Assembly: GCA_025558095.1 (NCBI GenBank)
Contig: JAIVFI010000021.1
Coordinates: 62,001-126,000 of the forward strand
DNA length: 64,000 nucleotides
Direction: 5' to 3'
DNA from: Hyaloraphidium curvatum SAG 235-1
Taxonomy: Eukaryota; Fungi; Monoblepharomycota
Part shown: piece after piece, positions 1-64,000 of the stretch
Layout of the letters: every line of letters starts with the position of its first letter
Position numbering within the stretch: position 1 is the stretch's first letter
Program-made: the position numbers and the translations under genes
Notes under the pieces: model-generated
Databases searched by the model: none
Seen by the model: only the letters and a program-made list of their open reading frames with translations
Told to the model about the DNA's origin: nothing

Positions 1-345
1 GCCCGAGATGTGCGTGCTGCCCACCTTCGACGGTCGAAGGGAGGCCGGATGGCACCGGATGTGCGTCCCGCTGCTCTCGCAGCTCGTAATCATGCGAAGG
101 GGAGGGGAGGCGGCCGCCTTCCAATAGTCTTTGGCTCCAAGCTCCACCACCGCTCAATCAGCTATAGCTTCTGTCTTCATACTCAGGCGTGTACATAATG
201 GCCGGGCTACTACACTACTCTGCATAGATGTCTTGGAGCTGAAGCGAACCCGGCGCTCCTTCGGAAAGCGACTGCACTCCCGCCGTCTTGCGCAAAATGC
301 CCCTCGGCATGTTCATGCAGTGCGGTCCTGGATCACCAGCAGCGG

Positions 346-877
346 TCACCAGCGCCCGAGGAACCACGCCACGTGCACCGCGGCCATCACGGCATGCACG
401 CCAGCGTCGAACGCCGTCGACCAGAAGTGCCAGCGGTGCCTCGCCATGCCCAGTTTCCTCAGCCGCATCTTGTTGTCCGCGATCGCGCTCCACTCGACGA
501 TTTCCTTGACGTGCTTGGCCCGTACTCCCCAGTAAACCACGTACCAGGTGTGCTGGATGAGCTGCAGGCCCGAGAGGAACAGCAGGAACCTCGCCGGGCG
601 GCTCCCCGCGGCGCGGAACGGGAACCCTAGAGCCAGGGCCGAGAGGAAGACGGTCATGGCGTCCCAGATGAAGTACATGACGCGGCCGAATAACTGCTTC
701 TGCGTGTACGGTGTGCCCAGTCCGAAAAGCACCTGGATGCCGGGGGTCGGCGGGGGAGGACCAGGGTCTGCATGGCGGGCCCACCTTCGAGTGCAGGGCC
801 GCGTGCAGGGCTTCGGTGGCCAGGAGCACCCCGTGGATGGTGGTGGGCGAGAGGAGAAAGCCGGTGGTGCCCGGCAT
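346..877 (-). CDS. Small multi-pass membrane protein of unknown function (paralog A), 2 exons
   Basis: ATG at 877 gives MPGTTGFLLSPTTIHGVLLATEALHAALHSK; GT-AG intron 784-733; exon 2 VLFGLGTPYTQ...YFIWDAMTVFL...AFDAGVHAVMAAVHVAWFLGRW*. Clear paralog immediately upstream. Confidence 0.75.
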
Positions 878-1030
878 CTTGGATTCGAGGGCCTGGTTTG
901 GTGGTTGACCAGGGTTGACGGGACGAAGAAACGCCGCCTAGCTTTGTCTCCCATCTGATCCGAACCAAACTCTACTACTCTACATCTGGGAGAGGCGAAA
1001 CGGCCCAAGATTCTACGGCCGCCGATCCAT

Positions 1031-1623
1031 TCACCACCACCCCGCCAACCACGCCGCATGCGCCCCCGCCATCGCCGCATGCACCCCCGCATCGTACGCC
1101 GTCCCGGCCCACTTGACCGCGTGCTTGAACCCCCCGAACCTCTCCCTCCTTTCTTTCCCGGATCCCATCGCGCTCCACTCCAGGATCGCCTCGACGTGCG
1201 CGGCACCCGAGTGCCAGGAGAGGACGTAGCGGAGGTGCTGCGCGATCTGTGCGGCGGCGAGGAGGGAGAGCAGGCCGTGGGCCGCAAAAGGGGAGCGGGG
1301 CAGGGCGGGGAAGAAGAGGGAGAGGGACAGGGCGGAGAGGAGGACGGTGAGGGCGTCCCAGATGAAGCTGGGTGGCGCGGAGGGACGCCCGTCAAAAACC
1401 GTGACGTGGCTCGCAGGCGCGGGGAACGGGCACCCACTATGCCAAGCGGGAGCGGAGTTGTTGCTCTGTCATGGGTTTGCCGATGGCGAAGAGGACCTGC
1501 GGTCGGGCACCGGCTTCGCATGACGTCCCCGAGTGGCGCGCAGACCTTCGCGTGGGTCGCGACGTGGAACAGCTCCATGCCCAGGAGCACGAGATGTCGG
1601 GTGTCCGGGCCGATGTACGACAT
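1031..1623 (-). CDS. Small multi-pass membrane protein of unknown function (paralog B), 3 exons
   Basis: ATG at 1623 gives MSYIGPDTRHLVLLGMELFHVATHAK; introns 1545-1497 and 1437-1368; then YFIWDALTVLL...TAYDAGVHAAMAGAHAAWLAGWW*. Collinear with paralog A. Confidence 0.75.
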
Positions 1624-1785
1624 GGTGGAGCCAAATTCGGTGGAGGTTGCTGCGGGAGGGGTTGACGTGGCCTTTTGTTGTTCTGACCCACTGGCCACGT
1701 CACTTGCCGAGCGCCATCGTGCGAACCTCGTTCATAAGCTTAGCATCACAAACCTCAACAGCCGCATGGGAGCCACCCCAATGCT

Positions 1786-2958
1786 CTAAGTCCCGGCCAA
1801 CCCCTTCATCGCCCTGCGGCACTCCTCCGCCCCCAGCTTCCCCCCCGCGAGGTCCACCATCCTCCCCACCTTCTCCCCGCACCCCAGCGCCTCGTCCAGC
1901 CCCACCACCACCGCCTCCACCTCTGCCCCCGCGAGGTCGACCACCGACCCCCGCGGGCCGTACCGCTCCCCCGCGGCGACGCTCGACGCGACCTCGCGGA
2001 AGTGGTCCGCCCGCGTGCCCTGTTCGGGGAGGAAGACGAGCAGGGTGCGCGGGAAGAGGCGGATCCAGGCGTCGAGGAGGGACAGGGAGCGGGGGAAGTC
2101 CTTGAGGCCCCCGGCGAAGAGGTCCGGGCAGAACCCCGAGGTGACGCCCGGGGCGTGCTCGAGGAAGGCGACGGCGAGAGCGCGGAGGAGGTCCTGGGAG
2201 GTCTTGGAGGATGCAGCGAGGGTGCGCAGCGCGGGGGCGTCGAAGCGGTTGAAGCTCGCGAGGTCGTGCGGTGGGATGCTATTGTAGGGCACGTCGATGG
2301 TCGGGACGGCGAGGAGCGCCTCGAGGTGCTTCTGGAGGCGGGCGGAGTCCGAGACCAGTTCCATGAGCGCGTTGCCGTTACCGCCGCGGACATTGTAGCA
2401 GGCAAGGGAGTTGAGGAGGCGCACCGCAGCGGCGCAGCCCACGGGAGATTGGGATACGACCAGGACGGTATCGAACTTTCCCCGGGCGGGCTTGGTGAAG
2501 CAGTCGCCGGAAGGGGGCCCGTTCTCGGAGAGGGAACGGATCATCGGCGCGTAGAATGCCGACAGGGCTGTGCCGGATCCCTCCTTGCCGACGAGCGCGA
2601 GGTCCGTTGCAGACAGTTTGGCGCCGCCGCCTTTGGAAACGTCCATGACGCGTCGGCGCGGCCCGCCGCGGTCCCGGCCGGTCCCGGCCACGTCCACTTC
2701 GCGGAACTCCCACGCGTCGTCCTCCGGAGGCACCGGTTTGGGCTTTTCGCCGGTTTCCCGCGCGTTGTACGCGTACAGGGCCAGCGTCACGACGGCGGCA
2801 AACAGGACGAGCCGCTGGAAGAAGAGCGGGAACGCGGCTCTGCAGCGCCGCCGGAAAATGGCGGCGCGCGATGCCTCGAAGTCGGGCCGCTGCGGCAGCC
2901 GCGGGTTGGCGAAGGGAAGCGCCGGTCGAGCGGGCGGAAAGATGAGGCCGCGAGCCAT
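1786..2958 (-). CDS. Type II membrane protein with a degenerate sulfotransferase-like domain
   Basis: Intronless ORF from ATG 2958; single TM (LVLFAAVVTLALYAY); TVLVVSQSPVGCAAAVRLLNSLACYNVRGGN resembles the sulfotransferase N-terminal motif (xIVTYGRSGSTLLxxxLNSxPGxxIRGEN); also LFPRTLLVFL. Confidence 0.45.
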   Translation of the reverse strand: MARGLIFPPARPALPFANPRLPQRPDFEASRAAIFRRRCRAAFPLFFQRLVLFAAVVTLALYAYNARETGEKPKPVPPEDDAWEFREVDVAGTGRDRGGPRRRVMDVSKGGGAKLSATDLALVGKEGSGTALSAFYAPMIRSLSENGPPSGDCFTKPARGKFDTVLVVSQSPVGCAAAVRLLNSLACYNVRGGNGNALMELVSDSARLQKHLEALLAVPTIDVPYNSIPPHDLASFNRFDAPALRTLAASSKTSQDLLRALAVAFLEHAPGVTSGFCPDLFAGGLKDFPRSLSLLDAWIRLFPRTLLVFLPEQGTRADHFREVASSVAAGERYGPRGSVVDLAGAEVEAVVVGLDEALGCGEKVGRMVDLAGGKLGAEECRRAMKGLAGT

Positions 2959-3532
2959 GGCATCAGGCGATCGCGCGCGGCGGAGCGGGGCGAGGATGAC
3001 CGCCGGTCGCGTCCCGGTCCCGAGTCGCGTTCGCAGAGGCGAAGGACGGAACGCGCCGAGGGCGCGGTGAGGCGGGACTGAAGTCACGCCGTTCGCAGCG
3101 CGAAGCGAGAAAGCGTGTCGGAAACCTCATCTTTGTACGTTCATCCGCATTCGTAGGCTAGCTCTTTCCCGCATTCTGAGTTCCATCCTCTTGCGTATAG
3201 ACAGCCAGGCTCTGGTGCTGATAGTCTCCTCAGCTCCACAGCTTCCCTACTGGTGTGGCAGCGAACCCCGATGGCACTGATCTGGGACTGTGACATCGAT
3301 AGAGCACAATGTCTGGTTGCAACAGACGAGTGAGTCGTGGGCGACACCGGATCAGTCCCCGGAGTGGACCGGAGACGCGGTGGGGCCTCACCAGCCCTGC
3401 CGTGACGCCCAAAGCTCGGACCATCGGACCACTCCATCTCGAGGCCGCAGCGCACCGCGCTCGAGTCCTGCTGCCCACCACTCGCAGCCAATCGTCTCCC
3501 CTGCCCGTCGCCTGCCTTCATTTCCCGCCGCC

Positions 3533-5103
<1,571 letters not shown>

Positions 5104-5337
5104 TCTGCTGAAGATCCACTCCCCGACTCCGGCGAGAACCGCCGGCGAGGTTGCTGTTAGAGCACTTGGAAATGCTGCCATATGATCAGGGTGAAACAGA
5201 GTTGCTTCGAATCCGTGTGATGTGAGCTTCGGCGACGCCCGCGCGGTTGCCGTGCGGGTTGACTTGCCCCGTCCCACTTTGAACAGTACCCCGTTCTCCG
5301 TTCTGCACCCGGCCTCTGTGTCCTTCTTGGTTCTCCA

Positions 5338-5994
5338 ATGGCGTCTTCAGACCGCGCCCTCGAGTTCGAGCTGAAGCTCAAATCGACGGAGCTCGCGCAG
5401 GACGTGGAAATCGACCGCATCCTGACGGCCTTCGACCGCGACCCGTTCGCGCTCCTGGAGCTCGACGCCTTCTCGCGTCCCGCCTCGGACGCCAAACTGG
5501 CCGCGGGCGAGCGCTTCCCGGCGCCGTCGGACGTGAAGAAGGCCTTCCGGACAAAGTCGCTGCTGCTGCACCCGGACAAGTGCCAGCACCCCCGCGCGCC
5601 CGACGCGTTTGACCTCCTGAAAAAGGCCGAGGCGGTGCTGTCGGACGAGAACAAGAGGAAGGAGATGTTCGGGATGCTGGACGAGGCGCGGGGACAGGTT
5701 GTCGCGGAGAAGGGGGCGGCGATACAGCTGCAGGGCCGGGAGAAGGAGCTGGCGGGGCTGATGAGGATGCGGTTCCGGCGGCTGCTGGAGGACACGGACA
5801 ACCGGGCAAAGATTCTGAGGAGCAACGAGGTGGACCGGAAGGCAAAGGAACAGGAGGAGCGGGAGGCTGAACGGAAGAAGAAGGCGGAGCACGACAAGCA
5901 ATGGGAGCTCACGAGGGACGACAGGGTCAACTCCTGGAGGAAGTTCGTCCAGAAGGGGAGCGGGAAGAAGAAGCCCAAGCCGGGGCCTTATTAG
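5338..5994 (+). CDS. J-domain co-chaperone, DNAJC8/Spf31-like
   Basis: KSLLLHPDKCQHP (HPD motif); C-terminal WELTRDDRVNSWRKF typical of DNAJC8/Spf31. Confidence 0.88.
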   Translation: MASSDRALEFELKLKSTELAQDVEIDRILTAFDRDPFALLELDAFSRPASDAKLAAGERFPAPSDVKKAFRTKSLLLHPDKCQHPRAPDAFDLLKKAEAVLSDENKRKEMFGMLDEARGQVVAEKGAAIQLQGREKELAGLMRMRFRRLLEDTDNRAKILRSNEVDRKAKEQEEREAERKKKAEHDKQWELTRDDRVNSWRKFVQKGSGKKKPKPGPY

Positions 5995-6417
5995 CGCCTC
6001 TACGTTCCTTCTGTGGCCGATAGGAGGCAGCGAGTGTGCCAGTCGGGCCTAGCTCGGACCTCACCGGTGCGCTGCCTGACGGATCGAGCGGAGTTTGGCC
6101 TCCACCTAACGACAGAAGGGAACGTGGCCTGCTGGAGAGCTTTGGCCCCTCGATCGCAGTTCGCTTTAGCTTGTGACGCATCCTTGACTCTTGGCTAAGA
6201 TTGAAACAGGATGATGAGGCTGGGTCGTGTACAGTGATCTGCAGGTAGCGAACGTGTTCTTCTTCGGCCATTACTGCTCCCTTTACTCTCGTTCTTCGGC
6301 GACTGACCGTAGTCCTCGTTGGGGGCGCTCGTTTAGTCCGCTTGCCCGCCCCGCCGCTCTGATCAGGGACTCCACTGGACTCCACCGTCCCCGCCTTCCC
6401 GGCGCGACTCTAGAGCG

Positions 6418-9400
6418 ATGGACTCCAAGAACGCGGATCCGAAAGCGGTCAATGCGGATCCCGTTTCCGAACCGGAGCCGGCGCCGCCGGAAGCCGCGCC
6501 GGGCCCGCCTGCTGTCGAAGGCCCGGACGCGGCTCCGGCTCCTTCGGCAACGAGCGTTCCGGCGCCGAACTCCTTGAAGGACGATACGGACGATGACGAT
6601 GAGGACTTCTGGACGAAGGACGACGGCGGCTTCGTGGACCGAGTGAAGGAGGACATGATTCAATCGCGCGCCGCGGACACGACCAACTTGAGCCGCGAAA
6701 AGTCCAAGTACCGGCAGCTCAATCGGATGATGGAACAGGACCATGTGGTAGTGGACATGCAGGGCGCGTCGTCGGAGCCCCCGAAGAGCCCCATGTCGCC
6801 CCCCGGGAGCGTCGTCTCGCCGGCTTCCGCGGCCCCGTCGCGGCCCGGGACCTTGAGCCGCTCCAAGACTGTGCTCCTTACGGCTTCCTTGCAGCCGAAT
6901 GTTTCTTCTTCGGACTCGGCGACGGTGATGCGCCGCGGCAGCAAGGGCACCCTGGTGACCTCCGGAACCGGTTCGACCGTGGCCCCGAAGACGCCCGGCG
7001 GCCGGCGCTCGTCGAAACCGCCTCCCCTATCGGAGGCACGGACAAAGCCCAATGTTGGCGAAGTAAAGGACTCGTTCCAGTGGCTGGACGAGGACCTGGA
7101 AGAGAAGGATCCGCTGGATTGGGACCGGAAAGACACGCGCTGCACGCGTCTCCTGGTCAAATGGAGGGCTCTGCCTCCTCTCGTGCAGTATCTGATCGAG
7201 AACGTCGTCGGCATGACTGTCTTGCTCATACCTGGTATCATCGACATCGCCTTCTTTGTTGAAAGTGGGACCCGATCGAAGCGCTACAGCAACCGTGCTC
7301 AATTGCTTCCTCCCGCCCTTCCCTAATCCCCACCCTAACCACTTGTCTCGTTCGCTCCGCATCGCGGTGGTAGATCCCGCGGCTTATTGGGCAAACTTCG
7401 TGCCCAAGACGGACGGCAACGGCAATCCAATAATGACCCTGGGGGGCTACGTGGTGTTCATATGGTTCGTTTTCGTCGTCGACAGGGCGCACCCAGCTGC
7501 TAACACCCCGCTCAAGGTCGCTGTGGGCCGCCATCACCTTCTTCGTCACCACCACCCTTCTCTACCTCGTCCCGTACTTCCCCTACGTCATCCTCCGATC
7601 CACTTACCTGGTGCTCGGAGCCGTTCCTGATGATCTTCCCACAACTGTCGTCCAATTCTCTCGCGTTCTCAACAAGTACATCGTCTGGTTTTTCGCGTCC
7701 TTCATCAGCTCCTTGACTTTTGCTGCCATGATGCCGAGCCCACAAGGCATTGGTGTCGATGTGTCGTCTCTTTTAGTACGGACGGTTGGAGTGTCGATCC
7801 TGTGGTTCGGCGTCAAGCTTTACTTGGCCTTCTTCGGGGTACGTTCAAGCAGTCGTTTGAGGCACCTCCGTCGGCAGTTCTAACGCAGGTGGCCAAACAG
7901 CGGAACTTCCAGAGGCGGATCTTCCAAGCACGGGTGGAGGCCAACCGTTTCCAGATCTACGTCTTGGAGCGTCTATACGCCGGCATCACGCAGCACCTGG
8001 ACCGAGTTCCCGACCCTGCAGCGCCAGCGACGCCAGAGTTGGACACGATGAAGCGGGAGAATGGCGGGGATTCGAGTCAGTTTATCGGCTACGCGTACTA
8101 CAAGGCTCGACCTGAGGCGCAAAGGCTCGCTGAGGACGACACCGGCCCGGCAGCTGAAATTGGAAACGGGGGCCCGAATGTTCCCGCGTCCGCAGCGCCT
8201 GCGCCGTCCCAGCAATCGATACCAGCGGCGGAGGGCGCGCGAGATCTCGCGTCTAGCCCGGATCCGGGAGCTCCCGCGGACCTTCCCGCGCCTCTGCCGC
8301 CCAAGCCTCAGCTTCTTTCAACGAGCAAGAAAGAGGATGGTAACGAAACAATGGCACCCATCGTCAAGTCCATGCGGGAGGCGCTGCAGGTCGTCCTCGT
8401 GGGTGGAGAGCAGGTTACAGAAGTGGCTGCAGAGATGCAGGGCATCCCCTTGTCGAGCTTGAAGGAGGCCAAGATGCTCGCTAGGGATCTTTACGTCGGT
8501 CTCTTGGACGTGAGGGTGCACCAGGAAGAGCTCTATCAGAAGGCCGTCGCTGAAGGGAAAGCGTCGGGGCCGCCGCCCGTCGCCCTGGCCAGGGGAATCA
8601 TCGGCATCGAACAGTTCAAGCCTTTCTTCTCGAGCCCTGTGCTGGCGCAAAAGGCTTTCGAGATCTTCGATACGAATCTCAACGGACAGATCTCGCGCCA
8701 GGAGATGAAGGAGTGCGTCATCGACACCTACAACACCCGCGTGACGCTCTCCAAATCGATGAAGGACAGCCTTGCCGCGATCGGCAAGTTAGATGGCTTG
8801 GTTGGCTCGATCGCATGGGTGATTACCATCCTCATCTACGCGGGACTGTTCATCGACATCTCGGAGTACATCGCGGCCTTCGCCGCTTTCTGGGCTGGTT
8901 TCGCTTTCGCGTTTCAGAACACCATCAAGAACATTGTGGAGAGCATCATTTTCCTTTTCATGGTTCGCAGCTGAAGCTCATTGAGCCTGCAGTGCTTGAC
9001 GTGCGCTTTGTTTCAGACCCATCCTTTCGACGTCGGTGACCGGGTAATGATCGACAACGAATCCTACTTCGTGAAGGAGCTTGGTCTCATGAGCACTATC
9101 TTCACGCACGTTGACGGCCGTGGTGAGTTGTGCCACATGAGAATCAATGGCCAGCGATCTGACCTCTTGCGTCTTCAGAGATGTACGCCTCGAATCCGCA
9201 GCTCGCTCAAAAGGCCATCTACAACGTCTTCCGCTCCGGAGGTCAAACGGAGATCATCGATTTGCGCGTGGCTCTCAAGACAAGCACGGATCAACTGAAG
9301 CTGCTGGGGCAAAAGCTGAACGAGGGCATCCGAGAGAAGTTCATGAAAGATTTCCATCCCGACATCGAAATTTACATTATCCAAGTCGACTGGGACGCGG

Positions 9401-9797
9401 AAACGTGGGTCGAGCTCATCTAGCTGGGAGGAGAATCGCGGTTCCTGACGCGCCGTTCAGAATGACGATCGAGCTCTGGCTCAATCACAGGCAGAACTTC
9501 CAAAACGGTCGGCAGCGGTGGATACGCTCGACCAATTTCGCGAAGCTGCTCCGACATTGCGTTGCGGAAGTTGGCCTGGAGGGCGGCAAGATGGAAGTTA
9601 TCAATTTGGTCGGTGTGAGCGATTGGTTCGCAGCACTCATGAAGGGGACTGGGAGCAATCAAAGTCCCAAGGGCGGACGAGGACGAATGATCCCGGAAGA
9701 GTTCCACGACGTGGATGCGCCTCTGATCACGGTTGATGAGGACGATTTCGAAGACGATGAAGAAGAGCAAAACAGAAGGGTTATGCTTGGCGATTGA
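6418..9797 (+). CDS. MscS-like mechanosensitive ion channel with EF-hand (Msy1/Msy2 type), multi-exon
   Basis: Disordered N-terminus, several TM segments, EF-hand FEIFDTNLNGQISRQEM, AFAFQNTIKNIVESIIFLF and HPFDVGDRVMID MscS core. Confidence 0.9.
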
Positions 9798-9824
9798 GTC
9801 GTTCATTATCTACATTGCTGGATA

Positions 9825-12800
9825 TCACAGGCTGTATCTCCTGGACCTCGAAAAGCTGTCCGAACTGCCCATCCGTGCTTCGCCGTCTTCGTCGCCCTCA
9901 CCCCGGTCGGCCGTCGGCGTCGCACTCCGACCTGCTTCTGACGTGCCCGTGCCCTCCATCGCCACGGGGACCGTGCTACCTCGAGAAAGCTTTGCTGCGC
10001 TGGACCTCGTGCCGCTGGGGGTTGCGACGACGCTCCCTGACGAAGTCGGCGGCACTCCGTGGCTCGCTCTGCGGTGCCTCGGGTACGGCCGCCCATCCAC
10101 GATGCCAAAAGAGGCCAGTGTCCCGTCCTCCCGCCACTTCTTGATTATGGAGCGGCCGAAGTCGTAGCCCAGGGCCACAATGTCCTCGCCCTTGCCGAAC
10201 TCCAAGATGCCATACTTGGCGGTCGGCGGGTGCAAGTAGAAGACCCCGTCCATGCGCTTCACTTCCTCCAGCTGCTGCACCTGCGACACGTACGCAACCC
10301 GAGACTGCAATTCGGTCATGGACGGGATTCGCTGGTATCGCTTGTCCTTGAACGGGTTCCATCTGTCCCAAAGATAGGTCCTGGTTGGCCGGGAAAGATG
10401 GTCAGCGAAGTGCAATGGGACCGTCGTCGTCGCAATGGGGCCTACCAGCCGCTGATGTGATCGCCAAAGCTGACGGGAGAAGTGTCGTCGACGCCACCAA
10501 CATCCACCGCAATGATCTTGGCGGCTCCGAGGCTCCTGGCCACATCAGCGGGCAAGTTATTGATGTAGCCGCCGTCCACGAGCATGTCTCCGTTCGAATT
10601 CATGGGCGGCACCAGGCCCATCAAGCTCATCGAGGCCCGTACGGACCGCCAAAGATAGCCGGAACGCTCAATGTCGAGCCGCGACCAGGTGACGTTCACG
10701 GCCGTGCAGAAGAAGGGAATCCAGGTGTCCTCAATGTGCGAATCGGAGAATGTCTTCCATACCGTACGGTTGAACCTGAAATGAGGCGTCGAGTCAAATC
10801 CATCCTTTCGTAGCCTCCAGAGGAACCCACTCGTGACCGGTGAAGTACGCCACGCCCGGGTACGTGACGTCCATCAGGTAGCTGACCGTCGACGACATGC
10901 GGCTCGCAAACGACTTGGATCGCGCAATCACGGCCACCGAGTTCCCTTCTCGCGCCAGGATGCCGCCAATGAAGGCACCCTGTGAGGTCCCACCGATCAT
11001 ATCGAACTCGATACCTGCCTCCTCCAGAGCCTTGATCATGCCGACGTGCGCGAGACCACGTGCACCGCCGCCTCCGAGCACGAGACCGATGGTCTTGGCG
11101 AGCATTCTCCGCGCTAGTCGCCGGAAATCGGCCGTGATCTGGTTCGCCTGAACGTCCGTCTGCGCCGCAGCTGCAAGCAGACTAGGTTCCAGATGGTCGA
11201 AAGACTTGAGCCGAGCAAAAGTCGGACGGGCTGGCACGGTCCGGATCGGGTTGACGATCGACGAAGGCCTGAGGAGGCGCGTTACGCCGTCGAAGATGGT
11301 CGATCCATGGGCGTTCCGCGAGAACGAGTTACGGTGAGGGACGTGCATTTGCACCTGAGCAAAGACAGTCAGCATGAGCATTAGGCCCCGCGGGGTGTCG
11401 TGACTCACATGATGATGGGCGTTCACCCAGTTGCGTGTTCGAAGCCATTTTGCGGTGCTACCTTGGATGACATGCCTCTCGTTGTGCAGCAGCACCAGGT
11501 CCTTCCGCGCAGTCGTGAGCTTGAGAAGCTCCTCGAAATCTCCCTCCGGCCGCGGTCGGTCTTCAAGCCCTGCTGGTTCTTCGTCCCCGAGTCCGACAAC
11601 CAAGACCGCGTCGGCCTGTCGAATGCACCGCTGGGTCCATGGCGCTCTCGGCTGCCCGTCTGCGACGTAGAGCACGAGCCGCGACGTCTCCTCCTGCTCA
11701 GCAAGCCAGTTCATGAGCTTGAGCTTGCCGAGCCGCGTAAAGGCGTGCTTGCCGAGCACCGACAGAACTGCTGCGGTGTTGAGAACGGCTGCAGAGGCCC
11801 CTTCGATCTGCAGGGCGTCGCGGAGTCTTTCCGCAAACTCTTGCACGGGCACGAGGCTTGGCAGACCGTGAGAGATGTGGGCACTGTTCTCCGTCACGGA
11901 TGCCCTTACCTGTTGACGGGAATGATTGCCACCGTCTTGAGGTTCGCTCCGCCAAGCATTCCTCGGTCCGGTACCGACCGGAGAGACGGGTCCGTCTCCG
12001 CTCCCTGATCACCGGCCTTCGTAGCACCGCCGGCGATGACGCGCCCCAGCTGGACCATGATCTCGGGGTTGTTTCTCGCGAGCGCCGAAAACAGCGTCGC
12101 CGGCACGGCCGCGACTTCCGAATCTCGGATCGCGTGAACGGTGGCCGGGAACGGACGATCCATGACGACCTCGACTTCACCAATAGACTCTCCCGGCGCG
12201 TGCTCTCCGAGGATCTCGAACGACACTTTGCGTTCACTTGGATGATCGACCTGAGCTTTTCGGCGCCGCCGCGGAAGAAAAGACGAGCCCAGGTTCGCAA
12301 ACACGAGCTTCGAGAGGCCACCAAATCCAAAGGCATTCGCGTCTTCGTCCCCGATCCCGCCGTCCGAATCGAGGAGCGTCGCCCATTCAGTCCCGCTGGA
12401 GCGACTGCGTTCCTGGGCTTCTGACCCCGGTTCCTGCTCCCGAATGCTCCGCAGACGACCTTGAAGCACGACAAACACCCTTCCCGGGAGATCGCCCTGC
12501 CGAACCACAACCTGCGAGGCCCTGGGTTGCAGCCACTCCATCGCGAGATCCACATGGAGGCTAAGGGGTGGCAATCGCGAAAGCAGACGCCCCGAAAGCC
12601 AGGCCAAGACCCGCGGATGCGACGAAAGCAGCTTCTGGCAAGCAGAAAGAGGGAAACGCGCGACGATGGAGGGTACGGCGGCGCGGGCGGTTGCAAATGA
12701 CGGGTAGCCTGTCATTGCCGGCACGTAGCCCAGGACAGCACCTGCAGCCGCCGTGCCCAGAACGTCTCGCTTCTCGTCCGCCGGATCCACTTCGTCCCTC

Positions 12801-14802
12801 GCGAGCGGCTTGTCCAGGAAGCTGATGTGCCGTTCGCCCTGGTTGGTTTTCGCGTACTGCCGCAGGGGATCCCATACAGCCGCTTCCTCTGGGCGTCCGT
12901 AGCTTCCATGAGGCTCACGTCCAGTGGACGTAACGGTGAAAGCGCCGTCCACGACAAAGTACAACCCGGCCGGCTGCCTGCCTTGTTTCAAGAGCACCGC
13001 AGAGGGCGAAAAGGACAGCAGTTGGATTCCCTCCGGCGGCGCCGAAGGCGGGGAACCAAGCACGGTCAGCAGCGCGTCCCATGCGGCGTGCCTGACACGG
13101 TTCAAATCGTCAGCCGCCACCGCCGCCGCCTGTGGCGACACGGGCGAAGGATCGTCACCGTCCTCGCCGTCGGCAGAGACATCGAAGAGGGCACGTTTGC
13201 CAGGAGAAGGAGGGGTAGGAACTTTGCCCAGTGAGACAAGGAGCGAGCATGAAGCGTTTGCAGTGTTCTTGGAGTGACAGGCCCGTAATCTGTCGACGAG
13301 GGTGTAAGGCAGGGACAGGGGACCAAAAGACGGAGTGTGGTTCAGCGCTCTGGAAGGCGAAAGCCGTGTCAAAAGAAATGGCGTGGCACAGGCGATAGAA
13401 CTCACCGCACGACGCCCCAAGCGCCTTCCTCGAGCCCCAGATAGCCTCTCATGACCCTGCCAGCGGACCGCGAGAACCGCGCCAGAATGACATGCACGAG
13501 CGATTGCTTGGCTTCGGGGCTCATCCGCAAAAATGCCGAAGCTGGAAGCACGGCCAATGCGGCCGGTGTTTTGGCGACGGCGGAAAGATTCGGGAGCAGG
13601 CGCTTGATAGCGACCGCCGGCGGTGGCGTTGCTGCTGACGGCGGGGATGGCGGATGCGATGGCGTGGGGAACCTCCCTGGAGCTTGCGGAGGGGAACGTC
13701 CGTCTGGCTGATCTCCTTCGGGAACGTGCCCGTTTGCTCTGGGCACTGGATCCGGTGAAGCAAGGGGAATCTGGGTTTCGAAGTCTTCAACACCGAGACC
13801 GGCGAGCGGCTCCTCCGCTTCGGAAGCAAAGACGGCGAGGATCCCTAGCAAGCTGGTGACGGTGCCTCCGCGTCGAACCAGCTTGAGAAGCGTGCGCCTC
13901 TCGCGGCCCGTTCGAGGAGCTTCCTCGGGTCCCGCTAGAGCATCGGGGAACGGATCAGCAGCCCCAAGCGCCGATTCCGTTGTTCGGCTCTTTCGAAGTG
14001 TCCCGAAACCAGGATTCGGCGTTGCCCACCCGGTGCTCGCAGGATCGACGTTCTCCGTCGGGTCCGACAAGAAGAGCTCCACCTCGCCGTTGATGACGAC
14101 AATGAGGTCGCCTTCCGCCCCGTCGCGTCCCTCAGGGATGATGGTCTCGCCGGCTTCAACAGTTCGCGTGGAGAAGGACTTCAGCAGCTCAAAGAAGACG
14201 CGCGGATCCAAGTACTTGAAGACCTTTATGCCGGATAGCAAATCCGCGAGGGCGCGCAGCTGGTGCTCCGGGTCGTCCTCCAAATCCGAGTCTTCGGCTT
14301 CGGCTGGAGCCGCCTCCGGTTTGGAACCGGGTGCGAGCTTGTCCGGCTGGAACTTCAGGACCTTCGGGTCGGTGGGCGGAAGCCTCGAGTACCTTCCGCC
14401 CCAAACATATCGCCAGGTGTAGAAGATTGCCGTTGCGAGCGACGCGTAGGTCGCCCAACGTACCAGCCACGCCAGGTCGAAAGAGAGGGAGAGGGAGATA
14501 TGGCGGGGCGAAACGAGGCCGAGAAGAGGCATGAGCGCATGAGACAGGAGGCTAGCAAGGGGTGACAAGAGCGTTCCGAGGAAAAGGATGAGGGAGAACG
14601 CCAGCCGCAACAGTAGCGCAGCGAACCGCACGAGTTGGGCGGGCAAAGTCACCGCCGCAAAGTAGACTGCAGACAGCAGGATTGAAGGCGCAGCATCGGG
14701 AGGAACTGGCGGGTCCATCCCCGGATTTGCGCCGAAACCGTGGGCAATGAGCGGGGTCGAAGCCCCCGCTGCGGCCCCAGCGGCGGCAGTCGCGGCAGCC
14801 AT
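9825..14802 (-). CDS. NTE1: Lysophospholipase Nte1 / neuropathy target esterase (cNMP-binding domains + patatin), multi-exon
   Basis: N-terminal TM; cNMP-like repeats (GESIGEVEV...ATVHAIRDSE); patatin motifs LGGGGARG, GTSQG and LVDGGY. Confidence 0.93.
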
Positions 14803-15007
14803 GCGGTCGGCTTGACGCGCAGCACCTGCTCCGCGGTCTGCCGGTGAGGTCCGATATGCGCTTTACGCTTTCACCGGGGCGGGGCGGTCCCACGGAGTTT
14901 GGTGTTCTTTGACGGTCATGCACGGCCACGCACCGCGCAGCTGAAACCACGATCAGCTGGCAATTCGGACGCTGCGAAGCGCAAGCAAATCTCCATTGCC
15001 ATTGAAG

Positions 15008-16171
15008 CTACGTAGGGATGCCCTTCGCGGTTTCCATCGCCATCCAGAGCTCTTTCTTGTACCGCTCGCAGTTCTTCATACCCTCAAACATTCCGGTCGT
15101 GCGGATGGCGCGGGCGCACGTCATCCAGCTCTTGAACTCGACTGGAGACAGCTTGGCTCCTGCGCATGTTACTACAAAGGGCGCGAACGTAAATCAAGAG
15201 CGCCGGCAACGAAACGTGTCACGTACGAAAGCTCTCTTCCTTCTCAGCGCAGCCCCTTTCCGGGTTCTCCGAAAGGCACCTCTCGTAGTCCGCCTTTACG
15301 CGAGCGCAAAGGCGCTCCGCCCTGGCCCACGGGGTTTCTTCCTCCAGGCCTTTTGACTTGGCCGATCCGTAGATCTCCGTGTCAAAGTGACGCTGGTTTA
15401 TCAGATCCTCCGGCGTCTGTCGCCGTACGTTCTTGATCCCGAAAGCGCTGAGGCAAGCGGCATATAACCCTTGCCCGATCGTCGCCGAAGCAGCGGAAAC
15501 ACTCACGCGAGCCCAACGAACGCCGACAAGGCACCGCCTTGCCCGACCAATCGGGCGTAGATGAGCTTTTGAGCCATGGGCATTCGTTTGTTGGCAAACA
15601 CGACGATGAGCGTCGACGAAACGAGCGTCCCCCAGAGAGAGAAAAGGATCTTGTACTGGTTCGCGTGAACGTACTCTATCAGACTTTCGCGGGTCACGAG
15701 CGGGCCGTCGAGAGCCTCTGGAGGAGTTTCGTCCCCATTGTCGAACCCCAACATCCCGGGCACCTTCACGTAGCTCCTCTCCAGCGCAATCTGCCGCTCC
15801 AGCCGAAGGGCTTCGTGTTCGCCCCCGATTGTGAACCCGACCATGGGAAACGTGAGGCCGAAAATGGTCTTCAGCGTCCGGGGACGTCGGGCGAACCATG
15901 GCGAGAGGTAGCTCAGCGTTGCTACCGTCCCTATGCCCAGAAGAGCACCGCGGAACGCGAAGTTGAGGGCGCGTTCCGTGGCCTGCTTCTGGATAATGTC
16001 CTTCACTTCCGAGGATCGCATTGTCCGCGTCGGGATGTGCCGATAACGGCTTCGCTCGCGCTTCTCGGCTCCCTCCGCTTCGCTAACTGCCACGTCGACG
16101 GCCGGCGAGACATTATGAGCCGAGGTTTCTTGTGCCGGTGGTGCCGTTGGTGCCGCCGGCGTCGAGCCCAT
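15008..16171 (-). CDS. Mitochondrial HIG1/Rcf-like membrane protein fused to a C-terminal CX9C (CHCH) domain, 3 exons
   Basis: HIG1-like AQKLIYARLVGQGGAL; two GT-AG introns lead to CARVKADYERC and CAEKEESFLTC (both CX9C); stop TAG at 15010-15008. Confidence 0.7.
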
Positions 16172-16398
16172 CTCAACGAAAGATACCCCCGGAAAACGAT
16201 GGTTCCCACCCGCCGGCCCTCAGAAACGCGCTTCAAGTAACCGGGAAAGAGACGCAAGGGGGTTTTCCGTAGGCCGGATCGCCTAATATCTGGTCGTGAG
16301 CGATTGGAGATCGGAAGCTGGCCTGCCGACGATCGTGATGGACGACTATCGTGAGCAGACAGAGCAAGAATCTCATTCGATCTCCGTGAAGTTTTGGC

Positions 16399-16507
16399 GC
16401 TAAAGAACTTGAAGACTCGATCCCTCGTCGGCGCCTGCACCTTCTTGTCGCCTCCGCCCGCGAAGCCCAGCTCCTTGTGCTTTTCCGCCGTTTCCGGTTC
16501 GTCATTC
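16399..16507 (-). pseudogene. Duplicated 3' fragment of the dienelactone hydrolase gene
   Basis: About 110-bp diverged direct copy of 19174-19283 (NDEPETAEKHKELGFAGGGDKKVQA vs NDEPEMAGKRKELGFAGGGDKKVQA). Confidence 0.85.
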
Positions 16508-16996
16508 AAAGGCCGCCCTCCTGACTGCGGTAGATCAGGGGTATGTCTAAACCGTTTGAGATTACGGGGAGAATGCTCGGGCAGGATATGGTCAAGTTGG
16601 TGCGAAGGGGTCCCAAGTCCAAGTCGTGCAGGAGCCGAAGCGATGTGAGAGTGGCGGCGGGAAGCTGAAGGGGAAGCGCGGGCCGCGCTGGAGGACCGAC
16701 TGGACGACGGATGGGCGGCGTCGCTGTCCGATCTCCGTCCCCGGCGTCCGCATCCCCCCGGTCGGCGTCCCCAGCGTGCTCGCCGTCCCCCGCAAACGGG
16801 GCCGCGTCGGCCGCGAGCATGTCTGCGAGCGCGCCGCCATCGGCACGCACTCCATCCGACGCAAACGAGACGTCCAAAGCGTCGCTTTAGCCGTAATCGA
16901 AATTCTGGCACAGCTCGCCGGCGCACCCGTCGGCGTGGGGGGGGTGATGATTTGGCGATTCCACGGGATCCGCGAAAGAAGCACACCACCAACGCC

Positions 16997-17611
16997 ATGA
17001 CGGCCACTGTCACGTTTGCGTGGAACGCACGCCGGTACCATTTCGATGTTCCAACGGTTGCGGCGCTGCGTCAGTGCGCAGTTCTCGTCGATCCACTCGC
17101 TGCGCAATCTGAGGTCTTTACCGTGACCGGCCCTCTGGGGGTCACACCTGCCTTGGGTCCCCTCGAGGACTCGAAAGCAGTCAACGGAGGCAGCTACGAG
17201 CTGCGCGTGAGGAGCGGCGCTCAACGGCCGGAAGGGGTCGAGTTGCTCAGAGTCAAGATTGAAGCGTACGACCACCTCGCGACCCTACCGACCCTCGGGC
17301 ACGACTGGCGGTTTCACGCCGCCTACAGGAACATCAAGGATCAGCTCTCCATGTGGGAAACAATGGTGGCAAAGGATGCCGCCCGGGAAGCGGAGCTGGA
17401 CACTCTCCAGACCACCGTTGACGTCATGAAGAAACGCGGAAATCGCGATCTCGGTTACTCGATTGGGCTGCAGCTGGCTGCTCTGCTGGGAACTGCTCTC
17501 AGCACCGTGGACCCTTCGGAGAACGGTCGTGTGTTCGCCGGTGGGATCATCCAAATCGTGGCCCTAGTCGCCGCTCTGGCCTTTGCTGGCATGCGGGGCT
17601 GGCAGAGTTGA
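16997..17611 (+). CDS. Hypothetical protein with coiled coil and two C-terminal TM helices
   Basis: Intronless ORF from ATG 16997 with balanced composition; hydrophobic C-terminal hairpin (YSIGLQLAALLGTAL; VFAGGIIQIVALVAALAFAG). Confidence 0.6.
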   Translation: MTATVTFAWNARRYHFDVPTVAALRQCAVLVDPLAAQSEVFTVTGPLGVTPALGPLEDSKAVNGGSYELRVRSGAQRPEGVELLRVKIEAYDHLATLPTLGHDWRFHAAYRNIKDQLSMWETMVAKDAAREAELDTLQTTVDVMKKRGNRDLGYSIGLQLAALLGTALSTVDPSENGRVFAGGIIQIVALVAALAFAGMRGWQS

Positions 17612-17965
17612 TAAAGGAAGCGCTTTGTTCGCGCCTGCATGTACACTCATGCTCTCTAAATGGCTACGGCCAGCGGGAAGTCTATAGGGAGTCGACTTTC
17701 CCCCGCCCTCTTCCCCTTCCCCCGCACGCCACGCCTTTCCGTGGCGTGCATGAAGGGCAACGCGGCCATCTATACCGCCTTCAAGGAGAAAGGATACCAA
17801 GTTCCGGCGGCCGCCGACGTGGCCTAATTTATTGGAGCGGCTAGCGTGTATTAGATCCGTTATGCAGTGGAAGCAACCAGTAGTGGTGACCGCAGAAATG
17901 ATCTGAACCGAACCGGCACAACTCCTGACCACCCTAAGGACGTGCGTCGTTTTCATTGGGGGTCA

Positions 17966-18682
17966 ATGGTGGACAACGACCCTTATGCACCGGTAGCGTA
18001 CGTCTGCGTGCCGCAGCGCAGCTGGCGGTGGCACCGCATCGACCTCCGCGGAGTGACGAGCGCAGGGGACCTCCGCGAGCTGGCGGCCGCGGCGGTCGGC
18101 AACATGCCGCCGCCGCTCAGCAGCGTCCTGGAGCTGCGCAACGCGGGCCCGCTACCGCCTGACGACCCGGCGTCGGACGGCGTGTGGGCCGCCGCGGCAC
18201 CGGTGGACGCGGTTGCCGGGCTGGCGGGCTGCCACCTCGTCGGCCGTACGCCGCTGTTCGGCCGCCGCCCGCTGGCTGATCGGCACGTGGAGCCGCCGAC
18301 GGTGCGGCCGTCGGACCCGCGGGCGGAATGCAGGCGCAGGGAGGGCAGGGGCGCCCCGCCGCCGCCGCCGCAGATGCCCGGTCCGTGCGCACGCGTCACT
18401 CTGGACGGCCGGGCGCTCCAAGTACCCGTCGGGGACGTTGCGTCGGGCGCTGGCCTCGCGGCGCGCGTCAGGGAGGCGTTCGGGTTGGCCGCAAAGGAGT
18501 TTGGAGACCTAGTGCTGCTGGACCGCGCCGGCCAGCCGGTGCTGCCGGCGGACACGTTCCCGGACCCGGACAGGGGTCTGGCGCCGGGTTGCGAGATCCG
18601 GGCGGGGTTTCGCGGCGCCGTGGGCAAGGAAGCGGGCCCGCTGGTTTTGCTCGAGAGGTGGTGGGGCGCCGTCTCGGGTTGA
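17966..18682 (+). CDS. Hypothetical protein, possibly two beta-grasp-like repeats
   Basis: ATG 17966; high-GC3 codon pattern; weak internal repeat (RIDLRGVTSAGDLRELAAAAVG / QVPVGDVASGAGLAARVREAFG). Confidence 0.5.
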   Translation: MVDNDPYAPVAYVCVPQRSWRWHRIDLRGVTSAGDLRELAAAAVGNMPPPLSSVLELRNAGPLPPDDPASDGVWAAAAPVDAVAGLAGCHLVGRTPLFGRRPLADRHVEPPTVRPSDPRAECRRREGRGAPPPPPQMPGPCARVTLDGRALQVPVGDVASGAGLAARVREAFGLAAKEFGDLVLLDRAGQPVLPADTFPDPDRGLAPGCEIRAGFRGAVGKEAGPLVLLERWWGAVSG

Positions 18683-19149
18683 GCTGCGAGCGTTTCGGAT
18701 GCTTTTGCGGGGTCTTTGTCGATCTTTTCCATGGCGACGTGTTTTGTGGACCATTCTTCGGCAAAAGCAGGCACGACACTACCTGTTCTGGTCGGGAATT
18801 GCCCGCACGTGCTTCGTCCTCTCCTCCACGAACGCCACCAGCTCCTATACCGCCTCCCCAAACCCTCCCCCGCGTGCAGACACACACCGCCGCGCGCTTC
18901 CTGATCCACCCGAATCACCTCCTTACGAGACAGCGGCCCCTCGAACGCCTGCGCGATCATCGCGACTTGGCGCCTGCAGTACACCGGGTCGTCCATTGGT
19001 ATCGCACCAGCGGCAGGCCCTCGGGCACGCCCCGGCGGTCCAGGGGCGTCTCCACCTTGTGCGCGGTGCCGAATACCGAATGCGGGATCGGCCAGCTACC
19101 GTTTTATGTCGTTGCTTCCAGCAGATGATTGAGAGCATCCGCAAGATTC

Positions 19150-20167
19150 TCATTCAACCTCCTTCAAGTGCTGGCTAAAGAACCTGAACACCCGCTCCCA
19201 CGCCTGCGCCTGCACTTTCTTGTCGCCTCCCCCCGCAAAGCCCAGCTCCTTGCGCTTTCCCGCCATTTCCGGCTCGTCATTCATGAAGGCGTGGCCCTGT
19301 CCGGGGTAGATGAAGAGGGCCTCTTCCAAGCGATGCAGACCGCGAGCGTGGCTTCCTCCGGCCGCCTTGATCGTTTCGAGCATCGACGCGTGGAGTTTGC
19401 TGAAGGTCTCGGGGTCGGAGAAGCCTTTCAGGTTGTCCAGCTCGCCGGTGTGAAGCTGAAATAGCGGAGAACGACCATGAGCCCGCATCTACTCCATCTT
19501 TAGCTGCAACGAACCTGCACGGGTGTTGACAGCGGGATCTTCTGCAGCGAAATGCCCAAGTTGGGCGACGGTACTCCGTAGAAGGACACCGCCGCTTCCA
19601 AAGCCGACTTGGTTCCTTGCAGCTTGCCCGCCAACGCCAGGCTCAACGCGCCACCCTGGCGAGAATGAGTTCTCAAGCCTCACTGCCGGCGGCGAGACTT
19701 CATCCCACCATGCAAAAGCCCACACTCCCGATCTTTCGACGATTCCTCTTGGCGGCAGGATCGTGGTGGCCTTCCGATCTCAAGTGGTCCACCAACGCAG
19801 CGAGCCTTTCGAGTCCCTCATTCCAGTCCAGGTTGGACATGAGGTGCGACGCCTCCTCCCTGTCCAGTCCGACCTTGCCGTTATACATGTCCGGCACCAC
19901 TGCGACGCAGCCGGTTCCGTTGGCAATCCGCTGGGCATGGGCCTTGATTTGGTTGTTCACGCCCCACCACTCCTGGAGCACAAGGACGGCGGGCAGAGGG
20001 AGATCAGGGTCCACCGCTGACGACTTCATCGGGTGAGGCGTAGCGTCCGGAGACGGGTTGAACGACAGGAAGGGCGGCAGCTTCGTGGCCCCGGTCGTGT
20101 AGAGACGGCGGCCAAGTCCACGCCAGACGCGGAGCCCGCCAGCAGTCCCAACGGTAGCCAGCATCAT
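19150..20167 (-). CDS. Dienelactone hydrolase / carboxymethylenebutenolidase family, multi-exon
   Basis: LVLQEWWGVN, VVPDMY, nucleophile GFCMGG (split by an intron), YPGQGHAFMN; Arg-rich N-terminus may be a mitochondrial presequence. Confidence 0.9.
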
Positions 20168-20357
20168 GAGGAGCCCAGCAAACCGTAGAGAAGACGGGAA
20201 ACGGCTTCCGCTCGGGCGTGATGGCGGCCCGGAATGTGACTCGACACGCAACTGCGTGTCGATGCGGCGTCGCAAACGCGAGGCGCGCAGTTCCCCGCCC
20301 GGAGCCCCCCTCCCGTTGGCCGACATCTGCTCTAGCATCGCCCCGTAGCAGCCTACA

Positions 20358-21161
20358 ATGACGCGAAAAACAGCCGCGCTCGAGGCCGGTGCGTCTCCAC
20401 CGAGATTCGGGCACCGGCTCGACTTGACGCGTGTTCGCGTTGCCGTTGCCTCCCAATGCCTCCATACCTCTTCGGCTCGCTTCTGGACGTGTTGGCGCTT
20501 CTTTCCTTTGTGCTCCGTGCCCGGATACCAAAGCCACGCGGTATCTGCACAAAATGCAGCAAGCGGGAGGCCTTGACGCGACCATCCTCAACGCCCTGTT
20601 GGTCTGCCTCCTCTTCGGCGCAAGGGTTTCGGCTGAGGACCCGAATCTGCAGGACCATCAAGGATGCCGACGATGGCATGGTGCGATTGAGCCTCCCGGT
20701 TGAGAAGAAACACGCCAATACCGTTGGAACACTGCACGGCGGTGCGGAACCGCAACCTCTTGACGGATCTTGTCCCTGATCCATGAGCCAGGCGTCAGCT
20801 GCACTCTCGTCGACATTGCCGGGTCTCTTGCCATATCGAGCATGGGCGACAACTATCAGAAACACGTTTCGATCGGTGGGCTCGGTCGCTGTTATTGGCT
20901 TCGCTCAACTGAACCCCTGCAAAGACATCAACACGACGTTCCTGAAGCGTACGTCCCCCGAGAATGACCGCGAACTCAAGCTCTAACCACGCCGCAGCCG
21001 CACCGATCGGATCAACAATCACCGTCGTCTCCAAGGCAGATAAGGTTGGCAAGACGCTTGGATTCACCACCACCACGATCCTGAACGGGACAGACGTTGT
21101 GTGCCGAGGAAGCCATACCAAATACCTCTTCTTCCCGAAGCCAGACAAGTCGGACAAATGA
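20358..21161 (+). CDS. Acyl-CoA thioesterase 13 / PaaI hotdog-fold thioesterase, multi-exon
   Basis: HANTVGTLHGG..LVDIAGSLAI..VSIDINTTFL..KVGKTLGF..GSHTKY; start exon inferred. Confidence 0.85.
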
Positions 21162-21195
21162 TACCAAACATGTAGCCATTCCACATTCGCGAATT

Positions 21196-22752
21196 CTAGC
21201 GAGGAGACATCAACCGCATGGCAGCCCCCCACCAAGACACCGCATCATCTTCCACGGCCGGGCCCGTGAAACCTCCGGGTCTTCCCTGGACCGAAAACTG
21301 TTCCGCCGGTCCGCCCATCCAATAGATGCCCGCTGCCGTCTTCTCGCTCTTGATTATGGCGTGGGCAACGGCCAGCGATGGATTCGCCAGGTGCGGCTGA
21401 TGCGGCATCCTCGACGACGGTCCTGGAAGCGACGGCGGAACGTTCGGAGTGGCCGCCGTCGGCCGGGAGACGATAAACCGCTTGGCAAAGGAGTACTTGT
21501 AGGCCGCATGTGTTGGATGAGGCTCCATTCGCTGCTTCCCGAGCGCAGTGCCGGGTGACGGGTTGCGAAGAAAGTGGAACAGCAGAGCCCGCGGCGTAAC
21601 GCAGGCCTTCGGGAGCTCCAGCGAGGTGCTTCCAGTAGCCATGGCTGAATCGTCCAGAAGAGCAGCAGTGTAACGCAGAACACCTTCCTCCGCGGGGTCG
21701 AACAGAAACTCAGTCTCGCCCTCGCTGTGGCTCGCAGCCATTTCCATCCCGCGGCGCAGCGAAAGCTCCTGATCCGCCGTCAGCAAGCCGCCGCGGCTGA
21801 CCCAGCGCTGCTCATTGGGCTGACCATAGCCTAGCGAGAGAAAAGAAAGGGTCACCTTGGCGGAATGAATGCGGACAGAGCGGTGGCCCTGAACCGGCTC
21901 CGCGTCGCGAAACTCCACGAGCACGTCGCTGTCTCCGAAGAATCGCTTCTTCTCTCGAGCCTCAGCATCAGGGACGACGAAGATCCTGTCCAGGCCGATG
22001 TTGAAGCCCGAATGGAATGCCTGAGCGGCCCTCCGAACAGCTTCCATCGGCTCGAGCACGGCGCCACCGCCTCCATCGATCCCGAACGGCAATTGGATTG
22101 GCGACGCGGGACCACTTTCCGCGGCGTTCTGAGGAGGAAAATCGCCCAGCCACATCTTTGCCGAGTTGAGGCTCGCGACGCGCGGAAGGAGCAGCTGTCC
22201 GGTTGCTCGTTCAAGCCACGGAAGTCCTGATGGTTGGCCCCCGAGAACCGAGTTTTGCGAGATTGCAATTGTCAGCTGCGACAGCATCGCGGATTCCGGT
22301 GCCACCGCCTCGAGGCGAGCACGCAGGAGCTGTGAATCCGGCAAGCCCATCCAGGCAGGTGCCGGAGGTTCGTTGCCCATCCAAGGCTCCCAGGGACCGA
22401 ATTCGATGAGCCGCCTCCCTTCATCGAAAGATCGCGCGAAAAGCTGGAGATGGAACAGGTGCCTCGCGTCCGGCTGTCCCGGATCGGGAGCGGCGACCGA
22501 TTTGAAGCCCTCGGACCGGACCACGAGGGGTACACGGCGCCGTAGAAGCAGCTGATAGACAGCACGCGGTACTAGAATATAAGCAAAAGTCGAGCAGGCG
22601 CGCGAGAGGCGCAGGAGCTGAGGGAGGAGGCCACCAATGCCGTGCGATCCGGCGTCTCCCGCGCCGGTCGGCACGACGCAGAGGAGGCACTCCACCACGA
22701 GCTCCGGCGGGAGACTGTCCAAGAGCGATGGCAAGTCGCTCGGAGCCTCCAT
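21196..22752 (-). CDS. F-box domain protein
   Basis: N-terminal LLDSLPPELVVECLL...LLRLSRACSTFAYI; long intronless ORF. Confidence 0.65.
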   Translation of the reverse strand: MEAPSDLPSLLDSLPPELVVECLLCVVPTGAGDAGSHGIGGLLPQLLRLSRACSTFAYILVPRAVYQLLLRRRVPLVVRSEGFKSVAAPDPGQPDARHLFHLQLFARSFDEGRRLIEFGPWEPWMGNEPPAPAWMGLPDSQLLRARLEAVAPESAMLSQLTIAISQNSVLGGQPSGLPWLERATGQLLLPRVASLNSAKMWLGDFPPQNAAESGPASPIQLPFGIDGGGGAVLEPMEAVRRAAQAFHSGFNIGLDRIFVVPDAEAREKKRFFGDSDVLVEFRDAEPVQGHRSVRIHSAKVTLSFLSLGYGQPNEQRWVSRGGLLTADQELSLRRGMEMAASHSEGETEFLFDPAEEGVLRYTAALLDDSAMATGSTSLELPKACVTPRALLFHFLRNPSPGTALGKQRMEPHPTHAAYKYSFAKRFIVSRPTAATPNVPPSLPGPSSRMPHQPHLANPSLAVAHAIIKSEKTAAGIYWMGGPAEQFSVQGRPGGFTGPAVEDDAVSWWGAAMRLMSPR

Positions 22753-22900
22753 GTGAAGGATTCTCGAGGGAACGTAGAACGAGAGACCAATGGACGTGGC
22801 AACGAATGAAGTCGCTTGCCCTGGAGGGCAACTTCTCTTCCCAGGGGACATCATCTCTTCATACGATAAAGGTAGAATAACAAACGGGTCGACATCCACC

Positions 22901-23884
22901 TCAACCGGTGATTTCGAAAGTCGGCTTTTCGCCACTGGCACCACCCTCGACGGGAGCCCCGGCCTCGAGCTGCGGTCAAGATCCATCAGTGTCGCAAGTC
23001 CCGAGCGAGGCCGGCCAAACTGACCATCTTGAGAAGGCTTCCGAGGCTGCCAAAAGAGCTGCCACCGCCACCGCCACCGCCGCTGCCCATAAGCCCGCCG
23101 ATCAAGGACCCAAGGCCTCCTCCCGAACTTCCACCGCCGCCCCCTCCACCCATCTTGCCAAGGAAGCCACTAAGGGCGCTTCCGAGGCCACCGCCGGAAC
23201 CTCCGGATGCTCCAGGCATAAATGAGGCGAACTGGATGAATTCGCGGTACGTAATTGGCTTCCCACATCGCTCCAGACACACCCACTGGGTTGCTTCCGG
23301 CGCTCTGACTGAGTCTACCGCCGTACATCTGTTGGTACGGGTTGCCCGAAGGCGGCGGGCCGCCCATGGAAGGCATCATGGACGAGGCCGAGCCGAGAAG
23401 GGGGCCAAGCAGAGACTTCGCGCTGTCGAAGATGCCCAGTGCCTGCACGCCCTCCGGGGGGTTGGCCTTGATATCCTCCTGAATCTTGACCAGCTCCTCG
23501 CTGAGAACGCGATCCAATGGGGCGGCAAACAAGGCGTGGGAGGCAAGTAGCGCCCCGGTCATCACAAAAGACAAAAGGGTCGCGACGTAGTGCGGCAGCA
23601 AGGTGTGGGAGGCAGGTGGCGCCGGGGTCGTCGAAAAGGACCAAAAAGGTTGTGGTGCGACGGCGCGGCAAGGACGTGGAAGGCGAGGCAACGATGGAGC
23701 AATATCGTCAGCTTCCGTATCAGGCGGAACCAGGGTTGCGAACGCACTAGACCTCGGGAGCGCCAGTTTTGATTTCCTCGAGTGCCTTGGCGAACAGGTC
23801 GTTGCCGGCCTTCCGGCGCGTCAGTTCTCAAGCTGGAGCGTTGCTGGGGGAGCGACCTACAATTTGGACGGAACCGTCGGCCAT
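22901..23884 (-). CDS. Gly/Ser-rich low-complexity protein, multi-exon
   Basis: Spliced model MADGSVQI|AGNDLFAKALEEIKTGAPEVY|EELVKIQEDIK...GGGLGSLIGGLMGSGGG...|LEAGAPVEGGASGEKPTFEITG* with phase-compatible GT-AG introns; internal exon boundaries partly uncertain. Confidence 0.65.
23520..23650. repeat. Diverged ~60-bp tandem duplication inside an intron
   Basis: gcggcaaacaaggcgtgggaggcaagtagcgccccggtcatcacaaaagacaaaag vs gcggcagcaaggtgtgggaggcaggtggcgccggggtcgtcgaaaaggaccaaaaag. Confidence 0.75.
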
Positions 23885-24359
23885 TGTTGAGGTTGGTCGG
23901 TCCGGGAAAGACGACGAAGCACGGACCAATCCAGGCGCAAGCCTCCGCGGGTCGGACGGACCCTGAGGACCCCCAAACCGATCGACGAAGCTGTCGACTG
24001 GTAAATCTAGAAGCTCGTGCCAGTCATTCGGTGTCCCTTCTGCTCTTTTTTGATCGGTGAAACGTCGCGGCAAGTGCCCGCCACCCGTAGGAGCGGAAAG
24101 CGAGTCTACAAGGTGTGGATCCGGGGAGAAGCCCAGTTCGGCCAGTTCGGAATCCTTGATCGAGAGGTAGCAAAGGAAGAGCAATAGACTGAGATGGCAG
24201 CGCTACATTTTTGGCGAGGACCTCGCTTCCGTGAGAGATTCTCGAACAGCAGGCCCGTGGTGGGGGATCGATCGCGCACCGTCAGCGCCACCGCGGCCCC
24301 AACTTCCGTTGACCCCATAGACCGCCGCAGTTGCGGGACAAGACCATCGCGACGCGGCG

Positions 24360-26111
24360 ATGGCACCGAAATCCGCTAATGGCGCGGGTGTTTCGGGCCC
24401 CACCGCGTCCGCCGACGCGCAACCGGGAAGCGCGTCCCCCTCCCTCCTGGACTACATCCTGCTGCGTCGCCGCGTGCCGCCGGAGGCGCTATCCAACCTG
24501 AAAAACTACAAATACGCGGCCGTGGACTACTCCATCATGTCGAAATACGTTCTGAAAAAGTACTGGACGTGGCTCCTCGGCTTCATGCCAATGTGGCTGG
24601 CTCCCAACGCGATTACCCTCATCGGACTTCTCTTCATCATCGGAAACTGTGGCTTAGTGACGCTGTTGGACGGCCATCTGGACGGCGAAGGTCCCAGATG
24701 GCTCTATCTGAGGTGAGTTCGCTGGGGTACAATGTGGACTGGGGAGGCGGTCTCCTGGACATGTGGTGACCCCTTGTCCTGCCTTTCAGCCTTGCTTTCG
24801 GCCTTTTCGCCTACCAGTCAATGGACAACATTGATGGCGGACAAGCGCGAAGAACGGGTGTAAGTTTGGGCAGGTTTCAATCTCTGCGGCTGTTCAGTAA
24901 CGGCTCAACCGGATAGTCGTCGTCACCACTTGGGGAGCTGTTTGACCACGGGTGCGACGCGCTCAACGCAAGTGGGTCATTCTTTGGATCAGGTCACTTT
25001 CGAAAGTGCTGACCTGCAGTGACCAGCATTTGGCACGATTCTCCAGGCGTGCGCCATGTCCCTTGGCTTCACGTGGCGTGAGCTGTCTGCCGCTGTCCCT
25101 TGATCTCCGAGCACTTGACGTCCCTATCCGCAGGCACGCTTCTTCTTGTCGTGCTCACGACGGTGCCATTCTACACTTCTACCGCCGAGGAGTACCACAC
25201 CCACGTCATGTACTTCGGATTCATCAACGGTCCCGTCGAGGGCGTGCTTATTGGTGTGGTTTTGATGGTGGCGACATGGGTTGTTGGTGAGTTTCTTGAT
25301 GCAACTTGCGTCCACCCCCCTGATTGTTCTCTGTAGGACCTCAAGTCTGGCAGACGCCGCTGCCGTCCCTGCTGCCTGGTTTGGGCCTGCCGGAATGGTC
25401 CATCATCACGGACGCCATCCTTTTCCCCATGCTGGGGCTAGTGCTGTTCCAGCACATCCCTCTTTGGCAAGTCTTGGCCGCGATTCCTGTTCTGTTGTCA
25501 TCTGACCTCTTGTTGTGCCGCAGCTTTAACAACCTGTACCGTTCCCTTCCCGCGGAGCTCAGACGATCCCCACTGGCTGCAGCCTGGCAGATCTTTTGGG
25601 ACCACATCCCGCTCCTGCTCTTCCACTTTGCCTGCGGCTTGTGGACGTTTGGACCCGGATCAAACATGCTCGACCGACCCGGAACGAAGGGGAAAGGTCT
25701 CATTCTCTGGCTGGCGAGCGTCGGCATGGTCTTTGGCAGGGTTTGCGTGAGTTCCTCGACGGACTGTTCGGCACAGCCTCACCAAACTCGTCGCCGCAGA
25801 CGGAGATCATCGAGTGCTACTTGACGCAGATGCCGTTCCCCTTCTGGCGGATGGCGAGGCTGTCTGTACCTTTCTGGATCGGCGCTGCAGGAGCCTGGCT
25901 GGCGTGGGTAGTGCGCACTCGTCTCAATCTCATCGAAAGCTCAATGTTTGTCTACAGGCCAGACACCTTTGTGGCATGGGAAGGAACTTACCTTGCCGTG
26001 CTGTGTCTTTGGAGCTTGGCCATGTACCTCCGGTGGGCAACGGGCACAATCCAGGACTTCTGCGGCGAGCTTGGGATTATGTGCCTTCGTATCAAGCCAA
26101 AGGCCAAGTAG
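24360..26111 (+). CDS. Choline/ethanolamine phosphotransferase (CDP-alcohol phosphatidyltransferase, CPT1/EPT1 family), multi-exon
   Basis: LKNYKYAAVDYS, WLAPNAITL, DNIDGGQARRTG..SSPLGELFDHGCD signature, EEYHTH..GPVEG. Confidence 0.92.
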
Positions 26112-26213
26112 GCACAAAGTGTCTCGCAGCTAGAGCTACAGATGTGGCCTATTTGGGTTCATCCACAATAGAGCTCCCTTCGGACAAGCTCTCTCTCTGT
26201 CCAACAACATGGA

Positions 26214-27202
26214 TCAGCACGAAGCGTGAAGCCTGTGATCCTCGTTCTCCACCACCCATGCCATCGATCCCATGCTCCGCATCGACCCACGGCTCGACTT
26301 CACCGTAAGCTGCTCGTAGCTCGAAGCCCTGAGCGTGTCAAGCGAGCCAAAGGCATCGGCGGTCTCGCCGGCCTTGACGCCGATCGCGGGAAAGACCCAG
26401 CTCAACGCCTGCTTCCAGTAGGTCCAGGATTGTCCGTTGGTCCCTCCTATCACGTTCTCATCCTCCAAATTCATGACCGTCAGGATGTGAACCGCTTTTC
26501 TTTCCTCGGGGCTGGACGCAAGCGCCTCCCTGACAAAGGCAGCGGCTTCGAAAAGCAGAGGGGCCGAATCGGGGTTCAAGCTCATCAGAGCTCCAAAGGC
26601 GCCGATTTCTGCCTCGGTGGGAGGCCTGATTTGGTTGCCTGCGAGACCGACAGTGAGACGAATCGGTCAGTCCAGCGCAATCCGGTCCCACCCTCAGCCG
26701 TCTCAATCGCCCTGGCGTAGCAATCCAGAATAGCCTCCCTGACCACCTCGGTAATGAGCCCACCCCGTGCAGCCCTGAAGACCTTGAACTTGACGAAGTT
26801 GGCGACGTCCCTTGGCCTCGGATCCCCTTCGAGAAAGACCGACGGTGCCATCTTGGACATGATCTCGATCATGGTCTTGTCGCCACTCAGCCTGAACCAC
26901 TCGACAGCGTCTTGCACCCCTGGCGTGGAGCTGTCAGCGTCCGACCCCTCGCACGGTGCTCTCGGCTCCGAAGACACACCCGGCAAGGCTGCTCGCGCCC
27001 TCAGCCACCTCATTGCCATCATGCCCTTCTCCATCACGTCCAGGCCCGGTGCGAAGCGAGCGGAAACAACCTCGGTCCAACGCTCCATGAACTTGAGCAG
27101 AGTAACCTCGCTCAGTGACCCGGCATTGGTTGCCGCCTTCGAGGGCAGCGGCAAGGCCATCGGGGCCACCATTTGCGGCATCGGGTACGCAGGGGCTGCC
27201 AT
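26214..27202 (-). CDS. Hypothetical protein, 2 exons
   Basis: ORFs 26585-27202 and 26214-26585 can be joined through a short intron near 26640-26690; natural amino-acid composition. Confidence 0.55.
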
Positions 27203-27280
27203 CGTCGGGAGAGGCGGGAGGCCGTTGATGTGCGAAGAGGTGGTTGGCTTTTGTTCGAGGAGGAAGGGGCTGCGGACAGG

Positions 27281-28121
27281 TCAAACAGGAGCCCACCCCG
27301 CAAGCAGCCGCCGGTCGTACCCCAACACTTCCGAAAAGAAAGCGATGCACGGCAGTGGCTTGCTCTTGTCTCCGTCCCTGATCCGCGCGAGAGCACGGCT
27401 CCCGAGGGACTCGTCCTTTTGCAGCAACATGTACGGCCTTTCCGCGAGGTGCTTGGCCCTGGCGATGACCTCGTCGGCGAGGGCCAGGTCCTTCACGAGC
27501 TTGTCGGCGCCGGACTTGAGCCTGAACGCGGCGGCGAACCCCAGCGACTCCGAGTCCTTGGGCACCTGCGCGAGCGCCTCCTCGGGGAGCAGGAACGTCC
27601 TCGCGAGCTGGGCGTAGGCCAGCACGGCGCAGACGATGCCCTTGGTGGCCACCATGCCGACTTCGCGGTGGTTGAGGATGCCCTTGAAGTAGGTGAGGGT
27701 GTTCAGGATGTCCTGCCTGCTCGTCGAGCCGTGTCCGAGCCGGGCCAGCGCCGACTTCCCGATCCGGTCGTCACCCCGTTCCTGGCCGATGCGGGACCAC
27801 AGCTGCGGTCGGGCCGGTTAGCAGTCAGCACCATTTTCCTCAGCAAACCGCCCTTACCGTCGAAATGGTGGCGTTGGCGTCGAAGAATGCCTCCACTCCG
27901 TAGGCGTGGACGAACGGCGCGGTGGCCTCGCAGAACCTGCGCGTCTGGTCCCTCGCCGCTTTCGGCATGTCCCTCTGCAAACTAGCGACCTCCAGCAGTC
28001 CGTCGTACCCGTGGTCCTGGCCTGGAAGTGAGCGACATGCCGGCTGGAGTGCGGCCGAATGAAACCTCACCGCCTTCGTGCCGAGGCACGGCGCCATCAT
28101 CATCGCGGCGAGCTGTGCCAT
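27281..28121 (-). CDS. Hypothetical protein, 2 exons
   Basis: MAQLAAMMMAP... exon, GTAAGG..CTAAC..CAG intron near 27803-27857, then LWSRIGQ...RRLLAGWAPV*. Confidence 0.6.
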
Positions 28122-28536
28122 GTTTGCAAACTGTTATGCTCCAGTTCCGTGCCGCTGACTCTCCGGGTGCGGGCCGTTTGCCGCGTCCGCGTGCTGGTGC
28201 GCCGGGGCGAGCGCGGTCCCCCGACGGGCTCGGATTCGCCGTCCCGCCCGCGATGCGGGGAAGCAGCGGAATGGCCAAGCCTGGCGACCCGGGACGGAGC
28301 TCTCGCAGTGCTTCCTTGAGGCGTGAGCGGGGGTACAATTCAGGTTGTTTGTTGGTCTCTCCTGGGTCTCTCCCCGAGTGCTCCGCTCCGAATCCCACCC
28401 AGCCGAGTTCAAGTTGGCGATAACGACCCATCAAAATACGTATGGCAGTCTCCGGCCCACCGCCGGTTTACACACTTGGTCCGAATCACGGCATGGCGCG
28501 CTGCGCACCGGCAGTAACACCAACGGAACGGCCCCC

Positions 28537-30620
<2,084 letters not shown>

Positions 30621-31049
30621 GGCGGCCGGCGGGAGAGGTGGCGGGGACGGGAGTTTGGAGAACTCAATCCTGTGGGAGCCTGACCGCGAACTGACTCAAC
30701 GCCGGAGATACCGATTCCACACGCCGAGGAGGCAACCCGGGCCGCAGCAGGCAAGGAAAAATAGCTTTGAATTGCCTGGATGGACGTCCACCCGGGTCCA
30801 TAAAGTTGAAAGCATCGCTGGGACAGCCCGCGCCCCGGCTCACCACGGCACTGCTCGAGTCCGCACAACGCCGCACTCGCAATACTCCCATCATCGAAAA
30901 CTACCTTGCATCACCTAGGTATCCGGCTCTGGCCGGGCCGCGGCGCCTGCGGCTGTCAGTGCGTGACCGGGGGATCGCGGGGGTGTTTTGCTCTTTCGAG
31001 CGGGTGCGTCGGCCCATATTCTCCCGCCTTCTCCTGCCCCGCGCCGCCG

Positions 31050-32979
31050 ATGGAGCCTCCGCCGGGGCCGCTCGGCCGGCTGGCGTCGCTGTTCTCGCCG
31101 GGCGCATCGGGCGCGACGGCGTACGCGGTGCTCGGCGACGTGCCGCTCGGGGCGCGCGACGCCGTGTTCGAGCTGGACTCGGACGCCGACTCGGACGTCG
31201 AGGCCGCGACGGCCGCGGGCTCGCCGCCCGGCGAGACGCTGTCGGACGGCGGCTCCGCGGACACGCCGGGGCGCCCGTGGGCGGCAAAGGGCAACGGCTG
31301 GCTCTCGCAGCAACCGCCCACGCCGCCCGCCCCGCGCCGCGCGCCGTGGCTGTGCTTCCTGCTGGGCGCCCTGCTGGCTGGCGCTGCCGCCGTGGTGGCC
31401 GGGCTCGCATTCAGCTCGCCGTGCCGGACTCCCGCTCCTCCCGCGGCGTGCCCACCTCCCGCGGCATGCCCACCGGCTGCCGCCTCCCCCGCAACCGCCG
31501 CCGTTGCTGCGACAAACAACACGGCTCCCCCCGCAAACCCCTTCGAACTGCCCCCGCGGGACGACCTCTTCTCGCTCTCGCACGCCTTCCCCATCCTCAT
31601 CCGGCCGCCCCCGGCCCCCATGCCCCGCGTCCCGCCCGCCATCCCGCGCTCCTTCTGCCCCACGGCGCAGTTCGACGCGTACGCGCGGTGGCACGCTGAG
31701 ATCCTCTCGGGCAACTTCTCCTCGCTGCAAAAGTACAAGATGGCCGAGCACCGCGTCCCGCAGTTCATCATCTACACGTGTAGGCCGCACGTCGAGGGCC
31801 AGCAGGACCCGTGCGGCGGGCTGGCGGACCGCATCGTGGGGATCGTCACCACGGTCATGTTCGGGATGCTGAGCAACAGGGTGGCGCTGGTGGACTTCCA
31901 GCGGGGCGTCAAGGCCCACGACGTCTTCTCGCCCGTGTCGCTCGACTGGACCGTCGACATCGACCAGTGGGTCGCCAAGCACGGCGTCAACGCCACGGGG
32001 AACTACACAACGCTGGAACTCAACTACCACACCCCGAGCAAGTGGGGCCTGCACGGGCTGCTCAACAGCAAGTGGGACGACTGGTGGCACGACGCCGTCG
32101 TGCGGCTGGAAATCAACCGCGGGCTGACGTACGGCATGTTCAACCACTCCGTCTACGGGCCGAGGTTGAAGGAGTGGGGCTGGACCCCCGAAACGTCCTT
32201 TGCCTGCCTGTTGGACTGTGGGTCCGCGCGGCCGGCTCCCGCCGACCTTGCCTCACCTTTGCGTTCCCGCTCCCCTCACAGACATCCTCACGCCCGCGCC
32301 CCAAATAGCGGAGCGCGTCAACGCCGCCATCGCCCCGCTGCTGGATCCGGCGCACCTGGTGGTCGGCCTGCAGATCCGCGCCGGCGACATCGCCGCCTTC
32401 TCCCCCCTGGAGGACAAGACCACGGTCGCGGACCACTATCCCATGTTCCTGTGCGCGGAGCGGTTGGGAGAGCGGTGGGGATTCGGCCGCCCGCTGCGCA
32501 TCTTCGTTGTCTCGGACTCGCTGGCGCTCAAGAAGGACGCGGCGGCAAAGTACGGGTCCACGCTCGTCACGACCCCCACCGTCCCCGCGCACGTCTCCAT
32601 CAGCAACAAGCTCGAGGCGTACAAGGAGACCATGTTCGGCCCGCACAGGAAGAACGCCACGATCCAGGAGGCCCTGGCCAAGCTCAACGGGAGCATGAAC
32701 GCGACGGCGGAGCTCGAGGCCTACGAGGGCGCCATCATGGACATGTGGACGCTGAGCTACGCGCCGTACCTGGCGATTTCGCAGCGCTCGGGGTTCGGCA
32801 ACATCGCCGCGTTCCGGGCCTACTGGCGCAACCCCGTGGCCGTCGTGCGGCGGGACCCGGATTTCACGGGGGACGGGTGCGGCACCCCCGCGGGCGCCAA
32901 GACGTACGAGGACCTGGCGATGCATTGGAGCATGGGGAGGAAGAGGGCGGCGGAGGAGTGGGAGAGCATGTGGGATTGA
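31050..32979 (+). CDS. Golgi type II membrane fucosyltransferase-like glycosyltransferase (NodZ/GT23/GT37-type fold), 2 exons
   Basis: TM LCFLLGALLAGAAAVVAGL; CGGLADRIVG, VVGLQIRAGD, IFVVSDS, DMWTLS..ISQRSGFG motifs. Confidence 0.75.
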
Positions 32980-33264
32980 GCGAAACGGGGCGGAGCCTGC
33001 GGGCCTGGTGGTGCGGAGAGTGTGGGTCGTATGTAACGCGATTTGTGTGGACGTTGCCCCGGGAACATGAGACGTCGCCCGATGTTCATGCATGGCTGAT
33101 TTCACCCGGACCCAGAGCAGACGATCACCGCGGGGCATGCGGGCGCGCGGCAGAGTACAAGCGGGGCTGTATTCTGTCCTTTTCGATCCAATCTCCTCCA
33201 ACAGCCTCCTAATGAAAGGGTGCCAACGACCGGCGTCGCGGAACCCGACTGCGATGCCCGTCCA

Positions 33265-35071
33265 TTAGGCGTTGAAGTCGATGATCTGCGGGAGGGCGCG
33301 TCCGTCAGGATCGGAAGGTCAACGGCAAGCGATCAACCCACGGCGCGGCCGGCAACCTGGAAGCTGCGGAGAAGACCCGGGGATCAGCGGACGCCCCAAC
33401 CAGAGGCACGATGCGGACCCACTTCTTGAGCTTGTTGGCGGCGGTGGCAAAGTCCTTGAAGGGGAACACCTGGTAAATGGGCTTGACCAGGCCGCGGGCG
33501 GCGAACTGGAGGGCCTCGTCGGTCTCGGACATGGAGCCGACGAGCGAGCCCTTGATGGTGAGGCGCTTCATGCTGGAGGCCGGGCGGATGGATCAGTCGG
33601 GTGCGCGGGAACCAGCTGCGGGGCAGACACGCACCACATGTACTGGTTGATCGCGGCGAAAAGTCGCGAGAAAGGAACACGGGCGACGTAGCGTGGAAGC
33701 AATGAGTCAGATCCTGCCCAAACCGTGAAGCGATCCGGCAACGCACCATGGGGTCGGCACCGGCGATGGCGGTTCCGGCGGTGGGCAGGCCGACGCAGAC
33801 CATGGTGCCGGCGGTCCTCAGGAAGAACGGAGCCGGGTCGTAGGCGCTCTTGGTGCCGCCCGTGACGATGACGGCGTGCGCACCGCCGCCGGTGATCTCG
33901 TGGACCTTGGCGGGGATGTCCTTGACCTCCTTGAAGTCGATGAAGGCCACGGCGCCGAGCTTCTTGCAGAGCTCCTCCTTGTCCTTGCCGCTGTCGATGG
34001 CGACGACCTGGAGGCCCATGGCCACGGCGTACTGATCCGCGATCGAATCAGGAAAAGAACAAGATCGATCGAAGCACGGCAACGAACCTGGACGGCCATG
34101 TGGCCGACACCGCCACCAGCGCCGGGGATCACAACCCAGTCGCCTGCCTAAATAAAAGAAAAGGTGATGAGCGCAGACCGGAGAGCGGGGGCGGAGGCGC
34201 CTACCTTGGTGTTGGACTTCTTGAGCGCGGCCCAGGTGGTGGCGCCGGAGCACATGATGGGGCCGGCAATCAGGTCAGACACGCCCTCGGGGATGCGGGT
34301 CGTGTAGCGGGCGGGCGAGAGGACGTATTGGGCGTAGCTGCCGTTGACCGTCACGCCGGTGAGGACCTCCTTGGCGCAGTGGGTCTCGAGGCCGTTGCGG
34401 CACTCGTAGCACTCGTGGCAGACGTCCATGACGGGCTTGATGCCGGCGCGGTCACCGACTTTCCAGCCCTGGACCTCGGGGCCGACGGCGACGACGACAC
34501 CGGCGCCCTCGTGGCCGGTGCTATTCGAAGTCAGCGACTGATCGGCTTCCGACGACAGGACGAAGCCGACTCACCAGTCGCAGCCCATGGGCATGCCCCA
34601 GTCGCCGAGCATGACGTGGATGCTTTCGGGAGAGGAGTGTCAGGAGGGAGACGAGGTACGTGAAAGGCGCAATCCTCACTCTGTCGAGAGAAAGTGATCA
34701 GTTCCACGATCGGAGTCCGTTTCCAGGAATCGACTTACCGCTGTGGCAAAGACCTGAAGGCGTAGCGGGGAAGGAATGGAGAGGGGAACGGGTGGAGACA
34801 TTTGTTGGCGTTCCCGGTCGGGGAACAACGGCGGGACCGACCGGTGGCGTTGAGCCTCAGAAGCAGTTCGCCCTTCCCGGGAGTAGGCACCGGGTAGTCC
34901 TCCTTCGCCTCGAGCACGAAGTTCTCGCCCTTGACGGTGCAGACGCCGGCGCGTCCGACCTTGGGGATGGGCTGGTCAGCGGGGGGGGCTGGGCCGCGCG
35001 AACGGGACACGGTCAGCACGCAGGCGGCTAAAGAAGTCATGGCGAAACCCACCGGGAGCCTGGCCGGACAT
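33265..35071 (-). CDS. Zn-dependent alcohol dehydrogenase (yeast ADH-like), many exons
   Basis: GHEGAG, CHECYECRNGLETHC, PIMCSGAT, GAGGGVGH; C-terminal VAGRAIIDFNA*. Confidence 0.93.
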
Positions 35072-35380
35072 GGCTGCGTTCTGCGAGTGCGTGGGCGGCA
35101 GGGAGACAGTGGATCGTCGGGTGGGTCGGTCGTACGGGGTCCGAGCGCCGCCCGAAACAAAGGCGTTTGCCACAATGGACGCCAAAGGGCAACGACGAAA
35201 GGGAAACGGTCTTCGAATGGCTTCAATGATATATTTGGACGTCCATCCATGTCGATCCAGGGTTCCGGGCACAGGAACGCCGCAGCGCTCGTATCACAGC
35301 TTCGCAACAAGGCCGATTCATGCCAAGCTTCATTCTTTTCAGAAGAGCACAGAATAAGATGCGTGTACAATGATGATATA

Positions 35381-37620
35381 TCAGAGCTTCGCAGGAGGCA
35401 GGTTGATGCCCAGCTTGCCCTCCTTCAGAAGTGCAACGACCTCGGTCTTGAGATCCTTCTGCACAAGGAGACAAACATCGGCACAAGCAAAGGCGGAATC
35501 AACGCCATCCTTACCTTCAAGACCTTCTGAGTAGCGTTCTTGGGCAAGCTCTCCGTCTTGAAATGGACGTAGGTCGGCACCTTGAACTGGGCAATCCGCG
35601 ACTGGCAGTGGCGGATCACAGCTTCCGCGTCGGCCTTGTATCCGTCCTTCATCTTGACGATCGCGGCCACCTCCTCGCCCAAGCGCGGGTGCGGAACCCC
35701 GACGACCGCAGCTTCCTCTACTCCCGGCATCAGCATGATCGCATCCTCGACTTCAACGGAGTAAATCTGTGGGAAACGGATGAGAGCGAGCAGAAGCGGT
35801 TCACCGGCACCACTCAAATTCTCTCCAGCTCTGATGAGCACGTCTTTTGCGCGGTCCAGCTGGCGAACGAAGCCGTCAGAATCCATGGTGCCGAGGTCCC
35901 CGGTCCTCAGCCAGCCCGTCGGCGTGATCGTCTCGGCCGTCGCCTTCGGGTTCTTGTAGTACTCCTTCATGACGTTCACGCCGCGTACCCAGATCTCCCC
36001 GATCGTGCCGAGGGGCACGGAGATTGGGGGCTCGGCGGTGAGGGCGCCGGGCGGCAGGTCCGTGGGGGCGATGACGACTTCGTTCACGGGGGAGGCCAAT
36101 CCGATCGAGTCTTGCCGGATGAAGTAATCCTCAGCTGGCGGATAAGATCGTAGTCAGAAACTGATGGTGCGAATAGCACAGGGTGCGTCCTAGCCGGCCG
36201 CGGCGCGCCTCTGCCCACCCTCCCGCCGGAGTTGAAGACGCACATCGTCGCGGACGCCGACAAGCGCGCAACAACTTACCAGCGTTCATTATAACAAAAC
36301 CATTTGTCTCCGTCAATCCGTATCCGTTCAGGCCCTTGTACCCGTCTCCGACCCAGCGCTTGTCGACCTTTGGCAGCAGCCGCTCGACGGTCTCGACCAG
36401 CTCTTTGGGCGCCGGCGCCCCGCCGCCTCCAACCGACTCGATCCGCGCCAGCAGCTCCGGGTTGTTGAGGAGCTTCGGGTGCGACAGCAGAGTCAAGCTT
36501 TGGTAAGGCACGCCGCCGAGCCCCGTGAGCTTGTGCTTGACGGCAATGTCGAGCACGACCCCGGCGTCCCATCGGCTCATGATGATCACAAGAGATCCGG
36601 CCAGCGTGTTCGGAATCAGATTGCAATGGAGCCCCCCGACGTGGAACATGGGCGTGCCGATCAGCGAGGCGCGCTGCTCCGTCACGGGGGCGGGCGGCGC
36701 CTCGCCGCGGCGGAGGAAGCCGCGGAGCGGGAGGGCCGCCATCGTGAAGATGTTGGTCAGGGCTCCCCGATGGGTTTGAACGGCTCCCTTTGGGAAGCCA
36801 GTAGTGCCTGAAGTGAACAGGATCACGGCTTCATCGTCTTCGGCGATGCTGGCCTCCGGCGGGTCGGCAGAGGGACCGGGTTGGGCCACCAGGTCGCCGT
36901 ACGGGGCAACCTTGGCCCCAAACCCGTGCTTGGGGATGCTGCCGGTGACAAAGACCTTTTCCAGCTTCCCCTTGAAGAGCGCGTCCAGGTAGCTGCCGCT
37001 GCCGTCCTCCTGCTTCGTCAGCAGCCGTTCGAGCCGTTCGTCGTCGGCGAGGAGGATCTTGACGTCCGCCAGATCGATGCAGTAGTGCAGCTCCCGTGCC
37101 AGAAGCCAGGAATTCACGGCGACGAGCACAGCTCCGATCGACGTGGCTGTCGGCGCGAGACAGTCGGTAACTCCTTGACGAACAGACCGCGCAAGGACGT
37201 ACCGGCCCAGAACCAGAGCGCCCACTCGATGCTGTTCTTGCTGCACACGGCGACCTTGTCGCCCTTCTTGACGCCGAGCCCCTTCAGCGCCCACATGAGC
37301 CGGACGACCTCTTCTTTGGCCTGGGCGTAGGTCACGGTCCGGAGCGACCCCCTCGCCGCTTCCTCGTCGAACGCCCGGGGATTCCCGCTGTACAACTTCA
37401 GGTACGCCCGGTCCGCGAACGCCGCCGTGGCACCAAAGAACACGGCGCGCATCGTCGGCGGCAGGTTCTTGTAGGCCTTCAGCGGGGGGCAGAGCGAATC
37501 GCGGAAGGGCAGTTTGACCTGGTGCGTCTCCAGGGGGCTGCCGGGCGCAGTGATGATCGCGTTGGCCTGCGCCGGGGTGACTTTCGGCTGGAAGGGCGGG
37601 AGGCTCGCGTTCGCAGCCAT
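35381..37620 (-). CDS. Peroxisomal AMP-binding acyl-CoA ligase (long-chain FA/4CL-like), multi-exon
   Basis: FTSGTTGFPKG, NGYGLTET, WLRTGDLG, LPKNATQKVLK; last exon ends ...NLPPAKL* (PTS1). An alternative in-frame ATG lies at 37737. Confidence 0.92.
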
Positions 37621-37918
37621 CGTAATCCCGGGATTCGCGCGGAGACTCGGGGGATCGCCTGAGAAGTTATAACCCTTGCTCGGGGGAGACGGGGGTTCGC
37701 GAGGCGGGAGAATTGACTTCCCGATCGCCCGGAACATTCCACCTCACAGTCCAGACGAGCCTCCTCCGGCAAAGGCAATCCAGCTGATGCTCAGTGGTTT
37801 CTTATCATCATCCGTTCCCATCTGCCTTCTTCCGGTGGCAGTTCGGGGACGATTCCACCAAGAGCCAATCATGTAAACACCACGACGCCACCGGCCACCC
37901 GCTCAACCTTCAGACGCG

Positions 37919-38882
37919 ATGGGCAACCCCGCTCCCCCTCCATCGCCCACCTTCCCGGCCAGCCTGGGCCCGTACCCCTCCGAATCCCTCTGGGAGCGCG
38001 CGTGGGAGTTCCACGGCAAGCACGGTGGGCCTCGCGCGCCGTCCTCGGCGGAGCGGCGCGCTGACGCGGTGCAGCGCCGGGCGTGGCAAAGTACCTCTCC
38101 GCGATCGTGCTGCTGCCTCCCAACGCGAGGAACGCGGGGCTGCACCCGGCGGTGCTGGCCCGTTTGGCGGGCAAGTTCGCGGAGGTGCGGATCGTCGCCG
38201 CCCCGGGCACTGGACCCCTGCCGTCAGAGCTGCCGGGCAACGCGGCCCTCGATGCGGACTTTGCGCAGTGGGAAAATCTCTCCGAGCACGCCGGCTTGCG
38301 GCGGTGGGACGTGGCGGTGGTCCCGGAGTGCTGGGAGGCGCTGGATCCCGGGATGCTCGCCCGGGGGGGCACGTTCGAGGGCGAGGGGGTGCTCCTGCGG
38401 TGCGTCTAGCTGCGCGTCGAGCGGAAATGCGATTCGCGGTCTGACCCCGCGGCAGCGAGATCCGCAGGCTGCTCCGGCCCGCCCCCGAGGGCACCCTGCT
38501 CGCCTACTCGCACCCCTTCCCACTCTTCCACGGGGACCAGAAGCTCTCGGACCTCGTTGTTGCGCTGTTTGCGCTGTGGTACCCCGAGCAGCCGCCGTGG
38601 AGGTCGGCTTTGGAAAGGCTTTGGGATGGTCTGCCGGTCGCGCGCGCGTGGACGAGGGGGGTCGAAGAGCGGTGGGAGTTTCCGACCGAGGTGAGGACGC
38701 CGCTGTTCGCGCCGGAGCGGTACTCCGCGCGGGAGGTGGAGGAGTGGGCGCGGGGCAGGCCGGAGTGGAAGGGGAGCGAGGCCGAGGAGGGCATTTTGAG
38801 GCAGATGCTGGATGCGGTCGGGGACGAGGGCGCGGAGCTCGAGATCCCGTGCATGCTGTGCGCGGCCAAGTACGAGAGATGA
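37919..38882 (+). CDS. Hypothetical protein, possibly a degenerate class I SAM-methyltransferase fold, 3 exons
   Basis: Spliced model ...WDVAVVPECWEALD...LLRLLRPAPEGTLLAY... resembles the motif IV-VI pattern (FDxxxxAQxFHWxD..RxLKPGGxL). Confidence 0.45.
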
Positions 38883-38983
38883 TGCGGGTATTCTATACAG
38901 CTAGCTACACGGTCAGAGACGCGTCAAAGATGTCTCGATGCCCAGATGGATGCCCAAAAAACCCCAGTAACGCAATCCCCCGA

Positions 38984-40663
38984 TCACCACCTCCTCGTCT
39001 TCCTCTTCTTCTTGGCGGGCCCGGCCTGCCGCTCCTTCTGCTCCTTGCTCCCCGCCAGCAGCGCCCTCTGCACCGCCGACACCCTCCTCCTCCCCCTCTG
39101 CCGCTCCCCCACGGACCGCTCCTGCAGGAGCTCCTTCCACCCCGCAAAGTCCGCGTCCGAGAACCCGCCGGGCCTGATCGTGCGGAAGAAGGGCAGGAAC
39201 TCGCCGTGGTTGGGCGTCGCCAGGGCGACGCAGAAGACGGTCTCCATGGAGAAGCACTGCAGCGGGAGCAGCTCCTCGAGGTTCCAGCGCGAAAGCGGAC
39301 CCATGCCCGCGCCCCGCTCCGCGACCCACGCGTCCGCGAGCCGCGCGACGAACCCGGCAAAGTACCGCGGGAGGTGCCTCCCCCTGTCCACCGCCGCGAT
39401 GCACCTCTTGAGCTCCTCCGCCCCTTCGTCCCCGGGGTCCGCGAGCACCGCCGGCACCACGCTCCCCTGGAACAGGTCCGCCACCCTCGCCGCGGCCTCG
39501 AACCCGTGCCGGCGGTACCCCATCCCCAGCTCCGCCGCGTGCATTGCGATGCGCGCCAGACGCTCGTATCCCCCGGGCAGCGGGAAGTGCTCCCTCGTCG
39601 CGATGCCGCGGAGGATGTCGGCCGTGGGGGCGGCGTCGTCCTCGGCCTCCGAGTCGCTGTCGTCCCCGCGGATCTGGTCGGCGGCGGCCTCGACGATGGC
39701 GGCGATGGTGTCGGGGGCGACGGCGCCGGGGTCGCGGAGCAGCGGGAGGAGGAGGGCGGGGAGGCGGTCCGGCTGGAGGTGCCATGCGCGCACGGTCGAG
39801 AGAACCTGCCAGTACTGCGAGGCCGAGAAGCCCGGCACGGGGCCGGCGGTCGGTGCAAGGAGGGGCACGGGGAGCGGGTGGTGCGGGCGCAGCGAGTGCA
39901 GCAGGCCTTCGAGCTCGGGCGAGGCCGAGAAGAGCGGGAAGCGCCGGAGGAAGGCGGCCAGGTGGTCCGGCGGGGGCTCGTAGCGCCAGCGGTAGCGGTG
40001 CGACGACTCGGGGGCCCACAGCGAGCGGCCGAGCTCCAGGAAGGCGCGCATGGGGCCTTTGGAGAGGCGGCCGTCGAAGCGGGCGACGAGGTCGATGGCG
40101 CACTCGCGGAAGCGCGACGGGCCGGGCTCCGAGTACGAGGCGGGCTCGGACTCTGTCCAGCCGCAGCGGTACAGACGGGCGGCGAACTCGACGAGGAATG
40201 CGACGGCGTTCCTGCCCGCGGGGTCGAAGCCGGCCGCGTCGAGCACGCGGGCGGCGGCGGCGGGCACGGTCACGTCCGGCGGCGGGATGCGCGGCTCGGG
40301 GGCGTCCTCCACGTCCTCCCAGTACTCGCGCACGGCGGTGTGCGTGATCGGGTGCGGCGACGCCCAGAAGCCGCGGTGCAGCGGGTGCGCGCGGGCGGCG
40401 GCCTGCAGCTCGCGGAGGTCGTCGGCGAGGGCGTGGGCGCCGCCCGCCGCCAGCAGCGCCCGGAAGCGGGCATTCGCGTAGGCAACAACCAAACAACGCA
40501 TGCCGCGCGAGGCGAGCCGGGTGTCGAGGTACAGGTCGGGCAGCGCCGCGTGGTGCAGCACGCGGAAGAGCACCGCGGGCGGGAGCGCGGACAGCGCCCC
40601 GCAGCCCGGCGCGCCGGCCCGCGCCGTGTCGGCGGGCACCGTCGGCACAGGCATGGCGTCCAT
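38984..40663 (-). CDS. F-box-like protein (paralog 1 of head-to-head pair)
   Basis: ALSALPPAVLFRVLHH...LDTRLASRGMR; full-length similarity to 40863-42587. Confidence 0.75.
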   Translation of the reverse strand: MDAMPVPTVPADTARAGAPGCGALSALPPAVLFRVLHHAALPDLYLDTRLASRGMRCLVVAYANARFRALLAAGGAHALADDLRELQAAARAHPLHRGFWASPHPITHTAVREYWEDVEDAPEPRIPPPDVTVPAAAARVLDAAGFDPAGRNAVAFLVEFAARLYRCGWTESEPASYSEPGPSRFRECAIDLVARFDGRLSKGPMRAFLELGRSLWAPESSHRYRWRYEPPPDHLAAFLRRFPLFSASPELEGLLHSLRPHHPLPVPLLAPTAGPVPGFSASQYWQVLSTVRAWHLQPDRLPALLLPLLRDPGAVAPDTIAAIVEAAADQIRGDDSDSEAEDDAAPTADILRGIATREHFPLPGGYERLARIAMHAAELGMGYRRHGFEAAARVADLFQGSVVPAVLADPGDEGAEELKRCIAAVDRGRHLPRYFAGFVARLADAWVAERGAGMGPLSRWNLEELLPLQCFSMETVFCVALATPNHGEFLPFFRTIRPGGFSDADFAGWKELLQERSVGERQRGRRRVSAVQRALLAGSKEQKERQAGPAKKKRKTRRW

Positions 40664-40862
40664 TCTGCCCGCGCGGGCCGGTGATGGCGCGCCGGGGTTT
40701 GCGGTGATTGGACGCCGAGTTCGCTCTAAGTGGTCTAAGCGCGGGGGCTAGGACTTCTGGGTTGAGAGGTCATTCGCTCGATTTGTGTTAGGCCTCTCAA
40801 CCAGTTCGCTAATCACTGCCCACCCTGAATCAATCTCCGGCTCCCTCCCGCGCCGCACCACG
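40664..40862. promoter_or_regulatory. Putative bidirectional promoter between divergent F-box paralogs
   Basis: 199-bp, lower-GC spacer between two divergent ATGs; positional inference only. Confidence 0.4.
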
Positions 40863-42587
40863 ATGTCCGAGCACCGCTACCCCACGCGGTCGCGGGCCAA
40901 GCTCCTCCGCGCCGCCTCTCCCGCCCCCGCCGCGGCCCCTCCGCCGCCCCCTTTGGAGCCCGGCCCGCCGTTCGGCACGCTCTCCGTCCTCCCCGCCGAG
41001 CTGCTGCACCGCGTGCTCGCCTTCCTCCCGCCCTCATCGACCTACCTCGACCTCCGCCTGGCTTCCCGCGCCCTCCGCGCCCTCGCCGTCGCGCACCTCG
41101 AATCGCGCTGGCGGTCCTCGCTGGCCTCGCCCGACCCGACCGTGCTCCCCGACGACCTGCGCGAGATCCAGGCCGTCGCACGCCTGCATGCGGTGCACGC
41201 ACGGCACTGGGCCTCGCCCAACCCCGTCACGCACCGCACCGAGACGGGGGGCTACGGCACGGATCCCCTGGCCGACTGCGGACCCGCACCCCGGCCGGAC
41301 GTGACCCATCCCCCCGTCGCCGCCGCCATCCTGAGAAAATGCGGGTTCCAGCCGGAGGCCCCGGGCGGCGTGGGCATGCTCGTGGAGCTCGCGGCGCGGC
41401 TGTACGCGACCGCGTGGCACCACACCGAGCAGGGCTACAGCGGCACCCTCGCAAGGTCGAGGTACAGGGACAGGGCGATGGCGCTGGTGGGCGAGTTCGA
41501 CGGGTGCTTCGGGAGGAGGGGGATGCGGGCGCTGCTGGAGCTGGCGAGGCCGATGTGGGCGCCCGAGGGGAGCGGGTACGGCAGGAGGAGGGACCAGGAC
41601 GCCGCGTCTGCCTTGGTCGGGTTCCTGGGGCGGTTTCCCAAGTTTGTGGCGGATGCACAGGGGCTGGAGGCCGTGCTGCGCGGGTGCACGGGTTCGGGGT
41701 TCACCGCGAACCAGCTGTGGCTCACCCTGGCGGGCGTGCAGCGGTGGTCTCCGGAGGGCAGCGCGACGCATTTCGCACGCATGCTGGCCGACGCACCCGC
41801 CGTGGGGCCCGAGGTCGTCTCGCGCATCGTGCAGCAGACGGTGGGCGCCAAGCGCGCCGGGATCCACTCGACCGTGACCACGGGCGAGGACTGCGCCCTG
41901 TTCGCCGCCGCGAGAGACGCGCTCGCGGGCTTCGCAACCCGCGCCAACTTCCCCGGCGAGGGCGGGCTCGTCCGCCTCTCCCACATCGCGATGCTCGTCT
42001 CGGACACGGGGGCCGGGTTCCGCCGCCCCGGGCTGGGCATGGAGCGGTTCGCGGAAATGTTCGCCGAGATCGTAGCGCCCTGCCTCGACGGCGAGCCCGT
42101 TGAAGAGGCGGCGGAGGAGCTGCGGAGGTGCACGGCCGCGGTGAGGGAGATCCTCCACGGGACGGGGGGCCGCGTCGCGCCGCGGGTGCTCGGCGGGGCC
42201 GTCAGGGCCTACGGGAGCTTCGCCGCCAGGCTGCTCGACATCTTCGCCGCCCTCCCCCCGCCCGATCCGGACGTCCCCGCGCGGGGCGTCGCCCGCTTCC
42301 GCCCCGCGGACCTCTTCCCCGCCGCCGCCTTCACCTCCGACGCCATCTTCCATACCGTCTCCCAGACCGACGCCTGGCCCGCCCTCGCGGACCTGTGGCG
42401 GGGCAACCGCCCCGGCGGGGGCGCGTGGTCGCGCCCCGATTTCGGCACCTGGCGGGCGCAGGTGATGGACCTGGCCCCCGAGGTCAGGAAGGAGGTGAGG
42501 AGGAGGCTGCCGCTGCTGCAGGCGGCGCTGATGGGGGAGGAGCCGAGGGTCAGGGCGGTGGCGCAGGGGAGGAGGGGCAGGAGGTGA
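40863..42587 (+). CDS. F-box-like protein (paralog 2 of head-to-head pair)
   Basis: TLSVLPAELLHRVLAFL...YLDLRLASRALR; DDLREIQA and WASPNPVTH shared with paralog 1. Confidence 0.75.
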   Translation: MSEHRYPTRSRAKLLRAASPAPAAAPPPPPLEPGPPFGTLSVLPAELLHRVLAFLPPSSTYLDLRLASRALRALAVAHLESRWRSSLASPDPTVLPDDLREIQAVARLHAVHARHWASPNPVTHRTETGGYGTDPLADCGPAPRPDVTHPPVAAAILRKCGFQPEAPGGVGMLVELAARLYATAWHHTEQGYSGTLARSRYRDRAMALVGEFDGCFGRRGMRALLELARPMWAPEGSGYGRRRDQDAASALVGFLGRFPKFVADAQGLEAVLRGCTGSGFTANQLWLTLAGVQRWSPEGSATHFARMLADAPAVGPEVVSRIVQQTVGAKRAGIHSTVTTGEDCALFAAARDALAGFATRANFPGEGGLVRLSHIAMLVSDTGAGFRRPGLGMERFAEMFAEIVAPCLDGEPVEEAAEELRRCTAAVREILHGTGGRVAPRVLGGAVRAYGSFAARLLDIFAALPPPDPDVPARGVARFRPADLFPAAAFTSDAIFHTVSQTDAWPALADLWRGNRPGGGAWSRPDFGTWRAQVMDLAPEVRKEVRRRLPLLQAALMGEEPRVRAVAQGRRGRR

Positions 42588-42891
42588 TCTTCAAGGAGGG
42601 GGATGGTTGGTTGATGGAGTGGCGTTGGGCTTTCGACTGGGGGGATAGAGCGATGGATCACTGGGAGATCCACGGACAATGGTGGCACGCGACCATACCC
42701 ACAGATAATGAAATACAATCTTTCTTGAGTCCCGAGTGAGCGATCGGTGCTTGTTGCGGTGCCAGCATCGGAGCTGTGTCCGGCGGGGCTTGGAGCGTGC
42801 GCCGCCGCAGCGCCCCACTCGCAAGATCCCTTCCACCCCCCTGTCCTCAGCAACGTTTAAGAGCCCACCGCGGTCCTTTCCAAACACCGCG

Positions 42892-45431
42892 ATGGCCGGC
42901 TCATCTTCCCGGACTGTGTTTAGCGGCGCGCCGCCGCCCGCGCCGCGGCTGCTGCCCGTGCTCGGGCTGCTGCTCGCGGCGCTCGCCGGCCTCGCGGCGG
43001 CCCAGCAGGTCGCCCCGGCAGACGCGGACGCCTTCTCCCGGCCGTACTACCTCGCCGTGGCCGCGCGCGCGCAGACCGCCCGCCGCGCGGGGCAGTCGTT
43101 CGCCGCCGCCGCCGCCCGCGAGACCTTTTCGGTGCGCACGGCGGGCGACCCGCGCGAGGCGCTCAAGGGCCTCGAGGCGCTCGGCTGCGACGTGCTCGGC
43201 ACCGTGGCCAACCTGGCCGACCAGTTCGCCGTCGAGTGCCCCGCGGGCATGCTGCAGAGGCGGGACGGCGCGGCGCCGGCGGGCATCGCGGAGATGGAGC
43301 TGCAGGTGCCCGAACAGCGCCTGTTCAGGCGGCGGCCCGTGCCCGAGAAGGACCAGTCGCGCTTCGATGCGCTGTCGGACGAGTGGAAGGAGCACCTGCG
43401 CGGGCGGATCGAGGAGATGGAGCGGGACGCGGCGCCGGTGCCTGCCGAGCGCCTCGCGAAAAGGACGGTGCTCTCGTCGGCGCAGGTGCAGGATGCGTGG
43501 ACGACGCTGGGGATCTCGGACCCGGGAATCAGGAGGCAATGGCATATCGTGCGTATCCCTTCGAACTCGCCTTCCTGTGCCTGCGGCTAACTGTCGCTCC
43601 TCCCTATGTGTTAGTACAACAACAACACGCCCGCGGCCGACATCAACGTCACGTCCGCCTGGGTCTCCGGCATCACCGGCACGGACTCGATCGTCTGCAT
43701 CATCGACGACGGCCTGGACAGCACCAACCCGGACCTCAAGGACAACTTCTACGTCGAGGGCTCGTGGGACTTCAACACCCCGTCGCAGGCCCCCCTCCCG
43801 CAGCCGCAGTCGGCAGAGGACAACCACGGCACGCGCTGCGCGGGCGAGGTGGCCGCGGTGCGCAACGACGTCTGCGGCGTGGGGGTGGCCTACGACGCCC
43901 GCGTCTCGGGCGTGCGCATCCTCTCGGGGCCGCTGACCAACGCCGACGAGGCCGCGGCGACAAACTACGAGTACCAGAAGAACCAGATCTACTCGTGCTC
44001 GTGGGGGCCGCCCGACGACGGGGAGAGCCTGGACAGGCCGACGTCGCTGTCGCAGAGGTCGTACATCGAGGCCGTGACAAACGGCCGCGGTGGCAAGGGG
44101 AACATCTACGTGTTTGCCGCTGGCAACGGAGGCGAGAAGTTCGACCACTGGTGGGTGGCCGGTTGCTTGCCGCTCTAGCTCGTCGAGCTAATGCCGACAT
44201 CACCCACAGCAACTTTGACGGCTTCGTCAACCAGATCTACACCATCGCCATCGCCTCGGTCGACTACATGAACCGCCACCCCTCGTACTCCGAGGCCTGC
44301 ACCGCGGTGCACGCCGTGGCCCCCTCCTCCCCCTCGCCCCAGTCGGGCCCCTCCATCTACACCTCGGACGCCATGCCCTCGCAGTGCACGGGCCAGCACA
44401 CGGGCACCTCGGCCTCGGCGCCGTTGGTCGCCGGCATCATGGCCCTGGCCCTGCAGGCCAACCCGGACCTGACCTGGCGCGACGCGCAGTACCTGATCGC
44501 CGAGACATCGGTCCCCGTCAACACCGCCGACGGCAGCTGGGACACCCTCGCCTCGGGCAAGCGATACTCGCCCAAGTACGGTTTCGGCCGCGTGGACGCC
44601 TTTGCGATGGTCGACACCGCGCGCAACTGGAAGAACGTCCCCGCGCAGACCTCGATCCCATACATCGGGCAGCAGGTCGGCAAGAGGATCCCGCACGGCG
44701 CGACCGGCGTCAGCGAGACCATCACCATCACCCCCGGCGCCGTCGCCGCGGCGCGCCTGGGGACGGTCGAGCACGTCCTCGTCTACGTGACGGTGACGCA
44801 CCCGACGCGCGGGCAGCTCAGCTACGAGATCGTTTCCCCCTCGGGCATCCGCTCGATCATCGGCGAGGCGCGGCCGTACGACGTCAGCTCCCAGGGCTTG
44901 TCCAACTGGACCTTCATGTCGCTCAAGTACTGGGGCGACCAGGCCGCGGGCGACTGGACCTTCACCATCCGTGACGAGATCGACGAGAGCAGGACTGGCG
45001 AGCTGGTCAGCTGGGGGCTGAAGATCTACGGCGCCCAGGGCGAGGGCGTCGTCTCGAGCGCCAGCACGCGGACGGCGGCCACCTCGTCGGGCTCGCTGAG
45101 CCGGACGACGACCAAGCGCGGCACCGTCATCGTGACCTCCGTCTCCAGCTCCGCCGCCGCGACGACCAAGAGCACCACGCGGAGCACGACCCGCAGCCGC
45201 ACGACCACCACCACCACCACGACCGAGGCCTCGCTGACCCCCACGCTGGCCGAGACCTCCACGACCACCAGCCGGACCACGCGGACGATCAACGTGACGA
45301 GCCCGATCGTGCCGACGACGGCGTCGCCGTCGCCGACGAGCAACAGGCCGAGCTCGTCGTCGGGGTCCAGGGCCGGGGTTGGGGGCGTGCTGCTGGCGGC
45401 GGGCGCCGCCGCGCTGGCTCTTGGGCTGTGA
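42892..45431 (+). CDS. Kexin/furin-like proprotein convertase (S8B + P domain) with Ser/Thr stalk and GPI-like tail, 3 exons
   Basis: Signal peptide, pro-domain ending AKR, IIDDG, HGTRCAGEV, FAAGNGG, HTGTSASAP, LTWRDAQ, P domain (VEHV..HPTRGQL..WGD..GDW). Confidence 0.92.
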
Positions 45432-45616
45432 GAGGCAGAGGAGAGGGGCGGGATGTGGTCTGTATCTGCTAGAATCTTTGTCATGGAGACGCATAGACTT
45501 GCACAGAATCGCACATGATGCTTCTGCGGCGTTCCAAGAGTCCGCGCCCAAAGATCATCCACTGCCGAGGGGCCTCGTGGTCCACTGCCGCCGGGCTAGT
45601 GCCACGTAGGAATCGT

Positions 45617-46122
45617 TCAGCGAGCTTTGATGATCCACTGCTTCTTGATTTCCTGCAGGACAAGCGAAACAACATCAGCGGGCAACCCGACTGACGGCGC
45701 CTCGCAGGCCCGCCTCCTTCCTCTTGGCCTTTTCCTCAGGCGTCATGCTGTCGTCCAGCTCCTTGTAGTCGATCCGCGAGCCGACGCGGAGGGTCCGGTC
45801 GTTGGCCAGCTGCTCGGCGAAGGTAGACGCGGCGCGTCGCCGGCGGCGGGCGGGATGCTCAGACCACGCGTCCTGGCGGCCGCCTGTGCCCCGTACCTTC
45901 TCGTACATCTTCCAGAGTCCGAGCGAGGCTCCGAAACCGACGGCGGCGAGGCTAAAGAGACGGCTTTAGACCTTCGAAGGGGCACCCGGCACGGTGAAGC
46001 CCCACAGAGCGGTGAGCTCCCAGTTCCTGTGCCCGAGGAGCGGCGTCAGCGGGACGGGGAGGAGGATAGAAAGCTTGTGAAACGTACTTGCGGAGGGCAC
46101 TGCGGGTGAGTATCCCAGGCAT
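45617..46122 (-). CDS. Small NDUFA4/COXFA4 (MLRQ/B12D)-like mitochondrial membrane protein, 5 exons
   Basis: Four phase-compatible GT-AG introns give MPGILTRSALRKNWELTALLAAVGFGASLGLWKMYEKLANDRTLRVGSRIDY...KKQWIIKAR*. Confidence 0.6.
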
Positions 46123-46560
46123 TTGAGCGGGTGTTGTTTGTAGCAGTTTCAACGGTGCCAAGTCTTTGATTGCTGACGTGGCACGCCTTCGATCCACCGG
46201 GCCATGACGACGCCTGCACTGGCGTTTGCCCTGACACAGTTTGCCATCTAATTCACCCGTGAAGATAAAGGCTCGCCGCCTTGGAAGGAAGCAGAAGCTC
46301 GCCTGCCACGGCATGTCTCACATCCGCTGCACCCGTGCATTGTCCCTTATCGCTGCAACGAATTCCGGCAACATCCATCTAGTTCTGCGCGCTCCTGAAT
46401 GCTTTCCCTCGAAGGGGATTGCGGAAAGGTATGCCCGACGGCCGTGGATCCAGACCAGCAACGACAGCGGCATACACAGCCAAACGGCATGCCTCCGACG
46501 GGATCACCCGCCGGAGCGCCAACGGTGCGCCCAGGGCCTTTCCGTCGCCACGCACGCCGC

Positions 46561-49143
46561 ATGACTCCCGCGATGCGCGCGCTGCGGCCCCGCGTGGGGC
46601 CCCTGCTAGCCATCGCGGTCCTGTGCGCCGCGGTCCCTGTCGCGTACGCGATTTCGGGACTTCCCGCAGGGCTGGCGTCCCAGCTGGTTTCTTCCGAGAC
46701 CACCGTCGTCGATGTTTGTACGATTGACTCTGTAAGGGGCTTCGTGGTCAAGAAGTCGGGCACGCTGCTGTTCTGGAACGGCACAGGCCTGTCGACCTCG
46801 CTCGACCTCCTCGCAAACTCGTTGGAGCCTCTCCTGGACTCGGGCGAAAGCGGCTTCCTCTCCTGTCTCGCGACTTCGAACACCGTCTTTACCTTCTACA
46901 CAAGTCCGTTGCCTCGCTTGCGAGGGTGGCATCTCTGCTAACCGCTGGCGGCATTCGCAGCTACCAAGCAATTTGCTCTCCTGACCAAGTGGACCTTCGA
47001 CAGTGCCACCGGCATCACCAATCCCGCTTCAGAGGTGCGGTTGCTGACCTTTCCGGGCGTCTCGCGGACGAACCGTAAGTATCTGCTGCGCCGTACCTCG
47101 AATTGCCACTAAGGGTTGTTCGTTCCAGACAATGGCGGCGCCATGGCCTGGGACGGCACCGCCATCGTCATCTCCCGCGGAGACGTAGCATCGTGCGACG
47201 CCGGGGACAGCGCCGGGTGCGCGCTGGTGCAGAGCCTCGATTCGCAGTGGGGCAAGATCCTCCGCGTGGATCAGGCGGGCAACGGGCTCCCCGACAACCC
47301 GTACTGGGATGGGAACGCATCTTCGGTGCGGAGCACGGTGTGGGCCGTGGGTCAGCGGAACCCGTGGACGATGACATTCGATCCCAACAACCCATCGGAT
47401 CTGTTCATCTTTGACGTCGGAACAGTAGGCGCTCTACTTCAGCTCACCTTGCATTCGATCTGACGGGGCACGGTGGATTTGCAGCGCGACAAGGAGTGCG
47501 TCAAGAGGCTGACCAAAGGCGGCCAGGGCAACTACCCGTGCCTCGAAGGCACCAAGGACATGGGCAAATGCAGCTCGATGCTCACGCCGGCCAACGCATC
47601 CGTCGTGGTGTACGAGTATGACCACGCCGGCGGCGCATCGATCATCGGTGGCGCGTTCATGTCCCCGTCGCAGTACGGGCCGCAGTTCGCCAACGCTGTG
47701 CTCTTTGGCGACTGCAGCAAGGGCATCCTGAAGCTTGCCGCTCCGGGGTTCTCCAGCGTCGGACCGGCCGGCTCGGAGTCGTGCCCTACGAGGATCAAGG
47801 TCGCACCTAACGGCAGGGTGTGGATCCTCACCTTGTTCGACGGGATTTGGGTTTGAGCAATGCCGAAAATCCAAGTTTCCCTCTCATCGTGCGTCTTTCC
47901 AGGAGGTGACAGGCCCGGCCTTCACGACAACGATGGTAAGGTAGCTCTCGCTTTTGCGTCCCGTGGAAGGAAGATTCCTCACCGACTGTCCACTGCAGAC
48001 GTCGACGACCTCTGTCTCAACCACGTCGCTGACTCCGATCACCTCCACCTCCGCGACCACGCTCACGTCCTCGACATCCCTGACATCTACATCGCAGACT
48101 ACGCAGTCGATGATTACGCCAACGACCTCCACCGCCACGCAAAGCGCCACGCGCACGACCACGATCGCCCGCTGCGTGATTCCCACCTCCCGCGGCACCG
48201 TGCCGCCCCTCGTCCCCCCATTCCGCGCCCTCTCCTGGGCTAGCAGCTCCTCCAACCCCGCATGGACGTGCCGCCTCGACAACAGCCTCCCCTGCATCCG
48301 CAACGGCCGCCTGGTGGGCAACCGCCGCGGCGCGGCGCAGCCGATCCGGATCGGAGGGAGGCGGTACTCGCGCGGCTTTGGAATCCGCGGCAGAAGCACC
48401 GTCTCCGTCGACCTGGGGCGGAGATGCGGCAGCCTGTCGGTCGGGTTCGGTCTGGATGACAGCACACCGACGCTGGTTCCCCAGCTCGTGTTTTTCGTCG
48501 TCGCGGACGGGCGGACAGTGTTCACCAGCATGCCGTGGGTCGCATGCGCTTTTAGTGATTGCCCTTCTCACGCCTTCTGCGCGCACGCCAGGCGGAACCG
48601 GAATCATGGCGTCAGGTTCATCACCGTGTCCCTCGTTGGCGTGCGCAACCTGCGCCTCGTCACCCGCCAGACCTCCCCCGGAGTGCATAACGCGGCCTGG
48701 GTGGAGCCCCTGCTCGCATGGCAAGTCGATGCCTCGTCAGCCGTATGCACAGACATTGACGCCTCCGACCCGCCAGTGGTCCCAACTCACTCTACCTCCC
48801 CACCATCGAGCTCTCTCACTTCGGCTTCAACGGGCGCACCGCCGAACCCGGCACCCGCGTTCGCTTCCGTGCCTCGGCGCGGGACTACCTCTCCCGCCCC
48901 ATCCCCTCCGGCGTCTTTGCATGGCAGCTCTCCGTGGGAACGTGCACCCGCGCGGGATGCTCGATCGCGGGCGGGATTGCACGTTCGTCGGGCGCGCCGA
49001 ACGCAACGTTCGTGCTGCCGAGGAGGCTGGGATGCATGTGGTACCTCGTGGAGGTCGAGGTCGGCGACGGGTGCGGCGGACGGAACAGGGCGGTTTCGAG
49101 CCTCTTGGTGCCGAGCAGGGAGGGCGTATGCAGCTCTTTATGA
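46561..49143 (+). CDS. Secreted glucose/sorbosone dehydrogenase (PQQ-type beta-propeller) + Thr-rich linker + NPCBM/NEW2 + Ig/PKD-like domain, multi-exon
   Basis: Signal peptide; WGKILRVDQAGNGLPDNPYW..VWAVGQRNPW..FIFDVG; NPCBM IRIGGRRYSRGFGI..GLDDS..VVADG; C-terminal VRFRASARD..FAWQL after a GC-AG intron at 48721-48776. Confidence 0.8.
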
Positions 49144-49248
49144 TGGATTAATTGCATTCTTTGTCATCGGTATCTCACGTCAATTGTCATTCATCCTCGG
49201 TCGACAACATTTCAGATATACTGATTTAGCACTCCGCGCAAGCGAACA

Positions 49249-50322
49249 TCAATCCTGATAGATCCGCCTCCAGCTCCTCTCACCACCCTGCTTCTCCACC
49301 TTCTGGAGCCAGTCACCCCAATCCCCCCAAAGCTGCTCCCAGGTCCGCCCCGTGATCCTGGCCGCCAGGTCGCGCGGCTGCCCCCTCGAATCCTTGAAGA
49401 AGGTCTCGATCCCGCACACCCTGTTGACCTCCTCCACGAAGCCCGGGTAGCGCCTGTCCAGGAAGCAGAAGAAGAGCGTGCAGCTCTCGTCCGTCCACTT
49501 GGTCGCGCGGACGTGCGACGAGGCCGGCAGGTGCCAGTGGTCCGGCGCGTATCCGAGGTTGGTCCGCATCCAGTCCGCCACACCCTCGATGCAGGACCCG
49601 GGCATGGTGCCGAAGCCGTCGTTCTGCCACGCGTGGGTGAACTCGTGCACGATCACGCCTGATGGCAAGGGAAGGGGGTCAGCCAAGCCCGGCGGGGAGG
49701 AAGAGGTGCACCGACCTGGGTAGTCGTCAGCGAGAGCTTCCAGCGACCCGCCGAAAGCGCCGCGGAGCAGTCCATTCAGGAACGATGTCGAGAAGTGCAG
49801 GTGCGAGGTCGTCTTGCGATCGTGCGCCGGGCCATAGGTCCACCCCACCCCGTCCGAGGGGTCCGCGAAGCAGACCATGGTCTTCCTCCCCGGGGGCCGG
49901 GCAACGTCTTCCGGCACGTGGTCGGGAGGGAGGCCGGCGTCGACTGCGGCAAAGAACTTCGAGTAGAGCTTTCTGACAACCTGGCACGACAGGTCGTGGA
50001 AGAACCGCGGGATGCTCCCGTAGCCCGCCGCGGAGCACATGTCCGGGATAATGCGCGCGGTCTCGGCGCGGGAGCAGTCGAGGTTGTGGAACACGTAGTC
50101 GACGTGGAGCGGGGCGTGGTGAGACGCGCCGGGGCCGAGGGAGCGCTTCCGCGGGGCAGCCGACGGCCCGTCGGCGGGGCAAGTGTCGTGAAAGGCGGTC
50201 TCGCTGCAGAAGGTGGCGGTTTTGACGCCGAATGCCGGTTCAGGTGCGCTCCCGAGTTGATTAATCATGGTGTATCCGTTGGCGTCGCGGGTGTGGGCGA
50301 CGCGGATCGCGGGGGCGGCCAT
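49249..50322 (-). CDS. BSP (basic secretory protein/PR-17) family HExxH metallopeptidase-like protein
   Basis: GVIVHEFTHAWQNDG..IEGVADWMR..FLDRRYPGFVEEVN..TGRTWEQLWGDW; one in-frame intron. Confidence 0.85.
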   Translation of the reverse strand: MAAPAIRVAHTRDANGYTMINQLGSAPEPAFGVKTATFCSETAFHDTCPADGPSAAPRKRSLGPGASHHAPLHVDYVFHNLDCSRAETARIIPDMCSAAGYGSIPRFFHDLSCQVVRKLYSKFFAAVDAGLPPDHVPEDVARPPGRKTMVCFADPSDGVGWTYGPAHDRKTTSHLHFSTSFLNGLLRGAFGGSLEALADDYPGRCTSSSPPGLADPLPLPSGVIVHEFTHAWQNDGFGTMPGSCIEGVADWMRTNLGYAPDHWHLPASSHVRATKWTDESCTLFFCFLDRRYPGFVEEVNRVCGIETFFKDSRGQPRDLAARITGRTWEQLWGDWGDWLQKVEKQGGERSWRRIYQD

Positions 50323-50663
50323 GGCGGAGAGCAGGGCTTCGAGAGCGCCGCTCGGCTGCCGAGCTCTTTGCGGGACTTCGGCGCGGTTGCGTGGAGCTCA
50401 GCTCCGGCGAGTGTTTATGGCGGTGCGCGTCCCCGCTCCGCCGCATGGATCCAGCACGGGCCTGTCACGCAACCTGAAGCGGCGTCCGGCCCGAAAAACT
50501 CCTGATGGATTGTGAATCTTCTTCTACAGACATGTCAGATTGAGCGCCGAAAGCCCGCTCGTTTGCAGCCCAGAGGGAAAGAGAGCGGGGATACCGGGGA
50601 TGATTTCGCCCGCGCCGGCGTGGGGCATCGAAATCGGATCGTCACGATGCAGCAGCCTCAGAA

Positions 50664-52449
50664 TCATGTGCTGGAAGAAGCAACCTTGACGGAGTCTGGT
50701 CCGATGTAGACGTCCATCCCGGGCTTCAGTGCCGCGAACCTCTCGAACATGGATGCATCGTCGGCGCTGTCGATGCGGAGCTCTCGGAGGGCAGGGAAGG
50801 ACCCCGGCAGTGTAAACATGCCCTCGAGAAACACGGTCGTGAACGTGCACCTGCCCGACAATCGCAGCACCGTGAGCTCGGGCAGCTCTGCGATCGCCCG
50901 CCAGTCGTTCGCGTCGATCGGCCCGGAGACGGCAAAGTCGACGCGCAGGGTCTGCACGCGCGGCGCCCAGGAGAGCAAGAAAGGCAGGCCGTCGCAGTCT
51001 TCCGCAAATTACAGCTCGCGGAGGTCCGCCCTGGGGCCCAAGGCCGCAGGATCGGGGAACGGCTGGCCGTCGCTCGGGTCTAGCGAGACCCCGCGCAACA
51101 CGAGGGATTCCAGGCAGGAGCGGACGTTCAGAGCTTGCAGGATGCTGGAAACCCCGTGCGAATCGAAGTACAAGTTCTCCAGGTAGAGGACCTTTGCTGG
51201 AAGCAGGCGCACGAGCTTCAGGAATAACCACGGATCGACGTAAACCCCTTCGCGAAGCCCGAGGGACAGGTGCTCCAGGCTCGCAAGTCCGCGCACAATG
51301 CTCTTTGTCGCCCTTTCCGTGGTCTTCGGATCCAGCAGCATCTGGAGGCGCTTGACCCTGGCCAGGCCCGGCAGGAGGCTGGCGAGGTTGGCCGGCGCTT
51401 TGTAGCTGCCGTCCCGTTCAGGCGGAACGACGCCCAGGTGTTCCAAGGGCCAGGTTCGCATGCTCGCGAGGAGGGCGGGTGCCTCCAGATCCGTGCAACC
51501 GCAGCCGCGAACCACGACGCCCCGACCGTCAGCAGCGGGACGAGTTCCGCGCGTCTGCAGGTGCAAGAGAAGGGCGTCGTGTTCCGGAAGTCCGCCGGGG
51601 GCGCGGCGCGCAGAGGCCGGGGGGAGGGCGCTGGAGGTCAAGCTTGCGCGCACGGAGAAGGAGCGCGACAAGCTCCAACACATTGCGAAGAATTACTTTC
51701 GCGGCGTCGGTGATCCTATCGACCATTCATTGCCCGGCTGGCAAACTCCATAGTGGACTGTATCTTTCGGAAGGCAACATCGGACATCAGTGTGACCAGC
51801 AGGACGATCTTGGTCTCTGGCCCGGCGGGGAAGAGGCGTCCAAACTCCGCCACGAACGGCAGAGCCCCAGGAGGCGGTGCCGTCCTGGACTTGAGCAGGT
51901 CGCGGATCTGCTCGACGGACGCATTGATCCACTCGCTCTCCTGGACGACGCTGTCATTGTAGACGTCCGGCGGAATCGAGTTCCCTGCGGCCGCCCACAG
52001 CCGGTCCGCCTCCTCCGACCCAAGATGCTGCCGCATGACGGCCACGACGTGCCGGTCGATCTTCTGGGCGTAGTTGTCCTGGCCCAGCTGCCTCCGCAGC
52101 GCCGGCCCGTACTCCGACCCGGCCATGTCCACGAGACTGAGTTCGCCGCCGACTTGCCGCCCGCCCGCGTCCCGGACGACGACCGAACACATTAGCTGGG
52201 CCCGCGAGGACGTCGGATTGTTGGGCGTCGCCTTCACAAACCCAAGCAGCAAGCGGACGAGCTCCAGCGTGCGCATCATGTCGCGGAAGGGGCAGGTGCG
52301 CGCGACACGTGGCGTTGCTGGCGTTGCCCGGCGCGACGAAGTGCAGGATGCGGTCCACGATCTCCACGGGCAGGCGCGGTGTGAGACGTCGCGCGGGGGC
52401 TTCCTCCGGTTTGGGAGCGCGACCGTGCTGGCTGTGACGCGGCGGCATG
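50664..52449 (-). pseudogene. Disrupted F-box/LRR gene
   Basis: F-box RLPVEIVDRILHFV..NAT | RAELVPLLTVGASWFAAAVARIWRHP split by a 754-bp insert; frameshift near 51480; in-frame TAA at 51009-51011 within LRRs (LEHLSL, LESLVL, LRELRI). Confidence 0.75.
51716..52280 (-). pseudogene. Partial divergent kinesin motor domain (C-terminal half) inside the F-box pseudogene
   Basis: Switch I-like KATPNNPTSSRAQ, switch II LSLVDMAGSE, ESEWINAS, KIVLLVT, STMEFAS; no P-loop present. Confidence 0.8.
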
Positions 52450-52653
52450 TTGGGAGTGGGGTGGCGGTGCCGCGGGCTCGAGGCCCGGGTCCGGTTGGCG
52501 CGCGAGTTGCGAGGCGCCGACGTCGCACCAAAGACCAGAACCATCGACCACGCGGAGGACCCAAGCCCAATCGGCCAAAAGCCTTTGAAGTACGACCGGA
52601 CGGTCATGACGACAGATTGCTGGCCGCATGAACGCCTTGTCACGGCCCAAATC

Positions 52654-53526
52654 TCAAGGCGGAGACCCGAAGCCGTTGAGCGCCGTCGCCAGCCCAGCGG
52701 GCTCCCCCTCGTACGTCGCATCCCGATACATCTCCCCCAGCACCTCCAAGCATTCCGCAATCGCCCCCCGCGACCCATCCCCCACGTTCGCCGCCGCCAC
52801 CCCGCATCCGGGCACCCCGGGGTTGACGTCGCACTGCCCGTTCCGCCGCATCGAAACCTGCCACGCCTCCGCGCATAGCACGTGTACGTCACTGCGCTCC
52901 GCGATCTCCCGCAGCCGTGCCCGAGTCCTCCCCTGGGTGTCCAGGTCGTCGTAGCCGTACCACATCAGCGCCGCCGCCCCCCGCGCAACGCAGGTGTCGA
53001 ACACGTCCAGGAACGACACGCCGGATGCGTTGGCATCGAAGGGCGTGTACGGGTCGAGGAAAACAAAGTCGCCCGGGCCGATGGACGCGTCGGCGGCGAA
53101 GCACGCGAGCGCGTCGCCGACCACCGTCTCCACGCGGTCCTTTGACAGCCGCAGTTCCTCCCTGGCGAACCGCGCCACGTCCTCCAGCGCATCCGGTTCC
53201 AGATCGTGGAACCGGAACGCCGTGCCCGTGTCGCGCAGCAAGGCCATCGCGAGCCCGGGGGAGCCGAGGTGGCGCCCCGTCTCCCCCGTTCTTTCCCGCT
53301 CCAGCGCCTCCAGGTACGCGTCCCCCCTACCCGGGAACCGTGCCTGCATTTCCAGGAACCGCACGGCGCCGTACCGCACCCGCGGGGCGGCGAGGTCCAG
53401 GGCATGAACCGCGCGCGCCGAGTTGGTTTCGAGGTACCGCCGCGGCGGAGGCTCGCGGGAGAGGACGGCGAGGAGGGGCCAGTGTTTCCAGACGTCGCCG
53501 ATCTCCCCCGCGTGCGCGTACGGCAT
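52654..53526 (-). CDS. RlmJ/YhiR-like SAM-dependent methyltransferase, bacterial type, intronless
   Basis: HAGEIGDVWKH, YLETNSA, LGSPGLA, FHDLEP, FVFLDPY, LMWY match the RlmJ motif order (HAGNFADVxKH, YxDTHAG, YPGSP, LIDPPY, xxWYP). Confidence 0.75.
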   Translation of the reverse strand: MPYAHAGEIGDVWKHWPLLAVLSREPPPRRYLETNSARAVHALDLAAPRVRYGAVRFLEMQARFPGRGDAYLEALERERTGETGRHLGSPGLAMALLRDTGTAFRFHDLEPDALEDVARFAREELRLSKDRVETVVGDALACFAADASIGPGDFVFLDPYTPFDANASGVSFLDVFDTCVARGAAALMWYGYDDLDTQGRTRARLREIAERSDVHVLCAEAWQVSMRRNGQCDVNPGVPGCGVAAANVGDGSRGAIAECLEVLGEMYRDATYEGEPAGLATALNGFGSPP

Positions 53527-54612
53527 CGCGGAGGGGGGCGGATGTGGAGATTGTATGCGGTGGGCCGGTTGCGGAGAGGCCGATCAAGTTGACTTGCATA
53601 CGCTGCGGGGGAGGATGTTGGGGACAAGTCGACGCCGCGGAGGGCGTTCGTGACGCTCTTTACGCTGTGCATCGGGCTGTGGACGGTTCTGAGGGGGTCG
53701 GGGGTGTTTGTGACCCCGGAGAGCGTGTGCCCCGGCGGGAGTTGAGAAGGACGGGTGGACCCCGTGTATGCACGTTGCACCACGGCTACCGGGGCCTCGG
53801 ATGCAATGCGTACATGCATCGACCCCCGATCGCAGATCCGGCCCGGTGCCCGTGCGGTGGCCCAACAGGTGGGGGGCGAGGCGGCCGGCCCGGGGCGGCG
53901 AGACCCAGCAACCAGATCCGGCCCCCTCGCGGTCCCTGCAGCGCCAACATAGTGCCCGGATGGTCCCTGTCCGCCGATGCGCCGATGGGGGGGGGGGGGG
54001 GCATTGGCGCCGGGGGGACGCGCGCCCCCCGTCCCCCAGCCCTTGGACCATCGCCAAAAGCACGTGCTTCCCTGCCCCGCTCCACCCCCCGAGGGCGACC
54101 TCGGCGGCCCCCATCCTGCGTTCCGGTGAGCATTCTCGCCGCGGCGGCGCGGCGTGCGGGGCGCTTTGCGGTCTGCGGCGGTCTGCCGCGGCCTCGAGCG
54201 GTGCCGGCGCACGTCCCCCCACCCGCGCCGTGCGCCGCCGCCGAGGAGCCCGCGGGCACGCGATGCTGACCGTTCCGCCCGCGATGCCGTTTTGCGCGCC
54301 CGTCCGCGCCCCGTCGCCCGCCGAATGGCACTGCAACGCAGGCCGCGCGCCGTCGAACGCCGCGCGGAAAAAGGCCTCCCGCTGACAGAGGCGGCTCGGG
54401 CAGCCGCAGCTTCCCCGCGGCCTGCTTGCAGCGGACGTCGGAGCGAGGAGCCGCGGCGGCCGGTGATTGCCGGCTGCCGTTTGGCGTGCAGCGTCGAATC
54501 ACCGCCTTTCACGTGGGTCTCCCGCTGTGGCGAACTGCGGGCCGAACGGGGGCCGCGGAGCCATCGGCCGCAAGCCGCCGCGCTCAGAGCGATGCGCACG
54601 GACGGCGACGAA

Positions 54613-56629
54613 ATGCAGGGCGCCGCGGCCGGCCCGCCGGGCCCCGCCGCCGCCGCCGCCCGCCCCGCCCCGCCGCTTCCCGCGCTGACCGTCCCGCCCG
54701 CCCTGTCGCTGCTCGCCGCCGTCGCCGCCGACGCCCCGCGCACTCCGTCGCCCGCCCTCCCCCTCGCAGAGCCCCGCAGTCGCTCGCGGACGCCGGGCAG
54801 CGCCCCGAACGCCGCCGCCCCGCATCCCCGGCACTCCGCGAGGCGGGCCACTCCGGGCCCACTGCGCGTGCCGCGGACCCGCTTCGCCTCGGAGCAGCTC
54901 CAGCTCGCCGCCCTCGCCGGCAGCTGGTGCCAGGGACGCGCTTCCCCCACCCCAAACGCTGACACGTGTCGGGGCTTTCCCCCCCAATCGCCCTCCCCAT
55001 CGCCGGCGGCTGCCCCGGAACACGCGTGGCAGCACCGCCGCTCCGTCTCTGAGGACATACCGCCGCCGCGGCCCTTCTTTTCCGAGGATCGCGCCGCCGA
55101 CCTGACCCTCGCGCCTCTGCACCTGGGCACCCTCCTCCCCGCCATGGCCGACCCCGCGGCGCAACCGAGCGCCGAGCACCGGCACAAGCACTCCAACGGG
55201 CACTCGCTGCACGACCTGCCGCCGGAGGACCTCCCGCACAAGCCCGCCAACGGCATGCACCACGCCGACCCCGAGCTCGAGGCCGCCGAGGCGCTGGGCG
55301 GGCTGCGCCACGCCGTGTCGTCGCCCGTCCCCGCGTCGCCGCAGATGGCGCCCGAGGCGATGCCCCCGGCGTCGACGAGCCCCAAGCCGAGCAACGACTT
55401 CATCTCGCGCGTGTCAAACTACCCCGTCGTCAACTCGGGCATCCAGCAGATCAGCAGGATCTACGAGGCCGGCAAGGAGTCGCACGCCATCGTCAAGGTA
55501 CGCCGCTGCGGTGCCGTCGCCCGTCCCGTCTCCCGCTGATTCATCCCCCGCGCCCCGTTCCGCAGTTCGGCGCCGAGACGGTGGAATCCGTCGGCACCAC
55601 CGTCATCAAGAAGCTCGAACCCACCCTCGGCCCCCCCCTCCGCTCCCTGGACCGCTTCGCATCCACCTCCCTGGACCGGCTGGAGCAGTATGTCCCCGGC
55701 TTCCGCTCCGCCTCGGGCTCTCCGCCCCGCGACCCGCTCCCCCCGCCCGCCGAGCCGGAACCGGCACCGGTCCCGCCGCCGAGCCCGGGGCTCGCGCGCG
55801 CCGAGGGCGGCTACGGGGGGACGCAGCCGCTGGTGCAGCGCAAGCCGCGGAGCACGTGGTCGGCCATCGTGACCAACGTGGGGGGGTACGTGGTGAGCGA
55901 GGAGACGATGCGGGGGCTGCGCTATTGTTTGCAGTGGCTCCAGGTGGGTCGTCGCGTGCTGCTGGTCTGGTGCACCGAACTGACCAAGGCGTGATGGGTG
56001 CTGTTTTACAGTACGCCACGCAGCTCATCGACAGCCGCATCCAGCTCCTCCGCTCGTACCTCGCCCGCCTCGTCCCCTCCTCCTCCTCCACCGCCGTCTC
56101 CACCACCACCGGCGAACCCGTGCCCGACGACACGGTGGTCGCCGCCGTACGGCGGGACCTCGTCGAGACGCTGCGCGGGGTGGTGGACGTCGTCGGCAGG
56201 TACGCGGCCGTGGTGCTGCCGACCGAGTCGAGGGAGAACGTGCGGCGTTTTGTGCTTTCGCTTCCCGGACGGTGGGTCTCCCTCGCCGCATCGCGGACCG
56301 AAACGGAAGGGGCTGACGGGCACGGCACGGACAGGTTCTCCAAGCTCTCGGCGGCCGGCCCCGCGCCCGCCCCCGCGGACGACGCGCGCACGGTGCTCGC
56401 GTTCGCTTCCGAGTCGCGCACGGTGTTGGGGGGCGTCGAGAACGTCTTCCGGCAGTCGTTCGAGCGCGCCGAGGGGGTCCTGTCGCGGATCGGGTTTTCC
56501 ACGGCCGGGTGGGGGGAGAGGCCCGAGGGGGAGGGGGGACCGGGAGCGGATGGAGGTGAGGGGGCCGGGGAGGAACAACAAGGGGAAAGGGAGGATGGTG
56601 GGGGGGATGAGATGGAGGTGGACGGGTGA
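54613..56629 (+). CDS. Opi1-family transcriptional regulator, multi-exon
   Basis: AAEALGGLR, FISRVSNYPVVNS..YEAGK..VKFGAETVES, LDRFASTSLDRLE, SEETMRGLRYCLQWLQYAT, VVDVVGRYAAVVLP..VRRFVLSLPGRW; start codon uncertain. Confidence 0.85.
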
Positions 56630-56693
56630 TTGGGAATGCACGGGTTCTTTTTCCGCACACGGGCACGCACGGAACGCAAAACGGCGGGGGTGG

Positions 56694-57715
56694 CTAGTCC
56701 AGGAGGCGCACGCGGTCCCCGCCGACGTTGGCGACGAACTCGCGGATGCCGGCGCCGAAGGCCGGGTCGTCGAGCTCGGCGAGGTCCTCGAGGGAGAAGA
56801 CGAGGGCTGCCGGGGGGTCAGCACCGAACGGAGGAGGGAACAGGGCGAGGGACATACCGCCACCAAGCCTGCGGTCCGAGCGGCGCGGGGAGCGTCCCGT
56901 TTCGGGTGCGGGTTCCTTGCCCTTGCCCTTTGCCTTGTCCTTCTGCTTGCCCCTGCGCGCGCGGGGGGATTCCTCCTCCTCCTCCGGCACGGGTTCGGGG
57001 ACGGGATCGTCCTGTTCCACGGCCTCGACCTCGATCGCCTCCAGCACCACGACCCGGGGTTCGGGGGCGGGCGAGGGCTCGGTGATGAAGGCGTCCCAGT
57101 CGGGCCTGCGCTTCTCGCGCCGTGGGGGCGAGGCGGAGGGTTGGGTGCCGGCCGGGGCGGAGGCTTGCGGGGGCCGATGCCGTTCCTGCGACGCCGCGGG
57201 TTGCCCCGGCTCCGCGCGCTGGCTCTGGCTCGCCTGCGTCGCGAGCAGCGCCTCCCTCCAGTCCCTCTCCGCCTCGGGATCCCAGTCCGTCACCCGCGAC
57301 CCCGCGTGCCGCACTTCGCCCGCGGCTCCGGGCTCCCCGGGGCGGTCCTGCACGGGCGGCGGGCGCGGGGGCTGCGGGCCGGCGGCGGGGTGCGGGAGGA
57401 GGTACGCGTAGGCTGGCTGCAGTGCGCGGCGGCGGACGGAGTCGCTGACGAAGGCGGGGGAGAGCGCGGCGCGGTCGTTCTCCAGAAGCCTGGGTGGGGC
57501 GGTCAGAGCTCGGGGAGGCGGCAAACGAGGGGGGAGCAGGCGTACTCCAGGGCATTCCGGTCCTCGGCGTCCGCCGTTATGAAGTAGTCGGCTCGGTCCC
57601 GCGACTTGACGGGGAGCACCGTGCCGCCGTTGTCCCGGAAGGCCTGCTTCCAGTAAGCGTCGACCGACGCCGAAAAGGCCGCCGAGAGGCCGTCGAAGAG
57701 GGCGGCGGGGGGCAT
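56694..57715 (-). CDS. TERB2-like protein (N-terminal BRCT-like domain, disordered middle, C-terminal MAJIN-binding-like motif)
   Basis: LFDGLSAAFSASVDAYWKQAFRDNGGTV..RADYFITADAED..ALSPAFVSDSV..AYLLP; intron 57545-57490; C-terminus VFSLEDL..IREFVANVGG. Confidence 0.6.
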
Positions 57716-58291
57716 TTCGTCGGAGGTTGCGCAGCCGGGACCGTCGTCCCGGGAGCTCCCAGCGACTTTCGGGGCAGATCTCTGGCCTACTTTGTCTCGC
57801 TCAGCAGCACTCGACAGGCGAGCTGGCAAAATCGACGCTGAATGTTGCTACATGTTGCATAGATCTAGATCACTCGTCGACCGTGTGCACTACGTCGTTG
57901 CCGTCCGGGACCCACAAGCCAGCGACCTCCTGGCCTTCAAGTTCGACCACCTCCGCCTCGTGCTCGAACGTCTGCTCGGCATATGGTTGCTCCGCAGCGT
58001 TCATTCCATCTTCGAAATTCTTCGCCCCCCTCGACAGCGCTGAGTTCGACGCCTCGGCAACCAATTCGATCTTTCCGCGACAGGAGCACCTCGTTCTTCT
58101 TCACAGGCGGATGATATACAGGCCCTAAACTAGGTACTACCTCACGTCTCTAGGGAATATTCAATTATCTCTTGGCTCAAGCTCAGGGGCAATGTTTGAT
58201 GCGAGGTCACACGTGCCTCGGGCGTGTGGGGTGTCTGGACGGTCAAACGCAAAAAACGCTGGACCTGGACACGTATCGTCGGAATCCGGCA

Positions 58292-58642
58292 GGGCGAGTT
58301 CGGACAGCTGTGTCGGCTCAACTCCACTCTGCTTCGCCAAGTCCACTTCTCCGAATAGACTTCCGTTCGGGCACTGTACTTCAAGTCTACTTCGCAAAAA
58401 AGTTCCCGAACAGCTAGTGAAATATACTTCCGGCGACAAACATGTCACTCCATTTGCTGCAAGAGTACGGGTGAGCTCCACTTCAGTTCCCCAAGCACGT
58501 TCAGCTGTGTTCGCCCAAGCACGTTCAGCTGTGTTCGGGACACTTTTTGAGGTGCACTCTACTCTACTCTACTACACCCCGCAGCGGAGTTGAGTTTTTG
58601 GCGAGATAGAGTTGCAACGAAAACGAGTGTCCGAACTCGCCC
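58292..58642. mobile_element. Non-autonomous TIR element (MITE), PIF/Harbinger (Tourist)-like
   Basis: 15-bp perfect TIR GGGCGAGTTCGGACA / TGTCCGAACTCGCCC with imperfect extension; 3-bp TSD GCA (58289-58291, 58643-58645); AT-richer than flanks. Confidence 0.8.
58490..58537. repeat. Perfect 24-bp tandem duplication inside the MITE
   Basis: CCCAAGCACGTTCAGCTGTGTTCG twice. Confidence 0.9.
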
Positions 58643-58890
58643 GCAGATATCGTAGGAATCGTTGTATATCGCTCCTCGCGGCACGTTTACTTAGGGCTCC
58701 GCTGCGCGGCCATTTCCGGGAAAACCATCCGGCCGGCTCTAGCTAGCTATAGACCACATCTAGCGAGTGACGCAATTTTGGGGAGAGTTTACGAAGATAG
58801 GCGCGCGTGCGGGCGCCGGCCTTCTGGCGATCGGTTTTGTCTCCCGCGGGCCCTCCCTCCATTACCCCTTGTCCTCCGGGCGAGGAAGCC

Positions 58891-59652
58891 ATGGACGGCG
58901 ACATCGTCGCGCTCGAAGACGTCTAGAAGATCCTCTTGAGCACGGATGCTTGCGTCCCGGGGTACAAGGCGCTGGTGATGACGGCGTTCATCAACCTCCG
59001 CACCCTGGAGCGGGAACAGGAGCTGCTCCGGCGCGAGGACGACGGCGGAGATCCCGATCACCGCGCGTCGTCGATCGGACGCGGAGGAGGAGATTGCTGC
59101 CGCGAGGAAGAAGAAGCAGGTACTGGTGCGCAAGGCCTTCGACGTCGGCGAGGCACACGCGTACATGGATATATTGAGGGAGGTTCTGCTTCTGGAACAG
59201 CCGATCAAGCTCGAGAGCGTGGTCCTGGTGAGGCATCTCTAGATCCACGTGATGTCGGGGAGGATGGGCCAACCCGGCACCGCACCTTCAAAGCCACGCT
59301 CGAGTTCTTGAGCTCCAAGTTCCGGAATTCTTGAGCTCCAAGTTCCGGAAGGCCAAGGACAAGGCGGCGTTCATGTTCAAGAACAACACGTGAGACTGGC
59401 GCACTGTATTGTGAGCAGGAACTCATCCCGCGCATTCCACGCTCGCACAGGCGCGACACATACTTTGTGCCGCGCAACCTCCGCGAGCGGTACGTGGCGT
59501 ACCTCGTCGGCAAGGTCGACGGGGTCGCCGAGGCGCAGAGGGAGGCCAAGCGCATGTTTGCCGGCCGCGCCGTCAAGTCAGGAGGCGTCGCCAACGTCGC
59601 GAGTAAGAAGAACAGGGAACGAGTTCGGACCCGCCCTCATATCCACGCATGA
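58891..59652 (+). pseudogene. Decayed intronless ORF of unknown origin
   Basis: Coding-like segments (AFINLRTLEREQELL; YMDILREVLLLEQPIKLESVVL; TYFVPRNLRERYVAYL) broken by TAG stops and frameshifts. Confidence 0.55.
59305..59350. repeat. Perfect 23-bp tandem duplication causing a frameshift
   Basis: TTCTTGAGCTCCAAGTTCCGGAA twice. Confidence 0.92.
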
Positions 59653-60935
59653 GCCCGCACCCCCCGCTCACGGAACGCCGTGAAGAGCGCATAGCTGTCC
59701 CCCAGCGTCGGGCAGTTCTCCCTCGGCTTGCACCATTCGGGCCCGATGACCTCGTAGATGTCGCTGTGGTGCTCGAAGAAGAACTCGTGCACCTCCAGCT
59801 GCCCGTTGCGGGAGGCGTTCCCCCCGGGGAGCAGCTCCAGGAGGCGCGCCGCAAGCGGGTTCTCCACCGTGGGGGTGTCGATGTCCAGCTTGAAGACGAC
59901 GTACACGTCCGGGCTGCCGGAAACGCCGCGCCGATCGCCCGGGGACGGCTTAGATCCGAGCATCCGGTGCAGGTGGCCCACCCTGCCCCGCAGCGCCGCG
60001 ATCGCGTTGTACTCCTTCCCGTCCGCGTCGGCCCACGCCGCCGGCACCGGCATCCTCGCCACGGGCACGTTGAAGTACTGGTACCCGCCCAGCAGCTCCG
60101 CCGGCACGTCCTTGAAAACCCGCTCCGGCCGGTGCTCCTTGGCCTCCCACATCGCCATGGAGGAGATCTCCATGCCGAGTGTTTCGTACACGCCCGGAAA
60201 CAGGCCCTGCGAGGTTCCCCACGACTCCTTCGGCGCGCCGTTGGAAGCGTAGAGCGTCGCGCCGAGGTCAAAGTACAGCGCCGTGCGCGGGCGCGGCGGT
60301 ACGGGGACGTCCCGCAGCGCGCCGTCCGTCCGCCGGTCGAAGAGGAGGTAGCTCGTGTCGATGAGGCCCAGCCGGGTGCGCGAAAAGCAATGGTACGGGT
60401 GGCGCAGGTGCCCGACCAGGGGTTCAATGAAAGCCCCGACCTCTGTCCCCTCTCCCTGGCCATCCACAACCGAGTAGACGAGCTTCGACATGACAGGGTG
60501 CTCCCCAGCGTCCTCCGTCCACAGCGGATCCCAGTCCCCCCCTTCTCCGCCGCGCTGATCGGCCACAACCCCCTTCATCCACTGGCTCATGTTCCACGGC
60601 ATCTCCCACGGCATCCTCCTCCCCACGAACTCGAGCATCTCGCCCGCCCGCGCCGCATCGCGATCCCGCCACAGCCGCCTGCACACGGGCAGCTTGTCCG
60701 GTTCCCGGGCCAGCTTCGCGTATTCTTCCGACGCGACGAACGATGTCCATTCGCGCTCCCAAGTCGAGGGGACGTAACGCGCGAAGCGCCACTCGGGCGC
60801 GACGAGTGGCGGGTCGGAGGTCCGCGGGCGCACGGTGGGGGGAGCGGGCGGGCCCGCGGCGGGGATCAGGAAAGCCGCCGCGGGGAGCAGCACGAGGAGT
60901 GCCGCGAGCGCCATCATGAGGCGATGGGGCTCCAT
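59637..60935 (-). CDS. Membrane-anchored FkbM-like putative methyltransferase (paralog 1)
   Basis: N-terminal TM; ALYFDLGAT, MWEA, YVVFKLDIDT..E, VHEFFFEHH, RGVRAHAW. Confidence 0.7.
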   Translation of the reverse strand: MEPHRLMMALAALLVLLPAAAFLIPAAGPPAPPTVRPRTSDPPLVAPEWRFARYVPSTWEREWTSFVASEEYAKLAREPDKLPVCRRLWRDRDAARAGEMLEFVGRRMPWEMPWNMSQWMKGVVADQRGGEGGDWDPLWTEDAGEHPVMSKLVYSVVDGQGEGTEVGAFIEPLVGHLRHPYHCFSRTRLGLIDTSYLLFDRRTDGALRDVPVPPRPRTALYFDLGATLYASNGAPKESWGTSQGLFPGVYETLGMEISSMAMWEAKEHRPERVFKDVPAELLGGYQYFNVPVARMPVPAAWADADGKEYNAIAALRGRVGHLHRMLGSKPSPGDRRGVSGSPDVYVVFKLDIDTPTVENPLAARLLELLPGGNASRNGQLEVHEFFFEHHSDIYEVIGPEWCKPRENCPTLGDSYALFTAFRERGVRAHAWI

Positions 60936-61231
60936 CGGCCCGTTTCGTGCCTGGGGTTGTTTGAGGATTTCGTTTCCGGCCCAGCCGCCTCCCACCGTCC
61001 CTCAAGGACGCAGGACGACCACTGCCCATCCCACGTCGGATTCCGATTGGACCTCCCGAGAAAGGATGAGATGGATCGGAAAGGCAGTTTCGTGACCGTT
61101 GCGGATGCGCCGTGTGCGGACAGTTATGATGGAAGTCGGACCGCCTTGGAGACCAATGTCGCTCCGACACACCACGCATACCACGAACTACAGTCGACAG
61201 ATGACAGAGCAAGCCAGCAGCGCGCCCTCCC

Positions 61232-62569
61232 TCACACCCACGCATGCGCCCGCACACCCCGCTCCCTGAACGCCTTGAAAAGGGCGTAGCTGTCCGCGAG
61301 AGGACGGCAGCTTTCCCTTGGAATGCACCACAGAGGCCCGATCACGTCGAAGATGTTTGTGTGGTGCTCGAAGAAGAACTCGTGCACCTCGAGCCCCCCG
61401 CCGCTGGAGGCGTTGCCCCTGGGGAGCAGTTCCAGCAGCCGCGCCGCCAAAGGGTTCTCGATCGACGCCGTGTCGATGTCCAGCTTGAAGACCACGTACA
61501 CCTCGGGGCTCCCGGTGACACCCCGATGCTCGCCTCCCGGCATGGTGGCGCGGTCCGTCCCGAGCATCCGGCGTAGCTCGTCGAGCTTGCCCCGCAGCGC
61601 GGCGATCGCATTGTACTCCATGCCGTCCTTGGCGGCCCAGGGTTCCGGCGCCGGAATCCGCGCCACGGGCACGTTGAAGTACTGATAGCCCCCGAGCACC
61701 TCGGCAGGCACGTTTGCAAAGACCTCGCCCGGCTTGTGCTCGCTCGCCTCCCACATCGTCATGGACGAGAAGGGGATGCCGAGGCTGCGGTACATGCCCG
61801 GGAACCACCCCTGCGAGGAACCCCAGATGTCCGCCTCGGCGCTGGGGTCGGGGAAAAGCGTCGCGCCGAGGTCGAAGTACAGCGCCGCCCGCGGCCGCGG
61901 GGGAACCGGGACGCCATCCGAGCCTTTCGAGGGGTCCGTTCGCCGGTCCAGGATGAGGTAGCTCGTGTCGAGGACCCCGTGAACGTCTAACGTGAGGTGG
62001 CCGGCCATGACACCCGTGGCGCTGCAGTGGTACGGGTGACGCAGGTGCCCGACAAGAGGTTCGATAAAGGCCGCGACCTCCATCTCTCCTCCCTGGCCGT
62101 CCTCGATCGCGTAGACGAGCTTGGACATGACGCGGTGCTCCGCCGTGTCCCTCGTCCACAGCGGCTCCATCGCCTCTGTCCGCGGAACGTAAACCGGCCC
62201 CTCCAACCACGCGCTCAGGTTCCACGATGCTCCGCCGGGCATCCTCCGCCCCACGAACTCGGCCGCTTGCCGCGCTTTGGCCATCTCGCGCGGTCTCCGC
62301 ATCCTCGCGCAAACGTGCAGCCCGTCCGGCTCGATTCTCATTAGCCGCACGAACTCGTCCGAATTGGCCCACGCGGTCCATTCGCGCTCCCACGCCGACG
62401 GGATGTAGCGCACGAACCGCCATTGCGGCGCGCGGGGGATGATGTCCGCCGGGCGGGCGCACGAAGCGGCGGGCGCCGGAGCGTCCGCGGGGGCCCGCAG
62501 CACCGAACAGGTGGAGAGCAGCACGAAGAGCGCCGCCCCGAGAGCCGGGAGAGTGCCGTGGCGCCACAT
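61232..62569 (-). CDS. Membrane-anchored FkbM-like putative methyltransferase (paralog 2)
   Basis: Same motif set as paralog 1, with long near-identical stretches (FIEPLVGHLRHPYHC; GGYQYFNVPVAR). Confidence 0.7.
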   Translation of the reverse strand: MWRHGTLPALGAALFVLLSTCSVLRAPADAPAPAASCARPADIIPRAPQWRFVRYIPSAWEREWTAWANSDEFVRLMRIEPDGLHVCARMRRPREMAKARQAAEFVGRRMPGGASWNLSAWLEGPVYVPRTEAMEPLWTRDTAEHRVMSKLVYAIEDGQGGEMEVAAFIEPLVGHLRHPYHCSATGVMAGHLTLDVHGVLDTSYLILDRRTDPSKGSDGVPVPPRPRAALYFDLGATLFPDPSAEADIWGSSQGWFPGMYRSLGIPFSSMTMWEASEHKPGEVFANVPAEVLGGYQYFNVPVARIPAPEPWAAKDGMEYNAIAALRGKLDELRRMLGTDRATMPGGEHRGVTGSPEVYVVFKLDIDTASIENPLAARLLELLPRGNASSGGGLEVHEFFFEHHTNIFDVIGPLWCIPRESCRPLADSYALFKAFRERGVRAHAWV

Positions 62570-63516
62570 GGCCGCTTTCCGGCGCGATGCTGGCCGTTGG
62601 TCCGATGGGGCAATCGGGGGTCGCCACGGTGGTCCCACGGGCGGCCTACTGACTGGCGGCGGATTATGCGCTCACCCCGCACAACGCCCAATGCAGAGCA
62701 GGCGGGCTTCAAGGCGGGCATTTCAGTAGCTGCGATGTACAACGGGATTCTTCTGGACGCACTGGACAGGACGCAGCCGATGGGTCCACTTTTCCAGACC
62801 AACGGCGCCAATGTCCAATTAACTAGGAGCTCACACTTTGCTCTTGAGAGAATCCTGGCCTCAAACGAGCAGAAAGGGAGAGAAGCGCGATTCGACGGCC
62901 GCATCCGGGGAAGCATGGACCTTGCCTGGGTCCTCGGGCCAGAATTTGAACTCGGGTTTCTCCCGCAGGATGGCGAGAAACTTGGCGGCGCGAGAAGGGT
63001 GATGACGGCCCGGTATCGGCACGAGGATCTGAAACGTTGGCACGTCGGCCTCTAACGGCCTCTATCGCTTGGGAGGCGAGCTTCGTGCGGCGATGTTTGA
63101 TCTCTCGGACGGGACGTGAGCGACGTACAACCCGACGATCGGGAGCGAGCACCGGACGAAATGCTCCTGGCCTTGGGCTTGGACACTGGAGTAGCGGCGA
63201 TCGGTTCCGCGGAAACGATTGTGCTTGGGGCGCGGTGAAGAGTTCAGCGGAAAGACACGTCAGAGCTCGCGGTGATGATTAGGGTCCCGTTCTATCCATC
63301 GAGGTCGCAAATCACATGGGATCAATCAATGTGAAATCCATAGTTATCTGTATCCGCATTGGAACTGCTTCTCGCTCAGGAGCGCGAGTGGCTGCGGAGT
63401 TTCCAAAGGGGCTCGGGCCACCCGCGCCGCCTCCGTCGGCCACAACAACAGACCACGCGGCCCGAATCCCAAACACCTCTCCGCCCCATCTCCGACCGCC
63501 GGCCGCACCGGGCACC

Positions 63517-64000
63517 ATGCCCGCCCCGCCGCTCCAGTCGGCGCCGGGCGGCGAGCCCAACCCGCTCCCCCCCTTCCTCCGCGCCCGCTACGAGTGGTCC
63601 GAGACGCTCGGCAACGGCGCCTACGGTACCGTCTTCAAGGCGCGCCAGGTGTCGACGGGCCGCAGCGTGGCTATTAAGCACCTCAGCAACATCTTTGTGG
63701 ACCGCATTCGGGCGCGGAGGGCGCTCCGGGAGATTGTCCTGCTCACGCACCTGCACGGGCACGACAATGTGGGTGGCCCGCGCACTTGGGGCATCCCGCC
63801 GAGCGCCCGGCCCAACCTCCTTCCAAACAGATTGTGCGCATTCTGGACGTCGAGCTGCCGCCCGGCCGGGCCTGGACGGACGTCTTCGTTGTGCTGGAGC
63901 TCATGGAGACGGACCTCCACGCCATTATCAAGTCGGGCCAGAACCTGAGCGACCAGCACCTGCAGTACTTCATCTACCAGACCGTGCGCGGGCTCAAGTA
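63517..64000 (+). CDS. MAP kinase (Slt2/Mpk1- or Fus3-like), 5' part, truncated by the window end
   Basis: LGNGAYGTV, VAIKHL, RALREIVLL..HGHDN|IV, ELMETDLHAIIKSGQ..QHLQYFIYQ. Confidence 0.9.

What the first reader, a model, noticed from the sequence alone, without database searches (positions are those of the whole stretch)
51555..52308. 754-bp foreign insert with a divergent kinesin fragment splits an F-box domain; possible giant-virus origin
Seen: removing 52308-51555 (minus strand) restores an F-box reading ILHFVAPGNASNAT-RAELVPLLTVGASW. The insert encodes the intronless second half of a kinesin motor (TPNNPTSSRAQ, DMAGSE, long loop-11 insertion, ESEWINAS, STMEFAS) with no P-loop. Knowledge: canonical switch I is NxxSSRSH; from memory, TPNNPxSSR with DMAG and a long loop 11 occurs in nucleocytovirus kinesins, and endogenous NCLDV DNA has been described in zoosporic fungi. 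Inference: a captured piece of viral or other compact-genome DNA.
Basis: partly seen in the sequence, partly recalled or inferred. Interest (0 to 1): 0.82.

Follow-up and report, generated by a model that had tools for sequence, protein, structure and literature searches.

The report
Giant-virus-type kinesin relic in fungal intron
A dead half of a motor-protein (kinesin) gene, most like the unusual kinesins of giant viruses, sits inside an intron-like stretch of a broken fungal gene and was likely copied there from a related sequence elsewhere in the same genome, a probable fossil of a past giant-virus infection rather than a working new system.

Summary
The segment is real: read contigs cross both junctions without differences. 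It starts GT, ends in a pyrimidine tract plus CAG, and has host-intron-like ends. It is best read as an intron swollen by a ~655-bp piece, not an insert that broke an exon. The F-box/LRR-like host gene is dead anyway (frameshift, premature stop).

The piece encodes the second half of a kinesin motor. Its switch-I motif occurs in 52 viral contigs; 6 of 6 searchable carriers encode the giant-virus capsid. Outside that motif it also matches this viral class better than canonical kinesins (60 of 60 against 3), with the same long loop 11, missing loop-12 motif and stop right after helix 6. No close relative exists in the protein libraries, and the trees are not decisive.

The immediate source is likely internal. 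A probably transcribed relative in the same organism is 90-95% identical, differs mostly at silent sites, and carries 1,274 extra bases between two parts of the insert. GC content is host-like and the window has no viral hallmark genes.

Verdict: a secondarily dispersed, inert relic of a giant-virus-type kinesin. The scan had not noted it before.

The parts
52309..52448 (-). Exon 1 of a decayed F-box/LRR-like host gene (ATG at 52448; F-box-like helices 1-2)
   Evidence: Sequence; aligns with the start of a neighbouring Pfam F-box-like protein; no Pfam hit of its own
51555..52308 (-). 754-nt GT..AG-bounded segment (predicted intron, swollen by the captured piece); splicing not observed
   Evidence: both junctions crossed by unspliced X1 contigs
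52283..52308 (-). Host-intron-like 5' end (GT donor, 69% pyrimidine, 4% A); the inner boundary is approximate
   Evidence: compared with three RNA-confirmed introns
51716..52282 (-). C-terminal half of a divergent, giant-virus-type kinesin motor (helix 3, switch I, switch II, 58-aa loop 11, helices 4-6, stop); no P-loop
51676..52069 (-). Part matched at about 90-95% by two X1 contigs from a related locus (29 differences and 2 gaps in 312 nt; 6 differences in 112 nt)
51670..51675 (-). Six letters that stand where the related contig has 1,274 letters (a deletion here or an insertion there; direction not known)
   Evidence: table 5
51628..51669 (-). 42-nt distal piece matched to the same related contig, 1,274 nt further along; lies in an imperfect hairpin spanning about 51629-51677
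   Evidence: hairpin z-score -3.35, 1 of 200 shuffles as stable
51555..51627 (-). Host-intron-like 3' end (66% pyrimidine, ends in a pyrimidine tract and CAG), not matched by the related contig
50664..51554 (-). Rest of the host gene (LRR-like), with a frameshift near 51475 and a premature TAA at 51011-51009
   Evidence: LRR_14 E=0.0023; Atlas look-alikes include F-box/LRR clusters; sequence covered by read contigs

Best explanation
The 754-bp segment is likely an intron of a now-dead F-box/LRR-like fungal gene, swollen by a ~655-bp piece that was likely copied from a resident, probably giant-virus-derived kinesin locus elsewhere in the genome; the piece holds only the second half of the motor and is predicted to be inert.

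Steps:
(1, inferred) A nucleocytovirus carrying a TPNNP-type kinesin left DNA in this fungal lineage. It either stayed long enough, or was GC-rich enough, to look host-like.
(2, shown in read contigs) At least one related copy exists at another place, and it is probably transcribed.
(3, inferred) Parts of such a copy, non-contiguous in the relative, were pasted into a short (~100-nt) intron, most likely during error-prone double-strand-break repair with a template jump. No target-site duplication beyond a 2-bp AC, no terminal repeats and no poly(A) are seen.
(4, shown) The host gene carries a frameshift and a stop, so neither the splice product nor read-through gives a full protein, and the kinesin half lacks the P-loop.
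For: - Intron-like ends and GT/CAG boundaries.
- Both junctions are present in read contigs.
- Related X1 contigs at 90-95% identity; one has 1,274 letters between the two matched parts and runs on unlike the window.
- Differences to the relative are enriched at silent sites: 12 of 23 changed codons synonymous, against an expected fraction of 0.25-0.30, P=0.005-0.02. The frame was under purifying selection for much of the divergence.
- Motif scan: 52 viral contigs, 19 named as giant-virus MAGs; P-loop pattern in 48 of 52 ORFs; NCLDV capsid in 6 of 6 searchable carriers, of 10 asked.
- Shared architecture: loop 11 of 58 aa, against 51-57 aa in 27 of 34 measurable viral proteins. The loop-12 motif is absent in the query and in all 106 TPNNP-type proteins, present in 4 of 4 canonical ones.
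- With the search motif left out, 60 of 60 TPNNP-type motors score above the best of 3 canonical ones. The helix-4-to-end block beats 200 of 200 shuffles.
- The best trees place the fragment on the TPNNP side.
Against: - No close relative anywhere: best identity about 37% on core columns; library searches were empty or gave an artefact.
- A profile of the viral region after switch II scored the query at only -0.2 bits, with at least 8 of 1000 shuffles higher.
- The beta8-helix-6 block is no closer to viral than to canonical kinesins (mean 26.7 against 23-31).
- AU tests do not reject placing the fragment next to the canonical group (p 0.37, 0.20, 0.36), the branch is long, and only 3 canonical kinesins were in the trees.
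- All 'TPNNP-type' comparators were selected on the motif.
- No viral hallmark among 60 window ORFs scanned, of 104 candidates.
- A pre-existing intron was not shown in paralogues, and no spliced joint was seen.
- The related contig has a 1-nt gap in the kinesin frame, so it is not itself an intact donor.
Confidence: 0.6

Rival explanations
1. The whole 754 bp arrived as one captured fragment that happened to supply GT and AG ends, creating a new intron by double-strand-break repair (intron gain from virus-derived DNA).
For: Clean phase-preserving boundaries and a 2-bp AC on both sides. Intron gain by DNA capture during NHEJ is a published model (PMC3020277, passages).
Against: The first 26 and last 73 nt look like host intron sequence, and the last 73 nt are not matched by the related contig. 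No direct repeat longer than 2 bp was found at the ends.
Confidence: 0.12
2. The kinesin is a fast-evolving, degenerate host kinesin family, not of viral origin, and the likeness to viral kinesins is convergence or long-branch attraction; the piece was duplicated within the genome.
For: Host-like GC and GC3. A related copy is in the organism's own reads. AU tests are non-significant. The helix-6 region is as close to canonical kinesins. Atlas nearest clusters are eukaryotic kinesin fragments, top score 0.90.
Against: Five-residue switch-I signature, helix-3 register, long loop 11, aromatic residue before the helix-4 'IN' and loss of the loop-12 motif are all shared with capsid-bearing viral contigs. 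The profile search returned 19 proteins, none with a eukaryote name (only the top 7,994 candidates were scored).
Confidence: 0.15
3. The kinesin-like sequence is cargo of a transcribed transposable element (Helitron-, Pack- or retro-type) that dispersed pieces of it, whatever its ultimate origin.
For: At least two copies exist. The relative is absent from annotated-protein collections although neighbouring genes are present, as expected for repeat-masked DNA. There is a hairpin near the 3' end of the piece.
Against: No terminal inverted repeats, LTR, target-site duplication or poly(A) at either set of boundaries. No second copy in the 64-kb window. No transposon domain in the ORFs scanned.
Confidence: 0.1
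4. Assembly chimera or contamination.
For: The best read holder may be the assembly's own sample, and only short-read contigs were laid.
Against: Contigs from two coded studies match the window's own version: X1 across both outer junctions, X2 across both inner joints, with 0 differences.
Confidence: 0.03

Closest known systems
Deep-branching Nucleocytoviricota kinesins (PMC8407384 and PMC11915834, passages read); here the TPNNPxSSR class found in IMG/VR and metagenome contigs, nearest L122, L172, L139
   Same: Switch-I signature, long loop 11, no loop-12 motif, motor ending right after helix 6, intronless
   Different: Only the second half, with no P-loop; about 20-25% overall identity; much shorter helix-4-to-beta-8 region; sits in a fungal intron-like segment. 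The passages I read do not describe these motifs.
Endogenous giant-virus DNA in fungi: Mycodnaviridae in zoosporic fungi (PMC13533422, section 6 and passages); 1.5-Mb GEVE of Rhizophagus irregularis (10.1101/2023.04.17.537115, passages); fungal NCLDV fossils (PMC7017919, listing and one term search)
   Same: Giant-virus-type gene in an otherwise fungal, intron-bearing contig with host-like GC, as described for lone capsid genes in three isolates
   Different: A kinesin rather than capsid or polymerase (the word 'kinesin' had 0 hits in the main text of the first two); a sub-genic fragment secondarily moved into a host gene; no hallmark genes nearby
Eroding GEVEs, e.g. Euglena gracilis (PMC12455990, passages)
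   Same: Duplication, truncation and residual transcription of viral genes in a host genome
   Different: No contiguous viral region was seen here; it can only be inferred from the related contigs
Capture of DNA fragments at double-strand breaks and NHEJ intron gain (PMC3020277, passages)
   Same: Inserted fragment without transposon ends, inside GT..AG boundaries
   Different: No direct repeat longer than 2 bp, and the ends look like an older host intron

Membership tests
Kinesin motor superfamily | Switch I and switch II motifs and the C-terminal half of the motor fold | tested here: met
   E=0.0019, below the curated cut-off; top rows are kinesin motors, best Z 8.8, rmsd 2.6 A, 135 aligned
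Kinesin motor superfamily | P-loop and N-terminal half needed for ATPase activity | tested here: not met
   Absent from the frame; no other piece elsewhere in the window by tblastn with full-length viral kinesins
TPNNP-type giant-virus kinesins | TPNNPxSSR switch I | tested here: met
   52 viral contigs carry it. Circular, since it was the search motif
TPNNP-type giant-virus kinesins | Long loop 11, loss of the loop-12 motif, motor ends after helix 6 | tested here: met
TPNNP-type giant-virus kinesins | Closer similarity than to canonical kinesins outside the motif | tested here: met
   60 of 60 above the best of 3 canonical; small control set; the beta8-helix-6 block alone does not discriminate
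TPNNP-type giant-virus kinesins | Nests within the clade in a phylogeny | tested here: inconclusive
   Best trees put it on the viral side, but p-AU 0.37, 0.20 and 0.36; long branch
Giant endogenous viral element | Viral hallmark genes, gene-dense intron-poor region or shifted GC at the locus | tested here: not met
   Ordinary fungal genes in 60 ORFs scanned; no GC shift
Giant endogenous viral element | Donor locus elsewhere lies among viral marker genes | not testable with these tools
   No whole genome is held; the related contigs cannot be read beyond their loose ends
Spliceosomal intron | GT donor, pyrimidine tract, YAG acceptor, phase-preserving | tested here: met
Spliceosomal intron | Removed from RNA | tested here: inconclusive
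   No joint listed; only low-depth unspliced contigs, which may be DNA or pre-mRNA
F-box proteins | F-box domain match across the two exons | tested here: inconclusive
   No Pfam hit for either piece; exon 1 resembles a neighbouring F-box-like protein, exon 2 adds nothing over shuffles; the joined peptide was not scanned against Pfam
Transposon-borne gene fragment (Helitron, Pack-type, retrocopy) | Element ends: TIR, TSD, CTRR end, LTR or poly(A) | tested here: not met
   a hairpin is present but without a CTRR end

The most novel reading that the evidence does not exclude
This fungus keeps a transcribed family of giant-virus-type kinesins, either in a persistent resident virus or as a domesticated host gene with at least one intact member. 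The relic would then mark the first fungal host of the TPNNP-kinesin viruses, and possibly an intron built from viral DNA.
Probability: 0.15. Interest if true: 0.75.

Novelty: new member of a known kind. Interest (0 to 1): 0.42.

Why it matters
Giant-virus kinesins are known almost only from metagenomes, without hosts or functions. A copy fixed in a fungal genome would tie this divergent motor class to a fungus-infecting virus lineage. It also points to a findable donor locus in a culturable organism, where an intact copy could be tested. It shows in miniature how endogenous viral DNA erodes and spreads into host genes. The locus itself is most likely without function.

Tried and rejected
- Whole-genome search for the donor: no genome held.
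- Direct searches with the fragment: none among longer or similar-length proteins, none in viral contigs. One hit among 1.84 billion representatives was a repetitive partial mollusc model matching only switch I-II and was rejected.
- PDB sequence search gave only weak kinesin hits (E>=0.08).
- Foldseek found nothing at E<=0.001 in PDB or BFVD. The single-sequence model was poor (pLDDT 44); the alignment-based one reached 83.
- No RNA holder is on record as RNA. X1 is only guessed to be RNA, though it shows three spliced joints nearby. Contig depths (160 and 57 for the relative, 3-5 for this locus) cannot rank expression and were not used as evidence.
- A helix-3-like peptide after the stop codon is not significant (9 of 150 random segments as good).
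- A 19-nt likeness between the start of the kinesin piece and exon 2 is common in this window (4 other sites as good or better).
- A 31-nt match of a deep X1 contig at 52141-52171 was treated as chance.
- No candidate product of this locus is in the protein collection by exact look-up.
- The canonical-kinesin control stayed small (3-4 viral canonical genes, plus Pfam and PDB scores), so placement among cellular families is left open.
- Literature: 7 searches listed no report of a giant-virus-type kinesin in a fungal genome or of these motifs. Six supplementary files of PMC13533422 were unreadable, and bioRxiv supplements are closed.

Full report
1. What is there. On the minus strand a reading that begins at ATG 52448 runs into a 754-nt segment (52308-51555), and it resumes in frame after the segment is removed. 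The segment begins GT and ends in a pyrimidine tract and CAG. Its first 26 nt (69% pyrimidine, 4% A) and last 73 nt (66%, 10% A) resemble three introns that run X1 shows as spliced nearby (55-70% pyrimidine, 7-9% A), and they differ from the kinesin part (48%, 17% A). The host gene is broken apart from the insert: the frame shifts near 51475 and a TAA lies at 51011-51009. The downstream part is LRR-like. The F-box call is plausible by recalled pattern but was not confirmed by Pfam or by comparison with two neighbouring F-box-like proteins. The window holds ordinary fungal genes, such as Opi1, thiolase and a subtilase, and no viral hallmark among the 60 of 104 candidate ORFs scanned. I did not determine the organism.

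2. It is not an assembly error, as far as short-read contigs can show. Two coded runs from two studies hold the stretch. X1 contigs cross the left junction (36 nt on the exon side) and the right junction with no differences, and an X2 contig crosses both inner joints. These runs may be the assembled strain. No spliced joint for this segment was listed, but cover is thin, so this says nothing either way.

3. The inner piece is half a kinesin motor. The frame 52282-51716 has switch I, switch II, a long loop 11 and helices 4-6, followed at once by a stop, and no P-loop. Pfam gives E=0.0019. An alignment-based model (pLDDT 83) matches the C-terminal halves of solved kinesin motors best (Z 8.8, rmsd 2.6 A, 135 residues). 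No close relative was found in the protein libraries.

4. Its class. The switch-I signature occurs in 52 IMG/VR stretches, 19 named as giant-virus MAGs. These are long intronless ORFs, 48 of 52 with a P-loop pattern. Six of six searchable carriers, of ten asked, encode the NCLDV capsid. In 39 of 54 distinct members the protein ends 199-262 residues after the motif (170 in the window), and loop 11 is 51-57 aa in 27 of 34 measurable members (58 in the window). Because these were selected on the motif, I tested the rest. None of 106 TPNNP-type proteins has the canonical loop-12 motif, nor does the query, while 4 of 4 canonical ones do. Summing three blocks that exclude the motif, all 60 TPNNP-type motors with a short tail score above the best of 3 canonical kinesins; the signal comes from helices 3 and 4, not from beta8-helix 6. 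The helix-4-to-end block beats all 200 shuffles.

Results against this reading: a profile of everything after switch II scored the query barely above shuffles. Three trees put the fragment on the viral side on a long branch, but none rejects the alternative (p-AU 0.37, 0.20, 0.36). For one search, 2 of 27 representatives were dropped as unalignable. For one search, 16 of 91 rows were dropped for long tails and 21 for missing anchors before dereplication. The canonical control is only 3-4 virus-borne, conventional kinesins. Viral ancestry is therefore likely, not proven. Deep-branching viral kinesin clades are in print (PMC8407384 and PMC11915834, passages), and so is giant-virus DNA in zoosporic and other fungi (PMC13533422, section 6; 10.1101/2023.04.17.537115, passages).

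5. The immediate source is probably inside the organism. X1 holds two further contigs that are related to the insert but not identical. One (1,897 nt) matches 51676-51987 with 29 differences and 2 gaps, then has 1,274 other letters, then matches 51628-51669, then runs on unlike the window. The other (1,699 nt) matches 51958-52069 with 6 differences and runs on for about 1.6 kb; its loose end still reads as diverged but homologous codons. Of 23 changed codons, 12 are silent, against an expected share of 0.25-0.30 (P 0.005-0.02). This count uses 27 of the 32 listed differences: two after the stop and three beside the 1-nt gap were left out. So the kinesin frame was under purifying selection for much of the split. 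The first contig has a 1-nt gap within that frame, so it is not an intact gene either. GC and GC3 of the fragment equal those of the host exons; three of the environmental TPNNP contigs are also 64% GC, so composition does not date the transfer. The related contigs could in principle come from a co-resident virus in the culture rather than from the chromosome.

6. How it most likely arose. Inferred: a giant virus left a TPNNP-type kinesin locus in this lineage, and copies diverged and decayed. A ~655-nt piece, made of two parts that are non-contiguous in the relative and joined over six unmatched letters inside an imperfect hairpin, was pasted into a short host intron. The absence of terminal repeats, a real target-site duplication or poly(A) favours capture during double-strand-break repair (model in PMC3020277, passages) over transposition. 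Whether the host gene died before or after is unknown; the fragment's frame is still open over 188 codons while the host gene has two lesions. Shown: the segment, its junctions, its intron-like ends, the relative, the lesions and the missing P-loop. Not shown: splicing, the pre-existing intron, the donor's surroundings, and the direction of the 1,274-nt difference.

7. Verdict. Real, and the viral hunch is largely right about ancestry, but the locus is an inert, second-hand relic inside an intron-like segment of a pseudogene. It is a new member of a known kind (endogenous giant-virus DNA in fungi). The worthwhile lead is the unseen donor locus. Seven literature searches listed no report of such a kinesin in a fungal genome; unread supplements could hold one. 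Earlier scan notes had nothing on this sequence or place.

Noticed in passing
window 52654-53526 (-): Intronless 290-aa gene just upstream. Its start recalls bacterial RlmJ-type SAM methyltransferases (recalled, no call); no Pfam or NCBIfam hit, singleton cluster. A possible horizontal acquisition.
   Followed up: partly
window 46399-49140 (+): Secreted-looking gene with glucose/sorbosone dehydrogenase (GSDH) and NPCBM domains, a bacterial-type combination, interrupted by introns.
   Followed up: partly
window 38987-40747 (-) and 40752-42584 (+): Two divergently oriented, intronless, mutually similar F-box-like genes, each a singleton cluster.
   Followed up: partly
window 59640-61001 (-) and 61235-62671 (-): Tandem pair of similar ORFs with no Pfam or NCBIfam match.
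   Followed up: no
window 7000-27000: About 20 kb with lower GC (mostly 0.54-0.65, against 0.63-0.79 further on) and lower GC3, yet holding ordinary host genes.
   Followed up: no
L001-L201 (IMG/VR and metagenome loci): A large class of giant-virus kinesins with a C-terminal motor, a fixed TPNNP switch I, loop-11 insertions from about 50 to several hundred residues and no loop-12 motif. Distinct from the conventional viral kinesins of L202-L204. I found no paper describing these features.
   Followed up: partly
window 52926-53038: A deep X1 contig matches about 110 nt of the upstream gene at under 90% identity, suggesting another related copy elsewhere.
   Followed up: no

Follow-up and report, generated by a model that had tools for sequence, protein, structure and literature searches.

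A gene of the chytrid-grade fungus Hyaloraphidium curvatum encodes a protein that begins with a BRCT-fold domain (residues ~6-91), and among known proteins the nearest sequence relative of this domain is the N-terminal domain through which animal TERB2 binds TERB1, with all scores of the comparison lying below the family thresholds. The reading that we prefer, with somewhat more confidence than an even chance would give, is that the gene belongs to a fungal family of TERB2-like BRCT adaptors represented in Hyaloraphidium and in Basidiomycota. The family is fast-evolving, and its 304-aa member described here is probably an adaptor-type protein of the nucleus. The origin of the TERB1-TERB2-MAJIN tether has been placed in the metazoan ancestor, and no link by sequence to the telomere adaptors of yeasts or other fungi has been reported (PMC7227075). 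The presence in fungi of an N-terminal BRCT-type domain that is most like TERB2 therefore suggests that a component of the tether is older than animals. In the literature searched, no paper names TERB2 and BRCT together, and TERB2 is named with basidiomycetes in one general review only.

The gene lies in a 64,000-nucleotide stretch of DNA of Hyaloraphidium curvatum SAG 235-1, which is called the window throughout. Its coding sequence, as read from the DNA, is divided into three exons and occupies 56694-57715 of the minus strand, with the ATG start codon at 57715-57713 and the stop codon at 56696-56694 (Table 1). The translations of exons 1, 2 and 3 are identical to the database protein P0001, which is annotated as 'hypothetical protein DFJ74DRAFT_708432' (304 aa; Monoblepharomycota). 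P0001 contains every amino acid string quoted in the first-pass annotation of this locus, which was right in its coordinates and in its protein strings. The exons were searched singly, and the analyses that required a full-length sequence used P0001.

Table 1. Features of the TERB2-like gene (window positions) and of the separate Rap1-like gene (contig and locus positions).
Feature	Position	Strand	Description	Basis
Exon 1	57546..57715	-	Residues 1-56, with two bases of codon 57; opening half of the BRCT/TERB2-like domain	Translation
Intron 1	57490..57545	-	56 nt; GTACGC...CTGAC...CAG	Sequence and spliced contig
Exon 2	56858..57489	-	Residues 57-268; remainder of the domain and a linker rich in Pro/Ala/Glu/Arg that carries basic NLS-like clusters	
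Intron 2	56807..56857	-	51 nt, in frame; GTATGT...CTGAC...CAG	Both spliced and intron-retaining contigs
Exon 3	56694..56806	-	Residues 268-304 and stop; conserved C-terminal hydrophobic motif	Translation, basidiomycete alignment
N-terminal BRCT-fold, TERB2-like domain	57387..57700	-	Residues ~6-91; spans intron 1	Pfam, family profile, ESM Atlas
Linker	56859..57386	-	Residues 92-267; short motifs common to basidiomycete homologs	Alignments, BLASTP
Rap1-like gene	G000:C7:462400-463480 (L019 ~2097-3180)		Very long acidic/basic N-terminal region, intron-split BRCT-looking segment, two Myb_Rap1 domains	

Fungal relatives

A HMMER search of 1.84 billion representative proteins returned a sole relative of P0001 (E 5e-7), a 280-aa protein of the basidiomycete Steccherinum ochraceum (P0002) that carries the label 'BRCT domain-containing protein' in UniRef. 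It is a full-length homolog, and the BLASTP alignment of the two proteins has an E of 3e-16 over residues 6-192. The use of P0002 as the query led to two further basidiomycete-type partial models, whose missing N-terminal exons are present at their loci (L002 and L003). The four aligned sequences, P0001 and three from basidiomycetes, have in common the N-terminal domain, stretches of the linker and a C-terminal motif, 'ALV.S...DP...[IV][KR]E..A'; two linker motifs are common to Hyaloraphidium and the basidiomycete homologs, the acidic 'LLAT..SQ' and the hydrophobic 'R.V.L'. In the ESM Atlas, the P0001 and P0002 queries are neighbored by clusters of 52 members (260 aa) and 58 members that contain Basidiomycota only. 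The family appears to be widespread in Basidiomycota, and its presence in the chytrid-grade fungus Hyaloraphidium suggests that it is old.

Other search strategies returned little. Word-based searches for homologs, queried with the ORF of the window or with residues 1-100, gave back the protein itself alone, and a metagenome scan with an N-terminal pattern had no match. A scan with a C-terminal pattern pointed to four metagenome loci (L004-L007), which we rejected as spurious, the match spanning 20-27 residues only. At their C-termini the basidiomycete homologs (L001-L003) carry a tail rich in Cys, with the invariant sequence C-V-L-F-V-P-S...C-x-K-E-F-R-C-F-R-V-D, which is missing from the Hyaloraphidium protein. 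This tail could be zinc-binding or could form a strand that serves as a partner site.

The N-terminal domain

The Pfam cut-offs are 27 bits for TERB2 (PF15101) and 27.3 bits for BRCT_2 (PF16589, which includes the BRCTs of Rap1 and Pescadillo), and the matches described here all lie below them. TERB2 was the sole Pfam match of window exon 1 searched alone (E 0.014) and of exon 1 of the basidiomycete locus L003 (E 3.2e-4, 21.2 bits), and it was the top match of P0002 (E 1.2e-4, 22.6 bits, positions 6-89 of the 207 in the profile), for which BRCT_2 gave E 0.21 and 12.3 bits. With the whole Hyaloraphidium domain (P0001:1-110) the best match was BRCT_2 (21.6 bits, E 2.7e-4, positions 21-85 of the 86 in the profile), ahead of TERB2 (15.1 bits, E 0.022). 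The first-pass annotation had named a better score of the N-terminus with generic BRCT families as a sign against its own proposal, and this last comparison is in part what it described. The TERB2 scores of the window protein, taken as exon 1 or as the whole domain, are 15.1-15.7 bits, and no member of the family that was scanned (15-23 bits) reaches the TERB2 gathering score.

Scores of this size could also belong to an ordinary lineage-specific single-BRCT protein, such as a DNA-damage or chromatin scaffold, whose likeness to TERB2 would come from BRCT ancestry and chance identities. We regard this explanation as rather unlikely, even with BRCT_2 as the best Pfam match of P0001, the UniRef name of P0002 and the sub-threshold level of all TERB2 matches in its favor, since it has to account for PF15101 being first or alone in window exon 1, P0002 and L003 exon 1, and for the outcome of the search in the reverse direction. 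In that search, profiles of the fungal domain (alignments A2 and A4) were compared with 177,635 distinct PDB sequences, and the N-terminal domain of human TERB2 (6j07_A) ranked first with E 0.0012 and 0.0024. The runners-up had E 0.28 or worse, with Pescadillo (E 1.2) as the best BRCT, which places 6j07_A ~10 bits above any BRCT; there were no Rap1 BRCT chains among the PDB matches, and single-sequence phmmer searches of the PDB gave no match. The TERB2 N-terminal strings that the first-pass annotation had given agree with the printed 6j07_A alignment. The similarity that it proposed for this end of the protein goes beyond chance and makes TERB2 the nearest known relative in both search directions (from the Pfam profile to P0002, L003 exon 1 and window exon 1, and from the fungal profile to the PDB), at a level that stays below the family cut-offs.

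As a specificity control we used 10 true BRCT domains encoded in this genome. They match BRCT families only, and PF15101 is found for none of the 10 at E<=10, which argues against a plain BRCT origin of the likeness. Typical BRCTs also cross-match PF00533, PF12738 and PF16759, whereas the fungal TERB2-like domain does not. The relation to TERB2 is thus specific to the fungal family and sub-threshold throughout.

The structural evidence comes from the ESM Atlas model of P0002 only. The AF2 models are too poor for use (pLDDT 46 for P0001 alone and 42 for P0002:1-105 with a 7-row alignment) because alignment depth is lacking. The P0002 model has a BRCT fold, aligning to the BRCT_2, Rap1, XRCC1, TopBP1 and Lig4 clusters with TM 0.64-0.74 over 85-102 residues, and this breadth of matches is again what a generic BRCT protein would give. 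The TERB2 cluster (TM 0.73 over 90 residues) is level with the BRCT_2 cluster (0.74) and with the basidiomycete Rap1 cluster (0.73), and the BRCTs of XRCC1, TopBP1, PARP and Lig4 fall below these three. A comparison by ESM Atlas features places the chordate TERB2 cluster at rank 2 (0.87) for P0002:1-105, and the feature neighbors of P0001 are generic BRCT clusters, as the generic explanation would have it.

Human TERB2 (structures 6J07, with TERB1, and 6J08, with MAJIN) is like the fungal protein in having this domain at the extreme N-terminus, and the two domains have in common, within profile positions 6-89, the stretches F-x-x-S-V...GG-T-I, A-D-[FY] and a terminal [FY]-x-L-P. They differ in that the fungal domain retains the features of a canonical BRCT alpha-3 (in basidiomycetes, W-I-x-D-S-V), which are blurred in TERB2, and in that human TERB2 has a 6-residue insertion. 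The helix motif at the C-terminal end of the fungal domain resembles that of Pescadillo. The domain end, Y-L-L-P in P0001 and Y/F-V-L-D in basidiomycetes, is the counterpart of the conserved [F/Y]xLxP that closes the TERB2 N-terminal domain, and we give it little weight because generic BRCTs often end in much the same way. Tyr56 of human TERB2 is essential for TERB1 binding, and the residues in contact with TERB1 include Asp55, Glu58 and Asp59 (PMC6361898). In a by-eye alignment anchored on the 6j07_A profile match, Tyr56 appears not to be conserved and stands opposite a Leu of the fungal domain, and the acidic residues are roughly kept in P0001 (E-x-x-E-N-D) and not in basidiomycetes. The structure paper goes no further than to describe the TERB2 N-terminal domain as a sheet of three strands with six helices (PMC6361898); to us the domain looks like a derived BRCT of the BRCT_2/Rap1 type.

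The linker and the C-terminus

In P0001 the domain is followed by a linker that is disordered and bears basic clusters, and the protein ends in a hydrophobic motif that is short and conserved. The linker has low pLDDT in the AF2 model, and the disordered middle claimed in the earlier annotation is consistent with both of the poor AF2 models. TERB2 is built in a similar way, being also small (220 aa, against 280-304 aa in the fungal proteins), with a linker that is disordered and a C-terminal motif that is short, hydrophobic and conserved.

The likeness does not extend to the sequence of that motif. The C-terminal pieces, used singly or as a profile, had no match to the TERB2 profile in Pfam or to any TERB2 chain in the PDB, and the same searches detected no counterpart in the fungal C-termini of the MAJIN-binding motif (human TERB2 168-202, in which Phe192 is essential), to which these termini are not detectably related. 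The earlier proposal of a MAJIN-binding similarity set P0001 'VFSLEDL' against human 'YISIDAM'. By eye, basidiomycete 'ISVKEAL' matches the human stretch at least as well, and the family alignment pairs it with P0001 'GIREFVA' and not with 'VFSLEDL'. The two by-eye matches fall in different columns and are therefore mutually exclusive, and we treat them as chance. The proposal has no statistical support in Pfam or the PDB, and the alignments behind it contradict each other.

A profile of the C-terminal part of the family (alignment A7, P0001:262-304 and homologs) matched, in the PDB, the helix 1-loop-helix 2 portion of 8ejo, which has been identified as a DUX-family homeodomain (PMC10514451). 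We treat this match as chance or as an unexplained Myb/homeodomain-like helix pair, and its E of 0.0028 is a warning on the worth of small-profile E-values near 1e-3, the TERB2 match at a similar E included. It would fit a second rival of the preferred reading, according to which the protein is a Rap1-derived paralog with a Rap1-type BRCT and a degenerate Myb/homeodomain-like helix-loop-helix at the C-terminus, acting with shelterin-like factors. We consider such an origin improbable. The level TM of the basidiomycete Rap1 cluster and the TERB2 cluster against the P0002 model agrees with it, but no C-terminal piece has a Pfam Homeodomain or Myb match at E<=10, P0001 ends right past the second helix of the matched region and so lacks a third one, and the PDB matches of the fungal domain are devoid of Rap1 BRCTs. 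The BRCT_2/Rap1 proteins have the same fold (TM 0.73-0.74), and the fungal domain differs from them in scoring below the cut-off and in not being followed by Myb or RCT domains; Pfam found no Myb or Rap1_C match in P0001 or P0002.

Rap1, partner and meiosis genes in the genome

The genome contains a Rap1-like gene of its own, with two Myb_Rap1 domains, on contig 7 (Table 1). It has no BLASTP similarity to P0001, which counts against a Rap1-derived paralog and excludes P0001 as Rap1 itself or as a recent Rap1 copy. The BRCT-looking part of the contig 7 gene was undetected by Pfam exon by exon, its pieces being too short to score. Two further loci, L008 (G000:C6:404975-405283) and L009 (G000:C28:381178-381486), carry BRCT_2 domains that are paralogs and have an internal insertion in common; the L009 match contains an in-frame TGA, which could be due to an intron or to a decayed copy.

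Six-frame searches of this GC-rich, intron-bearing genome gave no candidate for MAJIN (PF15077) and nothing for PF15101 and PF11626, though the same search was blind to the window's own gene, both with PF15101 and with the positive control P0002, against which BLASTP scores the protein at 3e-16. Since the P0002 control was missed, the negatives of six-frame family searches on this genome are not readable as absence. Matches above the cut-off were obtained in the same genome for the Spo11-type TP6A_N and for Mnd1. With these matches, the capacity for meiosis does not hinge on the TERB2-like gene, and the earlier suggestion that this gene implies meiosis in the lineage adds little to what these two matches already indicate.

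Proposed role and relation to known adaptors

As a TERB2-like BRCT adaptor, the reading that we prefer, the fungal protein would be a two-handed bridge, as in TERB2. Its BRCT-like head may clamp a helical motif of one partner while the C-terminal motif may dock on a second partner. The TERB2 N-terminal domain would then be a BRCT_2/Rap1-type BRCT in derived form, and the fungal family would be the intermediate that exposes the link.

The first-pass annotation went further and proposed a TERB2 ortholog. The N-terminal kinship and the matching architecture speak for this claim, and the sub-threshold scores and a C-terminal match that could not be reproduced speak against it. That the fungal family is genuinely orthologous to TERB2 and attaches telomeres in meiosis is plausible but, in our view, unlikely. 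If it were so, a bridge from a telomere protein to the inner nuclear membrane, with a modified Rap1-like BRCT as its head, would already have existed in the opisthokont ancestor, a proposition that we put forward as tentative. It is likewise doubtful that non-yeast fungi still use such a bridge for the meiotic bouquet, with TERB1-like and MAJIN-like partners, as the ortholog reading would have it.

The Bqt1-Bqt2 pair of fission yeast and Ndj1 of budding yeast are small, fast-evolving adaptors that connect a telomere protein to a SUN protein of the nuclear envelope (PMC7227075). If the TERB2 reading is true, the fungal family would play a role of the Bqt1-Bqt2/Ndj1 type in fungi. To our knowledge, Bqt1-Bqt2 and Ndj1 are without a BRCT domain and are known from ascomycete yeasts only, and we know of no TERB1 or MAJIN in fungi. 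A family whose head lies between BRCT_2 and TERB2 would explain the origin of the TERB2 N-terminal fold, and it would supply a definite candidate for the adaptor at the meiotic telomeres of basidiomycetes and early-diverging fungi, one that is amenable to test in species whose meiosis is synchronous. Should the kinship fail, the protein is one more orphan BRCT protein.

Transcription and neighboring DNA

In the sequence, both introns begin with GT, end with AG and contain a CTGAC branch site, and both are precisely absent from contigs of run X1 (for intron 1, with CT..AC on the plus strand). This is the sole public run that contains the locus; its RNA label was guessed, but the spliced contigs show cDNA, and for this reason we conclude that the DFJ74DRAFT_708432 gene is real and transcribed. 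A chance ORF or annotation artefact with no functional gene behind it, for which one could invoke the long ORFs that this GC-rich DNA yields in all frames, is extremely improbable against canonical introns spliced in RNA-type contigs and a full-length homolog in a distant phylum with motifs in common along the whole length. The fungal gene is transcribed in a culture sample (one run), whereas TERB2 is germline-restricted.

Intron 2 is represented in run X1 by a spliced contig of depth 39 and an unspliced contig of depth 61. As it is in frame and without a stop codon, its retention would add 17 residues just ahead of the conserved C-terminal motif. At the other end of the gene, an RNA-type contig of the same run extends to 57725, and coverage ends ~10 nt upstream of the ATG.

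The convergent neighbor (window 55511-56629, plus strand) is a gene for an Opi1-family transcription factor (PF08618, E 1e-22) that is spread over two frames or more. An RNA-type contig (56400-56807) connects this gene, through the stretch between the genes, with the 3' end of the TERB2-like gene, and the 3' ends of the two genes therefore abut or overlap. On the plus strand at window 58481-58528, the 24-nt stretch cccaagcacgttcagctgtgttcg occurs twice in tandem.
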